IMG/VR virus record: IMGVR_UViG_3300035687_000003
Span: 9,410 to 73,409 of that record
Source of the DNA: a virus
Reading direction: 5' to 3' (one strand)
DNA length: 64,000 bases
The position numbers and the translations under genes are program-made. Positions 1 to 64,000 of the stretch are shown one piece after another. Positions within the stretch are counted from its first letter, which is position 1; each line of letters opens with the position of its first letter. A model generated the notes under the pieces. The model had not been told where the DNA came from. It saw nothing but the letters and a program-made list of their open reading frames with translations, and did no database searches.

Positions 1-721
1 CCGCGAGTAGTCGCGCTCCCGCGTTCGTGAGTCGGATATTACCCATACGATTCATGGTCACATGCGTCTCATACATCCCGTTGATCGCAAGCTCCGTCAG
101 ATCCGACACCCGACGGCCGTTTCGATGGATGCGTTGGTTGCGCCAGTCGCCTTCGATGGTGAGCCATCCAGCTTTGACCCAGGTGAGTGCCAAGTGAAGC
201 ACGGGGTCGACCTTCGCGGCGCTGGCCTGTAGCGCTTCACGGGAATCATTGCTTCTGCCCGGCCCAACCACGCCTCGGATCTCTTCAGCGGTATGCGAGT
301 TGCACACTGCGACCCGGCCGGACAGTGACATTGTGGGGACGAATCGCCAGGTAAGTCGCTTGGGTATGTCCCGACCGAGATTGACGTCGCACACGGCGCA
401 CCAGATGTCCGTCCAAATCGCGTAGTCGGCGCATCTTCTGGGTTCACTCATTTCCTTAGCGATCACCTTGGGATCAAACAATGGATCACCCGCCACCGCG
501 TACTCCGGATCGGTGACCGCCACAATGGCGTCGATCGACATGGTGGCACTTCGGATCTCGTCAATCGTGTGTGAACTACAGGCAGAGACGGGACCGGAGA
601 CCGTAGCCCATGTCCGCCACTTAACCCGTTTAGACCGAGTAGGGCCAAGGTCAGCATTGCACGCGACGCATCGCGTTGGATTCCAGTCGCCGACGTCGGC
701 GCATCTTCCCGGTTCACTCAT
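1..721 (-). CDS. Partial protein with two tandem CxxC...CxxH domains, runs off window start (absent from ORF track)
   Basis: Manual translation from ATG 721: MSEPGRCAD...CVAC...CSSH; second unit MSEPRRCAD...CAVC...CNSH from 451; no stop down to base 2. Confidence 0.7.
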   Translation of the reverse strand, partial: MSEPGRCADVGDWNPTRCVACNADLGPTRSKRVKWRTWATVSGPVSACSSHTIDEIRSATMSIDAIVAVTDPEYAVAGDPLFDPKVIAKEMSEPRRCADYAIWTDIWCAVCDVNLGRDIPKRLTWRFVPTMSLSGRVAVCNSHTAEEIRGVVGPGRSNDSREALQASAAKVDPVLHLALTWVKAGWLTIEGDWRNQRIHRNGRRVSDLTELAINGMYETHVTMNRMGNIRLTNAGARLLA

Positions 722-878
722 CTTTTCTCAATTCCCGATCCTCGGCGTCCAGTGCCTTCAGTAGCAGGTACGTGATGGATTGCCCCATAAAACGGTGTGT
801 CCGCGCAGCGTGAGCCTTTACTCGCTCACGTACCTCTGGCGGCGGCCGGTAGATGATGGGCGATATTCGTTTCTCCAC
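714..878 (-). CDS. Arc-like ribbon-helix-helix protein, 54 aa, leaderless
   Basis: MEKRISPIIYRPPPEVRERVKAHAARTHRFMGQSITYLLLKALD; preceded by TTGACC-N17-TATCGT-N6-GTG. Confidence 0.65.
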   Translation of the reverse strand: MEKRISPIIYRPPPEVRERVKAHAARTHRFMGQSITYLLLKALDAEDRELRKDE

Positions 879-965
879 AGCGACACGATACCAGATGGTA
901 GCGCCCCGGTCAACTCCCGGTCGAACAGAGGACGCTAGACACGGTAGTACTACTGCGGTGAAACA

Positions 966-1415
966 TCACTCGGTCACCAACTGGCGCGTAGATCGTGGCC
1001 GGGTCAGTGCAATCACCGGGCAAACACGGCCCTCGTAGATCCGCACCGGGATACCCGCGGTCCGCGCAAGATCGATGCAGCCGCGGGTACCAGGGGACGA
1101 CCCGATCGGAAACGTCAGGCAGATGTCCGCCCCGAGCTTCACCATCTCAGCGTTGCGCCGTGGACCAGCTGCGCGGCCGTAGCGGTTCCAGTCCGCCGGG
1201 TGGCATTCCACGGCCCAACCCCAGGCATGCGCGATCTCGCCGGCCAGGGTGTCGGCACCACGGGCACCACCATGCACGATCACCGGTGGCGGCCTGCCGT
1301 CACGCACTTCGGGTGACACTGCCGCGGCCCAGTCACAGATCGCCCGGACAATGACGCGACGGTCGGCAAGGTGACGAGATCCGGTGATGAGGATCCGTAA
1401 CGGGTCAGTCGTCAT
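966..1415 (-). CDS. SLOG family protein (YspA/DUF2493-like)
   Basis: ILITGSR, VHGGARGADTLA, ADWNRYGRAAGPRRNAEMV, SPGT motifs. Confidence 0.85.
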   Translation of the reverse strand: MTTDPLRILITGSRHLADRRVIVRAICDWAAAVSPEVRDGRPPPVIVHGGARGADTLAGEIAHAWGWAVECHPADWNRYGRAAGPRRNAEMVKLGADICLTFPIGSSPGTRGCIDLARTAGIPVRIYEGRVCPVIALTRPRSTRQLVTE

Positions 1416-1675
1416 CTCAGTCCCCGGCGAGCTTTGTCCGCTTCAGTCATCTCCGGTCCGGCCCATCGACCGTTGCGGAAAAACATGACTCGGTCACCGC
1501 TCGGAGTAAAGATCGTTCGAGGATCGACGCAGCCGCCATGATCACCACGGGCACTACGGTGTCGATCGAACAGGCCAGTGGCACTGAAATCCCGATGACA
1601 AGATCCACAGTGAGCTGCGCCGATAGCAGTCCACGTGGCCCTGCAGCCGGAGCAGGTGATGGGCGGCTCAGGCAT
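1412..1675 (-). CDS. FDXHR-type phage zinc-binding protein
   Basis: CSGC...AHCGSCHRDFS...FDRHR...C. Confidence 0.75.
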   Translation of the reverse strand: MPEPPITCSGCRATWTAIGAAHCGSCHRDFSATGLFDRHRSARGDHGGCVDPRTIFTPSGDRVMFFRNGRWAGPEMTEADKARRGLR

Positions 1676-2102
1676 GCGCGCTCCCGTAGCGATTCCCGGT
1701 GCCACGATCCGCGCTGGAGCCGCAAACAGAGCTTCCAGGGGTACCAGTGCCCGCCGTGGCGTCCTGGAGGCTCTGAGCCGCGTCCACGGCGTCTGTCCCC
1801 CGCTCCAGTCGCCGCGCGGCCCACGTGAGCCGGTAGCTCGTCGTCGCCCGCGTGGCGTACCGGCTGGATCGCCGGCTATAGATCCAGCCCGCGGCGCATG
1901 CCTCGGTCAGCAGGCCCAGTGCGGTGGCGCGGGTGATGCCGGTCAGATCGCACATGAGATCCGCCAGATCGGCCCCGGTCGCCTCGTCGATCAAGTGCAA
2001 CTCATCCCACACGGCCCGCCAAGCGGGGCCGATCTTCTCACCCCGCGATGGATAGCACGTTTCACTGAAATCGGGGGCCGTGGTGGTGATCCGGTCGTTC
2101 AC
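1668..2102 (-). CDS. Hypothetical protein, possible winged helix
   Basis: Overlap-coupled with neighbours; TGADLADL...ATALGLL...AGWI...YRLT pattern. Confidence 0.5.
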   Translation of the reverse strand: MNDRITTTAPDFSETCYPSRGEKIGPAWRAVWDELHLIDEATGADLADLMCDLTGITRATALGLLTEACAAGWIYSRRSSRYATRATTSYRLTWAARRLERGTDAVDAAQSLQDATAGTGTPGSSVCGSSADRGTGNRYGSAHA

Positions 2103-2362
2103 GACAAGTCCCGCTCAGACCGCAGTTCACCCTGGTCTTCGGCCGGGGTGGCCGGCCCGACCAACCCGAGTTTGGTCAGCTCGGCTGTGATCGCATCCTC
2201 AGTCTCTCCGCCGACGATGAGTACCTGCAAGCCGGGCAGGCCGACGTCGATCCCGTTGACACGGATCGGTTGGCCGCGCAGCAGCCATCGAGCGTTGAGC
2301 CGCGACAACCCGAGCAGCAGCAGAGTGTCGCCATCGGCGGTGCGACCGGTTGCCTTAATCAT
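2099..2362 (-). CDS. Hypothetical phage protein
   Basis: MIKATGRT...LLLLGLS; overlap-coupled with neighbours. Confidence 0.55.
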   Translation of the reverse strand: MIKATGRTADGDTLLLLGLSRLNARWLLRGQPIRVNGIDVGLPGLQVLIVGGETEDAITAELTKLGLVGPATPAEDQGELRSERDLS

Positions 2363-2669
2363 GGGTTGATCCGCCAGGTATCTCCACAATCTCCTTATCG
2401 GTATTATTTTCATTCTCGGTAAACGTACCACAATGCTTGCAGTGCGGTGCATCAAGGCTCATGGAGTTGTGCGCGAACTCAGCAACATCTTTAAGCTCTC
2501 TACTGATCACATGGGCCGCGTTAATTGCATCACTTTCATCGCCGGCGTATCCGCTGTCCCATAGCACCAATGCGACGAGCCACCCAGGCTCACCGTTTCG
2601 CTTAGGAACGACGATCGTAGCGGGGATATAGCGTCGAATACTGCGCACAACCCAATCGGTGGGATTCAT
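2355..2669 (-). CDS. Hypothetical phage protein with C-terminal CxxC
   Basis: AAGGAG RBS before ATG 2669; CKHC near C-terminus. Confidence 0.55.
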   Translation of the reverse strand: MNPTDWVVRSIRRYIPATIVVPKRNGEPGWLVALVLWDSGYAGDESDAINAAHVISRELKDVAEFAHNSMSLDAPHCKHCGTFTENENNTDKEIVEIPGGSTHD

Positions 2670-2753
2670 GTTAATCTCCTTCATTTAGGATGTTCATGGT
2701 GACTATCTGCCTTCTTCCTGCCCTGAATGGCAATACGGACCGCACCGCCACTC

Positions 2754-5330
2754 CTATTCGTCCTCTCCGGCCGACGGGATGACCGGCCAACGGTCCAGGT
2801 GGTCGCCGCCGTCATCGGGGACGCCGTAGGCGCACTGGGCGCAGATGCTCAGGCCGTGCATGGTCCGGCTGTCACTGCCGCCGCAGCGGCGACATTCCAG
2901 CCTTGGTCCTTCGACTACTCCGGCGGTCGGCGCATCACGATCTCCGATGCCAGGACCGCTGAGCCTCGAGCTGTCGGTGGCGTCCCGTGCTGAGCTTCCC
3001 GGGCGTCCATCGCCTCCGCGGTCAGTTGTTCCACTGTCGCTGTCAGTGTCCAGCCGTGGAGATCCGCGAAGGCTTCCAGCCGGGCACGGATCTCCGGGTT
3101 CAGTGTGAGGTTCGTCGGTACCTTCCGGCGGCCCGCTGTGTTCCAGCTCCGAGTCATGGCCCCACCCTACTTTGCGCGCGCGCGTTTCGGTGTCAGCCTC
3201 GCGCGCAGGAACGCGCATGGCCCCACTGTCGCCACTGGCATAACTACCTGGTCCAGCAGTTAGGCCAGTGGCCCCACTGGTAGGCGCGCTGTCAGGCCAC
3301 TCCCCAGTGGGGCCACCAGTGGGGCCACTAGTGGGGCCACTGTATATATGCTGGTCAGCAGCAGTAGATACAGTGGGGCCACCCCGCTCCCCCGTGCGCG
3401 CGAGGCCAGTGGCCGCACTGGCCCCACTGTCAGGCCACGCCGGTAGCGACCAGTAAGTGACCCGCGGGAACCCCTCGGCCGAGATCTTGACCTTGAGGGA
3501 GCCGCGGGCACGGGTCAGCGTGCGCTCAGAGATCCCCGCCGCGTTCGCTGCTCGTTTCGCGTCGCTGGACTTCACCCGACCTTGCCCTAAGTAATCACGC
3601 AGCCAGTCCCGAGCCTCGTTGCGCTCAGACCGGTCAGACGCGCCCTCCCCGCCGTCCAGCAGGTCCCTGGCGTCGTCATCGGTGTCGCCCAGCCACGTCA
3701 CCTTCCCCACCGACGTCGGACCCTCTGGTGTGTCCACCGTGGCCGGCTCGATCTGCAACGCCAGCGACGAGGTGTCCATCGGTGCCAGGTTCGACTTGGA
3801 CCCCGTCAGGACCAGCCGGCCAGTGTCGGAGTCCAGCGCGATCGCCAGGGTGGACCGGGCGACCTGCGACCATGCGATCGACCCGAGAATCAGCTTCCCG
3901 GTGTCGCTGGATTCCCGCTTACCGAAGTGGACGATACCGAGTACTGCGCAGCCGGTCCGTTCACCCACTTTAGTGGCAATAGCTTCCAGCGCTTGACGCA
4001 TCTGGCGGTCTTTATCACCATCCAGCTTCCCGTCGATCACGCTGGTCGCCGCGTCCAACACAACCATAACGGCGTTATGTTCCATTACCGCTTCGGCAAG
4101 TAGCTCAGTGTCGAATGGCAATACGATCGATGTCGCCGTATCGTCAGGATTGAGCGCGTTAAGGAATATCACTCGCGTCAGATCCGCGCCGGCTGCTACT
4201 AGCCGTGGGACGATAGTGAAATCACGGGCATCCTCGGAGTGGATGTAGACGACCACGCCAGGAATCCCATGTGACTCACCCATTAAATCGCCGCGCGTCA
4301 CCTGTGCGGTCAATTCCACCGCGAGGGTAGATTTGCCTAACCCTTCGCGACCCGCGAGCAGTGTCAACCCGCCGAGTGGAATACGATTCTCCCAGAGCCA
4401 TCGCGTTCGGCGCATAATCACCTCACTGGCATACACGGGTTGCAACCGACGCATCGGTGGATTGTCGTCAGAATGACTTTCCAGCTCAACGGGACCCGCT
4501 CGGTGGCCGTTAGATCCTATAGTCGGCACGGGTATAAGTTGGTCGAGGGTGAACCCAGCGTCAAGATGGTCCGAGACATCAGATTTAGGCGTGTCTAGCT
4601 TGCCTCGGACCAGCCTAACCGACTTAGCTACACCGGTCAGCAGGGCCACTGTGTGACGAGCGTGATTGTATCCGGCTTTATCGTAGTCAGCTATTACGGT
4701 AACATTAGCGCCGGCAAGCAATGGATTATATTCAGACAGCCAAGACGGTGGTGATGCGCCGTCCTCGGTAGTGGTAGCCACTTTACCTAGAGCGGCCAAC
4801 CGATTGGCATCTTTCTCTCCCTCGCATATGAAGATATGCTCACCGTGAGCAACTCCATCGATCAACTCGGGGAGCCTGAAAAGCGTCTTGGGTACATTCG
4901 GGGGCCGCTTATAAACCCATTTGCCGTTCGGGCCGCGATGGCGGTAGATAAAGCCTTTATCTCTCTTACCGTCGCCGAGCATCCGGAGGCGCTGAAAACG
5001 TTCCGTACCATCCGGCGCACGGTACGGGTAGGTCTCTAGTATCGTAAACCCGTTTCTCGGGGCGGTTTCTCGGGGAGTAAATAAATCAGATTCTCTCAAT
5101 CCCAACGCAGCGCAAATATCGCTGGTACTGCATTCGGCACTGCGGCACTTGAGAAAAACGGTATCGAGTCCATGCTTATCAATGCCAGGGTCTACGGAAA
5201 GTGACGGGCGTCTGTCGTCATGTGCAGGGCATTGTGCGTCGAATCCACGTTTTGTGGCATGCATGGTGGACCCGTGTCGACGCAGTGCAGCGATGATACG
5301 GTCGAATGGAGTGAATGCGGCGGCTGTCAC
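2754..5330 (-). CDS. Primase-helicase: N-terminal Zn-binding, TOPRIM and RecA-type AAA helicase domains
   Basis: QCPAHDDRRPSLSV; FICEGEKDA; VIADYDKAG; Walker A AGREGLGKS; Walker B MVVLD; GIVHFGK. Confidence 0.9.
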   Translation of the reverse strand: MTAAAFTPFDRIIAALRRHGSTMHATKRGFDAQCPAHDDRRPSLSVDPGIDKHGLDTVFLKCRSAECSTSDICAALGLRESDLFTPRETAPRNGFTILETYPYRAPDGTERFQRLRMLGDGKRDKGFIYRHRGPNGKWVYKRPPNVPKTLFRLPELIDGVAHGEHIFICEGEKDANRLAALGKVATTTEDGASPPSWLSEYNPLLAGANVTVIADYDKAGYNHARHTVALLTGVAKSVRLVRGKLDTPKSDVSDHLDAGFTLDQLIPVPTIGSNGHRAGPVELESHSDDNPPMRRLQPVYASEVIMRRTRWLWENRIPLGGLTLLAGREGLGKSTLAVELTAQVTRGDLMGESHGIPGVVVYIHSEDARDFTIVPRLVAAGADLTRVIFLNALNPDDTATSIVLPFDTELLAEAVMEHNAVMVVLDAATSVIDGKLDGDKDRQMRQALEAIATKVGERTGCAVLGIVHFGKRESSDTGKLILGSIAWSQVARSTLAIALDSDTGRLVLTGSKSNLAPMDTSSLALQIEPATVDTPEGPTSVGKVTWLGDTDDDARDLLDGGEGASDRSERNEARDWLRDYLGQGRVKSSDAKRAANAAGISERTLTRARGSLKVKISAEGFPRVTYWSLPAWPDSGASAATGLARTGERGGPTVSTAADQHIYSGPTSGPTGGPTGEWPDSAPTSGATGLTAGPGSYASGDSGAMRVPAREADTETRARKVGWGHDSELEHSGPPEGTDEPHTEPGDPCPAGSLRGSPRLDTDSDSGTTDRGGDGRPGSSARDATDSSRLSGPGIGDRDAPTAGVVEGPRLECRRCGGSDSRTMHGLSICAQCAYGVPDDGGDHLDRWPVIPSAGEDE
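2915..3157 (-). CDS. Ribbon-helix-helix protein nested in another frame of the primase 3' end
   Basis: RKVPTNLTLNPEIRARLEAFADLHGWTLTATVEQL; TAGGGT-N6-ATG leaderless pattern. Confidence 0.6.
   Translation of the reverse strand: MTRSWNTAGRRKVPTNLTLNPEIRARLEAFADLHGWTLTATVEQLTAEAMDAREAQHGTPPTARGSAVLASEIVMRRPPE
3156..3430. repeat. Iteron-like GTGGGGCCA cluster, probable replication origin
   Basis: AGTGGGGCCAC at 3306, 3318, 3330, 3372; inverted TGGCCCCAC copies near 3157, 3218, 3269, 3418; central TGTATATAT. Confidence 0.7.
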
Positions 5331-5337
5331 CCTAGGT

Positions 5338-5832
5338 TCACCCTGGGCATCCCGCGACGGCGGCAGTCAGGTCCGGTGGTTCATAGTCCGGCCCCTTGAG
5401 GATCTTGCCCGCAGGATGCTTCACCGGCTGACCGTTCGCCGGCATTTTCGTCATGTTGGACCGGTGCACCTCAACCAACGCCGCGTCAAGGTCAATGCCC
5501 CAGGTCAACGCCGCACCGTTGATCACGTAGGCGAGATCGGCCAGGGCGTCGGCCACCGCAATGATGTCGCTGGCCGCTAGCGCGTCGCGGAGCTCAGCCA
5601 ACTCCTCCTCGATCAACGCCAGCCGCAGTGCCGCAGTCGGTTCGTCGCTAAGCGGGACACCGATAGCGACACCGAAGCGTCGGTGAAACTCGGCCACTTG
5701 CACAAGCGGACTCACGTGCACCGCACCAGGCGGAACGGGGCACAGTTCGGTACTGGCGCGCTCACACCGGGTCCGTGAGTCCCGTGTCATAGTGCGGGAC
5801 ACCACGGCTCCCGGAAGATCGTGTACATTCAT
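5338..5832 (-). CDS. MazG-like all-alpha NTP pyrophosphohydrolase
   Basis: LIEEELAEL...ADALADLAYV...EVHRSNMTK...GKILKG; true start may be nearer 5715. Confidence 0.85.
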   Translation of the reverse strand: MNVHDLPGAVVSRTMTRDSRTRCERASTELCPVPPGAVHVSPLVQVAEFHRRFGVAIGVPLSDEPTAALRLALIEEELAELRDALAASDIIAVADALADLAYVINGAALTWGIDLDAALVEVHRSNMTKMPANGQPVKHPAGKILKGPDYEPPDLTAAVAGCPG

Positions 5833-5892
5833 GAATCAACCGTCCTCTTGGCAGATGCGGCGGTGAAGCAAGTCAGGCAGTAGCAGTGCGGG

Positions 5893-5925
5893 CGACGGCG
5901 CTATCCGGGCAGGAGCGCCGTCGCT
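5893..5925. terminator. GC-rich hairpin, possible terminator
   Basis: GCGACGGCGCT-N11-AGCGCCGTCGC. Confidence 0.45.
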
Positions 5926-5930
5926 TGCGT

Positions 5931-6275
5931 TCAGGGGTCAGCACCGCGGTCCCGCAGGAATCGGCAGCAGGCGGGATCATGCTGCTGGATGATCATGTCA
6001 GTGATCCCCTCATCGATCGCTGGGCGTCGGACCAGCTCAACCCATTGCCGCGTGGTTGCACCAATGGCAGCCCGTAGCCGGACCTCCCGCGACTCACCGA
6101 GAAGATCGAGTGTGGCTAGTAGTCGAGTCACTATCGGCTCGTCGGTCTGCTCAATGATCGTTAGTGGGGTACCGCAGCACTCACACGGGACAGACTTCAG
6201 GTCCGACCATGCGCCGTACCGGAGGAGGGACCACGAACGCTCGCCGGCTTCGCTGGCACGGGGATCACTGGGCAT
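5931..6275 (-). CDS. Hypothetical protein
   Basis: Coupled to 6265..6492; CECC motif. Confidence 0.5.
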   Translation of the reverse strand: MPSDPRASEAGERSWSLLRYGAWSDLKSVPCECCGTPLTIIEQTDEPIVTRLLATLDLLGESREVRLRAAIGATTRQWVELVRRPAIDEGITDMIIQQHDPACCRFLRDRGADP

Positions 6276-6492
6276 TGGGGGTCTCCGCAGGGCAGCGCGG
6301 CAGGGCGTCCAACGTATCCCAGTGCGCCGTCGTCAGCTCCCGATGACGAGCTGCGAGCATCGTCACCAGCGTGTCGACACTGTGCCGCGCCGCAGCTGCC
6401 CGTCGGGCACGATCCGACCGTGCATCTGGGCTCATGGTCTTCGCGGCCGCATGGCCACCGAGGCGACCGGACTCCGCGCGATCCATCGTCAT
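6265..6492 (-). CDS. Small basic protein, leaderless
   Basis: GRLGGHAAAKTMSPDARSDRARRAAAAR; TAAGCT-N6-ATG. Confidence 0.55.
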   Translation of the reverse strand: MTMDRAESGRLGGHAAAKTMSPDARSDRARRAAAARHSVDTLVTMLAARHRELTTAHWDTLDALPRCPAETPNAQ

Positions 6493-6675
6493 GGCGCTAG
6501 CTTAGCTTGCTCAGCGTCTAGGGGTACCTGTACGGTGCAGATGCTCGGCGGGTGGCGTGGACAGCCACGTAATGACCAGGGTTAGTGCAGCGGGCTGGAT
6601 GGCTGTGTAACAGGGAGCCTGGCCCTGGTAGCCCCCGTCGGGCTCACGCGCGCTATCCTCGACGCCGACGCCACC

Positions 6676-6864
6676 GCATGACGTCAAGGCGGCCCCGGAG
6701 CTGGGCGAGGCACCGGGGCCGCCGTCATGCCTGCGGTACGTACTGGCGGACGTACCGCAGCACGGCCGTTCGACTGCCCGGCCGCTAGCTTGGCAGGACT
6801 ACCTCAGCTGCCGCATGCTAGCGAGTGCTACTCTCATCTTGAGGTACCGTTACAGCGGTACCTC
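6676..6864. promoter_or_regulatory. Five consecutive inverted repeats upstream of GntR gene
   Basis: Stems at 6676-6730, 6731-6760, 6763-6784, 6784-6822, 6841-6864. Confidence 0.5.
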
Positions 6865-6884
6865 CTCCTGTCCGGGGGACACTC

Positions 6885-7622
6885 ATGGCCAATGGTTACG
6901 AGGGCATCGCCGATGAACTACGTGCCGCGATCCACCGCGGGGACTACCCGCCTCGCGCGTTCCTGCCCACCGAAGAAGAACTCGCTAAGCGCTACCAGGT
7001 TGCTATCGGCACCATCCGTCGCGCCACCGACCAGCTCCAGGCCGAAGGCCTCATCGACAAGACCCGCCGGGGTAGTGAAGTGAAGCCCCGCAAGCTGCTC
7101 CGTCTCCTCGCCACACGTTACGACGAGATCACGCCGGGAGCCGGACCCTGGGAGAGGGCCTGCGCTGAGCAGGGCTACGTCGGGAATACTGTCGTGCTGG
7201 CCGTGGAGCAGCAGCCGGCTCCCGACGGCATCGCCGAGCACCTCGGCATTCCGCCCGGCTCACCGGTCGTTCGCCGCGACAATCACATGAAGATCGGCGA
7301 TGAAGTGCTGCAGCTGCAGACCACGTGGCTGCCACTGGCGATCGCGGAAGGGACCCCACTGGCCAAGCTCGGCAAGGTGGTCGCCGGCATCTACGGGGGT
7401 CTCATCGCCGCTGGGCACCGGCCCGCGACGGCGATGGACACTGTCACGAGCCACCGGTCGACGAAAGAGCAGTCCGAAGTGTTCGGGTTGCGCATCGGGA
7501 GTCCCGTTTCCCATGTTCACCGCACCACGTTCAATGCGGCGGGTACCGCCATCGTGCACGTTCATCTGGTGGTCAACGCCGACCGCGTGTCGCTTGGGTA
7601 TCCGCAGACCTTGTCTGTGTAG
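6885..7622 (+). CDS. GntR-family regulator with UTRA domain (HutC/KorSA-like)
   Basis: YEGIADELRAAIHRGDYPP..LPTEEELAKRYQVAIGTIRRATDQLQAEGLI; UTRA-like C-terminus. Confidence 0.9.
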   Translation: MANGYEGIADELRAAIHRGDYPPRAFLPTEEELAKRYQVAIGTIRRATDQLQAEGLIDKTRRGSEVKPRKLLRLLATRYDEITPGAGPWERACAEQGYVGNTVVLAVEQQPAPDGIAEHLGIPPGSPVVRRDNHMKIGDEVLQLQTTWLPLAIAEGTPLAKLGKVVAGIYGGLIAAGHRPATAMDTVTSHRSTKEQSEVFGLRIGSPVSHVHRTTFNAAGTAIVHVHLVVNADRVSLGYPQTLSV

Positions 7623-7860
7623 CACGTGCCGCAGTGTTAGGGGTTGGTGATGATGACCGCACCTCGGCCGGTTTCTCCGTTGGATCGCGATGAGATGGTG
7701 GTCACTGCGGTTCGTGCGGCGCTGCGTCGGCGGTTGCCTGCCCTGCCCGCGTGGCTTCTCGATGATCTGACGACGGATGTGGTGGTCGCTGTGCTGGTCC
7801 CGGACCTGCTGGGTTTGCCACGCCCGTGATCGTTTCTCATGCGAACGTGGTCCAAGTCAC

Positions 7861-7889
7861 TTGACAAGTGGGGTCCGATGCCCCATACT
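7861..7889 (+). promoter_or_regulatory. SigA-type promoter for leaderless gene, with palindrome in spacer
   Basis: TTGACA-N17-CATACT-N6-ATG(7896); TGGGG..CCCCA dyad overlaps spacer and -10. Confidence 0.7.
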
Positions 7890-7895
7890 AGAGAT

Positions 7896-8387
7896 ATGAC
7901 AGAGACAGAGACCACCATCCCGGCCGCGAATATCGGCACAACCGGATGGAAGCTCACCGGAATGTCGGAAGGCTCCGGCGGCTGCGACCACTGCGGCCGA
8001 TCCTTGAAACACCTGTACGCGGTAATCAACCCAGCCGGTGAGACTATGACTGTTGGCCGCGGATGCGTAAAGAAGCTCACCGGTTGGACACTCAACGCCT
8101 CGCAGGCAGCGCAGGCTCTTCGCAGTGCGGCCCGCGGAGTGGAGATGGATCGTCGCCGCAGCATTGTCGGTGCCGAATGCCCCGAGCTTGCCGCGGCGCA
8201 CGTTGAGCTGGAAGCCGCGGCCCGGACGCTGCGCGCGGAAGGGTTCGATCCCCAGGGAGCTTACGGCCGGGTCGGTCGTACGGTGGCAAACAATGCAGCT
8301 CTATTCACTCAGGCGACTATTGCGGACCATCTCTGGAACGGCAGTAGTTATGGCACCTGGCAGGAATATCTAGCCCGGAATCTGTAG
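7896..8387 (+). CDS. Hypothetical zinc-binding protein
   Basis: CDHCGRSLK...VGRGC; leaderless start. Confidence 0.65.
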   Translation: MTETETTIPAANIGTTGWKLTGMSEGSGGCDHCGRSLKHLYAVINPAGETMTVGRGCVKKLTGWTLNASQAAQALRSAARGVEMDRRRSIVGAECPELAAAHVELEAAARTLRAEGFDPQGAYGRVGRTVANNAALFTQATIADHLWNGSSYGTWQEYLARNL

Positions 8388-8423
8388 AAGGTATCCGCAT
8401 CATCTGATAAAGGAGAGAACGTC

Positions 8424-8780
8424 ATGAGAAAATCTGCTATTGCCAGGACGCCGACGGAAACCTTTGCGATTGGCGACAAGATTGAACCTAACGACTTACC
8501 CGGCCTCATTCTCACCGTGCTAGAAGTTACGCAATGCCCAGACTACTGCGGCGGCTGCTCAGCTTACGTCGTCGAGAACGACATCGGTGACAGGTACGCG
8601 CTTTGTGCGTATGAAGTCCATCGTGCGTCGATTCGCGGATTCGAGGGACTCTGCTCCAAGTGCGGTGAGATTTTCATCCCAGCCGATTTCGATGACCTGG
8701 AGCACCTGGAGCGTGAAGACGGAACTGAGTGTGGTGGCCCTGGAATATTGTCGAACGCTTACGGAATGATTGTGCGGTAA
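8424..8780 (+). CDS. Cys-rich hypothetical protein
   Basis: AGGAG RBS; CPDYC, CSKC. Confidence 0.6.
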   Translation: MRKSAIARTPTETFAIGDKIEPNDLPGLILTVLEVTQCPDYCGGCSAYVVENDIGDRYALCAYEVHRASIRGFEGLCSKCGEIFIPADFDDLEHLEREDGTECGGPGILSNAYGMIVR

Positions 8781-8820
8781 CCGGCGTACTTGTGAGTTGC
8801 GGAAGGAGACGAGGTGAATT

Positions 8821-8988
8821 ATGGGCCGCGTACAAGCTAAGTGTACTGTCACTGCATATCTTAGCGATCACAATTCGGAGCAAGACGATACCGACCGAGC
8901 GTCGTTCGAAAATCTAGTAGAACGCATCCGGGAGCTGGCCGATGATCCGCAGTACGAGGAGCTCATGCTTGATGTTGACCGGATGTAA
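8821..8988 (+). CDS. Small acidic hypothetical protein, 55 aa
   Basis: GAGGTG RBS; MGRVQAKCTV...DVDRM (manual translation). Confidence 0.55.
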   Translation: MGRVQAKCTVTAYLSDHNSEQDDTDRASFENLVERIRELADDPQYEELMLDVDRM

Positions 8989-8996
8989 GGAGTGTC

Positions 8997-9158
8997 ATGG
9001 GAAATACGCCATATGTCGGCAGTGACGAGTGGCGCAACGCATCGCCGGTGGAACGCTTGGCTCGCATGCAGAACATCTCTCTGGAAGAGGCGACCAGGCG
9101 CATTTACGCCGCTATGCGGATTACGTCCGGAGAGCCTGGAGGCGATGAAGAAGATTAG
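8997..9158 (+). CDS. Small hypothetical protein, 53 aa
   Basis: AAGGAG RBS; MGNTPYVGSDEW... (manual translation). Confidence 0.5.
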   Translation: MGNTPYVGSDEWRNASPVERLARMQNISLEEATRRIYAAMRITSGEPGGDEED

Positions 9159-9307
9159 TCGCTAATGTTTGACTTTGGCGTTGACCAGGCATAAGCGTGG
9201 TGGAGGCGCGCGCATTCCCTGCCCACGATGTAGACGGCCTTAGTCGGGTCGCCGCGGTACGCTAATCGTGAGCCAAGCTAATGCACACTACGCGAAGGAG
9301 TTGGACT

Positions 9308-9613
9308 ATGACCAAGATCACGATCTACGAGGATAACGCAGGTGCCGTTTACCTCGGCAATGGAACCCAATTATGGGGTCTCGGTTCCGTCACATTAGAT
9401 TTGGAGGGTACAGCAGCTGAGCACGCTAAGGCATGGACAGATAAAGAGTGGTTCCCAAATGAAGCCGACGGCCAAGTGCCGGCAGATTATGCCGGACTCG
9501 ACATTATCGCTGAGTGGAGCCCGCGTAACGGTCTGAATATTGCCAGGTGCGGAGACAATCAGATCGTCGCAGGTTCCGGTGGTTGTCGCTTCCTGGGCAT
9601 AGAAACGCCGTGA
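9308..9613 (+). CDS. Hypothetical protein
   Basis: AAGGAG RBS; MTKITIYEDNAG. Confidence 0.6.
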   Translation: MTKITIYEDNAGAVYLGNGTQLWGLGSVTLDLEGTAAEHAKAWTDKEWFPNEADGQVPADYAGLDIIAEWSPRNGLNIARCGDNQIVAGSGGCRFLGIETP

Positions 9614-9673
9614 GTGAACGGCCTGGGTACGAATCGTTAACGCTTGGCTGACGAGGGATAGAGGGAAGATGCA

Positions 9674-10069
9674 ATGACCATCCGCAACGGTACCGCCCAG
9701 CTAGGCGGCGGTACCCATGTGCACGAGGTGATCGACGGTAACCTGCGCTGCGGGATCGACCGGCGGCCCCAGCTAGCCGGTGAGCCACTGCATCCCGCCG
9801 ACGGCCCCGTGACCTGCCGACGATGCCTGCGCTCAGCAGTGGCCCACGCGGAGCCTGTGTCAGGGCCAGGGACGATTGCCGAGGCAGCGCGGCTCGCGGC
9901 GCGTTGGCTGCAGATCCGGGACCTGCGGATCTGTGCGGCCGTGGCAGCTGGCCGAGGGCTAAGGGAGGTGGCGCGGGAAGCTGACCTGGAGCACAGCACG
10001 GTGCGCAAGATGGTGGCGCGCCGCACCGGCCGGCGCGATAAGCTACTGTCGGAATCGGAAACGCAATGA
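9674..10069 (+). CDS. Zn-finger plus C-terminal HTH protein
   Basis: VTCRRC; GRGLREVAREADLEHSTVRKMV. Confidence 0.65.
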   Translation: MTIRNGTAQLGGGTHVHEVIDGNLRCGIDRRPQLAGEPLHPADGPVTCRRCLRSAVAHAEPVSGPGTIAEAARLAARWLQIRDLRICAAVAAGRGLREVAREADLEHSTVRKMVARRTGRRDKLLSESETQ

Positions 10070-10152
10070 CCGCGCTCGACGACGTGCGATGCGCACTACC
10101 TCGCCGTATGTCGTTGTGGGCCTATGGCCGGCGGCTCGACAAAGAGGCGGCC

Positions 10153-11943
10153 GTGGCACTGGCCCTTTACCGCAAGTACCGCCCCGCAACTTTCGCCGAG
10201 GTGATCGGCCAAGAACACATCACCGAGCCGCTGCGTGTTGCTCTGGCGACTGGCCGGATTAACCACGCCTACCTGTTCTCCGGCCCGCGCGGCTGCGGGA
10301 AGACCTCCAGCGCGCGCATCCTAGCCCGCTCGTTGAACTGCGTGCAGGGCCCGACGCCGGACCCGTGTGGGGTCTGCACGTCCTGCGTTGCACTGGCACC
10401 TGAAGGCGCGGGGTCCCTCGACGTCGTTGAGCTCGACGCCGCCAGTCACGGCGGCGTCGATGACGCCCGTGACCTGCGGGACCGCGCGTTCTACGCCCCC
10501 GCCGAGTCCCGGTATCGGGTGTTCATCATCGACGAGGCCCACATGGTCACCACACAGGGTTTCAACGCCCTGCTCAAGATCGTGGAGGAACCTCCGGAGC
10601 ACCTCGTCTTCATCTTCGCTACCACCGAGCCGGAGAAGGTACTGGCGACTATCCGCTCCCGCACTCACCATTACAGGTTCCGGCTGCTGCCACCGGGCAC
10701 CATGCGCGATCTACTGGAACAGGTGTGCGCTGAGGAAGTGGTGCATGTCGAGCCCGCCGTGTACCCACTGGTGATCCGCGCCGGTGGCGGCTCCGCTCGG
10801 GACTCGCTATCCGTGCTGGACCAGTTACTTGCCGCGACCGGCACCGAAGGCATCACCTACTCGCGAGCGGTGACGCTGCTCGGCGTCACCGACGTCACGC
10901 TGATCGACGACATGGTCTGTGCGCTTGCCGCTCAGGACGGGGCGACGGTATTCGCCACCATTGACCGGCTGGTCGAGGCGGGGCACGATCCCCGGCGCTT
11001 CGCCTCCGATCTTCTGCAGCGGTTCCGGGACCTGGTCCTGCTTCGGGTCGCCCCGGAGCCAGCCCGCCACGGGCTGATCGACGCTCCCGAGGATCAGCTC
11101 GCGACGATGACCACCCAAGCTGAAGCGCTGGGCGCGGGCAGTCTCACTCGGTTCGCCGAGATCACGCACAACGGGCTCACTGAGATGCGCGGCGCCACCG
11201 CCCCTCGGCTGCTACTGGAACTGCTGTGCGCCCGAATGCTGCTGCCAGCCGCCACCGAAGGGGACGGCGCGATGCTGCACCGGCTGGAGCAACTGGAGCA
11301 GCGACTTACCATCGCCGCCGCGACACCGACCACGCCCGTCGTCCAGTCTCCCTCGTCGGGAGCGAAGCCCCTGCCAGTACCAGACCAACTCGACGCAGCG
11401 GGAGTGCGACGGGCGTGGCGGTCGTTGCTGGACGCGGTGCGTGAGCAGAGTCGGATCACCCATGTCCTGCTCAGCAGCGCCACCGTGAGTGCGGTGGCGG
11501 GCAGCACCCTCGTGCTGACCCTGCCTAATGCCCCGCTGGCCCGCCGGCTGGGCGATGAGCGCAATGTTGAGATGATCAAGCGGGCGCTGCGCGCCGTCTT
11601 GGGCGTTGACTGGCAAGTGCGCTGCCAGCACGCCGACGGCGACACCGGCCCCTGCGGCACCCAGCAGCAGCCCCAGCGGACCCGCTCACCGCAACGCACG
11701 GTGGAGCGTCCCGCCGGCCGTCGTCCGGCGATGCCGCAGTCCCCCGACGACGGTGTCCCCCGCTCGCCACCGGAACCCCCGGATCCCGAGGACAGCCCGC
11801 CGCAGGTGCCGATGGACGATGAGGTGATGCTCGCCGAGGCCGCCAGCATGACCAGGCAGCATCCCGTCCGTCGGGACCCCGAGGAGGTCGCGCTGGAGTT
11901 GCTCGCCGAGCAGCTCGGTGCCCGCCGCATCGACGAGGGCTAA
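10153..11943 (+). CDS. dnaX: DNA polymerase III gamma/tau subunit, full-length host type
   Basis: ALYRKYRPATFAEVIGQ; HAYLFSGPRGCGKTS; Zn module C..CGVCTSC; ELDAAS; IIDEAHM; TIRSR; actinobacterial C-terminus LLAEQLGARRI; ORF open from 10066. Confidence 0.95.
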   Translation: MALALYRKYRPATFAEVIGQEHITEPLRVALATGRINHAYLFSGPRGCGKTSSARILARSLNCVQGPTPDPCGVCTSCVALAPEGAGSLDVVELDAASHGGVDDARDLRDRAFYAPAESRYRVFIIDEAHMVTTQGFNALLKIVEEPPEHLVFIFATTEPEKVLATIRSRTHHYRFRLLPPGTMRDLLEQVCAEEVVHVEPAVYPLVIRAGGGSARDSLSVLDQLLAATGTEGITYSRAVTLLGVTDVTLIDDMVCALAAQDGATVFATIDRLVEAGHDPRRFASDLLQRFRDLVLLRVAPEPARHGLIDAPEDQLATMTTQAEALGAGSLTRFAEITHNGLTEMRGATAPRLLLELLCARMLLPAATEGDGAMLHRLEQLEQRLTIAAATPTTPVVQSPSSGAKPLPVPDQLDAAGVRRAWRSLLDAVREQSRITHVLLSSATVSAVAGSTLVLTLPNAPLARRLGDERNVEMIKRALRAVLGVDWQVRCQHADGDTGPCGTQQQPQRTRSPQRTVERPAGRRPAMPQSPDDGVPRSPPEPPDPEDSPPQVPMDDEVMLAEAASMTRQHPVRRDPEEVALELLAEQLGARRIDEG

Positions 11944-11962
11944 CGGCACCTTCGCGAGGGCT

Positions 11963-12145
11963 GTGATCTTGGGAAGACAATGGTGGTCGGTCAGAGAGAT
12001 CCGAATCGTCGGTCGCTCTCATGTCTATGCTAACGGGAAATGCTACGAACGTAATTGTGCGTATGAGTTCTACAGCGCACCGATATGGGCTAGGGAGTTC
12101 GCCGAGAAGCATCGTCCTACCGATCCGGCGGCTATTCCGCGCTAA
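11963..12145 (+). CDS. Small hypothetical protein
   Basis: GAGG RBS before GTG; CYERNC...H. Confidence 0.4.
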   Translation: MILGRQWWSVREIRIVGRSHVYANGKCYERNCAYEFYSAPIWAREFAEKHRPTDPAAIPR

Positions 12146-12252
12146 CCTGTTGTCGTCGTGATTCTATGTTGTAGGTGTCGTCTTAGGGTATAGTGCGCTA
12201 GGGAATTGGCAAGTATGAGCGCGGTTATAGGCACACTTCTACTGACGGTTGT

Positions 12253-12465
12253 ATGATTCGGTTAGGGAGTAGGCACATGTTTCACGGCTGGAGACCCGAG
12301 TTCAGGTGGAGCATCCCCTTACCGTTCTGGAAATGGAACTTCGTTAACTTTCACTACACATCACGATCGTTCCGGCTCGGCCCTTATTCCCGTAACTCCC
12401 GCGGCCGTGAATCCTTTGACGTCCTAGGCTGGGGCTACCTTCGCCGACACCGGTTCCGGAGATGA
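12253..12465 (+). CDS. Small basic aromatic protein, DUF4236-like
   Basis: FRWSIPL..WNF..SFRLGPYSRNSR..D..G. Confidence 0.45.
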   Translation: MIRLGSRHMFHGWRPEFRWSIPLPFWKWNFVNFHYTSRSFRLGPYSRNSRGRESFDVLGWGYLRRHRFRR

Positions 12466-12583
12466 ATAGTTTGTGCTATGATGAAACCAAGTGCTGACCC
12501 GTACTCTTCCGCGGTGTAGGCGCTTTCCGCCCCGGCCCATCAGCGATATTGCAGTGGCTGCTGCAAGCTGTCGAGCCGGGGCC

Positions 12584-13033
12584 CTACTCGGTATCTGCTG
12601 CCGCGGCGGTCAGATTACGCAGGTGAAGTTCGAACTGTTGCGCTGCTGCAACAGGTCTCAGCACTGGCCCCAGTGTTTCACCACACAAGCAGGTAACCCA
12701 ATAGTAGGGACCGTAGTCCTCTTTCCATTGGGCAGTGAATCCGCCATGCTGACGTGCGGCAAGGGAATGGGCCGCCGCCGCCCGTTCCTGCGTTTCTGTT
12801 GGCGCGGATCTGCGGGGAGCTGGCATTATGAAAGTGAACCTCGGCACCATCCCCCCGTCCGGTAGGTTGACCAGCTCCAGAAACTCAGATTCGCGCATCA
12901 CGTTGACACTGCCCGCGTATGGTGCACTTAGTGACATGTAGATCACTACGTCTTCATTGTTACTGTTCCGACCGAGCATGAGGACGGCGTAGTGCCCGCC
13001 TTTGTAATGTCGGTAGACGCCGAGCTCCATCAC
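12584..13033 (-). CDS. DUF1653-domain protein
   Basis: GVYRHYKGGHYAVL...EDVVIY...R..EF...PRF. Confidence 0.8.
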   Translation of the reverse strand: MMELGVYRHYKGGHYAVLMLGRNSNNEDVVIYMSLSAPYAGSVNVMRESEFLELVNLPDGGMVPRFTFIMPAPRRSAPTETQERAAAAHSLAARQHGGFTAQWKEDYGPYYWVTCLCGETLGPVLRPVAAAQQFELHLRNLTAAAADTE

Positions 13034-13037
13034 TTTG

Positions 13038-13214
13038 TCACTCCTCCTGGGAAGCTGCGATCACGTCTTCCACTTTGGCGAGTGTCGTTCTCAGTTCGCT
13101 AACCATCGCCCCGGTGTCGGTTTCGAGTGCTTTGATCCGGCGGCTGCAGTAGAGATTCGCAGCCGCACTGGCAATGAATGCCAGTGCAATGAGCACGTTG
13201 AACGTGGCTTGCAT
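13038..13214 (-). CDS. Small membrane-anchored coiled-coil protein
   Basis: MQATFNVLIALAFIASAAANLY...ELRTTLAKVE (manual translation). Confidence 0.5.
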   Translation of the reverse strand: MQATFNVLIALAFIASAAANLYCSRRIKALETDTGAMVSELRTTLAKVEDVIAASQEE

Positions 13215-13218
13215 CGGT

Positions 13219-13923
13219 TTATCCCTTTCCCGGTTCTGTCAAGGGCTGCAGAATCGCTGCGGCGAGCAGTGGCGGTATTGCGTTCCCGCACTGCTGGTAT
13301 TGTTGCGTCTTCGTTCCCTTCCACGGGTAATCTGCCGGAAACGACTGAAGTATCCCGGCTTCCCGGACTGCGACCCGCTCGGTCGAGTTGCTCTGCGGTC
13401 CATTGATTATCCGCCATTCAGTTCCCGATGGATGTGAACCGCTGCCACTCGCGCGAACAGTATAGCTAGGAGCGTCCATGTCTCGCGGATCACGTTCAGC
13501 ACCGGGGCCAGAGTTTCGTGCCTGAACCCAGTCGACTGCATTGCCTCTCTCACTATGGAATATGGTCTCCGCAGGTTCGTCCAGTCTGCGAGCGCAGGCG
13601 TTGCCCTGGGTCCCGTTGCGCAGTATCGCGTTTCGTCCAATCTTCCCGGTGACCGTCGGAGCGGGTTCGGTACCCTGTCGTTCGCCGCGGTCGGTCGGAT
13701 CACCTCCAGTTCCGTAGCTGGATCGCAGCGTCCAGCCGGTGCTGTAGCTGTTGCCTTGCCCGTATGACCATCGGGGCGAGCTTTCGCCGTAGACCGTTCT
13801 CCCTGGCCGGTCGATACCAGCCCGTCCGAGGGCTTGAGCCATTGATACCGCAACCGGTAGCGGCGGTCCGAATAAGCTCTCTGCGGTTTGTGGCTCAACA
13901 GCGAACAATTCGAGGATCATCAT
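13219..13923 (-). pseudogene. DNA cytosine-5 methyltransferase with in-frame internal deletion
   Basis: Start ILELFA (motif I cut short); end REAGILQSFPADY..QQCGNAIPP (motifs IX-X); no PC catalytic motif or motifs VI/VIII. Confidence 0.75.
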
Positions 13924-13933
13924 TCCAAGCTGG

Positions 13934-14344
13934 TCATGAAATTACCAGCTGTCCAATGCAACGCTTTGCGTCAGCAATTATTGCATCGAGATTAGGCACG
14001 TTATCACTGCCATTGCTCCATCTGTTTTCAACCGAATCCAGTAAGCCCCGCAGTGTTGTTGATTCAGGATATTCTCTCCGATGCTCGGTCAGTTCGTCTC
14101 GCAACATTGTTAACGGGTACCCACCGCATGCCACCTGTATCCAGAGCCCAGCAGCGACGCAGTGCTGGCAGGTGCGATACGATTCCCACTTGGAGTTGTA
14201 TCCAGAAATTCCGGTCAGGTATGTGTATATTTCGCCTGCCTTAATTTTGCGCCAACATTCGTCACAAGTATGCTCCGTTCGGGCTTTTCTCTTCACCTCT
14301 CCGTTTGTGAACTTGAAAGGCTCACTGTCGTCAATGGCGCACAT
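13934..14344 (-). CDS. Zinc-binding phage protein
   Basis: RKARTEHTCDECWRKIKAGEIY...TCQHC. Confidence 0.7.
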   Translation of the reverse strand: MCAIDDSEPFKFTNGEVKRKARTEHTCDECWRKIKAGEIYTYLTGISGYNSKWESYRTCQHCVAAGLWIQVACGGYPLTMLRDELTEHRREYPESTTLRGLLDSVENRWSNGSDNVPNLDAIIADAKRCIGQLVIS

Positions 14345-14528
14345 CTACATCTCCGTTCAGTCGATTGCTTAGCCGTATCGCATTGAGGTGATCCGCTCCA
14401 GCCTGCCGGGCGTCGGCGTTACTGTCATACTTCGGCAGCGTGTACCATTTACTGCAGCTGCATTGTGCGAAATAGCGTCCGTGACTATCACAGTCCGTCC
14501 AGATCCGGTGCTGAGTGTTGCCGCTCAC
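14331..14528 (-). CDS. Small CxC..H hypothetical protein
   Basis: AQCSC...ADH; overlap-coupled. Confidence 0.55.
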   Translation of the reverse strand: MSGNTQHRIWTDCDSHGRYFAQCSCSKWYTLPKYDSNADARQAGADHLNAIRLSNRLNGDVDVRH

Positions 14529-14887
14529 GGCGACTCCGCTTCGATACGAGCTGTGACAATTAACCGAGTACCAACCGGAAAGTCTTCCGCATACGCCATG
14601 AATCCCGGCCCTGACTGTATCCCCGATTTCAATAGTGGGGATCCCTCGTCTGCCCAGTACCGATGATTAGATTCGGATTTAGAAGTGACGACCATAACGT
14701 GAATCTTTTCTGTCGCAACTGAGCTGAGTATTTCGTGCGCACGCTTATGCCGCATGCACATCCATTCTTTACGCAACGCTTTCAATTCAGCGAGTTCACG
14801 CTGCGAAGCGTAATCACTACATCCGCTCTCTACACAGCCTGGATAAGCACATGTGTACCAGAGCGTACCGCCTCTTCGCCTGCTCAT
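14525..14887 (-). CDS. Hypothetical protein
   Basis: Overlap-coupled; CAYPGC...CMRH. Confidence 0.6.
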   Translation of the reverse strand: MSRRRGGTLWYTCAYPGCVESGCSDYASQRELAELKALRKEWMCMRHKRAHEILSSVATEKIHVMVVTSKSESNHRYWADEGSPLLKSGIQSGPGFMAYAEDFPVGTRLIVTARIEAESP

Positions 14888-16269
14888 GATGTGCTCTCCT
14901 GCGACATCTGTTCCATTTGCTCAACTAGCCGGCCTTCCCGCCGGTAGCCTTCCAGCGCGACAATTACCTTCGCGAGCTCCAGATCAGTCAGGCCATCGGA
15001 CGTGGTGACGGCTGGCACCTTGACGAGCAGTCGGTTGAGGATGAGTAGCCGCGTTGCCCGGCCCACGGCGGTGTCCGTGATCCCACCTTCACCGAGCCGC
15101 TTGAACATCCGCTTGCGAAGCTCGTCTCGTGTTCTACTCTCGGCCAGCTGCTCCGCATCGAGGTCATCGGGTGACGCGGCATCGGGGTCCTGCTCGCCGG
15201 ATCTTTCGCCGATCACCGCGAGGGCCTGCGGCTTGGCTGCCTTGATCCGTTCGTGCAGCTCGGTGTTCTCGGGTTCCGCGACGAGAGCGGAGTGGTAGGT
15301 CCCGTACAGTCCCTCAAGGTCCCCGGCTGCTACGGACTCCTCGATCGCAGCATCCCAGTCGGCGTCAGTGAGACCGGCCGTGGGTGCGGGCTCAGACGGT
15401 GCGGCCCGCGTAGGTGGCGGCTCTACGGGCGGTTCAGCCGGGCGGACAGGCATTTCCGAATCGTCCGCTATCTCAGCACTCGTCGCGCCGTTCTCATTGG
15501 ATTCGACCGGCTCAGTTCGGTCTTTGATTGCAGTCACTGCGGCCCTAATCAATCCAAGTGCCTCTTTATTGGTAGGGTCGTCGCGACGAATTTGATCCCA
15601 TAGCCGCTTGAGTCCCGAAAGGTCGTCGGCGGCTTCGCGCTGAGCGATCTCGGCATTCCAGTCTCTTCCGTTTCTGTTGCCTTCCGCTGTGACTCGCGTG
15701 GCCGTTGCTTGCACCGGTTGACCCTCGCCGTCCACGTCTACGCCCAGTTCTTCCGGTGTGTAGTGCAGGCCGCATAGCACCTCTTCGCAGGCGTCGCGTG
15801 CACACTCGGAAATGGCGCGAGCCTTGAGCATCGCCGCTGGATAATTCTTCCAGACCGGCTTGCTGGCAAGACCGGCTTGCCTTGCGCGTGCTATCGTCCA
15901 TTCGGACCGGAAAACAAAGTCTGGATCATCAGAACGGACGATTTCTGCGGTGGCCTTCTCGTCATTGCCTGTAATCCGCAACCGATGCCCAGCCCGTCGG
16001 ACTAGCGCCGACATGAGTGCGGCCGATGCTGATGGCTTGCCTTCGATCACGTGGATACCGGTGATCGCTGCCATTGGAGCTAGACCGAGCATCTGCGCGT
16101 ACTCGTACGCAAACAGGATGTTTGCTGGATTCTTCCGAAAATGCGTGGGCAGTAGCCCGGATTCTGCGAGATACCGCGCGTACTCAATTTTTTGGGCAAT
16201 TGTCACTTGCTGAGTGGGTATGCTTGAAACGATGGCGACGTCGTTATTTCCGTTCTTATCAGTGATCAT
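14884..16269 (-). CDS. RecT/Red-beta-like single-strand annealing protein with long C-terminal extension
   Basis: SGLLP..FRKNPANIL..LGLAPM..IHVIEGKP..WKNYPAAMLKARAIS..YTPEEL. Confidence 0.8.
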   Translation of the reverse strand: MITDKNGNNDVAIVSSIPTQQVTIAQKIEYARYLAESGLLPTHFRKNPANILFAYEYAQMLGLAPMAAITGIHVIEGKPSASAALMSALVRRAGHRLRITGNDEKATAEIVRSDDPDFVFRSEWTIARARQAGLASKPVWKNYPAAMLKARAISECARDACEEVLCGLHYTPEELGVDVDGEGQPVQATATRVTAEGNRNGRDWNAEIAQREAADDLSGLKRLWDQIRRDDPTNKEALGLIRAAVTAIKDRTEPVESNENGATSAEIADDSEMPVRPAEPPVEPPPTRAAPSEPAPTAGLTDADWDAAIEESVAAGDLEGLYGTYHSALVAEPENTELHERIKAAKPQALAVIGERSGEQDPDAASPDDLDAEQLAESRTRDELRKRMFKRLGEGGITDTAVGRATRLLILNRLLVKVPAVTTSDGLTDLELAKVIVALEGYRREGRLVEQMEQMSQESTS

Positions 16270-16729
16270 CCTGTAGCTCCTTCGCGTAGTTCCTGTTAGC
16301 TCGATTGCGGTTACATGTCAGGCAGTAGCGATTAAATGTGTTACCGTTGCGACGGATTCCGTCAAGGGGATGACCGCAGCGCCGTCCCGTGACACGCTTG
16401 GCAGCTGCACGACGATTATTTTCTAGTTGTGTTACCACTTCAAGATGAAGCGGATTTACACATCTCCTATGTAGGCAGACAGTGCCGCCGCGACACAATT
16501 TATCCAGGTTGTGACATTTATGGTCGACGTGCAGGCCGTCCAGAATTGGCCCGATATGTAGAATATAGGACGCGCGATGGGCATACATTGATTTGCCGTC
16601 TAACGAGATTTGTCCGTACCCATTAGGCAGTATGTAGCCATTCCATTGATGGCACCCATTGGCGTTAATCTCGACTTTCGCCGCCATGGCTGCGCGTCGC
16701 GCGTCGTGCGATTGCGGACGACCTGTCAT
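16259..16729 (-). CDS. HNH endonuclease
   Basis: GCHQWNG..GYGQI..AHRASY..VDHKC..CVNPLHLEVVTQLEN. Confidence 0.9.
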   Translation of the reverse strand: MTGRPQSHDARRAAMAAKVEINANGCHQWNGYILPNGYGQISLDGKSMYAHRASYILHIGPILDGLHVDHKCHNLDKLCRGGTVCLHRRCVNPLHLEVVTQLENNRRAAAKRVTGRRCGHPLDGIRRNGNTFNRYCLTCNRNRANRNYAKELQDDH

Positions 16730-17556
16730 GCTGACTCCAGTTCTCTGATTGCCCATCGTGGCAAGCTCACTGTCACTGGGCCGTCAGCGTAGCCTGGCCA
16801 GTGGTCGAATGTCTTGCACTGATAATACAACTCGATCGCCTCACGATTCTGGGCCCGACCGTAGGCCAGCATCTCCTCATCGGGAGTGGCCACGGTCACG
16901 ACGTAGGGTGGTGTCTTCTCTTGAAAAATGAAAGTGAACTCCGGCGGGTAGTCGGCCAGTCCGACATCGACCACCGCATCCTGGTACCAGGGTGCCTGCA
17001 TGAAGTAGCCGTAGTTTACCATTGATTTCGCTATCGCTGACGGCGCGGCCGAGTTGCAGGTCTTATAGTCGATAACATCTCCGTTACGGAGCAGGTAATC
17101 CAACCGGGCCCGTCGCGGTACCTCCGTCGCCTCGTCTACCCAGAACAAACTTTGCTCCGGCTGGCCCATTTCGTGAAGCAGTTCAGCTGCGTGAGGATGT
17201 TGGAACAGTGCGTCTACCATGTCCTGGGCTTGGATATGGTCGCTCCGTAGGATCGGCACTTCGCCGGCCGTGTACGCGGCCTTGCGCGCTCCCTGCGCAG
17301 CCTTCGTCTGCCAGCTGTCAGCGTCGATCACCTTAACGGGGTCGCCGATGCCGAAGAGTAAGCCGTGGACGACGTGGCCGAAATCCCAGTCCGCTTTCGG
17401 CGGCTCCCCGTGATCCACCCAGTGCCGGTAGTGCGCCGGGCAGGACGGCGGCAGGAGTTTGCGGGCACCGGTGTGTGACAGGCTCCCGCCCGGCCAAGGG
17501 TCGGCGTGGTAGGTGGCAGCGGGGATGTCGTAGACGCCGGGTTGGTCGATCATCAC
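16726..17556 (-). CDS. RecE/exonuclease VIII-like PD-(D/E)XK nuclease (DUF3799)
   Basis: YHADP..SLS..FGHVVH..EQSLFW..RARLDYL..IDYKT..GYFMQAPWY..QEKTPPY. Confidence 0.85.
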   Translation of the reverse strand: MMIDQPGVYDIPAATYHADPWPGGSLSHTGARKLLPPSCPAHYRHWVDHGEPPKADWDFGHVVHGLLFGIGDPVKVIDADSWQTKAAQGARKAAYTAGEVPILRSDHIQAQDMVDALFQHPHAAELLHEMGQPEQSLFWVDEATEVPRRARLDYLLRNGDVIDYKTCNSAAPSAIAKSMVNYGYFMQAPWYQDAVVDVGLADYPPEFTFIFQEKTPPYVVTVATPDEEMLAYGRAQNREAIELYYQCKTFDHWPGYADGPVTVSLPRWAIRELESA

Positions 17557-17666
17557 TCAGAATCTCGCTTTCCAGTGATCTCGAACGCGCCGAAACGGCC
17601 CCGGCGGGCGTCAATCCAGGGTTGCGAACCGGACTCATAGTGACCGAGCAGGATGGCGGCAGTCAT
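17553..17666 (-). pseudogene. 37-aa stub resembling the N-terminus of a YqaJ/lambda-type exonuclease
   Basis: MTAAILLGHYESGSQPWIDARRGRFGAFEI; compare W..AR...IGGSEI of YqaJ family. Confidence 0.55.
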
Positions 17667-17842
17667 GGCTTGATCTGTGATCTCAGCATCACCGTCAAAC
17701 TGTCTAACGGATAAAGCTCCGTGAATGGGTATCCATCGAATTGCACGTCCGCACTTGCCCGATGTTGCACGGTACGGAGCTGGATAACGGTGCCAATGCG
17801 CCCATAGGCAGCGACCCGGTCGTTTGGTTGAATCTCGTTCAC
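17663..17842 (-). CDS. Small SH3/KOW-like protein
   Basis: IQPNDRV..GRIGTVI..VQFD..LDSL; overlap-coupled. Confidence 0.5.
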   Translation of the reverse strand: MNEIQPNDRVAAYGRIGTVIQLRTVQHRASADVQFDGYPFTELYPLDSLTVMLRSQIKP

Positions 17843-18594
17843 GATACTGTTCCCTTCATCGGCCATCCGTCCGCACTTGCCACCACACCGTCCGCTCGCT
17901 CCATGATCCCCGGTCGCTCCGACGGCTCCGCTTGCGCTACCACCTTGTCGCGCAGGTACGTCGCGAACGACAATTGACTCTCCCGGTACCAGACAGCCTG
18001 CACGACTTGCAGCTCGTCCAGCGACATCGCTCCGATCTCCGGGTAACACTTCGCAAGCTTCCACGCCAGACGCATCGCGGCCAAGGTGTCAGCGCTGGCA
18101 CTGTGCGCCTCCAGTAAGATAATGCCGTAATGCTGGCAGGTGTCGACCAGCTTACGTGACCCGCGGCGGTAGCGATCGCAGTGTTTGTCTATTACCAGCG
18201 GGTCGATCACTGGTCCGACTGGCCCGTACGCGAGCAGGCCTTGCGGCTTACCGCAGTGCCGGATGAGTTCGTGGTGCAGTACTGTCAGGTCGTAGCTGGC
18301 ATTGTATGCGATGATCGGCAGACCCTTGGCCCATGCTTTCGTTACCTCTTCGGCGACTTCTGTTGCCACTTCAGCGGGGTCACGGCCGTACCGACGCGCA
18401 TCTTCCGTGTTGATTCCATGTTTCTCCGTCGCTTCGGCCGGGATCTCTACTCCCGGGTCAGCCGTCCACTCGCGGACGTTCGTTTCCCGGCCGACGACGA
18501 CGATCACGCTTGCGGTGACGATCCGGGCTTCGGTGGGCAGCGGCGAAGTTGTTTCGAAATCCAGCCCTGCGATCGGTTCGTCGATCCAACTCAC
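17839..18594 (-). CDS. DEDDh 3'-5' exonuclease (DnaQ-like)
   Basis: GLDFETT; HGI; AYNASYDL; AHSASAD. Confidence 0.9.
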   Translation of the reverse strand: MSWIDEPIAGLDFETTSPLPTEARIVTASVIVVVGRETNVREWTADPGVEIPAEATEKHGINTEDARRYGRDPAEVATEVAEEVTKAWAKGLPIIAYNASYDLTVLHHELIRHCGKPQGLLAYGPVGPVIDPLVIDKHCDRYRRGSRKLVDTCQHYGIILLEAHSASADTLAAMRLAWKLAKCYPEIGAMSLDELQVVQAVWYRESQLSFATYLRDKVVAQAEPSERPGIMERADGVVASADGWPMKGTVS

Positions 18595-18607
18595 GTTTGG
18601 ATTCCCC

Positions 18608-19027
18608 TTAGCGTGTCGCGGTGTCTGCCAGTCGGCCTTCAGTGGCCATACGGTATGTGTCGCATGGCCAGCGGTCGCGACATTCCACGCAGTAGTTTCC
18701 GACTAACCCGCCTCCTGCACTCTCCCGGCAATGCCACGTGGCGATTCGATCCAACCGCAGCTGGAGTTCTGCAATAGCGTAGGCGTCTCCGTGTGCGCCG
18801 ATCACTGCCGCGCGAGCTTCCGCTAGTGCCGCCTGCTCGTCGTTGAGCAGCGCGGAGAGTCCCGTGACGGCCAGGGAGGCGACTTGGACCTGCCAGGGTG
18901 CGACGATCCAGTCAGGTGAACCCACGGGAGTTATTGCGAAAGATCCACCTTGCGCTTTAGCTGACGCTAGTGCCTCGTGGATCGCCTCGTGCGCGGCCTG
19001 CAGCACGTCAGGGGTGAGCATGGTCAT
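18608..19027 (-). CDS. Hypothetical phage protein
   Basis: C-terminal H..CVEC..WPCDT motif. Confidence 0.6.
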   Translation of the reverse strand: MTMLTPDVLQAAHEAIHEALASAKAQGGSFAITPVGSPDWIVAPWQVQVASLAVTGLSALLNDEQAALAEARAAVIGAHGDAYAIAELQLRLDRIATWHCRESAGGGLVGNYCVECRDRWPCDTYRMATEGRLADTATR

Positions 19028-19218
19028 GGGGAGCCTTCCGGTGAGGTTGGCAGGGTAGGTGGCGGGTCTGACATGCCAGCCCGCAAGTGACGCAAGCTGG
19101 GTAGATGTTGATCCAGCAGCCACAGGATGTGAGCGTTCGCGGAACGTCGCTCCCGTGCAGCCGCCAATTTCAACCGCTCATGGAGATCGTCCGGGAACCG
19201 CACGTTCAGGTTGGACAC
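19024..19218 (-). CDS. Arc-family ribbon-helix-helix regulator
   Basis: NLNVRFPDDLHERLKLAAARERRSANAHILWLL. Confidence 0.85.
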   Translation of the reverse strand: MSNLNVRFPDDLHERLKLAAARERRSANAHILWLLDQHLPSLRHLRAGMSDPPPTLPTSPEGSP

Positions 19219-19256
19219 GGTGCCAGTGTAGGGCTAGAGTGGTGCCGTGTCCAACC
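19209..19256. promoter_or_regulatory. Symmetric divergent leaderless promoter pair
   Basis: + strand TAGAGT-GGTGCC-GTG; - strand TACACT-GGCACC-GTG; 12-bp inverted repeat GGTTGGACACGG/CCGTGTCCAACC. Confidence 0.7.
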
Positions 19257-19607
19257 CACCTCCTGGCATCCCGCACCGCCGTCATCCCTGCCCACCCCTG
19301 CCCCTGGCGGGTAGACGTGGAGCCCGGCCGGTTCCCGCTCTGCCGCTACGAGGCTCTGCGCGCGACGTCAGGTGCCCCGGGCCGGGAAGCTCCCCTCAGT
19401 GCGCCCATGTTCGCCTGTCACAAGACTGCGGAAGGTGCCGAGCAGGCGTGCGCAGGATGGCTGGCCGCGGTCGGTCGGAAGCGCATCGGAGTGCGTGCCG
19501 CAGTGGCGCTTGGCCGTTTGCCGGTCTCGGTCCTGGACCCCGGCGAGGGCTGGCCGCAGCTGCACACTGGGTATGACGAGATGGTCGCAGCGAAAGTGAT
19601 CTACTGA
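19247..19607 (+). pseudogene. DUF6283-like Cys-rich protein, frameshifted near 19295
   Basis: Removing one C from the run at 19295-19298 gives HPCPPCPWRVD...MFACHKT..CAGWL. Confidence 0.65.
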
Positions 19608-19618
19608 AAGGGGCTCTC

Positions 19619-19831
19619 GTGAGCGAGCGCACGGAAATCAATGGTGTACCCGTTGAGATGTATGGCACATGGTGCCCACACGGCCACCATGTCTTTGTGG
19701 TCAATCCAGCTGACACTCGTCCGAACCCGACGACGATTGCGGCTGACCCGTGGCCATGCACTCAAGGGTGCACTGCGGAAGGAATTAACGCTGAAATGGA
19801 AGCCGAGATCGACGAATGGCTAAACCCATGA
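19619..19831 (+). CDS. Hypothetical protein
   Basis: RBS; CPHGH..WPC..C. Confidence 0.5.
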   Translation: MSERTEINGVPVEMYGTWCPHGHHVFVVNPADTRPNPTTIAADPWPCTQGCTAEGINAEMEAEIDEWLNP

Positions 19832-19864
19832 GTCTTCCACCTAATGAGATGAGGATGTAGCGTC

Positions 19865-20119
19865 GTGACAGCTTTCGATCCGCAAACTGCGACTGAGAAT
19901 CAAGTATTGCGGAATAAGGCATATTGGCAAGCTCACGATATCGCCGATGAATTAGGGAAGCTTGCTACCAGAATAGCTCATGAAGCTGCGCCGCTTCGCA
20001 ATGAATCACGTCCAGCGGCTTCCATTGTCGCCGATGTGGTCAATGCGTACACTCAGGGCAGTAATGCTATCGGCGCGATATTCTGGTCGATGATCCGCGA
20101 ACTTGAGCGAATGAAGTGA
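19865..20119 (+). CDS. Hypothetical protein
   Basis: GAGG RBS; coupled to resolvase. Confidence 0.55.
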   Translation: MTAFDPQTATENQVLRNKAYWQAHDIADELGKLATRIAHEAAPLRNESRPAASIVADVVNAYTQGSNAIGAIFWSMIRELERMK

Positions 20120-20724
20120 TGAGCCTCCCGCGTATGATGAAAATCGGTGGCCTAGATTACTCTATGACCAATTCCGGAATTGCAATCCTGACTCGTCGTG
20201 TCACTGGTGAATGTGTTATGCACACTACTACGGTTCGCAGTACTGGTCATCGCGGGGATTCGCTGCCTGTTCGTCGGCAGAGATTGGCTACTCTTGCCGC
20301 CGACGTGGTGCACCATCTGGGCACCTGCGACCTGGTCGTCATTGAAGGTGTCATCCGCGGGGCGACGGGGGCGCTGCTGGACCGCTACGGTGGACTATGG
20401 TTCATCATGGACCCGCTCATCCGTCGCGAGGTTCCGATCGCTGTAGCCGGTCCCGGTTCCGCTAAGAAGGCGATCACGGACAACGGTCGGGCGGACAAGG
20501 CGCTCATGTCCCGATACATCACGAAACTCTGGCCGGACCTAGAAACGGCTAACGAGCATGAAAGCGACGCCGCGGGGCTAGCGCATCTCGGGGCCGTGGC
20601 TCTCGGATGGAACGTGTCCACTTTGGAGCGGCACAAAGCGGTGAAGTGGACGGAATGGCCGGAGTTCGGGCCAACGGCCCATCTGGTCGCATTGCCGATG
20701 GATTATGCGGAGGAGGTTTCGTGA
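20116..20724 (+). CDS. RuvC-like Holliday junction resolvase
   Basis: GLDYSMTNSGIA; LVVIEG; KKAITDNGRADK; NEHESDA. Confidence 0.8.
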   Translation: MMSLPRMMKIGGLDYSMTNSGIAILTRRVTGECVMHTTTVRSTGHRGDSLPVRRQRLATLAADVVHHLGTCDLVVIEGVIRGATGALLDRYGGLWFIMDPLIRREVPIAVAGPGSAKKAITDNGRADKALMSRYITKLWPDLETANEHESDAAGLAHLGAVALGWNVSTLERHKAVKWTEWPEFGPTAHLVALPMDYAEEVS

Positions 20725-20885
20725 CCAGGTGGAACCATGCGTTTATCGCGGGATGCACCTTGTCGATCGTATCAGTGGTTGCAAACTCGTCGGAAGCTTA
20801 TCGTCAGGTCATGGTATATGCGTGGGAGGTTTTCCTGGTCGCCTTAATCGTCGACGCCGTAATTGGTGGCTACCGGGATAGGTGA
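20721..20885 (+). CDS. Small membrane protein
   Basis: GGAGG RBS; two hydrophobic segments. Confidence 0.5.
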   Translation: MTRWNHAFIAGCTLSIVSVVANSSEAYRQVMVYAWEVFLVALIVDAVIGGYRDR

Positions 20886-20938
20886 TCACCTATTCGCAGG
20901 CAATGCTCCGTTCAGAATACGACAGAGGAGAGTAAATA

Positions 20939-21439
20939 ATGGCAGGCGAAGTGACTGTGACGATTGTCGGCACAGTATGTGCTGACCCGGAGATGCGGTT
21001 TATTTCCAGCGGTGATGGGGTGGTTAACTTTACGATCGCTTCCAACTCCCGCCGGCTCAATAAGGATACGGGCAAGTGGGAAGATTCGGATGCATTGTTC
21101 ATGCGGTGCAATGCTTGGCGGCAGCTCGCGGAGAACATTAACGAAAGCCTGTCGAAAGGTGACCGAGCTATTGTCACCGGTCGACTTAAGCAACGCAGCT
21201 ATACGACAAAGGAAGGTGAGAAGCGTACCGTCGTTGAGCTGGAGGTCGACGAGATCGGGCCTAGTCTCAAGTGGGCTACGGTCAAGGTGAACAAGGCTAC
21301 CCGTTCCGGCGGCAAGGCAACCCAGGATGACGACCAGTGGGCCTCCGCTCAGCCGGCCAAGGCGTCTGCGGGTGGTGACAGCTGGGATGATGACCCGCCG
21401 CCGTTCTTCCGGTCCGAACGGTTCGACAATGAGTTCTGA
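20939..21439 (+). CDS. ssb: Single-stranded DNA-binding protein
   Basis: MAGEVTVTIVG..DPEMRF..WRQLAENINESLSKG..GRLKQRSY..DEIGPSL; acidic tail DDDPPPF. Confidence 0.95.
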   Translation: MAGEVTVTIVGTVCADPEMRFISSGDGVVNFTIASNSRRLNKDTGKWEDSDALFMRCNAWRQLAENINESLSKGDRAIVTGRLKQRSYTTKEGEKRTVVELEVDEIGPSLKWATVKVNKATRSGGKATQDDDQWASAQPAKASAGGDSWDDDPPPFFRSERFDNEF

Positions 21440-21440
21440 C

Positions 21441-21623
21441 ATGGGCTGCAGCAGATGGCTCGACAATGGTGCGCTATGCGGGAAGCCGGTCGCATGGGGC
21501 AGGCCGGTGACCATACTTCTCGACCCAGTACTTTGCCGGTACGGAACATATATGGCGAAAGTATGTTCCGAGCATCGGCAGGAATACGATAACGCAATGG
21601 CTGCGATGGGTATAGGGAAGTGA
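21441..21623 (+). CDS. Small Cys-containing protein
   Basis: C..CGKP..CSEH. Confidence 0.45.
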   Translation: MGCSRWLDNGALCGKPVAWGRPVTILLDPVLCRYGTYMAKVCSEHRQEYDNAMAAMGIGK

Positions 21624-21644
21624 GTCCTGACATGGGTTCAAGTC

Positions 21645-21962
21645 GTGATTGACCCGGTCAGCCTCGCGGTAGGCGCTATAATCTTTCTCGGCGGCCTAGC
21701 GGCTGGTCGTCTCATTTACCGAACTAGCGTCTTAATCGGTTCAAACGTGAAGTCGCCTGTAGCTAAATGCTCGTGCGCGCATGGTTGTGGCGCGCACGAA
21801 CCCAATGGCGGCGCCTGCAATGAGCAGGTTAAGCGGGCGTCAAGGTGGAATTATGAAGGAGACGCAATTGGGTACGAGTGGGTTGGTTGTCCGTGTCGCG
21901 CGTATGATGGGCCGGAGCCTCTTCCTCGGGTATGGTCTACCAACCCGCCATTATTGCCATGA
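21645..21962 (+). CDS. Membrane-anchored Cys-rich protein
   Basis: N-terminal TM; CSCAH..H..C..CPCRAYDGPEP. Confidence 0.65.
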   Translation: MIDPVSLAVGAIIFLGGLAAGRLIYRTSVLIGSNVKSPVAKCSCAHGCGAHEPNGGACNEQVKRASRWNYEGDAIGYEWVGCPCRAYDGPEPLPRVWSTNPPLLP

Positions 21963-22276
21963 CTACGAGTCCTGACCCGCTATTAGCCTACGTCACTTGC
22001 CATGACCTAGCCGCTCAAGGTGCCACCTACCGGCAGATCGACCACTGGACAAACCGTGGGTGGTTGGTAGCTGCCAACTCGTTTCCAGGGTCCGGGAACC
22101 AACGGAGATACCCACTGGACCAGCTGGACGTCGTCCGTAAGATGGTGCGGCTCACTGCTGCGGGCATTGCCCCTGCAGCGGCGCACCGGGCCATCCGCGA
22201 CGGTGGTTACCTGGCCGCTGGCGTACGTGTGATTATTGAAGATGAACCACAGGACCTGACCGAGGGAACGGAATGA
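21959..22276 (+). CDS. MerR-type HTH protein
   Basis: GATYRQIDHWTNRGWL..PGSGNQRRY. Confidence 0.8.
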   Translation: MTTSPDPLLAYVTCHDLAAQGATYRQIDHWTNRGWLVAANSFPGSGNQRRYPLDQLDVVRKMVRLTAAGIAPAAAHRAIRDGGYLAAGVRVIIEDEPQDLTEGTE

Positions 22277-22286
22277 GGAGACCGTA

Positions 22287-22772
22287 ATGGCTAACGCAGA
22301 AGTGATCAGGGAGACCCTCGCTGTAGCGCGCGAAAACCGTCACCGGTTCAATATGAGGACGTGGATAAGCGGCCAGGGTAATCCGGACGCCACGTCCTGG
22401 CAGGAATGCGGCACGACTGCGTGCCTCGGCGGTTGGCGGTGCCTGCTCGACGGACTGCGGCCCAAGTTGTACCCGGATGGATACGTAACGACCGAGTTCA
22501 TTGACCCGTCTACGGGAAAGACGGTGCACCCAGAAGACTGGGCGATGCAGCGTATGGAGCTCCATCGCGGCGAAGCTGAGGCACTACTTCAGGCTACGCA
22601 TCTCGGTGATGATATTGATGCCGTGGAGAGGCTTGCAGAGCTAGTTATCTCCGGTGAATGGGTTGGATGCGAAAGCTGCGGCGGTAATGGCGGCTGCGGC
22701 GACTGCGACAACCTAGGGATCGTGCGTTATTCCGGTGGAGCTGCTGACCACCGAAGCGACGGGAGCATGTGA
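22287..22772 (+). CDS. Hypothetical phage protein
   Basis: GAGGAG RBS; CGTTACLGGW motif. Confidence 0.7.
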   Translation: MANAEVIRETLAVARENRHRFNMRTWISGQGNPDATSWQECGTTACLGGWRCLLDGLRPKLYPDGYVTTEFIDPSTGKTVHPEDWAMQRMELHRGEAEALLQATHLGDDIDAVERLAELVISGEWVGCESCGGNGGCGDCDNLGIVRYSGGAADHRSDGSM

Positions 22773-23026
22773 TGGCAACTAGAAACGAGCACGGCGGCTG
22801 GGATCTCACGACCGAAGAAGCGTCCGATTTAGAACCTGCAGAGATCGAAGAAGTGTCCGATTGGGAACCTTCGGTAACTATCCCCTTCAAGCAACTATTC
22901 GACCGAGATCACTGCGATGCTCAGCGCGGGATTTACCTCTACGCCTGCATTATCTGCGGACGGATCACGCCCAACCGGATCACTCACTTACAGACCGAGC
23001 ACGGAGCGACCAACGTAGATCATTAA
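22769..23026 (+). CDS. Hypothetical protein with C2H2-like end
   Basis: CIIC...H...H. Confidence 0.5.
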   Translation: MMATRNEHGGWDLTTEEASDLEPAEIEEVSDWEPSVTIPFKQLFDRDHCDAQRGIYLYACIICGRITPNRITHLQTEHGATNVDH

Positions 23027-23065
23027 CCTGGTGGAGTCGGCGGCGGTCAGGGTCTCCGGGAGGCC

Positions 23066-23476
23066 TTGCATGTTCACCTGGCACTGTGCTCTACGCTGCG
23101 GCGCGTGCTCCGTACGTCACGTCAGCCCCCCTGTTACCGCGCTCAACCGCCGACCGCGCCGGACCTGGCGCAGGTTCATGCTGACGACGAGATGCTCACC
23201 CGGCTATCCCGTAGTCACTACACGGGCACCGACGCGTTGAGCCGACGGTTCGCGGCGCTGCGAGATCGCGTGAGGGGCCAGTCGGCGGAAGATGGGCAGC
23301 CCGCGCCGTCCACTACCGTGATCTGCGCACTGCTCCTGTTGACCTTGACGTGCTTCGCGTGCGCCACGGTAGTCATGATCACCTCTAAGCGGCTCGGCGC
23401 GTTCATGCTGGCCGTGACCGTGATGCCCTTGATCGCTGCGGGAGTTATCAGCAGGTGGGTCAGGCTAAAAGGTTAG
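23066..23476 (+). CDS. Membrane protein, start uncertain
   Basis: Two C-terminal hydrophobic helices. Confidence 0.45.
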   Translation: MHVHLALCSTLRRVLRTSRQPPCYRAQPPTAPDLAQVHADDEMLTRLSRSHYTGTDALSRRFAALRDRVRGQSAEDGQPAPSTTVICALLLLTLTCFACATVVMITSKRLGAFMLAVTVMPLIAAGVISRWVRLKG

Positions 23477-23590
23477 TTTCACCTGGACGGATGCACTAAC
23501 GACGGCTCTAGCTGTCTACGCGAATGCCATGGTCCTCCAGCTTAGGTTACTATCGCGGTCACTAACCACTCACCGCTTAGGAGGCGCATC

Positions 23591-23968
23591 ATGGCCCAGG
23601 TAACCACCGTCGAGTTGATCGACGACCTGGACGGTTCGGCCGCAGAGGAGACAGTAAAGTTCGCGCTGGACGGCAAGCCATACGTCATCGACTTGTCGGG
23701 GCATAACGCGGGCGTGCTCCGCGACATCCTCGGTGACTACGTGGGCGTTGCCCGCCTTGACCCTGAGGCGCTACTGGCCGCTGGTCGTTCTCGTGTGACC
23801 CGTAAGCCGGGTAGCGGTGCTCCCGCAGCCAACCGCGAGCAGACCGCCGCTGTGCGCGAGTGGGCACGGCGCAACGGCCACCAGGTGTCCGACCGGGGCC
23901 GGATCTCTGCCACTGTGCAGGCCGCGTTCGATGATGCGCACCGGTCCCCGCTCGCGGTAGCAGGGTGA
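23591..23968 (+). CDS. lsr2: Lsr2 nucleoid-associated protein
   Basis: [23 protein letters not shown]; [18 protein letters not shown]. Confidence 0.95.
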
Positions 23969-23974
23969 TTTACC

Positions 23975-24367
23975 GTGCGTAAAGAGCTGAAGATCACTGA
24001 AGAGGAGTTATTCATCGCTAGGCGGGGTGTGAGTACCCGTTGCGCCATCGCTGCGGCGATCATGACGCAGGTGCCGTCAGCGCGCCGGATCAAGGTCGAC
24101 CAGTCCGAGATCTCGTGGTTGGATGTAGAACGTAACGAGCGGCTGGTGTTCCGGACACCACCGAGTGCACAGGAGTTCGTGCGGCGCTGGGATAATGCGC
24201 AGGAAGTCGCTCCGTTCACTTTCGTGCTCAGTGACGCCATGCTGCTCGCTCGACGGAAACCCAAGGTGCGTTCTCGGGAAGCGCGGATCGCCGCGCCGCT
24301 ACGATCCACGCCCACTAAGAGACCTGGCCTGCTCATGAATCGGCGTGAGGAGAACTGCGAGGCATGA
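23975..24367 (+). CDS. Hypothetical protein
   Basis: CAIAAAI; follows lsr2 in the same orientation. Confidence 0.6.
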   Translation: MRKELKITEEELFIARRGVSTRCAIAAAIMTQVPSARRIKVDQSEISWLDVERNERLVFRTPPSAQEFVRRWDNAQEVAPFTFVLSDAMLLARRKPKVRSREARIAAPLRSTPTKRPGLLMNRREENCEA

Positions 24368-24540
24368 TCCCGTGGCTGACCAAGCTTGGTCAGTGCCTAG
24401 TTTGCGGTGGTCGCGGTGGGTATCCTGGTCCCGGCTGCACGATTCTGTGCGGTCGATGTGAGGGTACTGGTCGAGATCTGGTTCGTAGCTCGGACTGGTA
24501 TATGGATTTCGTGTTACCGCAGCAGGCCACGCAACCCTGA
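24364..24540 (+). CDS. Small DnaJ-type zinc finger protein
   Basis: CLVCGGRG and CGRCEGTG (manual translation). Confidence 0.55.
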   Translation: MIPWLTKLGQCLVCGGRGGYPGPGCTILCGRCEGTGRDLVRSSDWYMDFVLPQQATQP

Positions 24541-24674
24541 CCAGCTCCCGCGCGTCTAGTCATCGTCATCGGTGGCGCGGCGACGGGAGTGCGACATGGG
24601 GGATGGCCAGGTGAGCGTCCGGCGGCCGAGGCGTTGGTCTGGCGGCCGTCTTCGCGCGGGCCGATGATCCCGCA

Positions 24675-25418
24675 ATGCCCGCTGACGAGCGTCCAGCCGG
24701 ATCGTGCCTGACGCACTTGCCCCCAAGGGAGGGGCGAGTTCCGCGGCGCGCCGATGATGGCTACTGCACCTGCTCGGACTGTTGTGCCCGGCTGCATCGG
24801 TGGTTGTCCCCCGTCGCGGTCGATGACGCTGGTCGACCGGATGGTATCCCTGGCCTGTACGCGACACTCAACCCTCGACCGGGCTCCGGTGGGGACACTG
24901 GCGGTATCCGGGCCCCCGGCTTCGGGTCCCGCTCGCCAGCGAATGATCACGTGCTAGCAATGCGGGATGCGCGCACTGCGCAGATCGATCCCGGTGACCC
25001 GGCGGCGGCCCCGGCGGTGTTGCGGCAGTGGGTGCTCTACGTCTGGGATGAAAGATTCGACGACGCGGCGCTGGACCAGCCGGACTACCGGGCACGCCGC
25101 GCCGCGCTGCCCACGGCCGTGGAGCCGGCCGCGGTGTGGCTTGCGCGGCAGATGGATTGGCTGACGCGGCGTGAGGTCGTCATTGACTTGTTCGATGAGC
25201 TGCGCAGTCTGCATGCCCAGCTGCGATCCATCGGGTCCAGACGCCGACCGATTGGTGCTTGTCCGAATATGGTTGACGATGGCGGCTCTACGCGACGCTG
25301 CGGATCGATGCTGTACGCGCCGCGGACGGGCGACTGCATCCGGTGTTATGCGTGCGGCCAGGAGTGGCCGCGGGCGGCATGGCTCCGGCTGGGGGACCTG
25401 CTGTCGACGGTGGACTAG
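24675..25418 (+). CDS. Zn-binding protein at end of early region, possible late regulator
   Basis: CSDC; GACP..CG..L..IRCYACG..W; position before HTH gene and late region. Confidence 0.6.
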   Translation: MPADERPAGSCLTHLPPREGRVPRRADDGYCTCSDCCARLHRWLSPVAVDDAGRPDGIPGLYATLNPRPGSGGDTGGIRAPGFGSRSPANDHVLAMRDARTAQIDPGDPAAAPAVLRQWVLYVWDERFDDAALDQPDYRARRAALPTAVEPAAVWLARQMDWLTRREVVIDLFDELRSLHAQLRSIGSRRRPIGACPNMVDDGGSTRRCGSMLYAPRTGDCIRCYACGQEWPRAAWLRLGDLLSTVD

Positions 25419-25421
25419 CGG

Positions 25422-25628
25422 GTGGTCGGGCCGCGTAGGCGACTGGTCGACGCTACGGTCGCTGCGCTGCATATCCGGCAGACGTACGGTGTGACGGTGG
25501 CACCATCGACCATCCGGTCATGGGCAACTCGCGGCCACATTGCCCGCTACGGCACTGGCCGGCGCGGCGCGCACTACGACCTGGATGAGGTGGATTGCTA
25601 CGCCAGTCAGCGGTTCGATCACCAGTGA
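25422..25628 (+). CDS. Excisionase/MerR-like HTH protein
   Basis: VAPSTIRSWATRGHI..YDLDEV. Confidence 0.7.
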   Translation: MVGPRRRLVDATVAALHIRQTYGVTVAPSTIRSWATRGHIARYGTGRRGAHYDLDEVDCYASQRFDHQ

Positions 25629-25783
25629 TGTTGCGGATCGTCTTGATCAGGTGCCACACTAGGATCTCTGGACCGGATTATGTCCACTTGCTCCCGATGT
25701 TCTCGCCAGCGGCGTGCTCACCGTGTGCCACCTTCCGTTCGTCGCGCTCCGAGAATTGCCCTATTTTCAAGATCAAGCGCACG

Positions 25784-25812
25784 TTGCGGGGTCTTGACAG
25801 GCAGGGTATGAT
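25784..25812 (+). promoter_or_regulatory. Candidate promoter ahead of moron/late region
   Basis: TTGCGG-N17-TATGAT; similar TTGCGG-N18-CACACT at 25631. Confidence 0.5.
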
Positions 25813-25860
25813 CAAGGCACGCCTAAAAGGCTCTTGATCATCCCCCTGGCAAGACGCAAC

Positions 25861-26008
25861 GTGACCTGCGGAAACGTATTTTTCGCTTCACGGGGCCGCG
25901 TGGACCGATCTACCTGCGGAAACACCGTGATTTCGCGATCTTCCAGGACTGCCGTGGACCTATCGTGGACCAACCGTGGACCAACCGTGGACCAACCCGT
26001 GGACCAAT
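25861..26008. repeat. CGTGGACC x6 and ACCTGCGGAAAC x2 direct repeats
   Basis: CGTGGACC at 25899, 25953, 25964, 25975, 25986, 25998; ACCTGCGGAAAC at 25864 and 25912. Confidence 0.85.
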
Positions 26009-26059
26009 CCTGACGCCACCTGAGTGACGGTGCCGTACGCGGGTGAGCGGAGGTGCCAG

Positions 26060-26215
26060 GTGGTGATACTTGGCCTAATCTTGATCCTTCTAGGATACTT
26101 CCTGCCGATGTCGATCCTGGTAACCATCGGGTTGGTCTTGCTTGTGGTCGGCGTTGTCCTCGTGCTGCTCGGTGCGACCGGGCACCCGGTAGGAGGCCGT
26201 TCGTACTGGTATTAA
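26060..26215 (+). CDS. Small membrane protein, DUF6131-like
   Basis: ILGLILILLG..TIGLVLLVVG..GHPVGGRSYWY; GGAGG RBS. Confidence 0.75.
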   Translation: MVILGLILILLGYFLPMSILVTIGLVLLVVGVVLVLLGATGHPVGGRSYWY

Positions 26216-26216
26216 C

Positions 26217-26492
26217 TTGATCACCTACCGGGACTGTCTTGCGGAGGTGATCATGAGCCCCGCATGGTTCGACGGCGGCCAGATGCTCCCCCCGGCCCGC
26301 GGCACCTCACGGGAGCGTCACGCAGCGCGTCTCACCTGCGCACGGGCCGCACAGGGTGACGCTGACAACCTGCGGCTGTACTTGAACGTCTTAGCGCTAT
26401 GGCCTGCCCAGGACGTCGATGTCACCTACACCGACACACCGACAGTCTGGGGTGCTGACTACATCTCCCGTCGCAGCGGGTTGAGCGACTGA
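26217..26492 (+). CDS. Hypothetical protein
   Basis: GGAGGTG RBS before an internal ATG. Confidence 0.5.
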   Translation: MITYRDCLAEVIMSPAWFDGGQMLPPARGTSRERHAARLTCARAAQGDADNLRLYLNVLALWPAQDVDVTYTDTPTVWGADYISRRSGLSD

Positions 26493-26525
26493 CCAGCGTT
26501 GCTACTTGATCGAGAGGACCTGCAC

Positions 26526-26732
26526 GTGTCCCGCTTCACCCGGCTCGCCGCTGTAGCAGCCGTCATTACTCCCCTGGCCGCCGTGTTGCTCGCCGGTCCC
26601 GCCAGCGCGCACACCGTCTGCCCCCGCACCCTGCTGTGCGCACCGGTCGATGCTCCCCTCGTCGACGTCGATGGCCCACTGCTCACCTCGCCGCTGGTCA
26701 CTGGCGTCAGCGTGACGGGGGACGCCAAGTGA
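26526..26732 (+). CDS. Small secreted protein
   Basis: Signal peptide ending PASA; mature part with two Cys and APVDAPLVDV. Confidence 0.6.
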   Translation: MSRFTRLAAVAAVITPLAAVLLAGPASAHTVCPRTLLCAPVDAPLVDVDGPLLTSPLVTGVSVTGDAK

Positions 26733-27181
26733 GGATTCCCCTGGTAGTCGCAGGTGTTGCTAGTGGAGCTGCCCTGGTGTTCGTCGCCGCCGCGCTGCCA
26801 GCGCAGGCCGCGTCCAGCGGGTCAGGGTCGGGATGCGTGAAGGCGCAGCAGGAGCTCAACGCCATCATCATCAACTCGGATAACGCGTCGATCAAGCAGC
26901 ACGCCGAGATCATCGCCAAGTGCAAGGTGACTCATGTGCCGACACCCGCACCGACGCCTGCGCCTACCGTGGTCCCGACGCCTGCACCGACTACGGTTCC
27001 GGTCCCCGCGCCGACCACTTCGCCGGCCCCGGTCACGATCATTAACAATCCGCCGGCGGTAACCGTAGTACAGCCGCGTCAGCCTGCGCCCCCGGTGGTC
27101 GTTAATCAGACGGCACCTCGTGTTGTGCGGCAGGCCCCGCCGCCGGTCGTGGTTAACGACGACCTCACCGTTACGCACTGA
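26729..27181 (+). CDS. Secreted Pro/Thr/Val-rich protein
   Basis: Signal peptide ending PAQA; PTPAPT repeats. Confidence 0.65.
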   Translation: MRIPLVVAGVASGAALVFVAAALPAQAASSGSGSGCVKAQQELNAIIINSDNASIKQHAEIIAKCKVTHVPTPAPTPAPTVVPTPAPTTVPVPAPTTSPAPVTIINNPPAVTVVQPRQPAPPVVVNQTAPRVVRQAPPPVVVNDDLTVTH

Positions 27182-27186
27182 TCGAC

Positions 27187-27480
27187 ATGCGGACAATGAC
27201 GAACGCTGAAATCTTGCTGCCCCGCAGCGATCACCCGGTTATCGACTACACGCCGATCTTCATTGAGCAGATTCTATCCACCATCGGCGGGCATTTCGAC
27301 CGGCACCAGGTGACGCACCACGACCTCGTATTCGCGATCCGGCGGATCGAGAAGAAGCTGGACATGCTCGTGGCGGCCGTGCAGGGCCTTGCGCAACCAC
27401 GTAACGAACCGAGCGCCGAGCAGGCTAAGGCCCCGGACGCGCTTATCGTCACAGGCCCGTCTCCGGCTCCGCCGGAATGA
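27187..27480 (+). CDS. Hypothetical protein
   Basis: Coiled-coil IRRIEKKLDML. Confidence 0.5.
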   Translation: MRTMTNAEILLPRSDHPVIDYTPIFIEQILSTIGGHFDRHQVTHHDLVFAIRRIEKKLDMLVAAVQGLAQPRNEPSAEQAKAPDALIVTGPSPAPPE

Positions 27481-27497
27481 TTCAGGTGGTTGAGCAC

Positions 27498-27734
27498 TCA
27501 GGGCTGGAGTCGTATGTCTAGCCCTGAGTACTTCCTGACGCTACTGATTGCGTTCGGTATCCCGCGGTAGCTACAGCGGTGCACGCTAACGAACGCCACG
27601 CCGGCTGGCCCCACCACCCGCAGGTGCCCACTCGCCGTCAACGTCCAGGTTCCCCGCGCCGCTTCGACCGCTGTAGCGATCGCCCGGGCGTGCTTACTGA
27701 GCTTGTCCGGCCGGCTGCTGCATCTTCGTGGCAT
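27498..27734 (-). CDS. HicA-like small basic protein
   Basis: GTWTLTASGHLRVVGPAG...RGIPNAIS.VRK. Confidence 0.45.
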   Translation of the reverse strand: MPRRCSSRPDKLSKHARAIATAVEAARGTWTLTASGHLRVVGPAGVAFVSVHRCSYRGIPNAISSVRKYSGLDIRLQP

Positions 27735-27767
27735 GCCGCCATGGTCGCATAGGCAGCCGGGGCAGGG

Positions 27768-28274
27768 GTGATCATGTCTAGTGTCGATCCCTCCATAAGT
27801 CTGCCGTCGGACGTGCCGCCGCAGAACCATCAGCATGATCGGCTCGCCGGTCGCAACGGCGAGATCTGGCGGATGTACACCTCTGGCCTCACTCAGCAGG
27901 CCATCGCCGCGCGACTCGGCATGCACCAGAGCAGCGTGTCCAACGTGCTCAAACAGGTCCGCGATGCGTTGCCAGCTGACGAGCGTGACGACTGGCGGAT
28001 CATCGCGATTGAGACGCTACGGGAGCTGCACGCCGTGGCCGTGGAGATCGTCCGGTCCGACCCGCCGCCGACGTTCCACCAGGGGGAACCGTTGCGGGAC
28101 GAGAACGGCGAGATTGTGCGTGACGCGTCCACCCGTCTGGTCGCTATCGACCGGCTGATCCGTATCCAAGAGCGCGCTGCCCGGGCGCTCGGAACCGATT
28201 CGCCGGACAAGCTACAAGTGGGTGCGACTGTGCGTTACACGGTGAATGGGGTTGATCCGGAGGCGTTGAAGTGA
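27768..28274 (+). CDS. Terminase small subunit (HTH type)
   Basis: SGLTQQAIAARLGMHQSSVS; AIDRLIRIQERAARALG; directly before TerL. Confidence 0.75.
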   Translation: MIMSSVDPSISLPSDVPPQNHQHDRLAGRNGEIWRMYTSGLTQQAIAARLGMHQSSVSNVLKQVRDALPADERDDWRIIAIETLRELHAVAVEIVRSDPPPTFHQGEPLRDENGEIVRDASTRLVAIDRLIRIQERAARALGTDSPDKLQVGATVRYTVNGVDPEALK

Positions 28275-28275
28275 A

Positions 28276-29589
28276 GTGACTGCCACTATCACTCACGAAT
28301 ACACGCCGCGTGGCGCTGCGAAAGAGTTGTTTGTCCGGCGGGATCCTGAATTGCTTATCTGCGGTCCATCGGGGACTGGCAAGAGCCGGGCCGGACTCGA
28401 AAAGTTGCACATGATGGCGCTGCTCACTCCGGAAATGCGCGGTCTCATTGTTCGCAAGACGCGGGAAAGCCTCGGCACTTCGGCGCTGGTAACGTGGCGA
28501 AAGCATGTAGCGAAAGAAGCCATTGCAGCCGGGATCATGGACTTCTACGGTGGTTCAGCGGAGGAACCGGCGCAGTACCGATATAAGGAAAACGGTTCCA
28601 TTGTCGCTATTGCGGGGTTAGATAAGTCGTCTAAGGTGATGAGCACGGAATGGGATTCGATCTTTGTTCAAGAGGCGACAGAGCTCACGAAAGATGACTG
28701 GGAATCCCTGACCACCCGGCTCCGTAATGGTCGTACCTCATTTCAGCAGTTAAGCGCCGACTGCAATCCGGATGCGCCGACGCATTGGCTGAAGCAGCGA
28801 TGCAATGAGGGCACTACGGTGCTGCTGGAATCGCGACACGAGGACAATCCGCTCTACTTTGATGACAACGGGAGCATGACGCCCAAAGGCGTCGATTACA
28901 TCCGGGGGAAGCTCGACAAGCTCACTGGCGTGCGGTACCTGCGGCTACGTAAAGGTCTCTGGGTCGCCGCCGAGGGCATGATATTCGAGGACTGGGATCC
29001 GGCGGTCCACCTGGTCGACCGGTTCGAGATACCGGACTCATGGCCGAGATATTGGAGCGTTGACTTCGGGTTCACCCATTCTTTCGTCCTGACCCGGTGG
29101 ACCGTGGACCCGGACGGGCGGCTGTATTGCTACGGCGAGCAGCACCAGACGAAACGATTGGTCGAGAATCATGCCAGGGACACGCTGTCCATTGTGGCAC
29201 CCGGTGGGATATGGCGCGAGCCTAAGCCGCGGGCAATTGTCACAGATCACGCGGCGCAGGAACGGGCCACGTTAGAACTCCATCTCGGACTATCTACGGT
29301 ACCTGCCACTAAAGCGGTGGATGGCGGTATTCAGCTGGTAGCCGCCCGGATGCAACGCGCCGGGGACGGTAAACCTCGAATCTTCATTATGCGAGACAGT
29401 TTGCATTATCGTGATCCGGAGCTGGTAGAGGCCAGTCAACCCACGTGCTTAGCTGAGGAGATCCCCGGCTACTGCTGGCAGGAGAATAAAGAACGGCCAA
29501 TCAAGGAGCGCGATGATGCGGTCGACACAATGCGCTACGTCGTAGCTGAGCTGGACAGCGGTGTCCGGCCCCGCGTGCGATGGCTGTAG
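28276..29589 (+). CDS. Terminase large subunit
   Basis: GPSGTGKS; IVRKT; FVQEATE; DCNP; SVDFGF; DDAVDTMRY. Confidence 0.92.
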   Translation: MTATITHEYTPRGAAKELFVRRDPELLICGPSGTGKSRAGLEKLHMMALLTPEMRGLIVRKTRESLGTSALVTWRKHVAKEAIAAGIMDFYGGSAEEPAQYRYKENGSIVAIAGLDKSSKVMSTEWDSIFVQEATELTKDDWESLTTRLRNGRTSFQQLSADCNPDAPTHWLKQRCNEGTTVLLESRHEDNPLYFDDNGSMTPKGVDYIRGKLDKLTGVRYLRLRKGLWVAAEGMIFEDWDPAVHLVDRFEIPDSWPRYWSVDFGFTHSFVLTRWTVDPDGRLYCYGEQHQTKRLVENHARDTLSIVAPGGIWREPKPRAIVTDHAAQERATLELHLGLSTVPATKAVDGGIQLVAARMQRAGDGKPRIFIMRDSLHYRDPELVEASQPTCLAEEIPGYCWQENKERPIKERDDAVDTMRYVVAELDSGVRPRVRWL

Positions 29590-29599
29590 GGTGGTCGGC

Positions 29600-29896
29600 G
29601 TGACCATCTATTCGTCTGATTTGCGCTCTATTATCGATTCGCCGTTAGCGACAGCTGGAGCGGATCAATGTTCATCGTTGGATGGCTTCGGCACACCAGT
29701 AACAATTGAATACTGTGGTTACTTAATCCCGGCGAATGTCAGTGATACTCGATTCATGGAGTCGATGGCAATAATCAGTAACCGAGTCATTGAATCTGCA
29801 GTGAATCATCAAGACGCTTCCCGTCCCGACACTTCGCAACCCTACTTCCTAGATCTGATCGCCCGGATAGACGATGTAACCGGCGAGCGGGGGTAG
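29600..29896 (+). CDS. Hypothetical moron, leaderless, lower GC
   Basis: TAGGGT-N7-GTG. Confidence 0.45.
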   Translation: MTIYSSDLRSIIDSPLATAGADQCSSLDGFGTPVTIEYCGYLIPANVSDTRFMESMAIISNRVIESAVNHQDASRPDTSQPYFLDLIARIDDVTGERG

Positions 29897-29905
29897 CATC
29901 CTCGG

Positions 29906-30082
29906 ATGCCACGCACCCGTGTCACCTTGAGCTTCCTGGGCAACCCCGGCGTCGGTCCACTCGTGATCGTCGCGCTGTCCCTCGTCGCGGGGATTATCGG
30001 TGTTTGGGGCTATGACTGGCGCTGGGGCATGATCGCCATTATGGTCGCCGGCCTAGTGTTCGTGGCGACCACTGAGTGGTGA
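29906..30082 (+). CDS. Small two-TM membrane protein
   Basis: VIVALSLVAGIIGVWGYDWRWGMIAIMVAGLVF (manual translation). Confidence 0.55.
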   Translation: MPRTRVTLSFLGNPGVGPLVIVALSLVAGIIGVWGYDWRWGMIAIMVAGLVFVATTEW

Positions 30083-30096
30083 GCCCGATGGTCCCG

Positions 30097-30333
30097 CTAC
30101 CGTTTGTGAATCTTACGACCGCGGGGCGGTGGCCACACCATCTGCAGCCATGATCTCCGCCGCGGTTTGGCCGTGGTTAGTGAATAGATCCACTCCGCGA
30201 GGGTGGGTTTGCTCGGCGCCCGGTGCTTACCAGTCTTGCCGGGACCGAGGAGGATCACGGTTTCGCGGCTGGCAGATTCAGGTTCATTTAGCACAGTAGA
30301 CGTCGATTCTTCAGGGATTGTGGGGAACGCCAT
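30097..30333 (-). CDS. Hypothetical basic protein, antisense moron
   Basis: AGGAG RBS; GKHRA motif. Confidence 0.5.
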   Translation of the reverse strand: MAFPTIPEESTSTVLNEPESASRETVILLGPGKTGKHRAPSKPTLAEWIYSLTTAKPRRRSWLQMVWPPPRGRKIHKR

Positions 30334-30706
30334 TGATTCTCCTATTACCGATGTCGATGGCCTAGGCCGGGATGGGCGCAGCGTACTGGGCGGCTAGCTG
30401 CGGCTGATGGGTAGCTGAGACGGGAAGCTTAGCGTGTTACCACGGAGGTGCCCAATTGTGACCGAGGTCCGCAATATTGCTCCGGGTGTCTGGACGCGGC
30501 TACCAAACGGGATCACCATCATGCAACCGGACACGCCTCGCGAGGACGCGACGTGCACCGTGGCCAGTGACGGAACCGTGACGCTAAGCAGTGGTGCAAC
30601 GTGGCGCGTACGGGTGTGATCAATTAAGTGATGTAGGCTAGAACGATAAGTGCCCCGGTAGCGTGCCATCGCTCCGGGGCAGTCAACCTGGTCAGAGCAG
30701 GTCAAC

Positions 30707-31288
30707 GTGGACGAGTCTAGCTCAGCTGAACGATGGTTGCCGATCCCCGGCTGGATCGGTCTTTACGAAGCGTCGGATCTCGGCCGAGTCCGCAGCCTTG
30801 ATCGAGTTATGACACTTACCAATGGAGAGAAGCGCCGCTATCGGGGACGTGTGCTCGTCCAGTCCATAGATCACTACGATCGGCGAGTGGTGACACTCTA
30901 TTCAGCTGGGTTCAAGACAACACTGAAAGTGCATACTTTAGTGCTGAAAGCGTTTACCGGGCCCCGACCGCTGGGAATGGATGGTTGCCATAATGAGGAC
31001 AATCTAGCGGATAATCGAATAAGCAATTTGCGCTGGGATACCCGTCGTGAGAATGCGCTTGATACGCAGCGCCACGGAACCAACTATTACCGCAATTTGA
31101 TCAATTGCCCCTTTGGTCACCCGCTGAAGTCGCCGAATCTAGTGGCGTGTATTGCGGCGCAAGGTAAGCGATCGTGTTTAGCTTGCAGCCGGGCACGTGA
31201 AAGATATTGGTATTGGTCGCATCGCGGCGTTGAGTTGGACTATCAAGCCATGTCGGATGGGTATTACCGGAAGATCATCGCCACCTAG
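30707..31288 (+). CDS. NUMOD4/HNH endonuclease
   Basis: WLPIPGWIGLYEASDLGRVRS; VHTLVLKAF; CHNED..DNRISNLRWDTRREN. Confidence 0.92.
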   Translation: MDESSSAERWLPIPGWIGLYEASDLGRVRSLDRVMTLTNGEKRRYRGRVLVQSIDHYDRRVVTLYSAGFKTTLKVHTLVLKAFTGPRPLGMDGCHNEDNLADNRISNLRWDTRRENALDTQRHGTNYYRNLINCPFGHPLKSPNLVACIAAQGKRSCLACSRARERYWYWSHRGVELDYQAMSDGYYRKIIAT

Positions 31289-31317
31289 GCCAGATCACGG
31301 CTCCGGATAGGAGTCGT

Positions 31318-32583
31318 ATGCGTACCGCCCTGTCTGGCCTGCTGCGGCCCCGCAACGCGGACTTCCCCACCCGGCACATCACCGGCGGGCTGTCTCACCT
31401 CATGGGCTCCGGCGCGTCGCGCGTGATGGAAGCGCAGATGGCCGCGATGTCCAGTGTCTCGACACTGTTTGCCATCGTGGACCTCCTGGCCAACTCAGTG
31501 TCGATGGTCAACTGGCGGCTGTGGCGACTCGCGCTCAGCGGAAAGAAAGAAGACCGGGTAGAAGTCACCCGCCACCTTGCGCTGCAGGTGTTGAGCAAGC
31601 CTAACCCGTACATGCCGCGGCAGGAATACGTAGAGGTCGGTCAGCAGCATTTCGAGCTGACCGGTGAGAAGTGGACCGTCATCGTCTCCGACGGTCGTAT
31701 GAAAGGTGTCCCCACTGAGCTTTGGCCAATCCGTCCGGACCGCATGGAGCCGGTCCCGAGCAAAGAGGACTACCTGCACGGCTACATCTACACCGCCCCC
31801 GACGGAGAAAAGATCCCGCTGCAACTCGACCAGGTGATATTCGAGCGTCGGCCCAACCCACTGGACCCCTATCGCGGTATGGGGCCGGTGCAATCGCTGC
31901 TCACAGATCTCGACGCCTCGAAATACAGTGCACGATGGAACCGCAACTTCTTCCTTAACTCGGCCGAGCCCGGCGGCGTGATCGAGATTGACAAGCGGCT
32001 GTCAGATGAAGAGTGGGATGAGTTCACCTCCCGATGGAACGCGCAACACAAGGGCGTGGCGAACGCGCATCGGGTGGCGGTCATCGAATCCGGCAAGTGG
32101 GTGCCGCGCGCTTTCAGTCAGCGCGACATGCAATTTACGCAGCTCCGCATCATCACCCGCGACACCATCATGGAAGCGTTCCGGATTCATAAATCAATGC
32201 TGGGCATCGCCGATGACGTGAACCGCGCCAATGCCGCAACTTCACGGATCGTGTTCAGTGAGTCACAGCAGGTGCCGCGGTTGGAACGCATGAAGGGCTC
32301 CCTCAACGCGGAGTACTTGCCAATGTTCGGGAAGGCCGCAGCCGGGCTGGAGTTCGACTACGATTCGCCGGTTCCACCGAACGCTGAAGATGACCGGGCT
32401 GACCTCCTGGCCAACGCGCAAGCCGCGCTTCATTACATTCAGGCAGGGTACGACGGCCAATCCGTGATCGAAGCGTTGAGCTTGCCGGATTCCCTGGTCT
32501 GGAATGGACCCGCAGCACCTCCGCCTATCTCTGTTACCGCTGAGCGGGTAGCTCCGCTGAAAGCGATCAACGGGGCCACGTGA
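31318..32583 (+). CDS. HK97-family portal protein
   Basis: PNPYM; LWPIRPDRM; NPLDPYRGMGP; NFFLNSAEPGG; DMQF; NRANA. Confidence 0.92.
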   Translation: MRTALSGLLRPRNADFPTRHITGGLSHLMGSGASRVMEAQMAAMSSVSTLFAIVDLLANSVSMVNWRLWRLALSGKKEDRVEVTRHLALQVLSKPNPYMPRQEYVEVGQQHFELTGEKWTVIVSDGRMKGVPTELWPIRPDRMEPVPSKEDYLHGYIYTAPDGEKIPLQLDQVIFERRPNPLDPYRGMGPVQSLLTDLDASKYSARWNRNFFLNSAEPGGVIEIDKRLSDEEWDEFTSRWNAQHKGVANAHRVAVIESGKWVPRAFSQRDMQFTQLRIITRDTIMEAFRIHKSMLGIADDVNRANAATSRIVFSESQQVPRLERMKGSLNAEYLPMFGKAAAGLEFDYDSPVPPNAEDDRADLLANAQAALHYIQAGYDGQSVIEALSLPDSLVWNGPAAPPPISVTAERVAPLKAINGAT

Positions 32584-32624
32584 CCGCTACTGCCGCATGG
32601 CCACTTCAGCTATAGTGTGGCACT

Positions 32625-32840
32625 ATGAGTTACATTCGGTTCGGAGAAGAAGATAGCTCAGTCTATGTGTACGAGCACGTGAACGGTTGGATCGACTGCT
32701 GCGGATGTTCGATTCTGCCGGACTGCGGCAAGTTCTACACGAGCGAAGCCGCTGCGGCGCATTTAAGAGAGCATCTGGCGGCAGGAGACCATGTGCCGGA
32801 CTCGGTGTTCGACGACGTGAAGTATCGACCGCAACGTTAA
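32625..32840 (+). CDS. Small leaderless moron protein
   Basis: TAGTGT-N6-ATG; MSYIRF..SSVYVY..CCGC..HLREH..GDHVP. Confidence 0.65.
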   Translation: MSYIRFGEEDSSVYVYEHVNGWIDCCGCSILPDCGKFYTSEAAAAHLREHLAAGDHVPDSVFDDVKYRPQR

Positions 32841-32845
32841 CCAAA

Positions 32846-33340
32846 CTACAGAGTTGCCTTCATGGCCGCAATTGCTTCAGCAGTAAATTGCCATACGAAT
32901 GGCGGATCGTTAAGTGAATCCAGTGCATGGAAACGCATCGAAGTGTGACTGAACTCTATTATGCCGCCAGGTGGTCGTGTAAATTTACATGGATACCAAC
33001 CGGTGAGTTTGGACAATAACAATACTTGTTCCCAGGTGGGATAAAGAACACCAGCTTCCCACATGTCAACGTCGGGTTCAGTTGTGCCACATGCTATGTC
33101 GACTTCCGGTCCATCCAGACAGTGAAAGTCAAGCGACATAGTAATGTAGTGGGGAACGAGCAGGCCAGCGGCCCATTTTGCTTTAGCTGTCCTATCGGAC
33201 GCCGTACGACTCTCTTGTTTACGAGTTCGCTCAGCTGTGGATCGAAAGTCTCTGCTCTGCATTTCCCGCGAGGTCAGCTGTACCCCAGCCTTGCCCCATC
33301 TTCGTTTCGCTGATTGAGGACCACTCTTACCTGAAGTCAT
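32846..33340 (-). CDS. Antisense moron with XRE-like HTH
   Basis: TAGAAT-N7-ATG; EVDIACG..VDMWEAGVLYPTWEQVLLLSKLT. Confidence 0.6.
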   Translation of the reverse strand: MTSGKSGPQSAKRRWGKAGVQLTSREMQSRDFRSTAERTRKQESRTASDRTAKAKWAAGLLVPHYITMSLDFHCLDGPEVDIACGTTEPDVDMWEAGVLYPTWEQVLLLSKLTGWYPCKFTRPPGGIIEFSHTSMRFHALDSLNDPPFVWQFTAEAIAAMKATL

Positions 33341-33360
33341 ACCGCCTATTCTACATTATT

Positions 33361-34749
33361 ATGAAAGTGGCCGAAATGCAGACGGTAGTAAACGGCGCGC
33401 TATCGGTGCACCATACTGATACGGTCGACACTCCCTGGGATGCGACGGCTGCGGTCGCGGCGATGCCGAATGATCCGGCGGTACTGAAATACTGCCACGC
33501 CTGGGTAGACAGTAACGGTAAGCCTGACGCTAAGGGTAGCTACAAGTTCCCGCACGCGACGAAAGACGGCGGACCCGCGAACCTGGCAGCCTGCCGCAAC
33601 GGACTCGCGCGCTTACCCGGATCGAACATCCCCGCCGCGGACAAGCCCGGTGTGGAGCGGCACCTGAAAGCGCACCTCGCCGACGGTGGCAGTGACGCCG
33701 ACAACCATCACCACCATCACGTCACGGGAGGTGGCCGCATGGATGCGCAACGCCGTGAGTGGTTCCAGATCCGCAACGCTGACGACGGGCCGACGCAAGT
33801 TTACTTGTACGACGAGATCGGCGGTGGCGGATGGTTGAGCGACGGCATCGCCGCAGCGGATTTCGTGACTGAGCTGACCGCTATCAAGGCCAGCGCGATC
33901 GACCTGCACATCAATTCACCTGGTGGTGACGTATTCGATGCGATCGCCATCTACAATGCGTTGCGTCGGCACCCGGCGACCGTGACATCCTACATCGACG
34001 GTATCGCCGCGTCAGCTGCATCATTCATCGCGCAAGCCGGCGACAAAGTAGTGATCGAACGCAACGCGCAATTCATGCTGCATGACGCCAGTGGGATGTG
34101 CTGGGGTAACGCCGCGGACATGGCGAAGATGGTGGATCTGCTCAATAAAGCGTCCGACAATATCGCGGACATCTACGCGCAGCGCTCCGGTGTTGACCAG
34201 TCAACGTGGCGTGACGTGATGAAGGCCGAGGCCTGGTACTCCAGCTCTGAGGCAGTGCTCGCCGGCCTTGCGGACAGCGTGGCCGAGCAGCCGGTGACCA
34301 CCGACGCCCGGTTGCGCGACGTGTCCCGGTTCGACCTGAAGGCCCTAGGTGCCCGCTACGCAAGCCGCGGCGAGGCTCCGGACCCGCCGCTGCCGTCGAT
34401 GCGATTGGCAGCCGCGACGCGCGATCTAGCGCCCGCCGTGGCCGATTCTGGGCTCACCGCTCCCGCCGCTGCGGTGACGCACTCGGTTCCGCGCCCAGCT
34501 GCGCATGCTGAGTCGGACGTGATGGTGGCGCAAGCTCCGGCTCGCACGTTGACCGCGTTCGAGCAGGAGATCGTCGACGTGGTGCGCAGTGGGTTCCGGG
34601 CCAGGCAAGAGCCGCCCACGCCACCACCGGTAGCGCTGGAGCCTGCGCTCGTGGACGAGCCTGTGTCCACCGCAGCACCGGAAGGTTTAGCGCCGTTCGA
34701 TCCGGCTGTCTTTCGTGCCGCGGTGAAAGCCGGGTTGCGGGCCCACTAG
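33361..34749 (+). CDS. ClpP-type head maturation protease with extra N-terminal domain
   Basis: HINSPGGDVFDAIAIYN; IDGIAASAASFI; FMLHD; EAVLAGLAD. Confidence 0.9.
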   Translation: MKVAEMQTVVNGALSVHHTDTVDTPWDATAAVAAMPNDPAVLKYCHAWVDSNGKPDAKGSYKFPHATKDGGPANLAACRNGLARLPGSNIPAADKPGVERHLKAHLADGGSDADNHHHHHVTGGGRMDAQRREWFQIRNADDGPTQVYLYDEIGGGGWLSDGIAAADFVTELTAIKASAIDLHINSPGGDVFDAIAIYNALRRHPATVTSYIDGIAASAASFIAQAGDKVVIERNAQFMLHDASGMCWGNAADMAKMVDLLNKASDNIADIYAQRSGVDQSTWRDVMKAEAWYSSSEAVLAGLADSVAEQPVTTDARLRDVSRFDLKALGARYASRGEAPDPPLPSMRLAAATRDLAPAVADSGLTAPAAAVTHSVPRPAAHAESDVMVAQAPARTLTAFEQEIVDVVRSGFRARQEPPTPPPVALEPALVDEPVSTAAPEGLAPFDPAVFRAAVKAGLRAH

Positions 34750-34841
34750 TTCTCAACATGTAACCGATTCGCTATTCACGACCTCACCTGCCGGCGGGGT
34801 TATTCAGCATGACTAAACCCGCTCGGGGAGGATAACGAACA

Positions 34842-36191
34842 ATGACCGCGCCCACGCTTGCCATTCCCACCAACTCCACGGAGCTGGAAGAGTGGATCGG
34901 CGACTCCGCACGGATGCAGACCGTGCTCGCCGATAAAGCCAAGTTCCAGGAACTCATTCAGAACTACGTGGCCACGATCCGGGATAAGGATCCCGCGATC
35001 CAGGCGCAGATCGAGCAGCAGAAAACCGATCTGATCAATGCGCACATTGAGACCGAAGTGCAGCTCGCGCTGGCGAACGCGCTGAAAGATGACCGCAAGC
35101 TGACTCGCCCAGACATGACGCCGGCCCCCGTCGGCCGCCAGAAAGGTGTCTACCCGCGCGCGTTGGGATCCTCGGTCAACGGGGTATTCGATAGCGCGGT
35201 CGACCTGTTCGAGGCCGTGTACCGGGGCACTCCGGCGGATAAGCTTGCGCAGCTGCGCAACGCTTTCGGTTCCCAGGTGCCGTCGGATGGTGGGTTCCTG
35301 ATTCCCGAAGTGCTGCGAGCCGAGCTTATGCGGGTGGCGCTGGAGTCCGCAGTGGTCCGGCCGCGGGCCCGGGTAGTGCCGATGGACAGCCTGCGCGTGC
35401 CGTTCCCAATGATTGACTCCAGCACCGACGTGGGCAGTGTATTCGGTGGCGTCACGGCCTACTGGACGCAAGAGGGTGCCAGCCTCAACATCGTCAGTCC
35501 GTCGTTTGGCCGCGTGGTGCTGGACGCCAAGAAGCTGACGATCTACACCGAGGTCCCGAATGAGCTGATCCAGGACTCGGCGATCTCCATTGAGCCGCTG
35601 ATTAACGAGCTCATGCCGGAAGCGTTGAGCTTCTATGAAGACGACGGTTTCATCAACGGCAACGGCGCTGGTGTGCCACTCGGGTTCATCAACGCTGACG
35701 CCGCGGTGCAGGTGGCGAAGGTGGTAGGCCAGACCGCAGCGTCTATCCTCTGGGAAAACATTGTTGGATGCTACGCCCGTATGATCCCCTCTTCGCTGGG
35801 CCGGGCCGTGTGGGTTTGCTCTATCGACACCTTCCCTGAGTTGGCCACCATGGCACTGTCGGTGGGTACTGGCGGAAGTGCGATCTGGATTAACAACGGC
35901 ACTGTGGGGCCGCCGATGACGATCTTGGGCAGGCCAGTCTTGTTCACCGAAAAGACGCCTGCGCTTGGCTTGGCCGGGGACGTTAATTTCGTCGACCTTG
36001 GCTACTACCTGGTGGGCGATAGGATGGCGATGAGCGTGGCACGGTCCGATGACTACCGGTTCGGCAATGACGTGGTTGCGCTTAGGGTGATTGAGCGTGT
36101 GGACGGAAGACCTTGGATCTCCAGCTCCATCGTTCCACGCAACGGTGGCCCTTCGCTCTCACCGTTTGTCAAGATCAGCGTGCGGTCCTGA
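34842..36191 (+). CDS. Major capsid protein, HK97 fold
   Basis: SDGGFLIPE; WTQEG; KKLTIYTEVPNELIQDS; GNGAGVPLG; ILGRPV; ERVDGRP. Confidence 0.93.
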   Translation: MTAPTLAIPTNSTELEEWIGDSARMQTVLADKAKFQELIQNYVATIRDKDPAIQAQIEQQKTDLINAHIETEVQLALANALKDDRKLTRPDMTPAPVGRQKGVYPRALGSSVNGVFDSAVDLFEAVYRGTPADKLAQLRNAFGSQVPSDGGFLIPEVLRAELMRVALESAVVRPRARVVPMDSLRVPFPMIDSSTDVGSVFGGVTAYWTQEGASLNIVSPSFGRVVLDAKKLTIYTEVPNELIQDSAISIEPLINELMPEALSFYEDDGFINGNGAGVPLGFINADAAVQVAKVVGQTAASILWENIVGCYARMIPSSLGRAVWVCSIDTFPELATMALSVGTGGSAIWINNGTVGPPMTILGRPVLFTEKTPALGLAGDVNFVDLGYYLVGDRMAMSVARSDDYRFGNDVVALRVIERVDGRPWISSSIVPRNGGPSLSPFVKISVRS

Positions 36192-36290
36192 TCAAGATGA
36201 GTGCGCTATCTAGTACTGTACCATGAGCGCATAAGGTCCCGGCGAGCGCAACAACGCTCCCGGGACGTGGCCGATCGGTAAGGGATCGAC

Positions 36291-37118
36291 ATGACTCAGG
36301 GTAGCAGGAGTTCAGCGGGCAGGGAACAGTCTCCATGGTCTTCGGCGAAGTCTTCATGGTCCGCCATGAAGAGGCGTTGTAACTACACTGGCAGTATCAA
36401 CTACAAGTATTACGGTGGCCGAGGCATCAAGGTTTGTGATCGGTGGATGAAGTTCGAGAACTTCTATACCGACATGGGCGAACGTCCGGTTGGACATGAG
36501 CTTAGCCGCATCGACAATGACGGCGATTATGAGCCTGGTAACGTAGTCTGGGAATTGAAACTCAAGAATCTCGCAGATCGAAATGAGCGAGGTAAATGGA
36601 AGACTAGAGGATACGGCCTAGGCGCAGAAGAACGACGTGGGCAAGTTCGGTCTTACCACTCATGGAATAGTATGCGGAGCCAGTGCAATAACCCGAATGA
36701 CCCTAAATACTATTGTTATGGTGGATGCGGAATCATTGTGCACCCGCGCTGGGACAGCTTTGACGATTTCTACGCAGATATGGGCGCCAGACCAGTCAAC
36801 ATGGTATTAGGGCGAATCGATAAAAGCGGTAATTTCGAACTTGATAACTGCCGCTGGATGACGCCTAAGGAACGGTCTGCTAATCAGCGACCGCAACGTC
36901 GACGCGATATCTGCAAGAATGGTCATAAGTTCGCCGAAGTGGGCGTCTATGAACGTCAGAGCGGAAAATATTTTGTGCGACAGTGCAAGCAATGTGCGCT
37001 AGATAGAGCTAATGCGCGACATATCGCGATGACGCCGGAACAGAAGCTAGCGGATAACGAACGACGTAATGTGAATCGCCGTAAACGTATGGCGGCTCGC
37101 TGCGAACGTTCGGAGTAA
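36291..37118 (+). CDS. HNH-type endonuclease with two tandem nuclease-like repeats and C-terminal Cys domain
   Basis: SW..M..RC..YYGGRGIKVC.RW..F..DMGERP..RID..G.YE..N twice; CKNGH..CKQC. Confidence 0.85.
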   Translation: MTQGSRSSAGREQSPWSSAKSSWSAMKRRCNYTGSINYKYYGGRGIKVCDRWMKFENFYTDMGERPVGHELSRIDNDGDYEPGNVVWELKLKNLADRNERGKWKTRGYGLGAEERRGQVRSYHSWNSMRSQCNNPNDPKYYCYGGCGIIVHPRWDSFDDFYADMGARPVNMVLGRIDKSGNFELDNCRWMTPKERSANQRPQRRRDICKNGHKFAEVGVYERQSGKYFVRQCKQCALDRANARHIAMTPEQKLADNERRNVNRRKRMAARCERSE

Positions 37119-37191
37119 GCCGGTGGATAACACATAAAGAACAGGCCGCTAATAAACGGCGTCCGATCAAACAATAGAGAAGAGGCGCTAA

Positions 37192-37602
37192 ATGCGTGGC
37201 CTAGGGCGACTGTTTAATGCGCAGGTGTCAGCGACTACCGCTGCTGTCCGCGTCAACCTGAAGAATGCGCAAGCGGTGACAATTTTCGCGTACAATGCAA
37301 CATCCGGTGTGGCCACCATCCAGGAGTGCAACGCTGCTTCGGGTGGTACCGCACAGAACCTCGCGGCGATCACCACGTATTACACGAGCGTGTCCGGTGT
37401 GTGGACGAAGGTCACGCAGGTGGCGGCGGCAACATTCACCCTGGTCACGGGTGGACTCGCGGCCGTCGAGATCGACGCGACGCAGCTCAGCGCCGGCTTC
37501 ACCTACATCACCGCGAGCCATGCTTCCGGAAGCTTCCTGATCCTCCCGCATGGTCTGACATCGCAGCGCAAGCCGGAGAGCCTGGTAGGTGCGTCGCTGT
37601 GA
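37192..37602 (+). CDS. Putative capsid decoration protein
   Basis: Follows capsid gene; beta-rich Ala/Thr. Confidence 0.6.
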   Translation: MRGLGRLFNAQVSATTAAVRVNLKNAQAVTIFAYNATSGVATIQECNAASGGTAQNLAAITTYYTSVSGVWTKVTQVAAATFTLVTGGLAAVEIDATQLSAGFTYITASHASGSFLILPHGLTSQRKPESLVGASL

Positions 37603-38075
37603 GCAGCTTGCTGAAGAACACCGCGCTGCGGACCCTTGACCTGGGAACCAAAGTTGAGGCACCTGCAGCGGTACTGCCCGCCACGGCGACAGCGAACATC
37701 TTCACTGTCGCTGGTGGACGTGTCGCCATCACCGGTCTGGTCGGCGTCTGCACCACGGTCTGCAGTGCTACGGCGACCACCTTGGCTCTGGGTACCGCGC
37801 CCACCGTGGGCACCGCGAACACCACGGGCCTCACGTCAGCCACGGCCATCACCTCTAAAGAGGCCGGCACGATGGTGAGTCTGCCGCCTGCGGTGGGCAG
37901 CGGTCTAGTAGTCGGGACGAACGCGGGTGTTGCGGCTCAGCTGTCCGGCCAGGGAGCATGCGTCGTGTCCGCCGGCACGATCACGATCACGACGAGTGCC
38001 ACGAACACGGGGGCTTTCCGGTGGACGCTCACCTACATCCCGTTCGATGACGGCGCGTCGGTCGCCGCGTCCTGA
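37599..38075 (+). CDS. Putative head-associated protein, paralogue 1
   Basis: IFTVAGGRVAITGLVG...WTLTYIPFDDGASVAA. Confidence 0.7.
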   Translation: MSSLLKNTALRTLDLGTKVEAPAAVLPATATANIFTVAGGRVAITGLVGVCTTVCSATATTLALGTAPTVGTANTTGLTSATAITSKEAGTMVSLPPAVGSGLVVGTNAGVAAQLSGQGACVVSAGTITITTSATNTGAFRWTLTYIPFDDGASVAAS

Positions 38076-38077
38076 CG

Positions 38078-38539
38078 ATGACAGTTACGGTCTCGGGTGC
38101 GCAGGTTCGGCAACTATTGTTCGGAACCATGGTCACCCGGGCTGCTGCGAATCTACCGGCTTCCACGACGAGTGACCTGTTCATTGTGGCCGGTGGGCGA
38201 GTGTTGCTCACCGGCATCGTCGGCGAGGTGACGACCGTCATTCAGGCGCAGGCCTGCGCCTCGAAGCTGCGAATGGCGCCCATCACCGGGACTGCGGTCG
38301 ACTTGTGCGCCACGCTTGACATCTCGGGCAAGGAGATAGGCACTTTACTGGGGGTGACCGGAACGTTCGCGACTGCGATGGTCGGCCCCAACGCAGGGGC
38401 CACAGTTTATCCGAGTAATCGGATCGTATTGCCGATCGGCAGTGTGCAGCTGAGTTGCGTGGCCACGAACACCGGCCAGATTAAATGGGCGATGACCTAC
38501 ATCCCGCTCGACGAAGGGGCCACCGTGTCGGCCGCGTAG
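38078..38539 (+). CDS. Putative head-associated protein, paralogue 2
   Basis: LFIVAGGRVLLTGIVG...WAMTYIPLDEGATVSAA. Confidence 0.7.
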   Translation: MTVTVSGAQVRQLLFGTMVTRAAANLPASTTSDLFIVAGGRVLLTGIVGEVTTVIQAQACASKLRMAPITGTAVDLCATLDISGKEIGTLLGVTGTFATAMVGPNAGATVYPSNRIVLPIGSVQLSCVATNTGQIKWAMTYIPLDEGATVSAA

Positions 38540-38584
38540 CTCACTGCTGCCTCATCCGGTGCTGTGACGGGAGGCGGGCCGACG

Positions 38585-39100
38585 ATGCCTCTCCCCTCCC
38601 TCTCCCTGGCGCCTTCGCTCACCCTAGCCCCCTCGTGGCCCGGGGCTCCCAACTCCACTACAGGGCCGCTACGCAACGCCACGGGAATCCTGGTCGCCTG
38701 TTCAGCGAAGGCACTGCCGCAGTCCGGTGTCTCCACATTGTTCACCGTGTCGGGTGGCCGGATTCTCTTGACATCGATAGTCGGTCTGGTCACCGTGGCG
38801 ATCCAACCGCAGGCGAACAATACGAAACTCCAGAGCGTTCCTACGGTGGGAACCGCGGTCGACTTGTGCGTGACTGCGGATATTACTGGTCGGGAGTCGG
38901 GGTCGATGCTGACCCTTACCAGTGTCTTCACCTCCGCACTTCAGGTGGCGAACGCGGGTGGTGCCGCAACTCAGCTCGCCGCGATCGTGATTCCGCCCGG
39001 CGTCGTGGCGTTGAGCTGCAATGCCGGTAGCGCCGGACAGATGAGCTGGGTGGCCACGTATGTCCCGCTTGATACCGGCGCATCTGTCGCTGCTGCATAG
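38585..39100 (+). CDS. Putative head-associated protein, paralogue 3, with PSLSLA leader
   Basis: LFTVSGGRILLTSIVG...WVATYVPLDTGASVAAA. Confidence 0.7.
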   Translation: MPLPSLSLAPSLTLAPSWPGAPNSTTGPLRNATGILVACSAKALPQSGVSTLFTVSGGRILLTSIVGLVTVAIQPQANNTKLQSVPTVGTAVDLCVTADITGRESGSMLTLTSVFTSALQVANAGGAATQLAAIVIPPGVVALSCNAGSAGQMSWVATYVPLDTGASVAAA

Positions 39101-39210
39101 GGGTCCGATAGTAGGACACTGCGATGGGTTAATAGTCGGGGTGGTCGATATTTGCGAATATTCAACCGCTCATTTTCTAGTATATCACTGCTGCGGGAGG
39201 AGACTGCCCG

Positions 39211-39747
39211 ATGGCGTTATCCTATTGCGCTGAATGCACAACCGCGTACAGCAATGATCTTGCGACGTGTCCGCATTGCGGATCTCAGGAAACATGTTCA
39301 GAGGAGGCCAGGATGGCGAAGATCAGTGGCACCGGTGTCAGTCATGACCAGGGAGACGAGCCCGACGGCTGGCCGGAGAATGCCGTTGTGGGCGCTGGTA
39401 ACGATATTAGCCCGCACGATCCCCTGGCCAGGTTGCAGCATGTTCCACCGGTAGCTGACCCGACTGCCGATCCTTACGAGAAGTCGGTTGATACTGGCAC
39501 TGCCCGTGCAGGCCGCGTCAATGATGACGACAGGACTGAGTCCGTACGCACGAGCAGTGCCGATGCCGGTAGCAGGGGTGACAGCGATACCGACGACTCG
39601 CACGAACCGGACCAGAGCCGCGTGGATGAAGTTACCGGTGTTCCGACCCAGGAATCCGATGAATCTTCGACTGCGATCCGGTCCGATGAACCGGTACGCA
39701 TCACTCCCCATGATGACCGCACGGCCGGTCGTCCCGTTTCCGAATGA
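39211..39747 (+). CDS. Zn-ribbon plus acidic disordered protein
   Basis: GGAGGAG RBS; CAEC..CPHCG. Confidence 0.65.
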   Translation: MALSYCAECTTAYSNDLATCPHCGSQETCSEEARMAKISGTGVSHDQGDEPDGWPENAVVGAGNDISPHDPLARLQHVPPVADPTADPYEKSVDTGTARAGRVNDDDRTESVRTSSADAGSRGDSDTDDSHEPDQSRVDEVTGVPTQESDESSTAIRSDEPVRITPHDDRTAGRPVSE

Positions 39748-39905
39748 GCCTGTTCTCAAACCGAGTCATCCGCCCGAGACCGGCTACCGCAAGGGGTGCC
39801 GTCGCCGTTCCGCGGCCAGTGAAGTCTAACGGTGCCACTCCTCATGCGCGCCCAGCGTTGATCACTGTTTCTCTGGGCGCGGCGAAGGCGAGAGTGAGGT
39901 AGTCG

Positions 39906-40193
39906 ATGCCGCAATGGTACTGCCCGCATTGCACCGAAGCGGCCCGCACCGTGGATGACGCGATCCCCTACCACCGCTGCCATAGCACGAAAGGCCTGCT
40001 GACCCCGCTCATCGTGGCTGGCACGAAAGCGAAGGTCGAGGTTCGGGAACGCGAGGACTACGTGGGTAAGGAACGCGTGCAAACCAACGCCGAAGGTCGG
40101 CCTGTGATGAGTGTGGTCACAACTAGGTCTGACGGTCAAGATTGCATCATCTTCCCACCGACAGCTCACGTCATAACCGAAGCGTCCATCTAG
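39906..40193 (+). CDS. Hypothetical phage protein
   Basis: WYCPHC..HRC..EREDYVG..DGQDC. Confidence 0.7.
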   Translation: MPQWYCPHCTEAARTVDDAIPYHRCHSTKGLLTPLIVAGTKAKVEVREREDYVGKERVQTNAEGRPVMSVVTTRSDGQDCIIFPPTAHVITEASI

Positions 40194-40266
40194 CCCTGGG
40201 AAACATGGGCCATGGTGCGCGTTCATTAACGATCCGACACACCGGCACATTAATGAGGAGCAGTAG

Positions 40267-40752
40267 ATGGCATGGACTGACAGTAGGATCTTCCGTGCCT
40301 ACATTACAGATCAACTTAACCTCGCCACTACCACGAAAATCAAGCTCGATGGTACCGATACCCTGAAGAATGCGCTGTACGTTACGGGTGCTACCCCTGA
40401 CCGCAACGTGACCCGAGCGAACACCGCTTACGCCGTTGACCAGTGGGTTGTCGGCAATGAGGTCAGCCAAGCCGTGCAGTGGCCCGTCGGTGGCATCGCA
40501 CTCACCGGTCAATCACTGAACTCCGCAACCGCGAACACTGTATTCTTCACCGCTTCCAACACCGTGTCCGGATCGTCATTCACCACCACGGCCGCCGTGT
40601 TTGGCAGCCTCATCTACGACACCACCGCAACCACTGCCACCAACCAGGGGATCTGCTACTTGTATTTCGGCGGAGGCAATTCGGTCACATTGGGAACCCT
40701 AACGATCAGTTACGCTGCGTCACCAGCGGGCGTGTTCAATATCACTGTGTAG
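40267..40752 (+). CDS. Putative fibre/filament structural protein
   Basis: LDGTDTLKNALY..NEVS..GGIAL..LIYD..YFGG..GTLTI..GVFNI. Confidence 0.65.
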   Translation: MAWTDSRIFRAYITDQLNLATTTKIKLDGTDTLKNALYVTGATPDRNVTRANTAYAVDQWVVGNEVSQAVQWPVGGIALTGQSLNSATANTVFFTASNTVSGSSFTTTAAVFGSLIYDTTATTATNQGICYLYFGGGNSVTLGTLTISYAASPAGVFNITV

Positions 40753-40812
40753 GTCACTGACCTGCGACGATGGTAGATCGCATGACCTTGAGCGTGTGAT
40801 ACTGTGTAAGCT

Positions 40813-41589
40813 ATGGAACATAGTCGCTGCTCAGTCACTGGTTGTAACCGACCGTTCTACGGTGCCGGTTACTGCAACCGGCACCATCGCCAGCACTGGA
40901 AGACCGGCACTGTGCCAGTACTTGACGTGTCGTTACGAAAGTGCGTTCACTGTAAGTTGCCACTCGACCGGCATAATACCAACATCAGCGATCGTGCGAT
41001 CTACTGTTCGCGAGATTGCAAAGACGCCGCCAGAAGCCTCGAACTGATCTACGAGACGCAGCGAAAGAAGCAGAATAGAACGTGCCTTCACTGTAAGCGG
41101 CCCATGGGTCAGGACAGAGGAGGCAAGGCCAAGTTCTGCTCGCTGGATTGTACCACTAAATTTCACAATCACCGGCGCGCTGCCGAGAAGTATGCTGCCA
41201 AACTAGCTGACAGGAAACCATGTAGAGGCTGCGATCAACCGATACCGGAAACGTGTCGATCAAGCGCTGTCTACTGCTCACGTGAATGTAAGGAACGGCA
41301 TGATCACGAGAGCCCGCGCGCACGCGGAAACGCTTTAGAGTGGCGAAGAAGGCACTATTACAATCTTCTTCCAGACGAATTCGACGCTCTGCTCGATAGT
41401 CAGGGCGGCAAGTGCGCTATATGTCGCCTTGACACGTGGCCTGGGAAATATAACAAGCCTCACGTGGATCATTGTCACGAAACGAACACGGTACGTGGAA
41501 TTCTTTGCCATAGTTGCAATGTCGGTCTCGGGAATTTTCACGACAGCATAGATCTACTAGAGGCCGCCATCGCCTACTTGAAACGGTAA
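40813..41589 (+). CDS. Endonuclease VII-type HNH with repeated CxxC..YCS..C modules, leaderless
   Basis: QGGKCAIC..HVDHCHETNTVRGILCHSCNVGLG; TACTGT-N7-ATG. Confidence 0.9.
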   Translation: MEHSRCSVTGCNRPFYGAGYCNRHHRQHWKTGTVPVLDVSLRKCVHCKLPLDRHNTNISDRAIYCSRDCKDAARSLELIYETQRKKQNRTCLHCKRPMGQDRGGKAKFCSLDCTTKFHNHRRAAEKYAAKLADRKPCRGCDQPIPETCRSSAVYCSRECKERHDHESPRARGNALEWRRRHYYNLLPDEFDALLDSQGGKCAICRLDTWPGKYNKPHVDHCHETNTVRGILCHSCNVGLGNFHDSIDLLEAAIAYLKR

Positions 41590-41616
41590 CGCGAGAAGCT
41601 CAGACGGGATGCGTCA

Positions 41617-42261
41617 GTGACCATCAACGTTCGCTCGGCAGTGAAATCCGGCGATCCCTCTACCAGTTTCAATTGCTACACCGCCCCCGCTGGCACGTTG
41701 CCCGGGGATTTGCTTCTCGGCCTCCACTTCGGCCTCGTCGCGGGCGGTAACACTGTCGCCGGTATGACGGGGCCGTCAGGGTTCACTCAGGTCGGATCCA
41801 CATACGCGGACAATGACTGTATCATCAAAGTGTGGAAAGCTCCCGGGACCACAGCCACGCCCTACACGTTCGGTGGTGTGGGTATCGGCGCAGCCGGGGT
41901 ACTTGCCATCGACCAAACAAACGTGTCAACACCGATACATATCTTCCCGCAGTACAACTCGGGGACTGAGATAGACGCGCAGATCGCCCCGTCCGTCGTG
42001 CCGACGATACCGGCGTTCCTGCTCATCTGTGGGTGGTGCTGCACGCAAGGTAGCGTTCCATCGTATTCCCCAGCGTGGGGCATGACTGAAAATGTGGATT
42101 TCACTGACGGGTCCACACCGTTCACTATCACAGTCAACAGTCAAGTATTTTCAGACATCTTCAGTTATGCGAACCAGCCCACAGGGACTAAATGCGCGAA
42201 ACCGGGTGGCACTGAGGGGAGCACCCGGTACGCGTCGGTTACCCTCGTCGTCAGCCCGTAG
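41617..42261 (+). CDS. Beta-rich structural protein
   Basis: APAGTLPGDLLL..PSGFTQV..VWK..APSV. Confidence 0.6.
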   Translation: MTINVRSAVKSGDPSTSFNCYTAPAGTLPGDLLLGLHFGLVAGGNTVAGMTGPSGFTQVGSTYADNDCIIKVWKAPGTTATPYTFGGVGIGAAGVLAIDQTNVSTPIHIFPQYNSGTEIDAQIAPSVVPTIPAFLLICGWCCTQGSVPSYSPAWGMTENVDFTDGSTPFTITVNSQVFSDIFSYANQPTGTKCAKPGGTEGSTRYASVTLVVSP

Positions 42262-42265
42262 CCCC

Positions 42266-42997
42266 ATGGCTATCACCGAGGACGCGTCGACACCTGCGGT
42301 GACAACGCAAACCGGCACCGGCACCACCATCACGTCCCCCTCCTTCACCCCCCCACAGGGAACATTGCTCGTCGCGTTGGTCAGCGCCGGTAAAAGCAAC
42401 AACTTCAACAACCCGCCCACCGTGACGGACACCGGCAACCATTCATGGACGCTGATCAACTGGAACAGCGCCAACACTGTCGACAATGGCGGGTTCGTCG
42501 GAGTGTATTACGCACCACAAGGCGTGACCCCGGCGGCTGTCACGGTCACTGCAACTTTCGGTGCGTTCGGTTCCGGTGGGGGCAGCATGCTCGACGTTCG
42601 CGTACTCAATGGGGCCAGTCCCGACCAGTCGACTGCGGGATACGCGAACTACGTTTACACCGTCGCCGCCGCCACCGCGAACTGTGAGATCAACGTAGTC
42701 ACCACCGTCACCGGGTCCGTGGTTTACGGGATCTGTGTCGATACCAGCGGCAACGCCGCTCTCGGCGTGAACGGACTCACCACTGCGATCAACACGTTCG
42801 CTAACGCCACCGACCTCAGCCGGAACGTGACCTGGAAGTCGACGTCCGCGACCGGCGTTCCTGGCCTCACCCGGTTCGGTGGGAACTGGCCAGGGACCGC
42901 CACGAGCCTCATCCTCGGCACCGAGTTCATTCCCGCTATCCGACCGACTCCTGTACGCAATCTCCGGCAAGCGCCGAAGCGGGCTTCTTTCTACTGA
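42266..42997 (+). CDS. Beta-rich structural protein
   Basis: MAITEDASTP..SFTPPQGTLLVALV; basic C-terminal RQAPKRASFY. Confidence 0.65.
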   Translation: MAITEDASTPAVTTQTGTGTTITSPSFTPPQGTLLVALVSAGKSNNFNNPPTVTDTGNHSWTLINWNSANTVDNGGFVGVYYAPQGVTPAAVTVTATFGAFGSGGGSMLDVRVLNGASPDQSTAGYANYVYTVAAATANCEINVVTTVTGSVVYGICVDTSGNAALGVNGLTTAINTFANATDLSRNVTWKSTSATGVPGLTRFGGNWPGTATSLILGTEFIPAIRPTPVRNLRQAPKRASFY

Positions 42998-43010
42998 TGG
43001 GGTGTCGCTC

Positions 43011-43496
43011 GTGGCTGACCTTTATTTCGCTGCGTCCGAAGCGATCAACCTCGGCGCGGCGACTGCTCTTGTCGTGTTGGACGTGGCGATGACCTCCACG
43101 AACCGGCGCATAGCGCCAGTGGAGATCAGTGTCTCATTCAACGGGGTTTCCGCGACGGCGGTCCCTGTGATCGTGAGGCTGGTTCGTACGACCGTCGCCC
43201 CTGTGGGTGGTGGCACCATCACCCAAGCCCCGGTCCCATTGGACCCTAACTCCCCTGCGTCACTCGCGACGGCGTACATGCCGACCACGGCGAGCCCCGG
43301 TGTTTATGCGACCACCGCCCCGACCGTGGGGGTGACGCTCCGCACATGGTACGTGCCACCCACGTCCGGACAGGTGATACAATTACCCCTCGGGCAGGAG
43401 ATGATATCCCCCGCGGTCGCCGGATCCGGTTTCGGTATTCAGTGTGTCGCACCGGCCGTGGTGGCCGCGATCACATACCTGACATGGCTGGAATAA
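43011..43496 (+). CDS. Beta-rich structural protein
   Basis: EISVSFNGVSATAVPVIVRL..QLPLGQE. Confidence 0.6.
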   Translation: MADLYFAASEAINLGAATALVVLDVAMTSTNRRIAPVEISVSFNGVSATAVPVIVRLVRTTVAPVGGGTITQAPVPLDPNSPASLATAYMPTTASPGVYATTAPTVGVTLRTWYVPPTSGQVIQLPLGQEMISPAVAGSGFGIQCVAPAVVAAITYLTWLE

Positions 43497-43527
43497 TCGG
43501 CTAGTGATTTAGCGGCCGGGGGTTTCT

Positions 43528-45963
43528 GTGGCGCGGATCGGTCGTAGCCGTCCATCGCGGGTTCGGAAAACGCGTCCGGTCCGGCTGGATAACACAGTCC
43601 CGTACTCCCCGTCCGGGACTGGTACGGCCGGTCCAGCGACACCTTCCTGCTCTTTTCCCGCGACCGGCGCTACCGGTGCCGGCGCTGCAAGTAATCCCAC
43701 CGTCACGGTAACATCCAACGCCACGGTCTCCGCAGCTTCAGCGGCGGCTACCGGGACGGCGAGCAACAGTCCCTCAAGGCAAGTAGTCCTCAACCCCATC
43801 GCCGCGGCCGGTATCGGATCGGCATCCGCTACGGCCGGAATCACGTTCGCCGCGCTCACTACCGCGGGCACCGGTACCGCTGGTCCTACGTCTCCAGTGG
43901 TGACGGTTCCCCCCGCCGCAGCGGCATCGAGTGCTACAGCGTCGAATCCCGCAACGGCGGTCGTTTACCCTGCCGCTGCAGCGGCAGGTGCAGCCGCGGC
44001 AGTAACCTCGATCGCGGGAATCACCGCAAGCCCGAGCTCCGCGACTGCAACCGGTACCGGTGCGGCACCCGTACTCGCGTTGACGATCAGCTCCACGGGT
44101 GGTGGCGGTTCCGGCTCAACAGGGGCCACGGTCGGCGCCACTACCTTCACTGCTGGCATCGGTAGTGGAATCGGTACCGCGTCGAACGCTGGCAGCTCGG
44201 TTGTCGCTCAGCCCAGTGCTGCCAGTGGACTCGGGTCTACCGGCACCGCAGCCCCCGGCGTCGCGTTCACCGGGTCCTCGGCACCGGCCGCCGCGGCCGC
44301 CGCGGTTCCAGCCCTGGCAGTCACTACTTCATCCGCCGCAGCGGGATCGACCGCTACTGCGACGAACCCGCTGGCGTCGACCGGCTTTACTGTCATAGCC
44401 GCAGCGGCCAGCGGGACCGCGACCAACCCAAGCGCTCGTATCACGGTGGGGCCAGCCGCGGACGCCGGTACCGGTACAGCCACATCGCCATCGGTGACGA
44501 CGGCATCGACCTGGACGGTTAACGCCGCGACTGCTGCAGGTATCGGGTCAGCTGCTAGCGCAACGCTTGCCGTTGCCATCGTCGCGTCAGCAGTCGGTGG
44601 GATTGGCTCCACGTCGGGAGCCGTCCCGGCCGTCGGTCCTACCGTGGGATCGTCGGCGGCGGCCAGCTCAACCGGGGCCGTGTCGACCGCTGTAATCGCA
44701 GCTGCGGGCAGCGCCAGTGGCAATGGCGCATCGACTGGTGCCGTCACCGCAGGCCTGGTCAGCGCGGGCTCAGCGGTTGTTACGGGGCAAGCTGGCACTA
44801 GTTCTGCCGCGGTATGGATCGACCCTGCGACTGCCAGCGGGTCCGGGACTGCCAGCTCGCCACCACTGGCAGTGGTCGACAGTCCGGCCGCGGCGGCGGC
44901 AACCGGTAACGCGAGTAACCCATCTGTCGCTTTGCTCGCCACTTCGGCGAGCGCAGCTGGCATCGGTTCAGTCGGGGCCTCGGCCGCTCAGGTCACGGTT
45001 AAGCCAAGTACTGCGGCTGCCAGCGGTGTTGCCGTCAATCCTGCTGTCACTGCCAGTAGCAACGCCACTGCACTGCCGGCCAGCGCGTCAGCGGTAGGTG
45101 CCGCGGGTCCCGTCTCTTTCGCGGTATCGGTGGCAGGGGGCGTCGCGTCGGCCACCGGTATTGCCGGTCCCGTTAGCCGTGCGGTAGCGAAGATTGCTAC
45201 TTCCGCTACCGGCAACGCGGCATCGACCGGACCGGCTCTGAGTGAGACGGTTAACGCCAGTAGCGCCACGTCGACCGGTGCGGCGAGCAATGCCACCGTA
45301 ATTACCGGAGTGGTTGCCTCTGCTGTCACGGCTCCCGCCATCGCTACTGCGGGTACCGCTACCGCCAGTGGCTCCAGTGCCATTACGGCCAGTCCTGTCA
45401 CGGCCGCTGGCATTGGATCAACGGCGACACCTGTTCCCGCATCGGTCACCGTTTACCCGACGATCGCAGCAGGGACCGGTTCAGCCGGGAACGTCACCGG
45501 TCGGATCACGGTTGCCCCTGCAGCCGGATCAACTATCGGTGCCGCGTATTCAGCGCCGCGGCTGCTAACTTTCCAAGCCAGCTCGGCGAATGCTGCGGGC
45601 TCCACCGCTGCACAAGCGACTGTCACCGCACTACCGCCAGCCGCTACAGGTGCCGCGGTCGCCGTAAACTCCAGCGCCAATCCGAGCGCCAGTGTTATCA
45701 CAGTCCATGCGGCAACGGCGTCAGCCGTCGGCATCGTGCCAGCGATCGTCAGCCCCACCTATGTAGCACCCGAGCCTACGATCGCAGGCTCCTGGTATCA
45801 GCTGGTCGAAGTATACCGAGAAGCCGCGGAGCTCAAGCGGTACGGCGACACCCGAACGCCTGTCGCATGCCCGAATGATGGACTGCTGCTCACCGGGAAC
45901 AGTCATGGTCAGCTGCACTGTGCGTGGGATTCCTGGCAGCCGGGAGCCACCGATCCAGAATAG
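43528..45963 (+). CDS. 811-aa Ala/Thr/Ser/Gly-rich fibre-like protein with C-terminal Cys domain
   Basis: Degenerate repeats like A.A.GTASNP; C-terminal SWYQL..CPNDG..HC..W. Confidence 0.7.
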   Translation: MARIGRSRPSRVRKTRPVRLDNTVPYSPSGTGTAGPATPSCSFPATGATGAGAASNPTVTVTSNATVSAASAAATGTASNSPSRQVVLNPIAAAGIGSASATAGITFAALTTAGTGTAGPTSPVVTVPPAAAASSATASNPATAVVYPAAAAAGAAAAVTSIAGITASPSSATATGTGAAPVLALTISSTGGGGSGSTGATVGATTFTAGIGSGIGTASNAGSSVVAQPSAASGLGSTGTAAPGVAFTGSSAPAAAAAAVPALAVTTSSAAAGSTATATNPLASTGFTVIAAAASGTATNPSARITVGPAADAGTGTATSPSVTTASTWTVNAATAAGIGSAASATLAVAIVASAVGGIGSTSGAVPAVGPTVGSSAAASSTGAVSTAVIAAAGSASGNGASTGAVTAGLVSAGSAVVTGQAGTSSAAVWIDPATASGSGTASSPPLAVVDSPAAAAATGNASNPSVALLATSASAAGIGSVGASAAQVTVKPSTAAASGVAVNPAVTASSNATALPASASAVGAAGPVSFAVSVAGGVASATGIAGPVSRAVAKIATSATGNAASTGPALSETVNASSATSTGAASNATVITGVVASAVTAPAIATAGTATASGSSAITASPVTAAGIGSTATPVPASVTVYPTIAAGTGSAGNVTGRITVAPAAGSTIGAAYSAPRLLTFQASSANAAGSTAAQATVTALPPAATGAAVAVNSSANPSASVITVHAATASAVGIVPAIVSPTYVAPEPTIAGSWYQLVEVYREAAELKRYGDTRTPVACPNDGLLLTGNSHGQLHCAWDSWQPGATDPE

Positions 45964-45984
45964 GTTAACTGAGAGCGGTGCACC

Positions 45985-46173
45985 GTGGGGTCCTGGTATC
46001 AGTTGTATGACATCTTCCGGGAAGCGGAGCAATTCCAGATCGATGCCGTTTCTAGTCCACCGACAGTGTGCCCGCTATGTGGAACAACGCTGAGTTTGGG
46101 GCCGGCCGGGGAGAGGCATTGCCAATTCGAGGGATGGGTTGAGGGTGATACACCGGTTAAGTGGAATGATTAA
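45985..46173 (+). CDS. Small protein paralogous to C-terminus of preceding gene
   Basis: GSWYQL...CPLCG..HCQFEGW. Confidence 0.7.
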   Translation: MGSWYQLYDIFREAEQFQIDAVSSPPTVCPLCGTTLSLGPAGERHCQFEGWVEGDTPVKWND

Positions 46174-46193
46174 CGAATGGTGAGAGGTGAACT

Positions 46194-46409
46194 GTGAGCG
46201 AGCGGTCCCGCACGTATGCGTGCCATAACCGTGCCTGCACTCAATACCAGATGCGGGCAACTGTATGGGGACAGCTGTGCAGTGTCCGGTTCTACAGTTG
46301 GCCGATTCTCACCTGCACGGGATGCGGACAGGTGCCGCGGATCGTCACAGACAAACCGGTGGCCGTCGACGCACCGGTCAAACCGGTGAGAAAGGTCTCG
46401 ACGCGCTGA
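46194..46409 (+). CDS. Small Zn-binding protein
   Basis: CHNRAC..CTGCG; GAGGTG RBS. Confidence 0.5.
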   Translation: MSERSRTYACHNRACTQYQMRATVWGQLCSVRFYSWPILTCTGCGQVPRIVTDKPVAVDAPVKPVRKVSTR

Positions 46410-46426
46410 CCGCTGGAGGCCGCGCT

Positions 46427-46780
46427 ATGGCCGTAAGTGGCCGATTGCTTGACATGCTAAGAGAATACTCGCAGATGCTCAATCGTCTGGTGAGTAACCA
46501 TGGTAACCGTATTGAAGGGTTGGAACATCGAATGAATGCTACCGCCGACAAGATCCTCCAGATTGACAACGCATTGAACCGGCAGGGTGATGGTCTGCGG
46601 TTGGTCGCCGACCGCTTGACCGCGTTGCAGACCCAGGTCGGAGGGTTGGACAACAGCATTGCGGAGCAGCTGACTCCTTTGATCGACACCCTCAACGCGC
46701 ACGCTGACCGGTTGACTGAGCTGGCCGCTGACCCGAACAACCCGGTGCCCAATCCGGAGCCAATCCCTAACCCGGCCTGA
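46427..46780 (+). CDS. Coiled-coil protein
   Basis: GGAGG RBS; heptad pattern; PNPEPIPNP tail. Confidence 0.6.
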   Translation: MAVSGRLLDMLREYSQMLNRLVSNHGNRIEGLEHRMNATADKILQIDNALNRQGDGLRLVADRLTALQTQVGGLDNSIAEQLTPLIDTLNAHADRLTELAADPNNPVPNPEPIPNPA

Positions 46781-46785
46781 CCATC

Positions 46786-46824
46786 CGCCACCCGGTATCA
46801 ATGAGGGCGCGGATACCGGGTGGC
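46786..46824 (+). terminator. Probable intrinsic terminator
   Basis: GCCACCCGGTATC-N12-GATACCGGGTGGC followed by T-rich run. Confidence 0.6.
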
Positions 46825-46881
46825 AGTGTTGTTTGTAAGCGGAAGTGGCCAGCGGGAACTACTTGACATCGATGGAACAGG

Positions 46882-47967
46882 GTGACTGCTGTGACCATTA
46901 CGTCCCCCTGTTACGCGTCGAGAGACACCGTCAAACGAGCAATGGATGTCGCAAATACTGCGAGGATGAACGCTCGGATTGATCGCCTTATCCAGGCTTC
47001 ATCGCGTCAGATCGACAGTACCTGCAATCGGACGTTCTACCCGTGGTCCGGTACCCGCCACTTCGACTGGCCGATCAACTATTCGGGTAGCGGAGGCAGG
47101 CCATGGCAGATATGGCTAAACGCTGACGAGCTTATCTCCGTGACCGCGGTGAGTTCCGGCAACGTAGCTATTCCGGTGGGCAGCGTGTACCTGGAACCCG
47201 CTAACTCCGGGCCGCCGTACAGTCGTCTGGAGGTTGCGCTGGCGTCGGGTGCCTCATTCTCCGGAGCGTCCACCTGGCAGCGCGGTGTGGCCGTCACCGG
47301 GTTGTACGGGTACGACAATGACGAGGTAGCGGCTGGCGCGATCGTTGGCGCGATGACCAGCTCGCAGACCGCGGTGACTGTGACCAGCTCCAGCATGTTG
47401 TCCGCCGGGGCACTGATCCGGGTTGATAACGAGCGGATGCTGGTTACGGACACGGCCATGGTCACCACCGGGGTCACGTTCACTGGGCCGATCACTGCCA
47501 GCGCGGCTGACGTGTCGCTTGACGTGGGCGGGCCGGCCAGTGGGTTCACGGTCGATGAGACGATCATGCTTGATGCTGAGCGGATGCTGGTCGTCGACAT
47601 TGCCGGTACCCGGCTGGTCGTGAAGCGTGCCTGGGATGGCAGCGTGCTCGCCGCCCACTCCAATGCTCTGATTTACGCGGCCCGGTCCTTGTCCCTGATC
47701 CGCGGCTACCTGGGCACCACGGCGGCATCGCACCTCACTGGGATACCGGTGCAGCTGCACGTGCCGCCCGCACAGGCAGAGCAAGCATGCGTCGGGCTCA
47801 CCCTGTATGGACTCATCACGGAACACGGCGGGATGCGCGCTACGCCGATCACTCCGCTGGGCAGTGATCGGTCGGCATCGGTGAAACGCACCTCCAGTCC
47901 GGTCGACGCATTGCTTGACGAGCTTTACTCCGCACTGGGAAGAAAAGGTCGGACACGTGTGATCTGA
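46882..47967 (+). CDS. Head-tail adaptor with inserted beta repeats
   Basis: YASRDTVK..ASSRQID..CNRTF; VTGLYGY; two ERMLV repeats. Confidence 0.7.
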   Translation: MTAVTITSPCYASRDTVKRAMDVANTARMNARIDRLIQASSRQIDSTCNRTFYPWSGTRHFDWPINYSGSGGRPWQIWLNADELISVTAVSSGNVAIPVGSVYLEPANSGPPYSRLEVALASGASFSGASTWQRGVAVTGLYGYDNDEVAAGAIVGAMTSSQTAVTVTSSSMLSAGALIRVDNERMLVTDTAMVTTGVTFTGPITASAADVSLDVGGPASGFTVDETIMLDAERMLVVDIAGTRLVVKRAWDGSVLAAHSNALIYAARSLSLIRGYLGTTAASHLTGIPVQLHVPPAQAEQACVGLTLYGLITEHGGMRATPITPLGSDRSASVKRTSSPVDALLDELYSALGRKGRTRVI

Positions 47968-47975
47968 AAGATCGG

Positions 47976-48353
47976 GTGACATTGGTGACTGACGTATCCG
48001 GCCCACTTTTTCACAGCGAAGCGCAGCTGGATGGAATGCTCCACGAGATTGAATCCGCAGTCGCGCAACGCGGATACGAGTTAGTGCAAGCCAACCTGGC
48101 GGGCAGTCTGCAACATCCCCGCGGCGGATACCAGTCGACAATCAACGTGCGACATGACGGGCCGGGAGCGGAAGTCACTGACAATGGTACGAAAGTCTAT
48201 AATCATTGGCTGGAGGGGACGGGTAGCAGGAATGCGCCTGCGACTATATTTGCGGGCTACCATTCGTTCCGCCGTGCCAGTGAGGAGCTGGATGCGCAAG
48301 CGGAGGATATTGCTGAGCCGATCGTGGCGCAATTCTGTGCGGCGGTGAACTGA
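47976..48353 (+). CDS. Neck/minor capsid protein (HK97 gp10-like position)
   Basis: VYNHWLEGTGSRN..FAGYHSFRRA. Confidence 0.65.
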   Translation: MTLVTDVSGPLFHSEAQLDGMLHEIESAVAQRGYELVQANLAGSLQHPRGGYQSTINVRHDGPGAEVTDNGTKVYNHWLEGTGSRNAPATIFAGYHSFRRASEELDAQAEDIAEPIVAQFCAAVN

Positions 48354-48833
48354 GTGCCTAACCCTAACCTTGTGGCAATGGATGTCGTCGGCATTTTCAA
48401 TGCCATCCAAAGTCACGCCATGACACTTGGCCTATTCGAGACTGTCTGTGGTCATGAGACGGTGAACGCCCCCGGTCACGGGCTGCATTATGAGATCTGG
48501 GCCGGCCCGATCGGGCCTATCCGTGGCGGATCCGGTCTGGACATCACCAGCGCTTCGGTCACCATTCAGGGCCGTGTGAAAGTGAACACGACACGGGACC
48601 CGCGGGATCTGGTCGAAACGGACCTGCTGTACGCGGTGGACCGGCTCATCTCCGAATACACCGCTAACTTCCAGCTCGGTTTGCCCGGTGTCCGCAACAT
48701 CGACGTACACGGCGCATACGGGCTGGCGTTGAGCGCTAGGCCCGGGTATATCAGTCAAAGCGGTGACCTCTTCCGTGTCGCGGACATAACCATCCCGATC
48801 ATCTGTAACGATGTCTGGGAACAGCTTCCATGA
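48354..48833 (+). CDS. Tail terminator/completion protein
   Basis: Position; LGLFETVCGHE..ADITIPII.NDVW. Confidence 0.65.
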   Translation: MPNPNLVAMDVVGIFNAIQSHAMTLGLFETVCGHETVNAPGHGLHYEIWAGPIGPIRGGSGLDITSASVTIQGRVKVNTTRDPRDLVETDLLYAVDRLISEYTANFQLGLPGVRNIDVHGAYGLALSARPGYISQSGDLFRVADITIPIICNDVWEQLP

Positions 48834-48849
48834 CTTGGGCGGTGACTAG

Positions 48850-48921
48850 GTGACTTATCCGCTGCCAGGGACGTTCGTCGACGAAAACCTCACCGTCCCG
48901 GTGTCCGCCAGATCATCGTAA
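48850..48921 (+). pseudogene. 23-aa stub duplicating the N-terminus of the next gene
   Basis: TYPLPGTFVDENLTVPVSA vs TYPLPGTFINDSITVPVSA. Confidence 0.7.
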
Positions 48922-48939
48922 GAAGGGTGTTTATCGACG

Positions 48940-49905
48940 ATGACTTACCCGCTACCCGGTACATTTATAAATGATTCTATAACGGTGCCCGTGTCTGCTC
49001 AGAACCTTAATGAGTTCACAGCAGCAATTATTGATCTAGATGCGAGAATCACAGCTGGTACGAATATGGTTCGCGTAGTGGCTTACACATCAATTAGTCA
49101 AGCAAGACCAGCGTGGGCGGGTTCAGTGGTCTGGCAGGGTGACATCACCAGCTTGGGGATGCCCACTAATATGATTGCTCGTAGGGATTGGACACAAGAT
49201 TTTGGTCCAGCGGTCCCCGACGGAGCTAGATTCCTCGATGGTACATCCGGCAACTACGCGTCAGCGGTAGACTCAGCCTCTTTGCGCACCCCGTCTACTG
49301 CTATCACTTTAGCAGGATGGTGGAAACCAACCACAGGTGGTATTGCAGACTATGGCGTCTTCGACAAAGCGGGTAACACGGTAAGTCGAGCTGCGTCATA
49401 TGGGATTGTACGTGACGGTAGTGCCGACAACCGTAATCTGCGGTTCCGACTTGGCTTGACCACGGCAGGCAACGTTACCGTCGACAATCCAACTATGTCA
49501 TCGGTGCTCGCGTCGGACACGTGGTACTTTATCGCCGCGACATGGATATCTGGCGCTGCTCCTCGATTTCGAGTGTGGTCTCAAGCAGGAACTTTAGTGA
49601 TTGACAACTCTGGGTCTACATTTACGGATAGCATCATTTATGGGGCGGATCAGTTCCGAGTTGGTCGAGATGATGTGGCCAGAGATGGGCGTTTTACTGC
49701 CGCGGCTATTGGCGTGCACAATGCAGTGCTCACTGACCCACAGATACAAACATGGCGTAATACGGGTGTGCCGCCCATTACGCTATCCGGCGGGTTTTGG
49801 GCATTTAACGGTTCGGGTGCCACTGAGGCGGATACAGCACAATCAAATACACTCACTATCAATGGCACTATTACACGAGTGCTCGGCCCCTATGGTGGGT
49901 ACTAA
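48940..49905 (+). CDS. LamG/concanavalin-like domain protein
   Basis: FLDGTSGNYA; ITLAGWWKP; TWYFIAATW; HNAVLTDPQI; WAFNGSG. Confidence 0.75.
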   Translation: MTYPLPGTFINDSITVPVSAQNLNEFTAAIIDLDARITAGTNMVRVVAYTSISQARPAWAGSVVWQGDITSLGMPTNMIARRDWTQDFGPAVPDGARFLDGTSGNYASAVDSASLRTPSTAITLAGWWKPTTGGIADYGVFDKAGNTVSRAASYGIVRDGSADNRNLRFRLGLTTAGNVTVDNPTMSSVLASDTWYFIAATWISGAAPRFRVWSQAGTLVIDNSGSTFTDSIIYGADQFRVGRDDVARDGRFTAAAIGVHNAVLTDPQIQTWRNTGVPPITLSGGFWAFNGSGATEADTAQSNTLTINGTITRVLGPYGGY

Positions 49906-51206
49906 TGCTTGCTGAAAAGTACTTAGGTGCTGATGGTAGGGTCCGATCATTATCGGCACGCCGCGTTGCATTACCTGGATCACCATTGACTGCATTGTCG
50001 CATAATCACAAGGAAGGCACTAGCCGCGGAACACATACGTACTTTGGAAGCCTAGTCACGCTATCAGCTCAAATTTCAGCGGAGCGTAATGGTGGGACAT
50101 CTATCGCGATGATAGAACCTGGCTGGAATTCGTGGGAAACCGCAGATAATGTATTTTCATCATCCTATGCAGCTACGATTGCTGCGAGTGTAAAAGCTGC
50201 ACAGGACTACAACTCGAAAGTAACACTCGCACTCGGTACGTATAATCCTCCTACCTATGTTGCTGCACTTACCAATGGCGTATACGTTAATCAAGCTGGA
50301 GCCTCGTCAACAGAAGCAAACATTGTATTTAATCAAACCATTCGGACACGAGTGGAGCGATATTATACGCAACTGGCAGCGTCAGTCGATCTTAGCAAGA
50401 TATGGGCAATCAGGATCACTTCCGGTAGCGATCCAGAACTGCTTTACCCCAATGGAGCTTACTGGGCATACGATGTCAATGCACAGAATGGAACGAACCG
50501 CCCACCAACTATGCCCTTGTGCCCTTTCCCTGGATGGGTACCAGGTAACACATCCATTACCATCGCCCAAGTTAGACTATGGGTACAATGGTATATTCAG
50601 TGCCTTGCTGATGTTGTAGATTGGCAGATGCGCTACCTCAGAGGATTAGGCTTTCGTGGACACTTTGAAATCATCACTCCAGGTCAAGGGACACGGCCAG
50701 GAGTGTGGGATACTGAAATAAATGCTCGGCTTATCCCCACAACGTCAGTAACCGGTCGTGGCGCGGTATGGCATTATCTATATCAGGTACTGTTAGACAA
50801 GTCTCACATCACCGCATACGTGTCGTCAGTCGCCGATGGTTCTGGATCAGATGATGTAACTCTCACAACTGATGATGGAGTAGGGTTGGCTGATGCAGCA
50901 TCAGCGAATTGGTCAGCCGTTCGGTACATCACCCGAGTGGCACGCGAGTACGGAATGCGTATTGGTGGAGAAAATGTCGGATACAACTCCCCACCAGCGT
51001 TCAACGCGAAATACATTGACCTAACCGCAACGGGGATGTTGCAGACCTCGTTTCGTCAACTGATAGGCAGCAATTTCGATGTTTACTATTGGGCGCACTC
51101 AGATCAGATGTGGCCTGCGCTCAACCGTATGCCATTCAGTAACTACTCGAGCCAAATACTAGCCAGGAACCCTGGCCCCGTAGCTGTTCCACCAACAGCA
51201 ATCTAA
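49905..51206 (+). CDS. Putative glycoside hydrolase (TIM barrel, GH42/GH14-like)
   Basis: WNSWE..F; LGTYNPPTYV; PELLYP..YWAYD; IGGENVG; YYWAH. Confidence 0.6.
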   Translation: MLAEKYLGADGRVRSLSARRVALPGSPLTALSHNHKEGTSRGTHTYFGSLVTLSAQISAERNGGTSIAMIEPGWNSWETADNVFSSSYAATIAASVKAAQDYNSKVTLALGTYNPPTYVAALTNGVYVNQAGASSTEANIVFNQTIRTRVERYYTQLAASVDLSKIWAIRITSGSDPELLYPNGAYWAYDVNAQNGTNRPPTMPLCPFPGWVPGNTSITIAQVRLWVQWYIQCLADVVDWQMRYLRGLGFRGHFEIITPGQGTRPGVWDTEINARLIPTTSVTGRGAVWHYLYQVLLDKSHITAYVSSVADGSGSDDVTLTTDDGVGLADAASANWSAVRYITRVAREYGMRIGGENVGYNSPPAFNAKYIDLTATGMLQTSFRQLIGSNFDVYYWAHSDQMWPALNRMPFSNYSSQILARNPGPVAVPPTAI

Positions 51207-51327
51207 TAGGCAGATCTACGTCGAGTTCCTACCCTAGAACTAACGACAGCCGTGCTGCAATCGGAACGGCGGTGCGATATCAACTCGATGGTGCCTTCAG
51301 CTCTTAAGAGAAGGGACGCGGCTCACG

Positions 51328-52140
51328 ATGCCCGCACCATCACTGTCGCTCGCACCATCACTGTCGCTAGCTCCGTCACTGTCGGGAGGCACTGCAATGA
51401 AGGGCTCTGGACTCGGTGACCTATTTTTCATTGGCGGGATGAACGTATCTGGCGATATTAATTCATTGTCCAGTGTCAGTGGTGGCAATACCCCGATCGA
51501 CGTTACCGCGATCAACCAATCCGGAGTGGCCCGGCTTGGCGGGCAGCGCACCGGCGCAATGGATTTCGTGTGCTATCACAACACGACGGCTGGGCAGATT
51601 CACTCGGTGTTGGCCGCATTGCCTACTGCTGACGTGATTGCTACTTACCTGCGCGGCTCCGCGTTGGGTACGCCGGCTGCGTCGATCAACGCTAAGCAAC
51701 TCGATTACTCGCCTAAGCGGGCCGCGAACGGTGCGCTGACTATCGACGTAAAAACGCTATCCAACTCGTTCGGGTTGGAATGGGGGCTGGCCGGAACCGC
51801 GGGAGTCCGGACGGATAGTGCTGCCACTAACGGTTCAGGATTTGACAGTCTCGGCTCTTTAGGTATCGCCGGAGTGCGGCTATATGTGCACCTGCTTGCA
51901 TTCACTGGGACTTCGGTGACGATTAAGCTGCAAGAGTCTAACGATATTGGCGGTGTTGACCCATGGGCTGATATTACGGGGGCCACTACCGGAGCATTGA
52001 CTGTCGCCGGGGCAACGCGAATCGCCACCGTCAGCGGCACAAAGCAATTTCTGCGAGTGGTGACTACGGGCACATTCTCTAACGCTCAATTCGTTGCCAA
52101 CGTGGTACCCACCGATTACGCGGTGGGGGTGGTGTTCTAG
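51328..52140 (+). CDS. Tail-tube-like protein with C-terminal beta domain; second start at 51397
   Basis: KGSGLG; DVTAINQSGVARL; RAANGALT; GGAGG RBS before 51397. Confidence 0.7.
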   Translation: MPAPSLSLAPSLSLAPSLSGGTAMKGSGLGDLFFIGGMNVSGDINSLSSVSGGNTPIDVTAINQSGVARLGGQRTGAMDFVCYHNTTAGQIHSVLAALPTADVIATYLRGSALGTPAASINAKQLDYSPKRAANGALTIDVKTLSNSFGLEWGLAGTAGVRTDSAATNGSGFDSLGSLGIAGVRLYVHLLAFTGTSVTIKLQESNDIGGVDPWADITGATTGALTVAGATRIATVSGTKQFLRVVTTGTFSNAQFVANVVPTDYAVGVVF

Positions 52141-52592
52141 TGAGCGGACTTAACCGGCTGGAGCCCGCGATGCCGGTCGGAACGTACCGCACATTCAGCG
52201 TAGCAACGCCGCTGTCCACGCATACCCGTGTCGCTAGTTGCTTAGAGGTGGAATGCCTCGCGCACGAGAACGGGTGGATGACGACGGTGGACGAGCGCAC
52301 CGAGCTCGGCCGGGGCCAGGCCGATTACATCCGACATGCGATGACACCGCGGCGGCACTACACAGAGAGCCGGGAAGGCGACCTGACGGTGTTCACGTTC
52401 CCGGCTGGCCAGAAGTGCTTCGCTGAGCACCGGATCGACTTGGACCGGCCAGCGTTTTTCCGGGCCCGGCCAGGGGACCATCGGATCCGGCCGGCGCAAC
52501 ACGAGATCTACCAGTACGCGAATGGCGATGATTTCGTGGATGACTTCGCGAACAATCAGCAGGCACTCGCGGAGCGCATTAACAGGGGTTAG
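52140..52592 (+). CDS. Hypothetical tail-region protein
   Basis: ASCLEVEC..GW.T.VDE..FPAGQKCF. Confidence 0.7.
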   Translation: MSGLNRLEPAMPVGTYRTFSVATPLSTHTRVASCLEVECLAHENGWMTTVDERTELGRGQADYIRHAMTPRRHYTESREGDLTVFTFPAGQKCFAEHRIDLDRPAFFRARPGDHRIRPAQHEIYQYANGDDFVDDFANNQQALAERINRG

Positions 52593-52684
52593 ATGTGCTG
52601 ATCTAAAGTTAACAAGGGATGTATAGGCAGGTGGACTGCCTGCATGGCGTATAGTTTATGCCGCCAAGCTTGTACTGTTTGGCT

Positions 52685-53329
52685 ATGGACGCTCCTTATT
52701 CTCGGCACTGCACAAAATGTGGCCTACTTAAATCGTTAGAAGCCTTCTCTAAGGCACCTAACGGAAAGTATGGACGTAAGGCAACATGTAAGGGTTGTGA
52801 CGCTGCACGGTTCGCTGTCAAATATGTGCCGCACCCGGAAGGCCGAATTGGCCCACGCCGACCCCCGTTACCACTGGATACGTTAAGGTCGTGCACGAAA
52901 TGTAAGACGACTAAGCCGCTATCAGAATTCAGCCTGTCTCGACGAGCGCGCGGTACACAGAATGCCGTATATCGCAGTAATTGCAAAAAATGCGCTTCGC
53001 TGGATACGATAGAATGGCATAAACGGAATCCTGGTCGTGTCGAAGCTAACCGACGTACTCGTAATCTAAAATTATACGGCATGACGAAACAGGACTATGT
53101 TGATTTACTCCATAAACAAGGCGGTGGCTGTGCCATATGTGGCACTGACAGAGGTGGGCAGAAATCAGGTAAAGTGATGCGAATGTCGGTAGATCACGAT
53201 CATCGAACTGGTGCATTTCGCGGTATTCTGTGCAATCGCTGCAATCGGGCAATAGGCTTACTGGGCGACGATCCAATCTTACTCCGTAAGGCTATAAGCT
53301 ATCTTATAAGAGCCCGATCCAAAGGTTAG
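52685..53329 (+). CDS. Endonuclease VII-type HNH, leaderless
   Basis: CTKC x2; QGGGCAICG..VDHDHRTGAFRGILCNRCNRAIG; TACTGT-N6-ATG. Confidence 0.9.
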   Translation: MDAPYSRHCTKCGLLKSLEAFSKAPNGKYGRKATCKGCDAARFAVKYVPHPEGRIGPRRPPLPLDTLRSCTKCKTTKPLSEFSLSRRARGTQNAVYRSNCKKCASLDTIEWHKRNPGRVEANRRTRNLKLYGMTKQDYVDLLHKQGGGCAICGTDRGGQKSGKVMRMSVDHDHRTGAFRGILCNRCNRAIGLLGDDPILLRKAISYLIRARSKG

Positions 53330-53338
53330 GAGAGAGCA

Positions 53339-53740
53339 ATTAGCAAAAGCTCCGGAATTGGGCAAACCACACTTACAGTAGACGATGCTTCGGGTACCCC
53401 GACAGTCATTAAGAATGACGTGACAAACTGGGATATCAGCACACCGCGAGCCGTTCAAGACGTGACCGGTGTTGACAAGTCAGCAATCGAACGGCTGCTC
53501 CTGTTGGCAGATGTTTCAGTCACGCTGAGCCTTGTTTTCAATGCCACGGGAGCGCACCTCGTGTTCAGGACGGTCCCGTCCACGTCCGTGGCCCGGACGT
53601 CCACATTCACAGTCAACGGCGTGACGCTGGCACCGGAGATCCTGTACACCGACTACAAGCTGACGAGAGCTGCCAACGGCGCATTGACGGCGAGTGCGCC
53701 GGGGAGTCTTGCGGATGGCGTTGTGCCGACGTGGTCTTAA
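53339..53740 (+). CDS. Major tail (tube) protein, probable ATT start
   Basis: AGGAGA-N5-ATT then SKSSGIGQTTLTVDD.., in frame with QDVTGVDKSAIERLLLLAD and TRAANGALT. Confidence 0.75.
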   Translation: MSKSSGIGQTTLTVDDASGTPTVIKNDVTNWDISTPRAVQDVTGVDKSAIERLLLLADVSVTLSLVFNATGAHLVFRTVPSTSVARTSTFTVNGVTLAPEILYTDYKLTRAANGALTASAPGSLADGVVPTWS

Positions 53741-53791
53741 CTCTCTGTAGTAGTTGTTAACTTACGGTCAACAGAGAGAGGATCTTGCCGA

Positions 53792-54265
53792 ATGGGGTTC
53801 GTGCCCGAGCGGAACACCTACCGACTCACCTTCGCTGACGTCGAGAAATATGCGAACCTTACTGTCCGGATGACCGGGCTGGACGTCGGCGAGATCCTTG
53901 ACTCCATGACCATCGACGGCCAGGCATTAGATACCGCCGCGCTGGAAAAGGCCATGGAAAGCAACGACGTGGCAGGTGCCGTCGCCATGTTTGCCGAGAT
54001 TAGAGACACCGTGACCCGCACATACGAGACGTTTGCCCGGCATCTCGTGTCATGGAATGTGGAAACCCCGGACGGCGAACATGTGCCAGAAACGTTGGAC
54101 GGCGTGCGATCCCAGGACGCGGCATTCATCCGCGACATCATGGACGCCTGGCGGACCGGCGTGACAGGGGTTGATAGAAATTTAGCTCAGCCATCGAAAA
54201 ATGGCGCGCCGTCGGCGGCGCTATCGATACCGATGGAACCATTGTCTCCAAACCCGCCGAGCTAG
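53792..54265 (+). CDS. Tail assembly chaperone (G)
   Basis: Between tail tube and TMP; LVSWNVE. Confidence 0.8.
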   Translation: MGFVPERNTYRLTFADVEKYANLTVRMTGLDVGEILDSMTIDGQALDTAALEKAMESNDVAGAVAMFAEIRDTVTRTYETFARHLVSWNVETPDGEHVPETLDGVRSQDAAFIRDIMDAWRTGVTGVDRNLAQPSKNGAPSAALSIPMEPLSPNPPS

Positions 54266-54417
54266 TCACCGCAGAGTTCGTACTCGGTGCCTGCGAACGC
54301 TTCGGATGCCTACCCTCACAGCTCTACCGGGAGGATGCGGACCTTATTCGGTTGCTAACCCTTGAGCAGCTGGGGGGTAGCCGGGAGCAGGCGACTACGG
54401 ATAATCCGTACAGCTGA
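54178..54417 (+). CDS. Tail assembly chaperone -1 frameshift extension (G-T)
   Basis: In-phase slippery A_AAT_TTA 54178-54184; -1 frame open to TGA 54417 with CERFGCLPSQL. Confidence 0.8.
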   Translation, partial: KFSSAIEKWRAVGGAIDTDGTIVSKPAELVTAEFVLGACERFGCLPSQLYREDADLIRLLTLEQLGGSREQATTDNPYS

Positions 54418-54474
54418 GCACGACGAAAGGTTGACCAATCAACCCTGCCCGCAAGGAAGGGGAACTGGCCAGCC

Positions 54475-57400
54475 TTGAACGAGATCAATATAGAAGTTCA
54501 CGCGACATCCACTGGCCTCATGCGTGGCGAGATCAAGCGTGACATCGACACCGCCGCAGCCGGCCAAGAGATCAAGATTCCGGTCAACGCCGACATCGAC
54601 CGGCTGGTCACGAAAATCGAGTCAGCGAAACAGGCTCTCGACCGCCTCAATGAGGCACGATCCAACCCGAAGATTGACGTCGACATCGCGTCAGCGCAAG
54701 CACAACTAGCTCGCGTTCAAGTTCGGTTGGATGAGCTGCGAAACGAAACGTCGACACCGAAAATCGATGCTGACATCGCCGTCGCCGAAGCCAAGATGGC
54801 GGCACTTGAGGAGCGCATACGGTCGCTCGGTGACCGGAAATCGTCGCCGAAAGTGGACGTTGATATCGCCGCGGCGCAAGCAAAATTGGACCAGCTGCGG
54901 TCCCAGCTTGCCGATGCGATCAAGGCTCAGGTCGAGATCGATCTCGACGCGGCAGGGTTGCGCGAAGAAGTGGCGCTCAAGGCCAAAGAGGCTGCGGCTG
55001 GCCAAGAGGTTAAGGTTAAGGTCAAGGTTGACGAGGATGGATTCAATCTCAGCGGATTAACCGGATCGTTTCGTACCGGACTCGGTCAGCTGCGCCTTCC
55101 GATTGACCTCATCATCCCCGGTATCGCGGCTATCGGGTCACTGAGTGGAGCACTCGGCCTCATCCCTGCCGCCGCGGGACTGGCCGGGACCGGTCTGGCC
55201 GCAATGCTCGTCGGGGTCACCGGGATCACGGAAACGATCAAGGCGTATACCCAAGCGCAAGATGCGGCGATGGGGCGCACTGCCACGTCAGCAGCGCAGC
55301 AGGCCGCTACGGCCAACTCCCTGATTAGCGCTTCGCAAGCCGTAGTAAGTGCCCGGCGCGGGGTGGCTGACGCTGAACGCAACTACGAGCAGGCCGTCAC
55401 CGCCGCGAAAGACGCAGTGGTCAACGCGGTCAACGCTGAGCGGCAAGCTGAAGTGTCCGCCGACCAAGCGGTGGAATCCGCTACCCGGTCGCTACAGTCC
55501 GCCGAGGATTCGCTGACCAATGCTAAGCATGCGGCGTTGCTTGCGGAGCGCAACCTCACTGACGCGCGGCTCGCGGCGACGCGTGCACTGGAAGATGCAC
55601 CGAACAAGGTCCGCGACGCCGAGCTCGCACAGCAGGCCGCAATCGTTAGTCTCCAGCAGGCGCAATCCGCGGTGCAGGTCGCTCACCAGCAGCAGCAGGC
55701 GACCCTCCACCTGACCGCTCAAGGGCTCGTGTCCGTCCCGGCCCCCATCATGCCGGCCCCCAACACCCAAGCCCTCAACCTTGCCGTGGAGCAGGCGCAG
55801 CAGCGCGTTGTCGAGATGGGCGTGGCCTACGACCGGGCGAAGCAAGACGCTGACATGCTCACCGCGGCCGGGGTGGATGGCTCCAAACAAGTCATCTCGG
55901 CGCAAGACCAGGTGGCGGCATCGCAGAAGTCGGTTGCCAATGCGGCCGCCGCCGTAGGTGAAGCTCAAGAGAAGCTGGTCCAGGCGCATCTTGACGGCGA
56001 CCAGAAGATCATCGACGCGAAACACCGCGTGACATCTGCCCAACTTGCACTGACGGACACCGAGATCCGCAGCGGCGAACAGATCATCCGGTCGAAAGAG
56101 GCTGTCGACAACGCGGTACGGGCTCAGCAGCAGGCCATGCTCGCCGCTGGAGCCGCTGCGGAATCTGCCGCCGGGTCGATGTCAGCGTTCAATGCCCGGC
56201 TCGCCCAACTGGCCCCCAACGCACGGGACGCGGTACTCGCGTTCCTAGGGTTGTCCGCTGTCTGGCACGCCCTGGCCGGCGACGTGCAGCAGCACCTCTT
56301 CGCGGGCGTCGGTGACGAGATCCGCCGTGTCGGTGCTGCGGATCTGCCAGTGTTGCATGACGGCCTGGTCGGTATGGCCGCCGAACTCAACCACGGCATC
56401 CTCCTGTTCGGCGATTGGCTCGCGTCGGCGCAAACCGTCGGTGACTCCAAGATTATCTTTGGTAATTTCACGGCCGCCGCGCACGAGTTTCATGGTGCGA
56501 TCCAGCCAATCCTCGACATCTTCCGGGATCTTGCGGTTGTCGGATCAGAGTTCCTGCCAGGCTTCGGTAAGACCTTCGCAGAATTGGCTCGTCATGCCGC
56601 AGACTTTATTCGCAGCGCTCGGGACTCCGGGAAGCTGAAAGAGTGGATGCAGACTGGTATTGACACGGTGAAAACGCTCTGGGGGATCTTCAGGGATCTT
56701 GTCGGCATTATTAAAGATGTGGCGAATGGTCCCGGTGGCGACTGGGGACTCCTGGCCGGGTTGGGGCTAATCATCGGGGATGTCCGATGGCTGCTTGACA
56801 ACTTCCCACTCCTTATCCCCATCCTCGAATCTGTGTTCCTAGTGTCGCGGGTCATGGCGATAGTTGAAGCGCTTAAACTTGTTAAGATAGCAACATTGGC
56901 GTGGACCGTAGCGCAATGGTTACTAAATATCGCGCTGGACGCGAATCCGATCGGGCTTATCGTTATCGCCGTTCTCGCGCTTGCCGGACTCGCTTACCTG
57001 GTATGGCGGAATTGGGATACCATTATTGGTTGGCTCACTGACGCCTGGCATATATTCAGTGCCGTGTTCTGGATTGTCATCCGCTGGATCGAAGATCGGT
57101 GGAACGACTTCCTGGGATTCCTGGGTGACGTGGGCCGGATTATCTTCGGATTCGGCGGCTGGATGTGGAACGGAATCGTGTACGGCGCGAAGTGGATGGC
57201 GAATCAGGTGATCGGGTATATCAACGGAATGATCCGCACCATCAACGTACTCATCCACGGGATCAACTGGACCAGCTTCGGCGCGTTCAACATCCCAGAC
57301 ATTCCGCAGCTCACCTATTTCGCGACCGGCGGGATCGGCAGCGGGCTCGCGCTTGTTGGTGAGCGGGGACCGGAGCTGGTGCACCTGCCCACCGGGTCGC

Positions 57401-57582
57401 AGGTGATGCCCACGGCGAACACACGGCACGCGCTCAGTGGCCCAAACGATGGGGCACCGGTTAACCTCAAGATCACCATAGATAGCAGCGGGTCACAAGC
57501 TGATCAGATCCTCGCCGACTGGGTACGGAGGTTCGCGCGGGTCAACGGTGGCGGAAACGTCCAAGTCGCATTCGGGAGCTGA
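54475..57582 (+). CDS. Tape measure protein
   Basis: 1035 aa, Ala-rich coiled coil, ANPIGLIV, Trp repeats, FATGG..LVGERGPELV. Confidence 0.9.
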   Translation: MNEINIEVHATSTGLMRGEIKRDIDTAAAGQEIKIPVNADIDRLVTKIESAKQALDRLNEARSNPKIDVDIASAQAQLARVQVRLDELRNETSTPKIDADIAVAEAKMAALEERIRSLGDRKSSPKVDVDIAAAQAKLDQLRSQLADAIKAQVEIDLDAAGLREEVALKAKEAAAGQEVKVKVKVDEDGFNLSGLTGSFRTGLGQLRLPIDLIIPGIAAIGSLSGALGLIPAAAGLAGTGLAAMLVGVTGITETIKAYTQAQDAAMGRTATSAAQQAATANSLISASQAVVSARRGVADAERNYEQAVTAAKDAVVNAVNAERQAEVSADQAVESATRSLQSAEDSLTNAKHAALLAERNLTDARLAATRALEDAPNKVRDAELAQQAAIVSLQQAQSAVQVAHQQQQATLHLTAQGLVSVPAPIMPAPNTQALNLAVEQAQQRVVEMGVAYDRAKQDADMLTAAGVDGSKQVISAQDQVAASQKSVANAAAAVGEAQEKLVQAHLDGDQKIIDAKHRVTSAQLALTDTEIRSGEQIIRSKEAVDNAVRAQQQAMLAAGAAAESAAGSMSAFNARLAQLAPNARDAVLAFLGLSAVWHALAGDVQQHLFAGVGDEIRRVGAADLPVLHDGLVGMAAELNHGILLFGDWLASAQTVGDSKIIFGNFTAAAHEFHGAIQPILDIFRDLAVVGSEFLPGFGKTFAELARHAADFIRSARDSGKLKEWMQTGIDTVKTLWGIFRDLVGIIKDVANGPGGDWGLLAGLGLIIGDVRWLLDNFPLLIPILESVFLVSRVMAIVEALKLVKIATLAWTVAQWLLNIALDANPIGLIVIAVLALAGLAYLVWRNWDTIIGWLTDAWHIFSAVFWIVIRWIEDRWNDFLGFLGDVGRIIFGFGGWMWNGIVYGAKWMANQVIGYINGMIRTINVLIHGINWTSFGAFNIPDIPQLTYFATGGIGSGLALVGERGPELVHLPTGSQVMPTANTRHALSGPNDGAPVNLKITIDSSGSQADQILADWVRRFARVNGGGNVQVAFGS

Positions 57583-57585
57583 TGC

Positions 57586-59700
57586 ATGTCCTCGCCGAAT
57601 CCGCCGTTCGACATGCATGTTGAGCTGTATGTCAACGGTGCGTGGACAGATGTGTCCGGGGACGCATACGACCGCAACCCCATCTCTATTACGCACGGAT
57701 ATTCCGGTGAGACGTCGAAAAGCGTGGATGCGGCGCGCTGCCATCTTACCCTCGACAACCGTGCCCGCAACTACTCACCACGCAACCCAAACTCGATCTA
57801 CTATGGAACACTGAAACGAAACACCCCGGTCCGAGTGTCCGTGAACACCGGGGGCACGCAATACCGGTTCTGGGGTGAGATCGCCGGGATCACCCCGTCG
57901 GCAGATCAATCCGGAAGGGACCTCACCTCCACCATCGAGGCCGGCGGCCTGCTGCGACGACTCGGACAGGGCGCGCAAACCGTTCGCTCACGCCCCCGGA
58001 CCTACATCCCTGCCACGTCACCCACCGCGTACTGGCCAATGGAAGACGGGCCGCTGTCCAGTGAAGGTGTCGCAGTGGTAGGCGCATACCCGATGCGCCA
58101 CATCGGGTCCACACCGCAAACCTGGGGAGTGGACCAGATGGGGGTGTGGCTCGCCCCCACTGTCACCGGCGTCACGCATATCATTAATGCAGGCGATGGG
58201 GTATTCGTCGGCCGGGTCGCCGCGGCTGCCGGATTGTGGACCGTCGACTACATGTTTTCTGGGAACGCTCCCCACTCGATGGCGGTGTCCGGCGATGCTA
58301 CGAGTCTTGGCGGCGGCGGCAATCAATGGACCTTGAGTCATAATCCATCAATTTCCACGCTTCAGATCACTGGTCCCGCCGGCGGTGCCGGTTCCCAGGC
58401 GATAGGACTTGACGTCCCCACGAATCAGGCCCATCATGTTCGATTCTCCGTGCGGGAATCCGGATCGGATGCCCTCTTTTTCGTCTATATCGACGGAGTT
58501 CAGGTATTCGCCGGGACCATGACCGGCGATGCGCCATTGCCAACGCCCCTGGCAGTCGTGTTCAATGCCAACAGCGGAGCTGCGGCAAACACTACCGGTG
58601 TCACCTGGGGACATGTCGCATTCTACGGATCCGGCACCACCGTGCCCGCACTGGATGCCACTGTACTAGCCGCCATGGGATCCCCCGGCGAATCCGCCGG
58701 CAACCGCATCTCCCGGATCTGTGTTGATCAAGGGATCACCCTGACCACCATCGGATCCCTGGCCGCGACGCAACCATGCGGACCACAGGACGTGATTGGC
58801 ATTGTCGACGTCCTCCAAGAGACTGCCGAAGTCGACGGCGGATTGCTTTACGAAACGCTCGACTCAATTGGACTCACCTACCGGAGCCGGGCGGCGATCT
58901 ACAATCAGTCGCCGAGCCTGACCTTGACTTACACGACCCCGCATCATCTTGCAGCTCCACTGGCACCTGTAGATGACGATCAGACGTTGCGTAATGACGT
59001 CACAGTCACCCGTAAAGGCGGGTCAGCTGCCCAAGTCGTCCAAACCGCGGGGCCGCTATCCATTTCGGTACCACCCGTCGGCGTCGGGCGATATACTGAT
59101 TCACTCACCATTAACTGCTTCACCCAAGATCAAGCTATCGATCAAGCCGGGTGGCGGGCACTGAATGTCGGCACCTGGGATGAGGCGCGGTTCCCTTCGC
59201 TGAAATTCGATCTCAGCGTGCTACCGCTGACGCAGCGGGCTCAACTACTGACCTGCAACGTGGGATCGCGGCTCACCATTACCTCACCACCAACATGGTT
59301 ACCACCCGACCAGATTGATCTCCTGATTGTCGGGCTGAAAGAGACACTCACCCGCTACGTTTGGAATATCGAGCTCGCGTGCGTTCCATTCGGGCCGTAC
59401 CGGGTAGCGGTCGCTGACAGCACCACCCTGGCCCGACCAGCATCCGACAGGTCCACCGTGACCACGACAACTACCGCCACATCGTGGTCAGTCGCTACGT
59501 CATCCGGTCCGCTTTGGACCATAGCTGCGGCCGACTTCCCCTTTGACCTGCGATGCGAAGGGGAACGGGTGACCGTGACGAACATCACCGGTGTTGCATC
59601 GCCGCAGACATTCACAGTAACCCGCAGCGTCAACGGGATCGTCAAGGCACACACCGCTGCCACGATAGACCCGTGGTTCCCAATGATCGCGGCGATGTGA
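57586..59700 (+). CDS. Minor tail / tail tip protein with LamG-like insert
   Basis: VELYVNGAWTDVS; LTLDNR..YSPRNP; AYWPMEDG; EVDGGLLYE; RNDVTV. Confidence 0.8.
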   Translation: MSSPNPPFDMHVELYVNGAWTDVSGDAYDRNPISITHGYSGETSKSVDAARCHLTLDNRARNYSPRNPNSIYYGTLKRNTPVRVSVNTGGTQYRFWGEIAGITPSADQSGRDLTSTIEAGGLLRRLGQGAQTVRSRPRTYIPATSPTAYWPMEDGPLSSEGVAVVGAYPMRHIGSTPQTWGVDQMGVWLAPTVTGVTHIINAGDGVFVGRVAAAAGLWTVDYMFSGNAPHSMAVSGDATSLGGGGNQWTLSHNPSISTLQITGPAGGAGSQAIGLDVPTNQAHHVRFSVRESGSDALFFVYIDGVQVFAGTMTGDAPLPTPLAVVFNANSGAAANTTGVTWGHVAFYGSGTTVPALDATVLAAMGSPGESAGNRISRICVDQGITLTTIGSLAATQPCGPQDVIGIVDVLQETAEVDGGLLYETLDSIGLTYRSRAAIYNQSPSLTLTYTTPHHLAAPLAPVDDDQTLRNDVTVTRKGGSAAQVVQTAGPLSISVPPVGVGRYTDSLTINCFTQDQAIDQAGWRALNVGTWDEARFPSLKFDLSVLPLTQRAQLLTCNVGSRLTITSPPTWLPPDQIDLLIVGLKETLTRYVWNIELACVPFGPYRVAVADSTTLARPASDRSTVTTTTTATSWSVATSSGPLWTIAAADFPFDLRCEGERVTVTNITGVASPQTFTVTRSVNGIVKAHTAATIDPWFPMIAAM

Positions 59701-59701
59701 C

Positions 59702-60202
59702 GTGGCGATCACCGCAGGCCAGACGGTTAAGGCGTCCGATCTCAACGCACTATCTGGGCTCACCGCATGTCTCACCGCGGACAGCTCCATTGTTAATAAC
59801 TCCACTGCGTTCGTTTCCACTAACCTTGTTATCGCGGTGGCAGCGAACACCACGTATGCGATGGAATCATTCGTTATTTTCGACAGCAGTGCGACCGCGG
59901 ACTATAAGTGCAACTTCCTGCTCCCTGTTGGCGCGACAATGCTCATGTCGCTCTGGGGCAGCGGTGTTGGGGCCACAGCAGTGGATTCCACCATCTTCCA
60001 CGATTCCCTGGCCGTCACCACCCTGCCCGCGGGCGGCGTCGCATCCGGAACCCTCATGACATTGCGCACCGCTGGCACGATCACCATAGCAGCGACCGCG
60101 GGGAACGTGACGTACCAATTCGCGCAGAACACGGCTACCGCTGTCAACACATTCATTAAGACTGGCAGCTGGATCAAGGTGACACCTGTACGGCTTGTCT
60201 GA
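59702..60202 (+). CDS. Short tail fibre / minor tail protein
   Basis: AGQTVKASDLN; GTI..TAGNV..QFAQ..GSW. Confidence 0.7.
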   Translation: MAITAGQTVKASDLNALSGLTACLTADSSIVNNSTAFVSTNLVIAVAANTTYAMESFVIFDSSATADYKCNFLLPVGATMLMSLWGSGVGATAVDSTIFHDSLAVTTLPAGGVASGTLMTLRTAGTITIAATAGNVTYQFAQNTATAVNTFIKTGSWIKVTPVRLV

Positions 60203-60265
60203 CTGCTGATTTCATTCGGGGAGCGTTTCCGCGTGGACGATTAAGAAAGAGGGACCGGTTAGTTC

Positions 60266-60688
60266 ATGACTACTCAGCGTCCAGCGGATCTTGCCAACCC
60301 TAATCCCATCGTGCACTACGTGATTGTCCCGCTCAGCTCGCTCACGATAGGATATTTTACTATCGGTTTATGTCTATTACTGCAACCACACCGCTGGATA
60401 GCAACTCCGGCTTACGCCAACCTGATAGACATCGCAAGTTCCACCGTATGGGGATGTTGCTATCTCGTGACGGCCGCTCTCCTCGCGTTGTCAGTATGGC
60501 GCTGGCGCACCCGATGGCTGGTAGTGGCAGCGCATACCGTCGCTATCGCACTTACCGGGGTATGGTTCATGGCGTTCATTATCAGATACCTGACAAACGA
60601 TAACACCACGATTGTGACGGCCGCCGCGTGGGGAGTGTTCCTGGCGTTGCTTGTGCAATCGGGGACCGCGCTGGGCAACCGGCGATGA
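60266..60688 (+). CDS. Four-TM membrane protein in lysis cassette
   Basis: Four hydrophobic segments. Confidence 0.7.
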   Translation: MTTQRPADLANPNPIVHYVIVPLSSLTIGYFTIGLCLLLQPHRWIATPAYANLIDIASSTVWGCCYLVTAALLALSVWRWRTRWLVVAAHTVAIALTGVWFMAFIIRYLTNDNTTIVTAAAWGVFLALLVQSGTALGNRR

Positions 60689-61029
60689 CGCCCACCGAAC
60701 TCACCTTGTTCATCGGCCTCGCCATCACCCTCGGGTCCACCATCGGCGTACCGCTATTCTTACAGCGTCGCGCGACCGCGCAGGAAACCGCGAAAACCAC
60801 GGAAGTTTCCTGGCAGTCGATTACGTCGGTACTACAGAAAGAACGTGATCACCTACAGGCTGAGCTCGCCGCCATTGAAGGTATGCATCGGCAGAAGTTG
60901 CGAGACATCGAACAGGACTATAACCAACAGATCGTCGTGTGTCGATCACGCATCACTCACTTGGACGCGGAGATAGTGGAGTTGCACCGGCGGCTCTACC
61001 TGGTGTCCAGACCGCCCGATCTGCTGTGA
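60685..61029 (+). CDS. TM plus coiled-coil protein in lysis cassette
   Basis: N-terminal TM then heptads. Confidence 0.65.
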   Translation: MTPTELTLFIGLAITLGSTIGVPLFLQRRATAQETAKTTEVSWQSITSVLQKERDHLQAELAAIEGMHRQKLRDIEQDYNQQIVVCRSRITHLDAEIVELHRRLYLVSRPPDLL

Positions 61030-61056
61030 TAAGCGATATGGGATGATCTCGTACTT

Positions 61057-61614
61057 GTGACAACCGATGATAGGGAGACGATGGAACCCGAGGACCCGTT
61101 GCGCGGGCCTGAGCTGCCAGCGCCAGACGGCGAGAGGCTGCAGCACTGGACCGCGCCCAACCCAGACGATCGGGATGCGCTTCGGTCAGGGAGACATATC
61201 GCACCATCGAACGATAGCGGTGCACCACTGTTGGTGCCAGCGGGCTCTATGACTGAGCGCATCGCCGAAGTTGACGACCGGGTGACGCTGCTGAAAGGCC
61301 GACTTGACCGACTGCCAACCGAGATCTTGGTTGTCGCTGCCGCGGCAGTCGTCGGCATCCTCCTCGCCATCTACCTGATCTTCGCGTTAATTGACCAGCA
61401 GGACCAAATCAATGACCAGCGCGCCAAGCTAGTCACCGCCGAAACCAACCGAGCGCAAGCGGATGAAGCTCAGCGCGTTGCGGTCTGTCGATCAATCCAA
61501 GGTCTCCGGACCGCTTTCGATGTACCCACTAAAGACACCACCACCAGCTGGTCACTCCGTTACGAGGGACTCCTCGCCCAGCTCTCCGTCAGCGCAGCAG
61601 CGCTACGCTGCTAG
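61057..61614 (+). CDS. Single-TM coiled-coil protein ending in Cys
   Basis: Central TM; AVC..LRC. Confidence 0.6.
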   Translation: MTTDDRETMEPEDPLRGPELPAPDGERLQHWTAPNPDDRDALRSGRHIAPSNDSGAPLLVPAGSMTERIAEVDDRVTLLKGRLDRLPTEILVVAAAAVVGILLAIYLIFALIDQQDQINDQRAKLVTAETNRAQADEAQRVAVCRSIQGLRTAFDVPTKDTTTSWSLRYEGLLAQLSVSAAALRC

Positions 61615-61626
61615 GGAGTTGGGTAG

Positions 61627-62556
61627 ATGATCGCGCTCGGATTGGACTTCGCCGGCGGCCGACCTGGCGGTGCCGCCATCGCCAGGGCCGGGTATGGGTT
61701 CTGCGTCCGCTACCTGTCCGATGGTGGATCACGACTGCCCGGGAAGCTGCTCACCGCTTCCGAATACGCCGACTTGCAGGCACACGATGTGGCGGTAGTC
61801 GTCAACTGGGAGACAACATCCGATCGGATGAAAGATGGTTACACGGCGGGAGTGACAGACGCGCATCGCGCCGTTGCGCAGATCGACAATATCGGGCATC
61901 CCGGAGATCGGCCGATCTACTTCTCGGCGGACTGGGATGCCACCCCGGCCGATCAATCCCAGATTGACGATTATCTCCGCGGCGCGACGTCGGTCATCGG
62001 CATCGACCGGGTAGGGGTATATGGCTCCTATTACGTGTGCAAACGCTGCCTAGACAATCGCACCGCGACGTGGACATGGCAGGCCGCAGCATGGTCGGGC
62101 GGGCTACGGGAACCACGCGCTCATCTTTATCAGCGTATCGGCGCGGTCACTGTCAACGGGGTGGACTGTGACGTCAATGAAGCGCTGCGACCAGACTACG
62201 GGCAGCATCCAGGAGGTGATGTAATGAGTGCTGAGATCGAACAGATGATCCGGGACATCTACCACGAGTCCACGTTTCGATTGCCCCATCGGCGCACCGA
62301 TGATGTCGCGCTGACGTTGCCGGATGACACTGTGCTCGGTTACGGCGCTGACGCCGCCGCACTGGCGTGGCGAAACGAGCAGCGTCTCATCGCCGTGCAG
62401 GGCATCCTCGCGGCGCTGACCGCGGCCGTGGCCGCGCAGCACGGGCTCAACCTTGACGACCTGCGGACCCTGCTGGACACCGAGCTGGCCAAGGTGGTGC
62501 AGGTCAAGGTGTCCATCGTCGACGGTGATCCACCGGTCACACCGGGCAAGGCGTAA
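61627..62556 (+). CDS. Endolysin, DUF1906/GH25-like muramidase
   Basis: GLDFA; VRYLS; KLLT..E; NWE; PIYFSAD; GVYG; WQAAAWSGG; DCDVN. Confidence 0.88.
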   Translation: MIALGLDFAGGRPGGAAIARAGYGFCVRYLSDGGSRLPGKLLTASEYADLQAHDVAVVVNWETTSDRMKDGYTAGVTDAHRAVAQIDNIGHPGDRPIYFSADWDATPADQSQIDDYLRGATSVIGIDRVGVYGSYYVCKRCLDNRTATWTWQAAAWSGGLREPRAHLYQRIGAVTVNGVDCDVNEALRPDYGQHPGGDVMSAEIEQMIRDIYHESTFRLPHRRTDDVALTLPDDTVLGYGADAAALAWRNEQRLIAVQGILAALTAAVAAQHGLNLDDLRTLLDTELAKVVQVKVSIVDGDPPVTPGKA

Positions 62557-62611
62557 CTAGCACCGGGACCGATCTACGACGCGGGAGCGTTCTGACCTGG
62601 AGGGCAAACCC

Positions 62612-62935
62612 ATGGTGTCACTTGAACGGCCGCAACCCTTGCGGGATGTGGCCCGGGATGTGACGCTGACCACCGGTGCGATCGGAGCCATCCTCACCGC
62701 GTTAGTCGGGTACGGCATGCTCAATGCCACTCAGAGCAGCGCGCTGGTCAACTTGCTCGGACTGCTCCCCGGCCTCGCGACTGGAATCACCGCAGCATGG
62801 GCCGCGGTACGCACCGCGCAGATCGGGGAAGCTCACGTCACGCCCATCATTGATCCACGTGACATCGCTGGCCGGCGTCTTGTGCCGGAGACTGAAGCGC
62901 AACCCGGCCGCCACGAACTCTGGTCGCCGGAGTAA
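62612..62935 (+). CDS. Probable holin
   Basis: Two TMs; VTPIIDPRD..G.RLVP; follows endolysin. Confidence 0.7.
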   Translation: MVSLERPQPLRDVARDVTLTTGAIGAILTALVGYGMLNATQSSALVNLLGLLPGLATGITAAWAAVRTAQIGEAHVTPIIDPRDIAGRRLVPETEAQPGRHELWSPE

Positions 62936-62973
62936 TCCCTCGTCGGCCACCTCAACCTGAAGCGATCGACTGC

Positions 62974-63007
62974 AGCCTTACCTCTCCCGTAGAGGTAAGG
63001 CTTATTT
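62974..63007 (+). terminator. Late operon terminator
   Basis: AGCCTTACCTCT-CCCGT-AGAGGTAAGGCT then TATTT. Confidence 0.75.
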
Positions 63008-63026
63008 CCGCGCGTCTAGATGAAGG

Positions 63027-63160
63027 TCCGGCCCCTCCCACCTGGCCGATCGGAGGGGAGAGGGAGGGGCCGGAGGTGCCGCCGCAGTTGAGCGGGGGCT
63101 TGACCGCGGCGACCCCGGAAGTCTAGGGGGTAGGCGCGCAGCGGATCCACGGGTCGCTAC
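63027..63160. ncRNA. Candidate structured small RNA
   Basis: 13-bp stem 63027-63074, stem 63081-63110 and two weaker stems, in a gap with no credible ORF. Confidence 0.35.
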
Positions 63161-63265
63161 ATAGCGTAGGTGAAATCCAGGTGAACGCAATAACGGACGG
63201 GCGCGCATATGCAATCCCGCTGGCCTACGGTAGTCAAGTAACTACTAGCTAGCGTAGGAGACCTC

Positions 63266-63763
63266 ATGTCTGAAGTCGACCACCACGAGTCCGCAACCGA
63301 ATCAAGAGACCCCTGGATCGACGCGTACCTCGCATTTCGGGCAGCGGTACTAAACGATCGCCTCACGTCGCTTGAAGACGCCGAGGAGTACGCCAGGGAG
63401 TTGAAACGCCACCTCCCCGCCGGGCAGCCCTCCATCACCGCCGCGATGTTCATTAGCGCCGACATCGCCATCACCTTCCCGGACCAGGAAATCCCCCACC
63501 ACCTGGTCAGAAAACTATGGACCCCCGGCTTCCCGCCCCACCTGGCCGTCAACATCCCGGTGATGTGCTGCAGCGGCGATCGCGCTCTGGGCGTGCGGCT
63601 CCCGGACGACAGCAGCGACCACCCGGACGCTCACCTTGATCTCGATCGGGTCGCGGCGAAAGTCCACGGGCTGCACCGAGATATTGATCATATCGGGGGC
63701 AGCGGGGTCCACCTCGGCAGACAAGGTAGTGAAGATCCCGCCGAGCCGGGCAATACTGGGTAA
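63266..63763 (+). CDS. Hypothetical protein; 3' part overlaps antisense ORF
   Basis: AGGAG RBS. Confidence 0.45.
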   Translation: MSEVDHHESATESRDPWIDAYLAFRAAVLNDRLTSLEDAEEYARELKRHLPAGQPSITAAMFISADIAITFPDQEIPHHLVRKLWTPGFPPHLAVNIPVMCCSGDRALGVRLPDDSSDHPDAHLDLDRVAAKVHGLHRDIDHIGGSGVHLGRQGSEDPAEPGNTG

Positions 63764-63829
63764 CTCCTCGACGATCATGGTGACCACGTCATCCATGAGC
63801 GACGTGGTGCGGTCAGTGACAGTGTTCAT
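63515..63829 (-). CDS. Hypothetical protein
   Basis: Protein-like composition; TACCCT just upstream of ATG. Confidence 0.45.
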   Translation of the reverse strand: MNTVTDRTTSLMDDVVTMIVEELPSIARLGGIFTTLSAEVDPAAPDMINISVQPVDFRRDPIEIKVSVRVVAAVVREPHAQSAIAAAAHHRDVDGQVGREAGGP

Positions 63830-63867
63830 GGGGCGGGAGGGTACCGCACAGCAGGGCGATCATTGTT

Positions 63868-64000
63868 CTAGCTCCTCGTCCATGTCGCATTCTGATCAGT
63901 GTGGTCATCGCGGTGCACTTCGAAATCAGTTTCGCAGACAGCGCGACGACACGACCGGCAGTAGTGATCGCAGCTCAGCGCAGTGCACACATTCGGCGGT
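63868..64000 (-). CDS. 3' end of Cys-rich protein entering from outside window
   Basis: CDHYCRSCRRAVC..H..H then TAG (manual translation). Confidence 0.4.
   Translation of the reverse strand, partial: PPNVCTALSCDHYCRSCRRAVCETDFEVHRDDHTDQNATWTRS

Follow-up and report, generated by a model that had tools for sequence, protein, structure and literature searches.

What is an intact, host-type dnaX, the gene for the clamp loader's gamma/tau subunit, doing inside a phage? The gene lies in a 64,000-nt window (the whole stretch of DNA analysed here) of an IMG/VR record, a soil siphophage genome of 73,409 b with an estimated completeness of about 74% (CheckV; about 26% missing), and the gene absences reported below hold for the sequence present. 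The longest open reading frame at the locus (10066–11943, + strand, 625 aa) was confirmed in the window. Its product passes the equivalog cut-offs of NCBIfam models NF005846 (849 bits; cut-off 625), NF011513 (811; 737) and TIGR02397 (379; 250). Pfam recognizes DNA_pol3_delta2 (132 bits), DNAX_ATPase_lid (32.9 bits) and DNA_pol3_gamma3 (PF12169; 57.9 bits, cut-off 24.4), the last of these being collar domain III, which we take to join the subunits of the pentamer. Phage genes flank dnaX, including those for a primase-helicase, MazG, RecT, a RecE-like exonuclease, a DnaQ-like exonuclease, RuvC, SSB, Lsr2, terminase, portal, protease, capsid, tape measure protein and endolysin. The equivalog matches and the phage genes on both sides bear out the claim of the initial annotation that a full-length DnaX sits within a phage genome.

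Table 1. Features of the phage dnaX locus, of the replication genes around it and of the DnaX protein (window positions unless marked; res, residues of phage DnaX).
Feature	Position	Strand	Evidence or remark
Beta clamp, divergent	contig 6823–7965 (1.4 kb before window)	-	Three Pfam beta-clamp domains above cut-offs
Phage primase-helicase, 858 aa, presumed fork helicase	2754–5330	-	PHROGs 10729, 239, 6088; Pfam AAA_25 104 bits
Upstream phage ORF, 131 aa, HTH-like C terminus, without clear family	9674–10069	+	Pfam only Sf6_terminase-like, E 0.0065; no PHROG
In-frame 29-codon extension, phage-specific sequence	10066–10152	+	ATG overlaps upstream stop (ATGA); start use uncertain
Shine-Dalgarno-like AAGAGG, five bases before GTG, at left junction	10143–10148	+	Sequence reading
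Host-derived segment: CDS, about 7 nt before and about 17–20 nt after	10147–11963		blastn and flank comparison
dnaX (tau) CDS, 596 aa	10153–11943	+	NCBIfam/Pfam; host-type GTG start, homologous to VALALYRKYRP
Gap without supported gene, 640 b	11944–12583		+ block 6885–11943 meets - block 12584–19123; GC 0.56
DUF1653 protein, downstream neighbour	12584–13033	-	Pfam PF07866, E 7e-10
DnaQ-like 3'-5' exonuclease	17839–18594	-	phrog_192, E 3e-36; Pfam RNase_T 42 bits
Phage SSB	20939–21439	+	phrog_44, E 3e-47
Walker A	res 44–52		Motif string located
Four-Cys zinc module	res 63–78		Motif string located
Walker B	res 125–130		Motif string located
Sensor 1	res 155–159		Motif string located
SRC-like SRT (arginine finger)	res 169–171 (string 168–171)		Motif string located
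Sensor 2 region	res 211–218		Motif string located
C-terminal peptide	res 573–596		Common to host homologues

All DnaX motif strings were located (Table 1; the names put on them are presumed), and the C-terminal peptide is conserved with respect to host homologues, in agreement with the reported intactness of the motifs and of this actinobacterial peptide. The AAA+ motifs are identical to those of the nearest host copy, P0002 (HEV7450845.1), except for T76 in the Cys module (P in P0002) and I154, which adjoins sensor 1. In an alignment with 195 host sequences, 247 columns reach a host conservation of 95% or more, and phage DnaX keeps the consensus in 242 of them. Conserved columns carry five unusual replacements, against a host median of 1, and P175R, beside the SRC-like motif, falls in a column that is invariant in all 195. 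The 596 codons contain no stop or frameshift, and the predicted function is ATP-dependent clamp loading with delta and delta-prime. The C-terminal region scores 21.8–24.8 bits against DnaX_C (PF20964), below the cut-off of 26.2, as do 4 of 12 host copies, and its 24.8 bits fall inside the host span of 19.6–35.3 bits (n = 12). As Pol III alpha is held by the C-terminal region of E. coli tau (PMC4703070), we infer that the phage region would bind it likewise.

The product of the gene is probably a 596-aa protein starting at GTG 10153, rather than at the ATG at 10066 that had been annotated. This GTG matches the host CDS starts, 73 of 76 of which read V/M-[ASV]LALYRKYRP or have VALYRKYRP two codons downstream (in the remaining 3, the extraction script had cut further in), and AAGAGG precedes it, in place of which 10 of 10 host loci compared carry GGTARCCTC. 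The extension between the two starts has no likeness to host upstream DNA. The annotated overlap with the upstream HTH gene does exist, at four bases, but with a host-type start at GTG 10153 it belongs to the longest-ORF reading only. The upstream ORF itself has marginal matches in 7 of 301 family genomes (E 1e-4 or weaker) and no relative in viral or metagenome contigs. On its other side, dnaX closes the + block, and in the convergent gap that follows, the small ORFs 11918–12145 and 12253–12465 have no Pfam match. A consensus scan of 6500–13200 yielded 2 promoter-like (1.5 expected) and 5 terminator-like (3.5 expected) sequences, none of them at dnaX, and a run search placed the stretch in no RNA run.

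The gene is of host origin. Phage DnaX shares 85% identity over its full length (100% coverage) with its counterpart from a Pseudonocardiaceae metagenome-assembled genome (P0002), or 92% when aligned columns alone are counted. In the phylogeny that the initial annotation had called for, it nests in the Pseudonocardiaceae clade as the sister of one such copy (SH-aLRT 99), grouping with host sequences and not with phage ones. Compared with chromosomal DnaX of this family (NF005846/NF011513), it agrees in domain order, in its motifs, in the GTG start and in the C-terminal peptide, but lacks the tRNA and SRP RNA neighbours, has a shorter linker and carries an SD-like start. In blastn of window positions 8001–14000 against 80 host loci, likeness was confined to 10147–11960, indicating that only the CDS was taken; the best nucleotide identity to any host copy is 86.8%. 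Clade nesting, likeness limited to the CDS and the recovery of both junctions in a second assembly (see below) bear out the earlier view of a captured tau, and support recent acquisition from a Pseudonocardiaceae host by the siphophage.

GC content is 0.66–0.70 in 10001–12000 and 0.61 and 0.56 in the neighbouring kilobases, as had been noted, and GC3 is 0.81 in dnaX against 0.63–0.79 in 16 phage genes, a host-like value that leaves the gene without visible adaptation to the phage. An amelioration test was uninformative: the bias of private synonymous changes from GC to AT (38 of 43 in the phage) is equal in all 12 host lineages. In the host loci scanned (4 of 4), dnaX is preceded at a distance of about 2 kb by a tRNA and the SRP RNA, and the window has 0 tRNAs and 0 Rfam matches, confirming that these neighbours are absent. 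Repeats around the insert were short, chance-level matches, with no flanking direct repeats. The Pro-rich linker falls about 45 residues short of that in P0002; hosts differ widely in linker length, with proteins of 595 to 944 aa. The moron-like traits of dnaX are its host origin, its place at the edge of the + block and its host-like composition (GC3). A GntR gene at 6885–7622 was considered as a second recent capture and rejected, its best host match being 48%.

The rate of change on the phage branch bears on whether the gene is in use. Polarised changes number 33 on the phage branch and 4 on the sister host branch (Tajima-type chi-square = 22.7); 33–39 changes are private to phage DnaX against 4 in the sister. 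Just 4 of the 33 fall in columns at least 95% conserved, against 41.6% expected if changes were spread evenly (binomial p = 2.5e-4), and this avoidance of conserved columns suggests that phage DnaX is still under selection. The dN/dS comparison proposed earlier was made by lineage: NG86 omega is 0.18–0.19 for the lineage to the phage (0.12–0.14 in domains I–III) and 0.10–0.12 for host lineages, the phage value covering the lineage as a whole; the contig of P0002, of the sister pair P0002/P0123, is not among species-representative genomes. Some of the evolution assigned to the 'phage' branch may have taken place in a host that was not sampled, and a ninefold faster protein rate would also be expected under full relaxation, if mutation rates are equal.

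The main rival explanation is a recent passenger: a dnaX that illegitimate recombination brought in not long before the sample was taken, without benefit to the phage or time to decay. Such an origin would fit a gene known from a single record and a single sample, with no phage relatives found to show retention, with host-like GC3 and aligned columns that are 92% identical to those of a host copy, and with a protein that changes faster than its sister and has accumulated unusual replacements. The uninterrupted frame, the avoidance of conserved columns, and the close cut of the captured segment around the CDS, where the junction carries an SD, speak against it. Phage genomes are, moreover, under pressure to shed useless DNA. 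On balance, we consider the passenger explanation rather unlikely, though it deserves serious attention.

The replication genes of the phage define what a working tau could join. SSB, the DnaQ-like exonuclease and the primase-helicase, all noted initially, were confirmed by PHROG matches, the latter two also by Pfam. The reported lack of a clamp is true within the window, but the record encodes a beta clamp just before it (Table 1), which is 32–37% identical to host DnaN. In the 73 kb of the record, the Pol III alpha, PolA and delta families had no match (delta-prime had no separate search). With no delta or delta-prime found in the record, any function of phage DnaX depends on host partners, and a phage that brings its own helicase, SSB and recombination genes, yet lacks a replicative polymerase, has to enlist host Pol III, as SPP1 does. 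The SPP1 helicase gp40 binds host DnaG and DnaX and thereby recruits the replisome (PMC6316719), and SPP1 replication in vitro requires host tau-delta-delta-prime (PMC3561973). SPP1 thus relies on host tau, whereas the phage described here carries its own copy. Binding between its primase-helicase and tau is putative; a complex prediction with residues 270–858 of the former and the C-terminal 196 aa of the latter scored 0.00, giving no verdict either way. By analogy with SPP1, the previously proposed roles of steering Pol III to the phage helicase and of boosting a limiting subunit are plausible.

DnaX-family subunits encoded by phages are already known, as short gamma-like forms. The phrog_5846 profile matches phage DnaX (E 7e-68), and the subunits of PHROG 5846/168, from Streptococcus phage Dp-1 (gp17–19), Bacillus phage Flasso and Nodularia phage vB_NspS-kac65v151, have the AAA+ DnaX N-terminal module in common with it. 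They are, however, 341–487 aa long and 31–35% identical to it in the N-terminal half only. Genes for delta-prime and delta accompany them in Dp-1 and Flasso, and in the Nodularia phage a PolA gene is nearby; the phage studied here has none of the PHROG 5846 companions, as judged by the missing delta, Pol III alpha and PolA matches. Unlike those subunits, its DnaX is a full-length tau that includes the C-terminal domain, differs little from the host protein and occurs alone. The beta clamps of actinophages (Mycobacterium phage DS6A gp34, Arthrobacter phages) are 26–30% identical to the clamp of this record; they are old, divergent replisome accessory genes in phages without a polymerase, whereas dnaX here is a fresh host copy.

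We therefore propose, as an interpretation that we hold with evenly balanced confidence, that the gene encodes a functional tau which, at the forks of the phage, partners with host delta/delta-prime and Pol III. The siphophage would have copied the host dnaX CDS into the 3' end of its early (+ strand) block and kept it working. During infection, expression would start at GTG 10153, using the junction SD. Being about 92% host-like, phage tau should form a clamp loader together with the delta and delta-prime of the host, whose Pol III alpha it would hold through its C-terminal domain and peptide. We infer that the benefit to the phage would be a larger or more secure supply of tau-containing holoenzyme at forks built by its primase-helicase, SSB, DnaQ-like exonuclease and beta clamp.

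Two further readings give the divergence of the phage copy a role. In the first, which we hold to be doubtful, the diverging tau would act as a portable adaptor that couples the phage primase-helicase and the divergent beta clamp to host DnaE1 and delta/delta-prime. Replication would then no longer depend on how much tau the resident host has, on its state or on its exact sequence, which could buffer the phage against shut-off of the host, defences directed at the replisome or moves from one related host to another. In the second, which appears more doubtful still, phage tau would serve take-over or counter-defence by diverting delta/delta-prime and Pol III from the chromosome, replacing a host tau inactivated by the phage or by a defence system, or acting as a decoy for a factor that senses or attacks the replisome. 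The accelerated change relative to the host sister (39 changes, P175R among them) and the shortened linker could be read in this way, and the low identity of the beta clamp to host DnaN implies that the replisome is already partly private; an inhibitor of the clamp loader reportedly exists in phage N4. Yet the sequence bears no mark of an inhibitor, with ATPase motifs and C-terminal peptide both preserved. The neighbourhood of dnaX yielded no defence or anti-defence gene, and linkers of widely varying length occur among hosts.

The junctions, for which a read-level check had been suggested, are both crossed with 0 differences by contigs (9000–10322 and 10874–12353) that a second assembler produced from the probable source sample, and depth is even (left flank, 12.3; 3' part of dnaX with the right flank, 13.9; phage DNA beyond, 11.2). 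Runs X2–X9 contained only 5–6% of words; the contigs of X2–X4 cover dnaX alone and have host-type flanks, in X2 and X4 with host-type upstream sequence that diverges at 10147, so these runs hold relatives of the host gene and not the phage. That an assembler joined a host dnaX fragment to phage DNA is highly improbable: conserved parts of dnaX are common to many organisms of the sample (word depth 310–518 at 10206–10607), no single Logan contig spans the whole gene and all junction support comes from one sample, possibly the record's own source, but an artefact would need two joints exactly at the gene ends with phage genes on both sides, the second assembler's contigs cross each joint at phage-flank depth, and the dnaX sequence is identical to no host copy.

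The search of viral databases for the same context, also proposed initially, was carried out and revealed no second phage with a dnaX of this kind in 50,697 phage records or in IMG/VR. The C-terminal 196 aa had no match in the 50,697 phage records; for IMG/VR, this search used an alignment of the 13 closest regions, a 26-sequence alignment being too diverse. The best 'phage' match, MT835827.1, was rejected as a bacterial fragment with transporter genes. No dnaX lay beside related primase-helicases at 80 metagenome loci (best primase-helicase match 57%, partial), and 5 genomes with related prophage capsid genes have one dnaX each. RecT relatives occur at 6 loci (37–65% identity) without shared neighbours. 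The phage beta clamp has no relative in IMG/VR, and none of 85 clamp-bearing phage records is among the DnaX matches listed (41 of 292). To call the locus an undescribed system, for which it was first named the best candidate, is too strong for one gene in one record from one sample, given that phage DnaX-family subunits and actinophage beta clamps are already annotated; the dnaX capture is real, but it stands so far as the one case of a virus that has taken over this core component of host DNA replication.

Phages without a polymerase have to take hold of their host's Pol III holoenzyme, in which polymerase, clamp loader and helicase are tied together by tau as the hub. A near-host, full-length tau beside the phage's own helicase, SSB, exonuclease and clamp would be a natural experiment on which part of the replisome limits a phage, and it could also show how far a core subunit with many partners can move between genomes. 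If the gene is a passenger, it would be a dated snapshot of how cleanly a phage excises a single essential host gene. If it is functional, phage dnaX would provide a tractable test.

The longest open reading frame at the dnaX locus (10066–11943, + strand, 625 aa) encodes a full DnaX, as the initial annotation had proposed. Its product exceeds the curated cut-offs of three NCBIfam DnaX equivalog models (NF005846, 849 bits versus 625; NF011513, 811 versus 737; TIGR02397, 379 versus 250), and Pfam recognized the N-terminal AAA+ module, the ATPase lid, domain III and a weak DnaX_C. Scanned alone, the C-terminal part scored 24.8 bits against DnaX_C, compared with 19.6–35.3 for 12 host sequences. 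Among 76 extracted host dnaX coding sequences, 73 start with V/M-[ASV]LALYRKYRP or, two codons later, with VALYRKYRP; the other three were extracted with a cut further in. The phage counterpart of this start is a GTG at 10153, with AAGAGG five bases before it; between the ATG at 10066 and this GTG lie 29 codons of phage-specific sequence. Judged by its host counterparts, the gene is probably 10153–11943 (596 aa), the longer form from 10066 being a possible variant. Because the host-type start is this GTG, the ATGA overlap with the upstream HTH gene, also part of the initial annotation, holds for the longest frame and disappears with the likely start. The 596 codons run without interruption and the motif strings (SRC-like SRT and others) are all in place.

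The window is a genuine tailed-phage genome and covers positions 9410–73409 of a linear IMG/VR record of 73,409 b that is about 74% complete by the CheckV estimate. PHROGs profiles placed dnaX among genes for replication and recombination (primase-helicase, MazG-like pyrophosphatase, RecT, RecE-like exonuclease, DnaQ-like exonuclease, RuvC, SSB and Lsr2) and for structure and lysis (large terminase, portal, protease, major capsid, major tail, tape measure and endolysin), in agreement with the phage context and the SSB, DnaQ-like exonuclease and primase-helicase first read from the sequence. Relatives of the capsid protein at 40–55% identity occur in 7 of 301 host-family genomes, where they are apparently prophages, which agrees with the host assignment. 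Unpublished genomes among the 301 count only towards two tallies (30 of 301 and 300 of 301) and carry no individual claim. The structural block is broken by four of five free-standing HNH or endonuclease VII genes, a heavy burden of likely homing endonucleases. Its GC-richest stretch (GC 0.65–0.69) holds an 811-aa ORF without a PHROG match. A 234-aa ORF matched a C-5 cytosine methylase profile in its C-terminal quarter only (positions 239–320 of 324) and could be a methylase that is truncated or split; a YspA/SLOG-family protein is encoded near the primase-helicase.

Further genes and ORFs, in window positions
Feature	Position	Strand	Basis
YspA/SLOG-family protein	966-1415	-	PF10686, phrog_289
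GntR/UTRA (HutC-type) regulator	6885-7622	+	
Methylase-like ORF, 234 aa	13219-13923	-	C-5 cytosine methylase profile
HNH or endonuclease VII gene, free-standing	16259-16756	-	PHROGs
HNH or endonuclease VII gene, free-standing	30707-31288	+	PHROGs
HNH or endonuclease VII gene, free-standing	36291-37118	+	PHROGs
HNH or endonuclease VII gene, free-standing	40813-41589	+	PHROGs
ORF, 811 aa	43528-45963	+	
HNH or endonuclease VII gene, free-standing	52658-53329	+	PHROGs

The proposal that this is a captured host tau was borne out by phylogeny and by the limits of host-like DNA. The closest relatives of the phage protein are DnaX proteins of uncultured Pseudonocardiaceae, and in a tree of 61 sequences (LG+G4, quick search) it was sister (SH-aLRT 99) to HEV7450845.1, from an NCBI metagenome-assembled genome (MAG), deep within a clade of Pseudonocardiaceae MAGs. 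The two proteins share 85% identity over 100% of length (92% of aligned columns) and differ mostly by one deletion of ~45 residues in the Pro/Ala-rich linker; HEV7450845.1 recurs in a JGI metagenome (P0123). When window DNA from 8001 to 14000 was compared with 80 host-family dnaX loci, likeness was found only at 10147–11960 (best identity 86.8%). Host upstream DNA (10 loci) differs from the phage up to ~7 nt before the GTG, and ~17–20 nt 3′ of the stop still resemble one host locus (L018); the phage thus has the coding sequence and almost nothing more. A tRNA and the SRP RNA precede dnaX by ~2 kb in each of the four host loci scanned, whereas the window contains no tRNA and no Rfam family, so these neighbours are missing, as was first noted. 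The higher GC content also held: phage dnaX has a GC of 0.687 and a GC3 of 0.81, against a GC3 of 0.63–0.79 for 16 phage genes and a host range of 0.78–0.93. Private synonymous changes in phage dnaX run mostly from GC to AT (38 of 43), but those of all 12 host lineages do so equally, and composition therefore gives no measure of the time spent in the phage. The + strand block closed by dnaX opens with the GntR/UTRA regulator, which matches proteins of the 301 host-family genomes at 48% identity at best, in a genome that also bears a dnaX locus (L016). The 131-aa ORF upstream of dnaX found marginal matches only, in 7 of the 301. By sequence comparison, the neighbours of dnaX are not recent captures. 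In the hosts, the 60 nt before the dnaX start are strongly conserved among 10 MAG loci (L015–L025; ..GTGCACCTCGTGCCGTGAGGAC..GGTAGCCTCGC..) with no obvious Shine–Dalgarno sequence, and this leader may be regulatory or structured.

Changes in the phage copy bear on whether the gene is a neutral, very recent passenger, a reading that we consider plausible but less likely than not. Of 247 columns with at least 95% conservation among 195 host sequences, phage DnaX departs from the consensus at 5, where the host median is 1 and its nearest kin depart at 1–2; P175R, directly after the SRC-like SRT, lies at a column invariant in all 195. Pairwise Nei–Gojobori omega between the phage and 12 host genes was 0.085–0.141 in domains I–III (388 codons) and 0.20–0.41 in the ungapped C-terminal part (150 codons), much like host–host pairs. 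Three-point omega was 0.18–0.19 on the lineage leading to the phage, which is longer than the phage-only branch, and 0.10–0.12 on host lineages. When differences from HEV7450845.1 were polarized with three further host DnaX proteins (P0003, P0004 and P0005), 33 changes (plus 6 ambiguous) fell on the phage branch and 4 on the other (Tajima-type chi-square 22.7), so the bulk of change since the split is on the phage side, although some of that branch may be time in an unsampled donor. Highly conserved columns took 4 of the 33 changes, where an even spread expects 41.6% (binomial p = 2.5e-4). This pattern argues that dnaX changes faster in the phage yet continues under purifying selection, perhaps somewhat relaxed. 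An anti-host or counter-defence role of the phage tau is distinctly less probable than a passenger gene.

The joints at both ends of dnaX were also checked for chimeric assembly, the artefact named at the outset. One public soil run (X1), which may be the source of the IMG/VR record, contained 97% of sampled words of 9300–12700, compared with 5–6% in eight other runs. Of its Logan contigs placed on 9000–13000, one of 1,981 b spans 9000–10322 (depth 12.3) and one of 1,480 b spans 10874–12353 (depth 13.9), both with 0 differences, and one of 10,068 b continues from 12324 (depth 11.2); a second assembler therefore bridges both joints, at a depth matching that of the phage flanks. Between 10322 and 10874 the contigs break, within the dnaX portion of highest conservation, on which many organisms stack (word depth 310–518). 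In two other runs (X2 and X4), dnaX-like contigs part from the phage sequence at exactly 10147 and run on into host-type upstream DNA, which sets the left end of the captured segment independently. Since a chimera needs two joints precisely at the ends of dnaX, host dnaX joined to phage DNA by an assembler is highly improbable, even with joint support from one sample. The dnaX finding is real, with clean boundaries.

The capture did not recur in any search, being seen in one record, from a single sample. A tblastn search of 50,697 phage records with phage DnaX matched 292, all below 60% identity and none with at least 80% query coverage; genuine phage matches among those listed were N-terminal only (31–35% identity), and the C-terminal 196 residues had zero matches in these records. 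IMG/VR holds 12 similar loci (31–47% identity), all N-terminal, and no locus with the DnaX C-terminal domain. No close relative of the whole phage was found in IMG/VR or JGI metagenome contigs, dnaX was absent from 80 loci with related primase-helicases, and five host-family genomes with capsid relatives carried one dnaX each, with no second copy. The search for the same context that the initial annotation had suggested thus returned none from the phage records or IMG/VR. The top match in the phage collection, MT835827.1 ('UNVERIFIED: Bacteriophage sp.'), appears not to be a phage: an SDF symporter, an MFS transporter and further genes of cellular type mark it as a likely bacterial fragment filed as phage. 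Another record, IMGVR_UViG_3300029323_000050, carries a DnaX-like gene at 9950–10741, cut by the contig end and 45–47% identical to phage DnaX (residues 3–232), as well as a large polyvalent tail-lysozyme protein, a holin and a GH25 lysin.

Delta, delta-prime, clamp and polymerase genes had been noted as missing from the window. Pol III alpha, PolA and delta families indeed had no match in the sequenced 73 kb, from which about a quarter of the genome is missing, but a beta sliding clamp lies outside the window, in the 9.4 kb of the record that precede it (contig 6823–7965, −), with three Pfam beta-clamp domains all above cut-offs. An old phage gene, this clamp is 26–30% identical to clamps of DS6A, Arthrobacter phages and Mycobacterium prophages and 32–37% to DnaN of five host-family genomes. 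Its neighbour encodes an 877-aa helicase–methylase fusion (contig 4193–6826, −; Helicase_C and N6_N4 methylase domains).

DnaX-family proteins are already annotated in phages: Dp-1 gp17 (341 aa) precedes two further loader subunits, the gamma/tau of Bacillus phage Flasso (368 aa) precedes delta-prime and delta, and in a Nodularia phage a loader of 487 aa lies near a PolA gene. These proteins are short and divergent and belong to phage-owned loader sets, and PMC12153180 likewise describes viral clamp-loader small subunits as divergent clusters. By contrast, the present DnaX is a full-length tau including the C-terminal region, is nearly host-identical and stands by itself; the phage has its own clamp (routinely annotated in actinophages), helicase, SSB and exonuclease and no polymerase in the sequenced part. 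The literature searched contained no host-type full-length dnaX from an actinophage; where it named dnaX together with phages, the subject was inteins, predicted interactions, SPP1 or phage Mu. Of the 'undescribed system' first suggested, what stands is a full-length, near-host tau alone in a phage, in one record. A whole near-native tau in a phage is unusual in degree, not in kind.

There is about an even chance that this is a working tau serving phage replication with host Pol III; we infer its expression, assembly and benefit by analogy. In SPP1, the helicase brings in the host replisome by way of DnaG and DnaX (PMC6316719, section 3.5), and rolling-circle replication requires host tau–delta–delta-prime, beta, PolC and DnaE (PMC3561973); in E. 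coli, the C-terminal region of tau is the part working with alpha (PMC4703070). The present phage might similarly replicate with host Pol III, its helicase drawing in the host replisome by the same two proteins. The phage tau, 92% host-like, would join host delta and delta-prime in clamp loaders and tether DnaE1 by its conserved C-terminal region. The outcome would be more holoenzyme capacity at phage forks, or a supply kept up when host expression drops.
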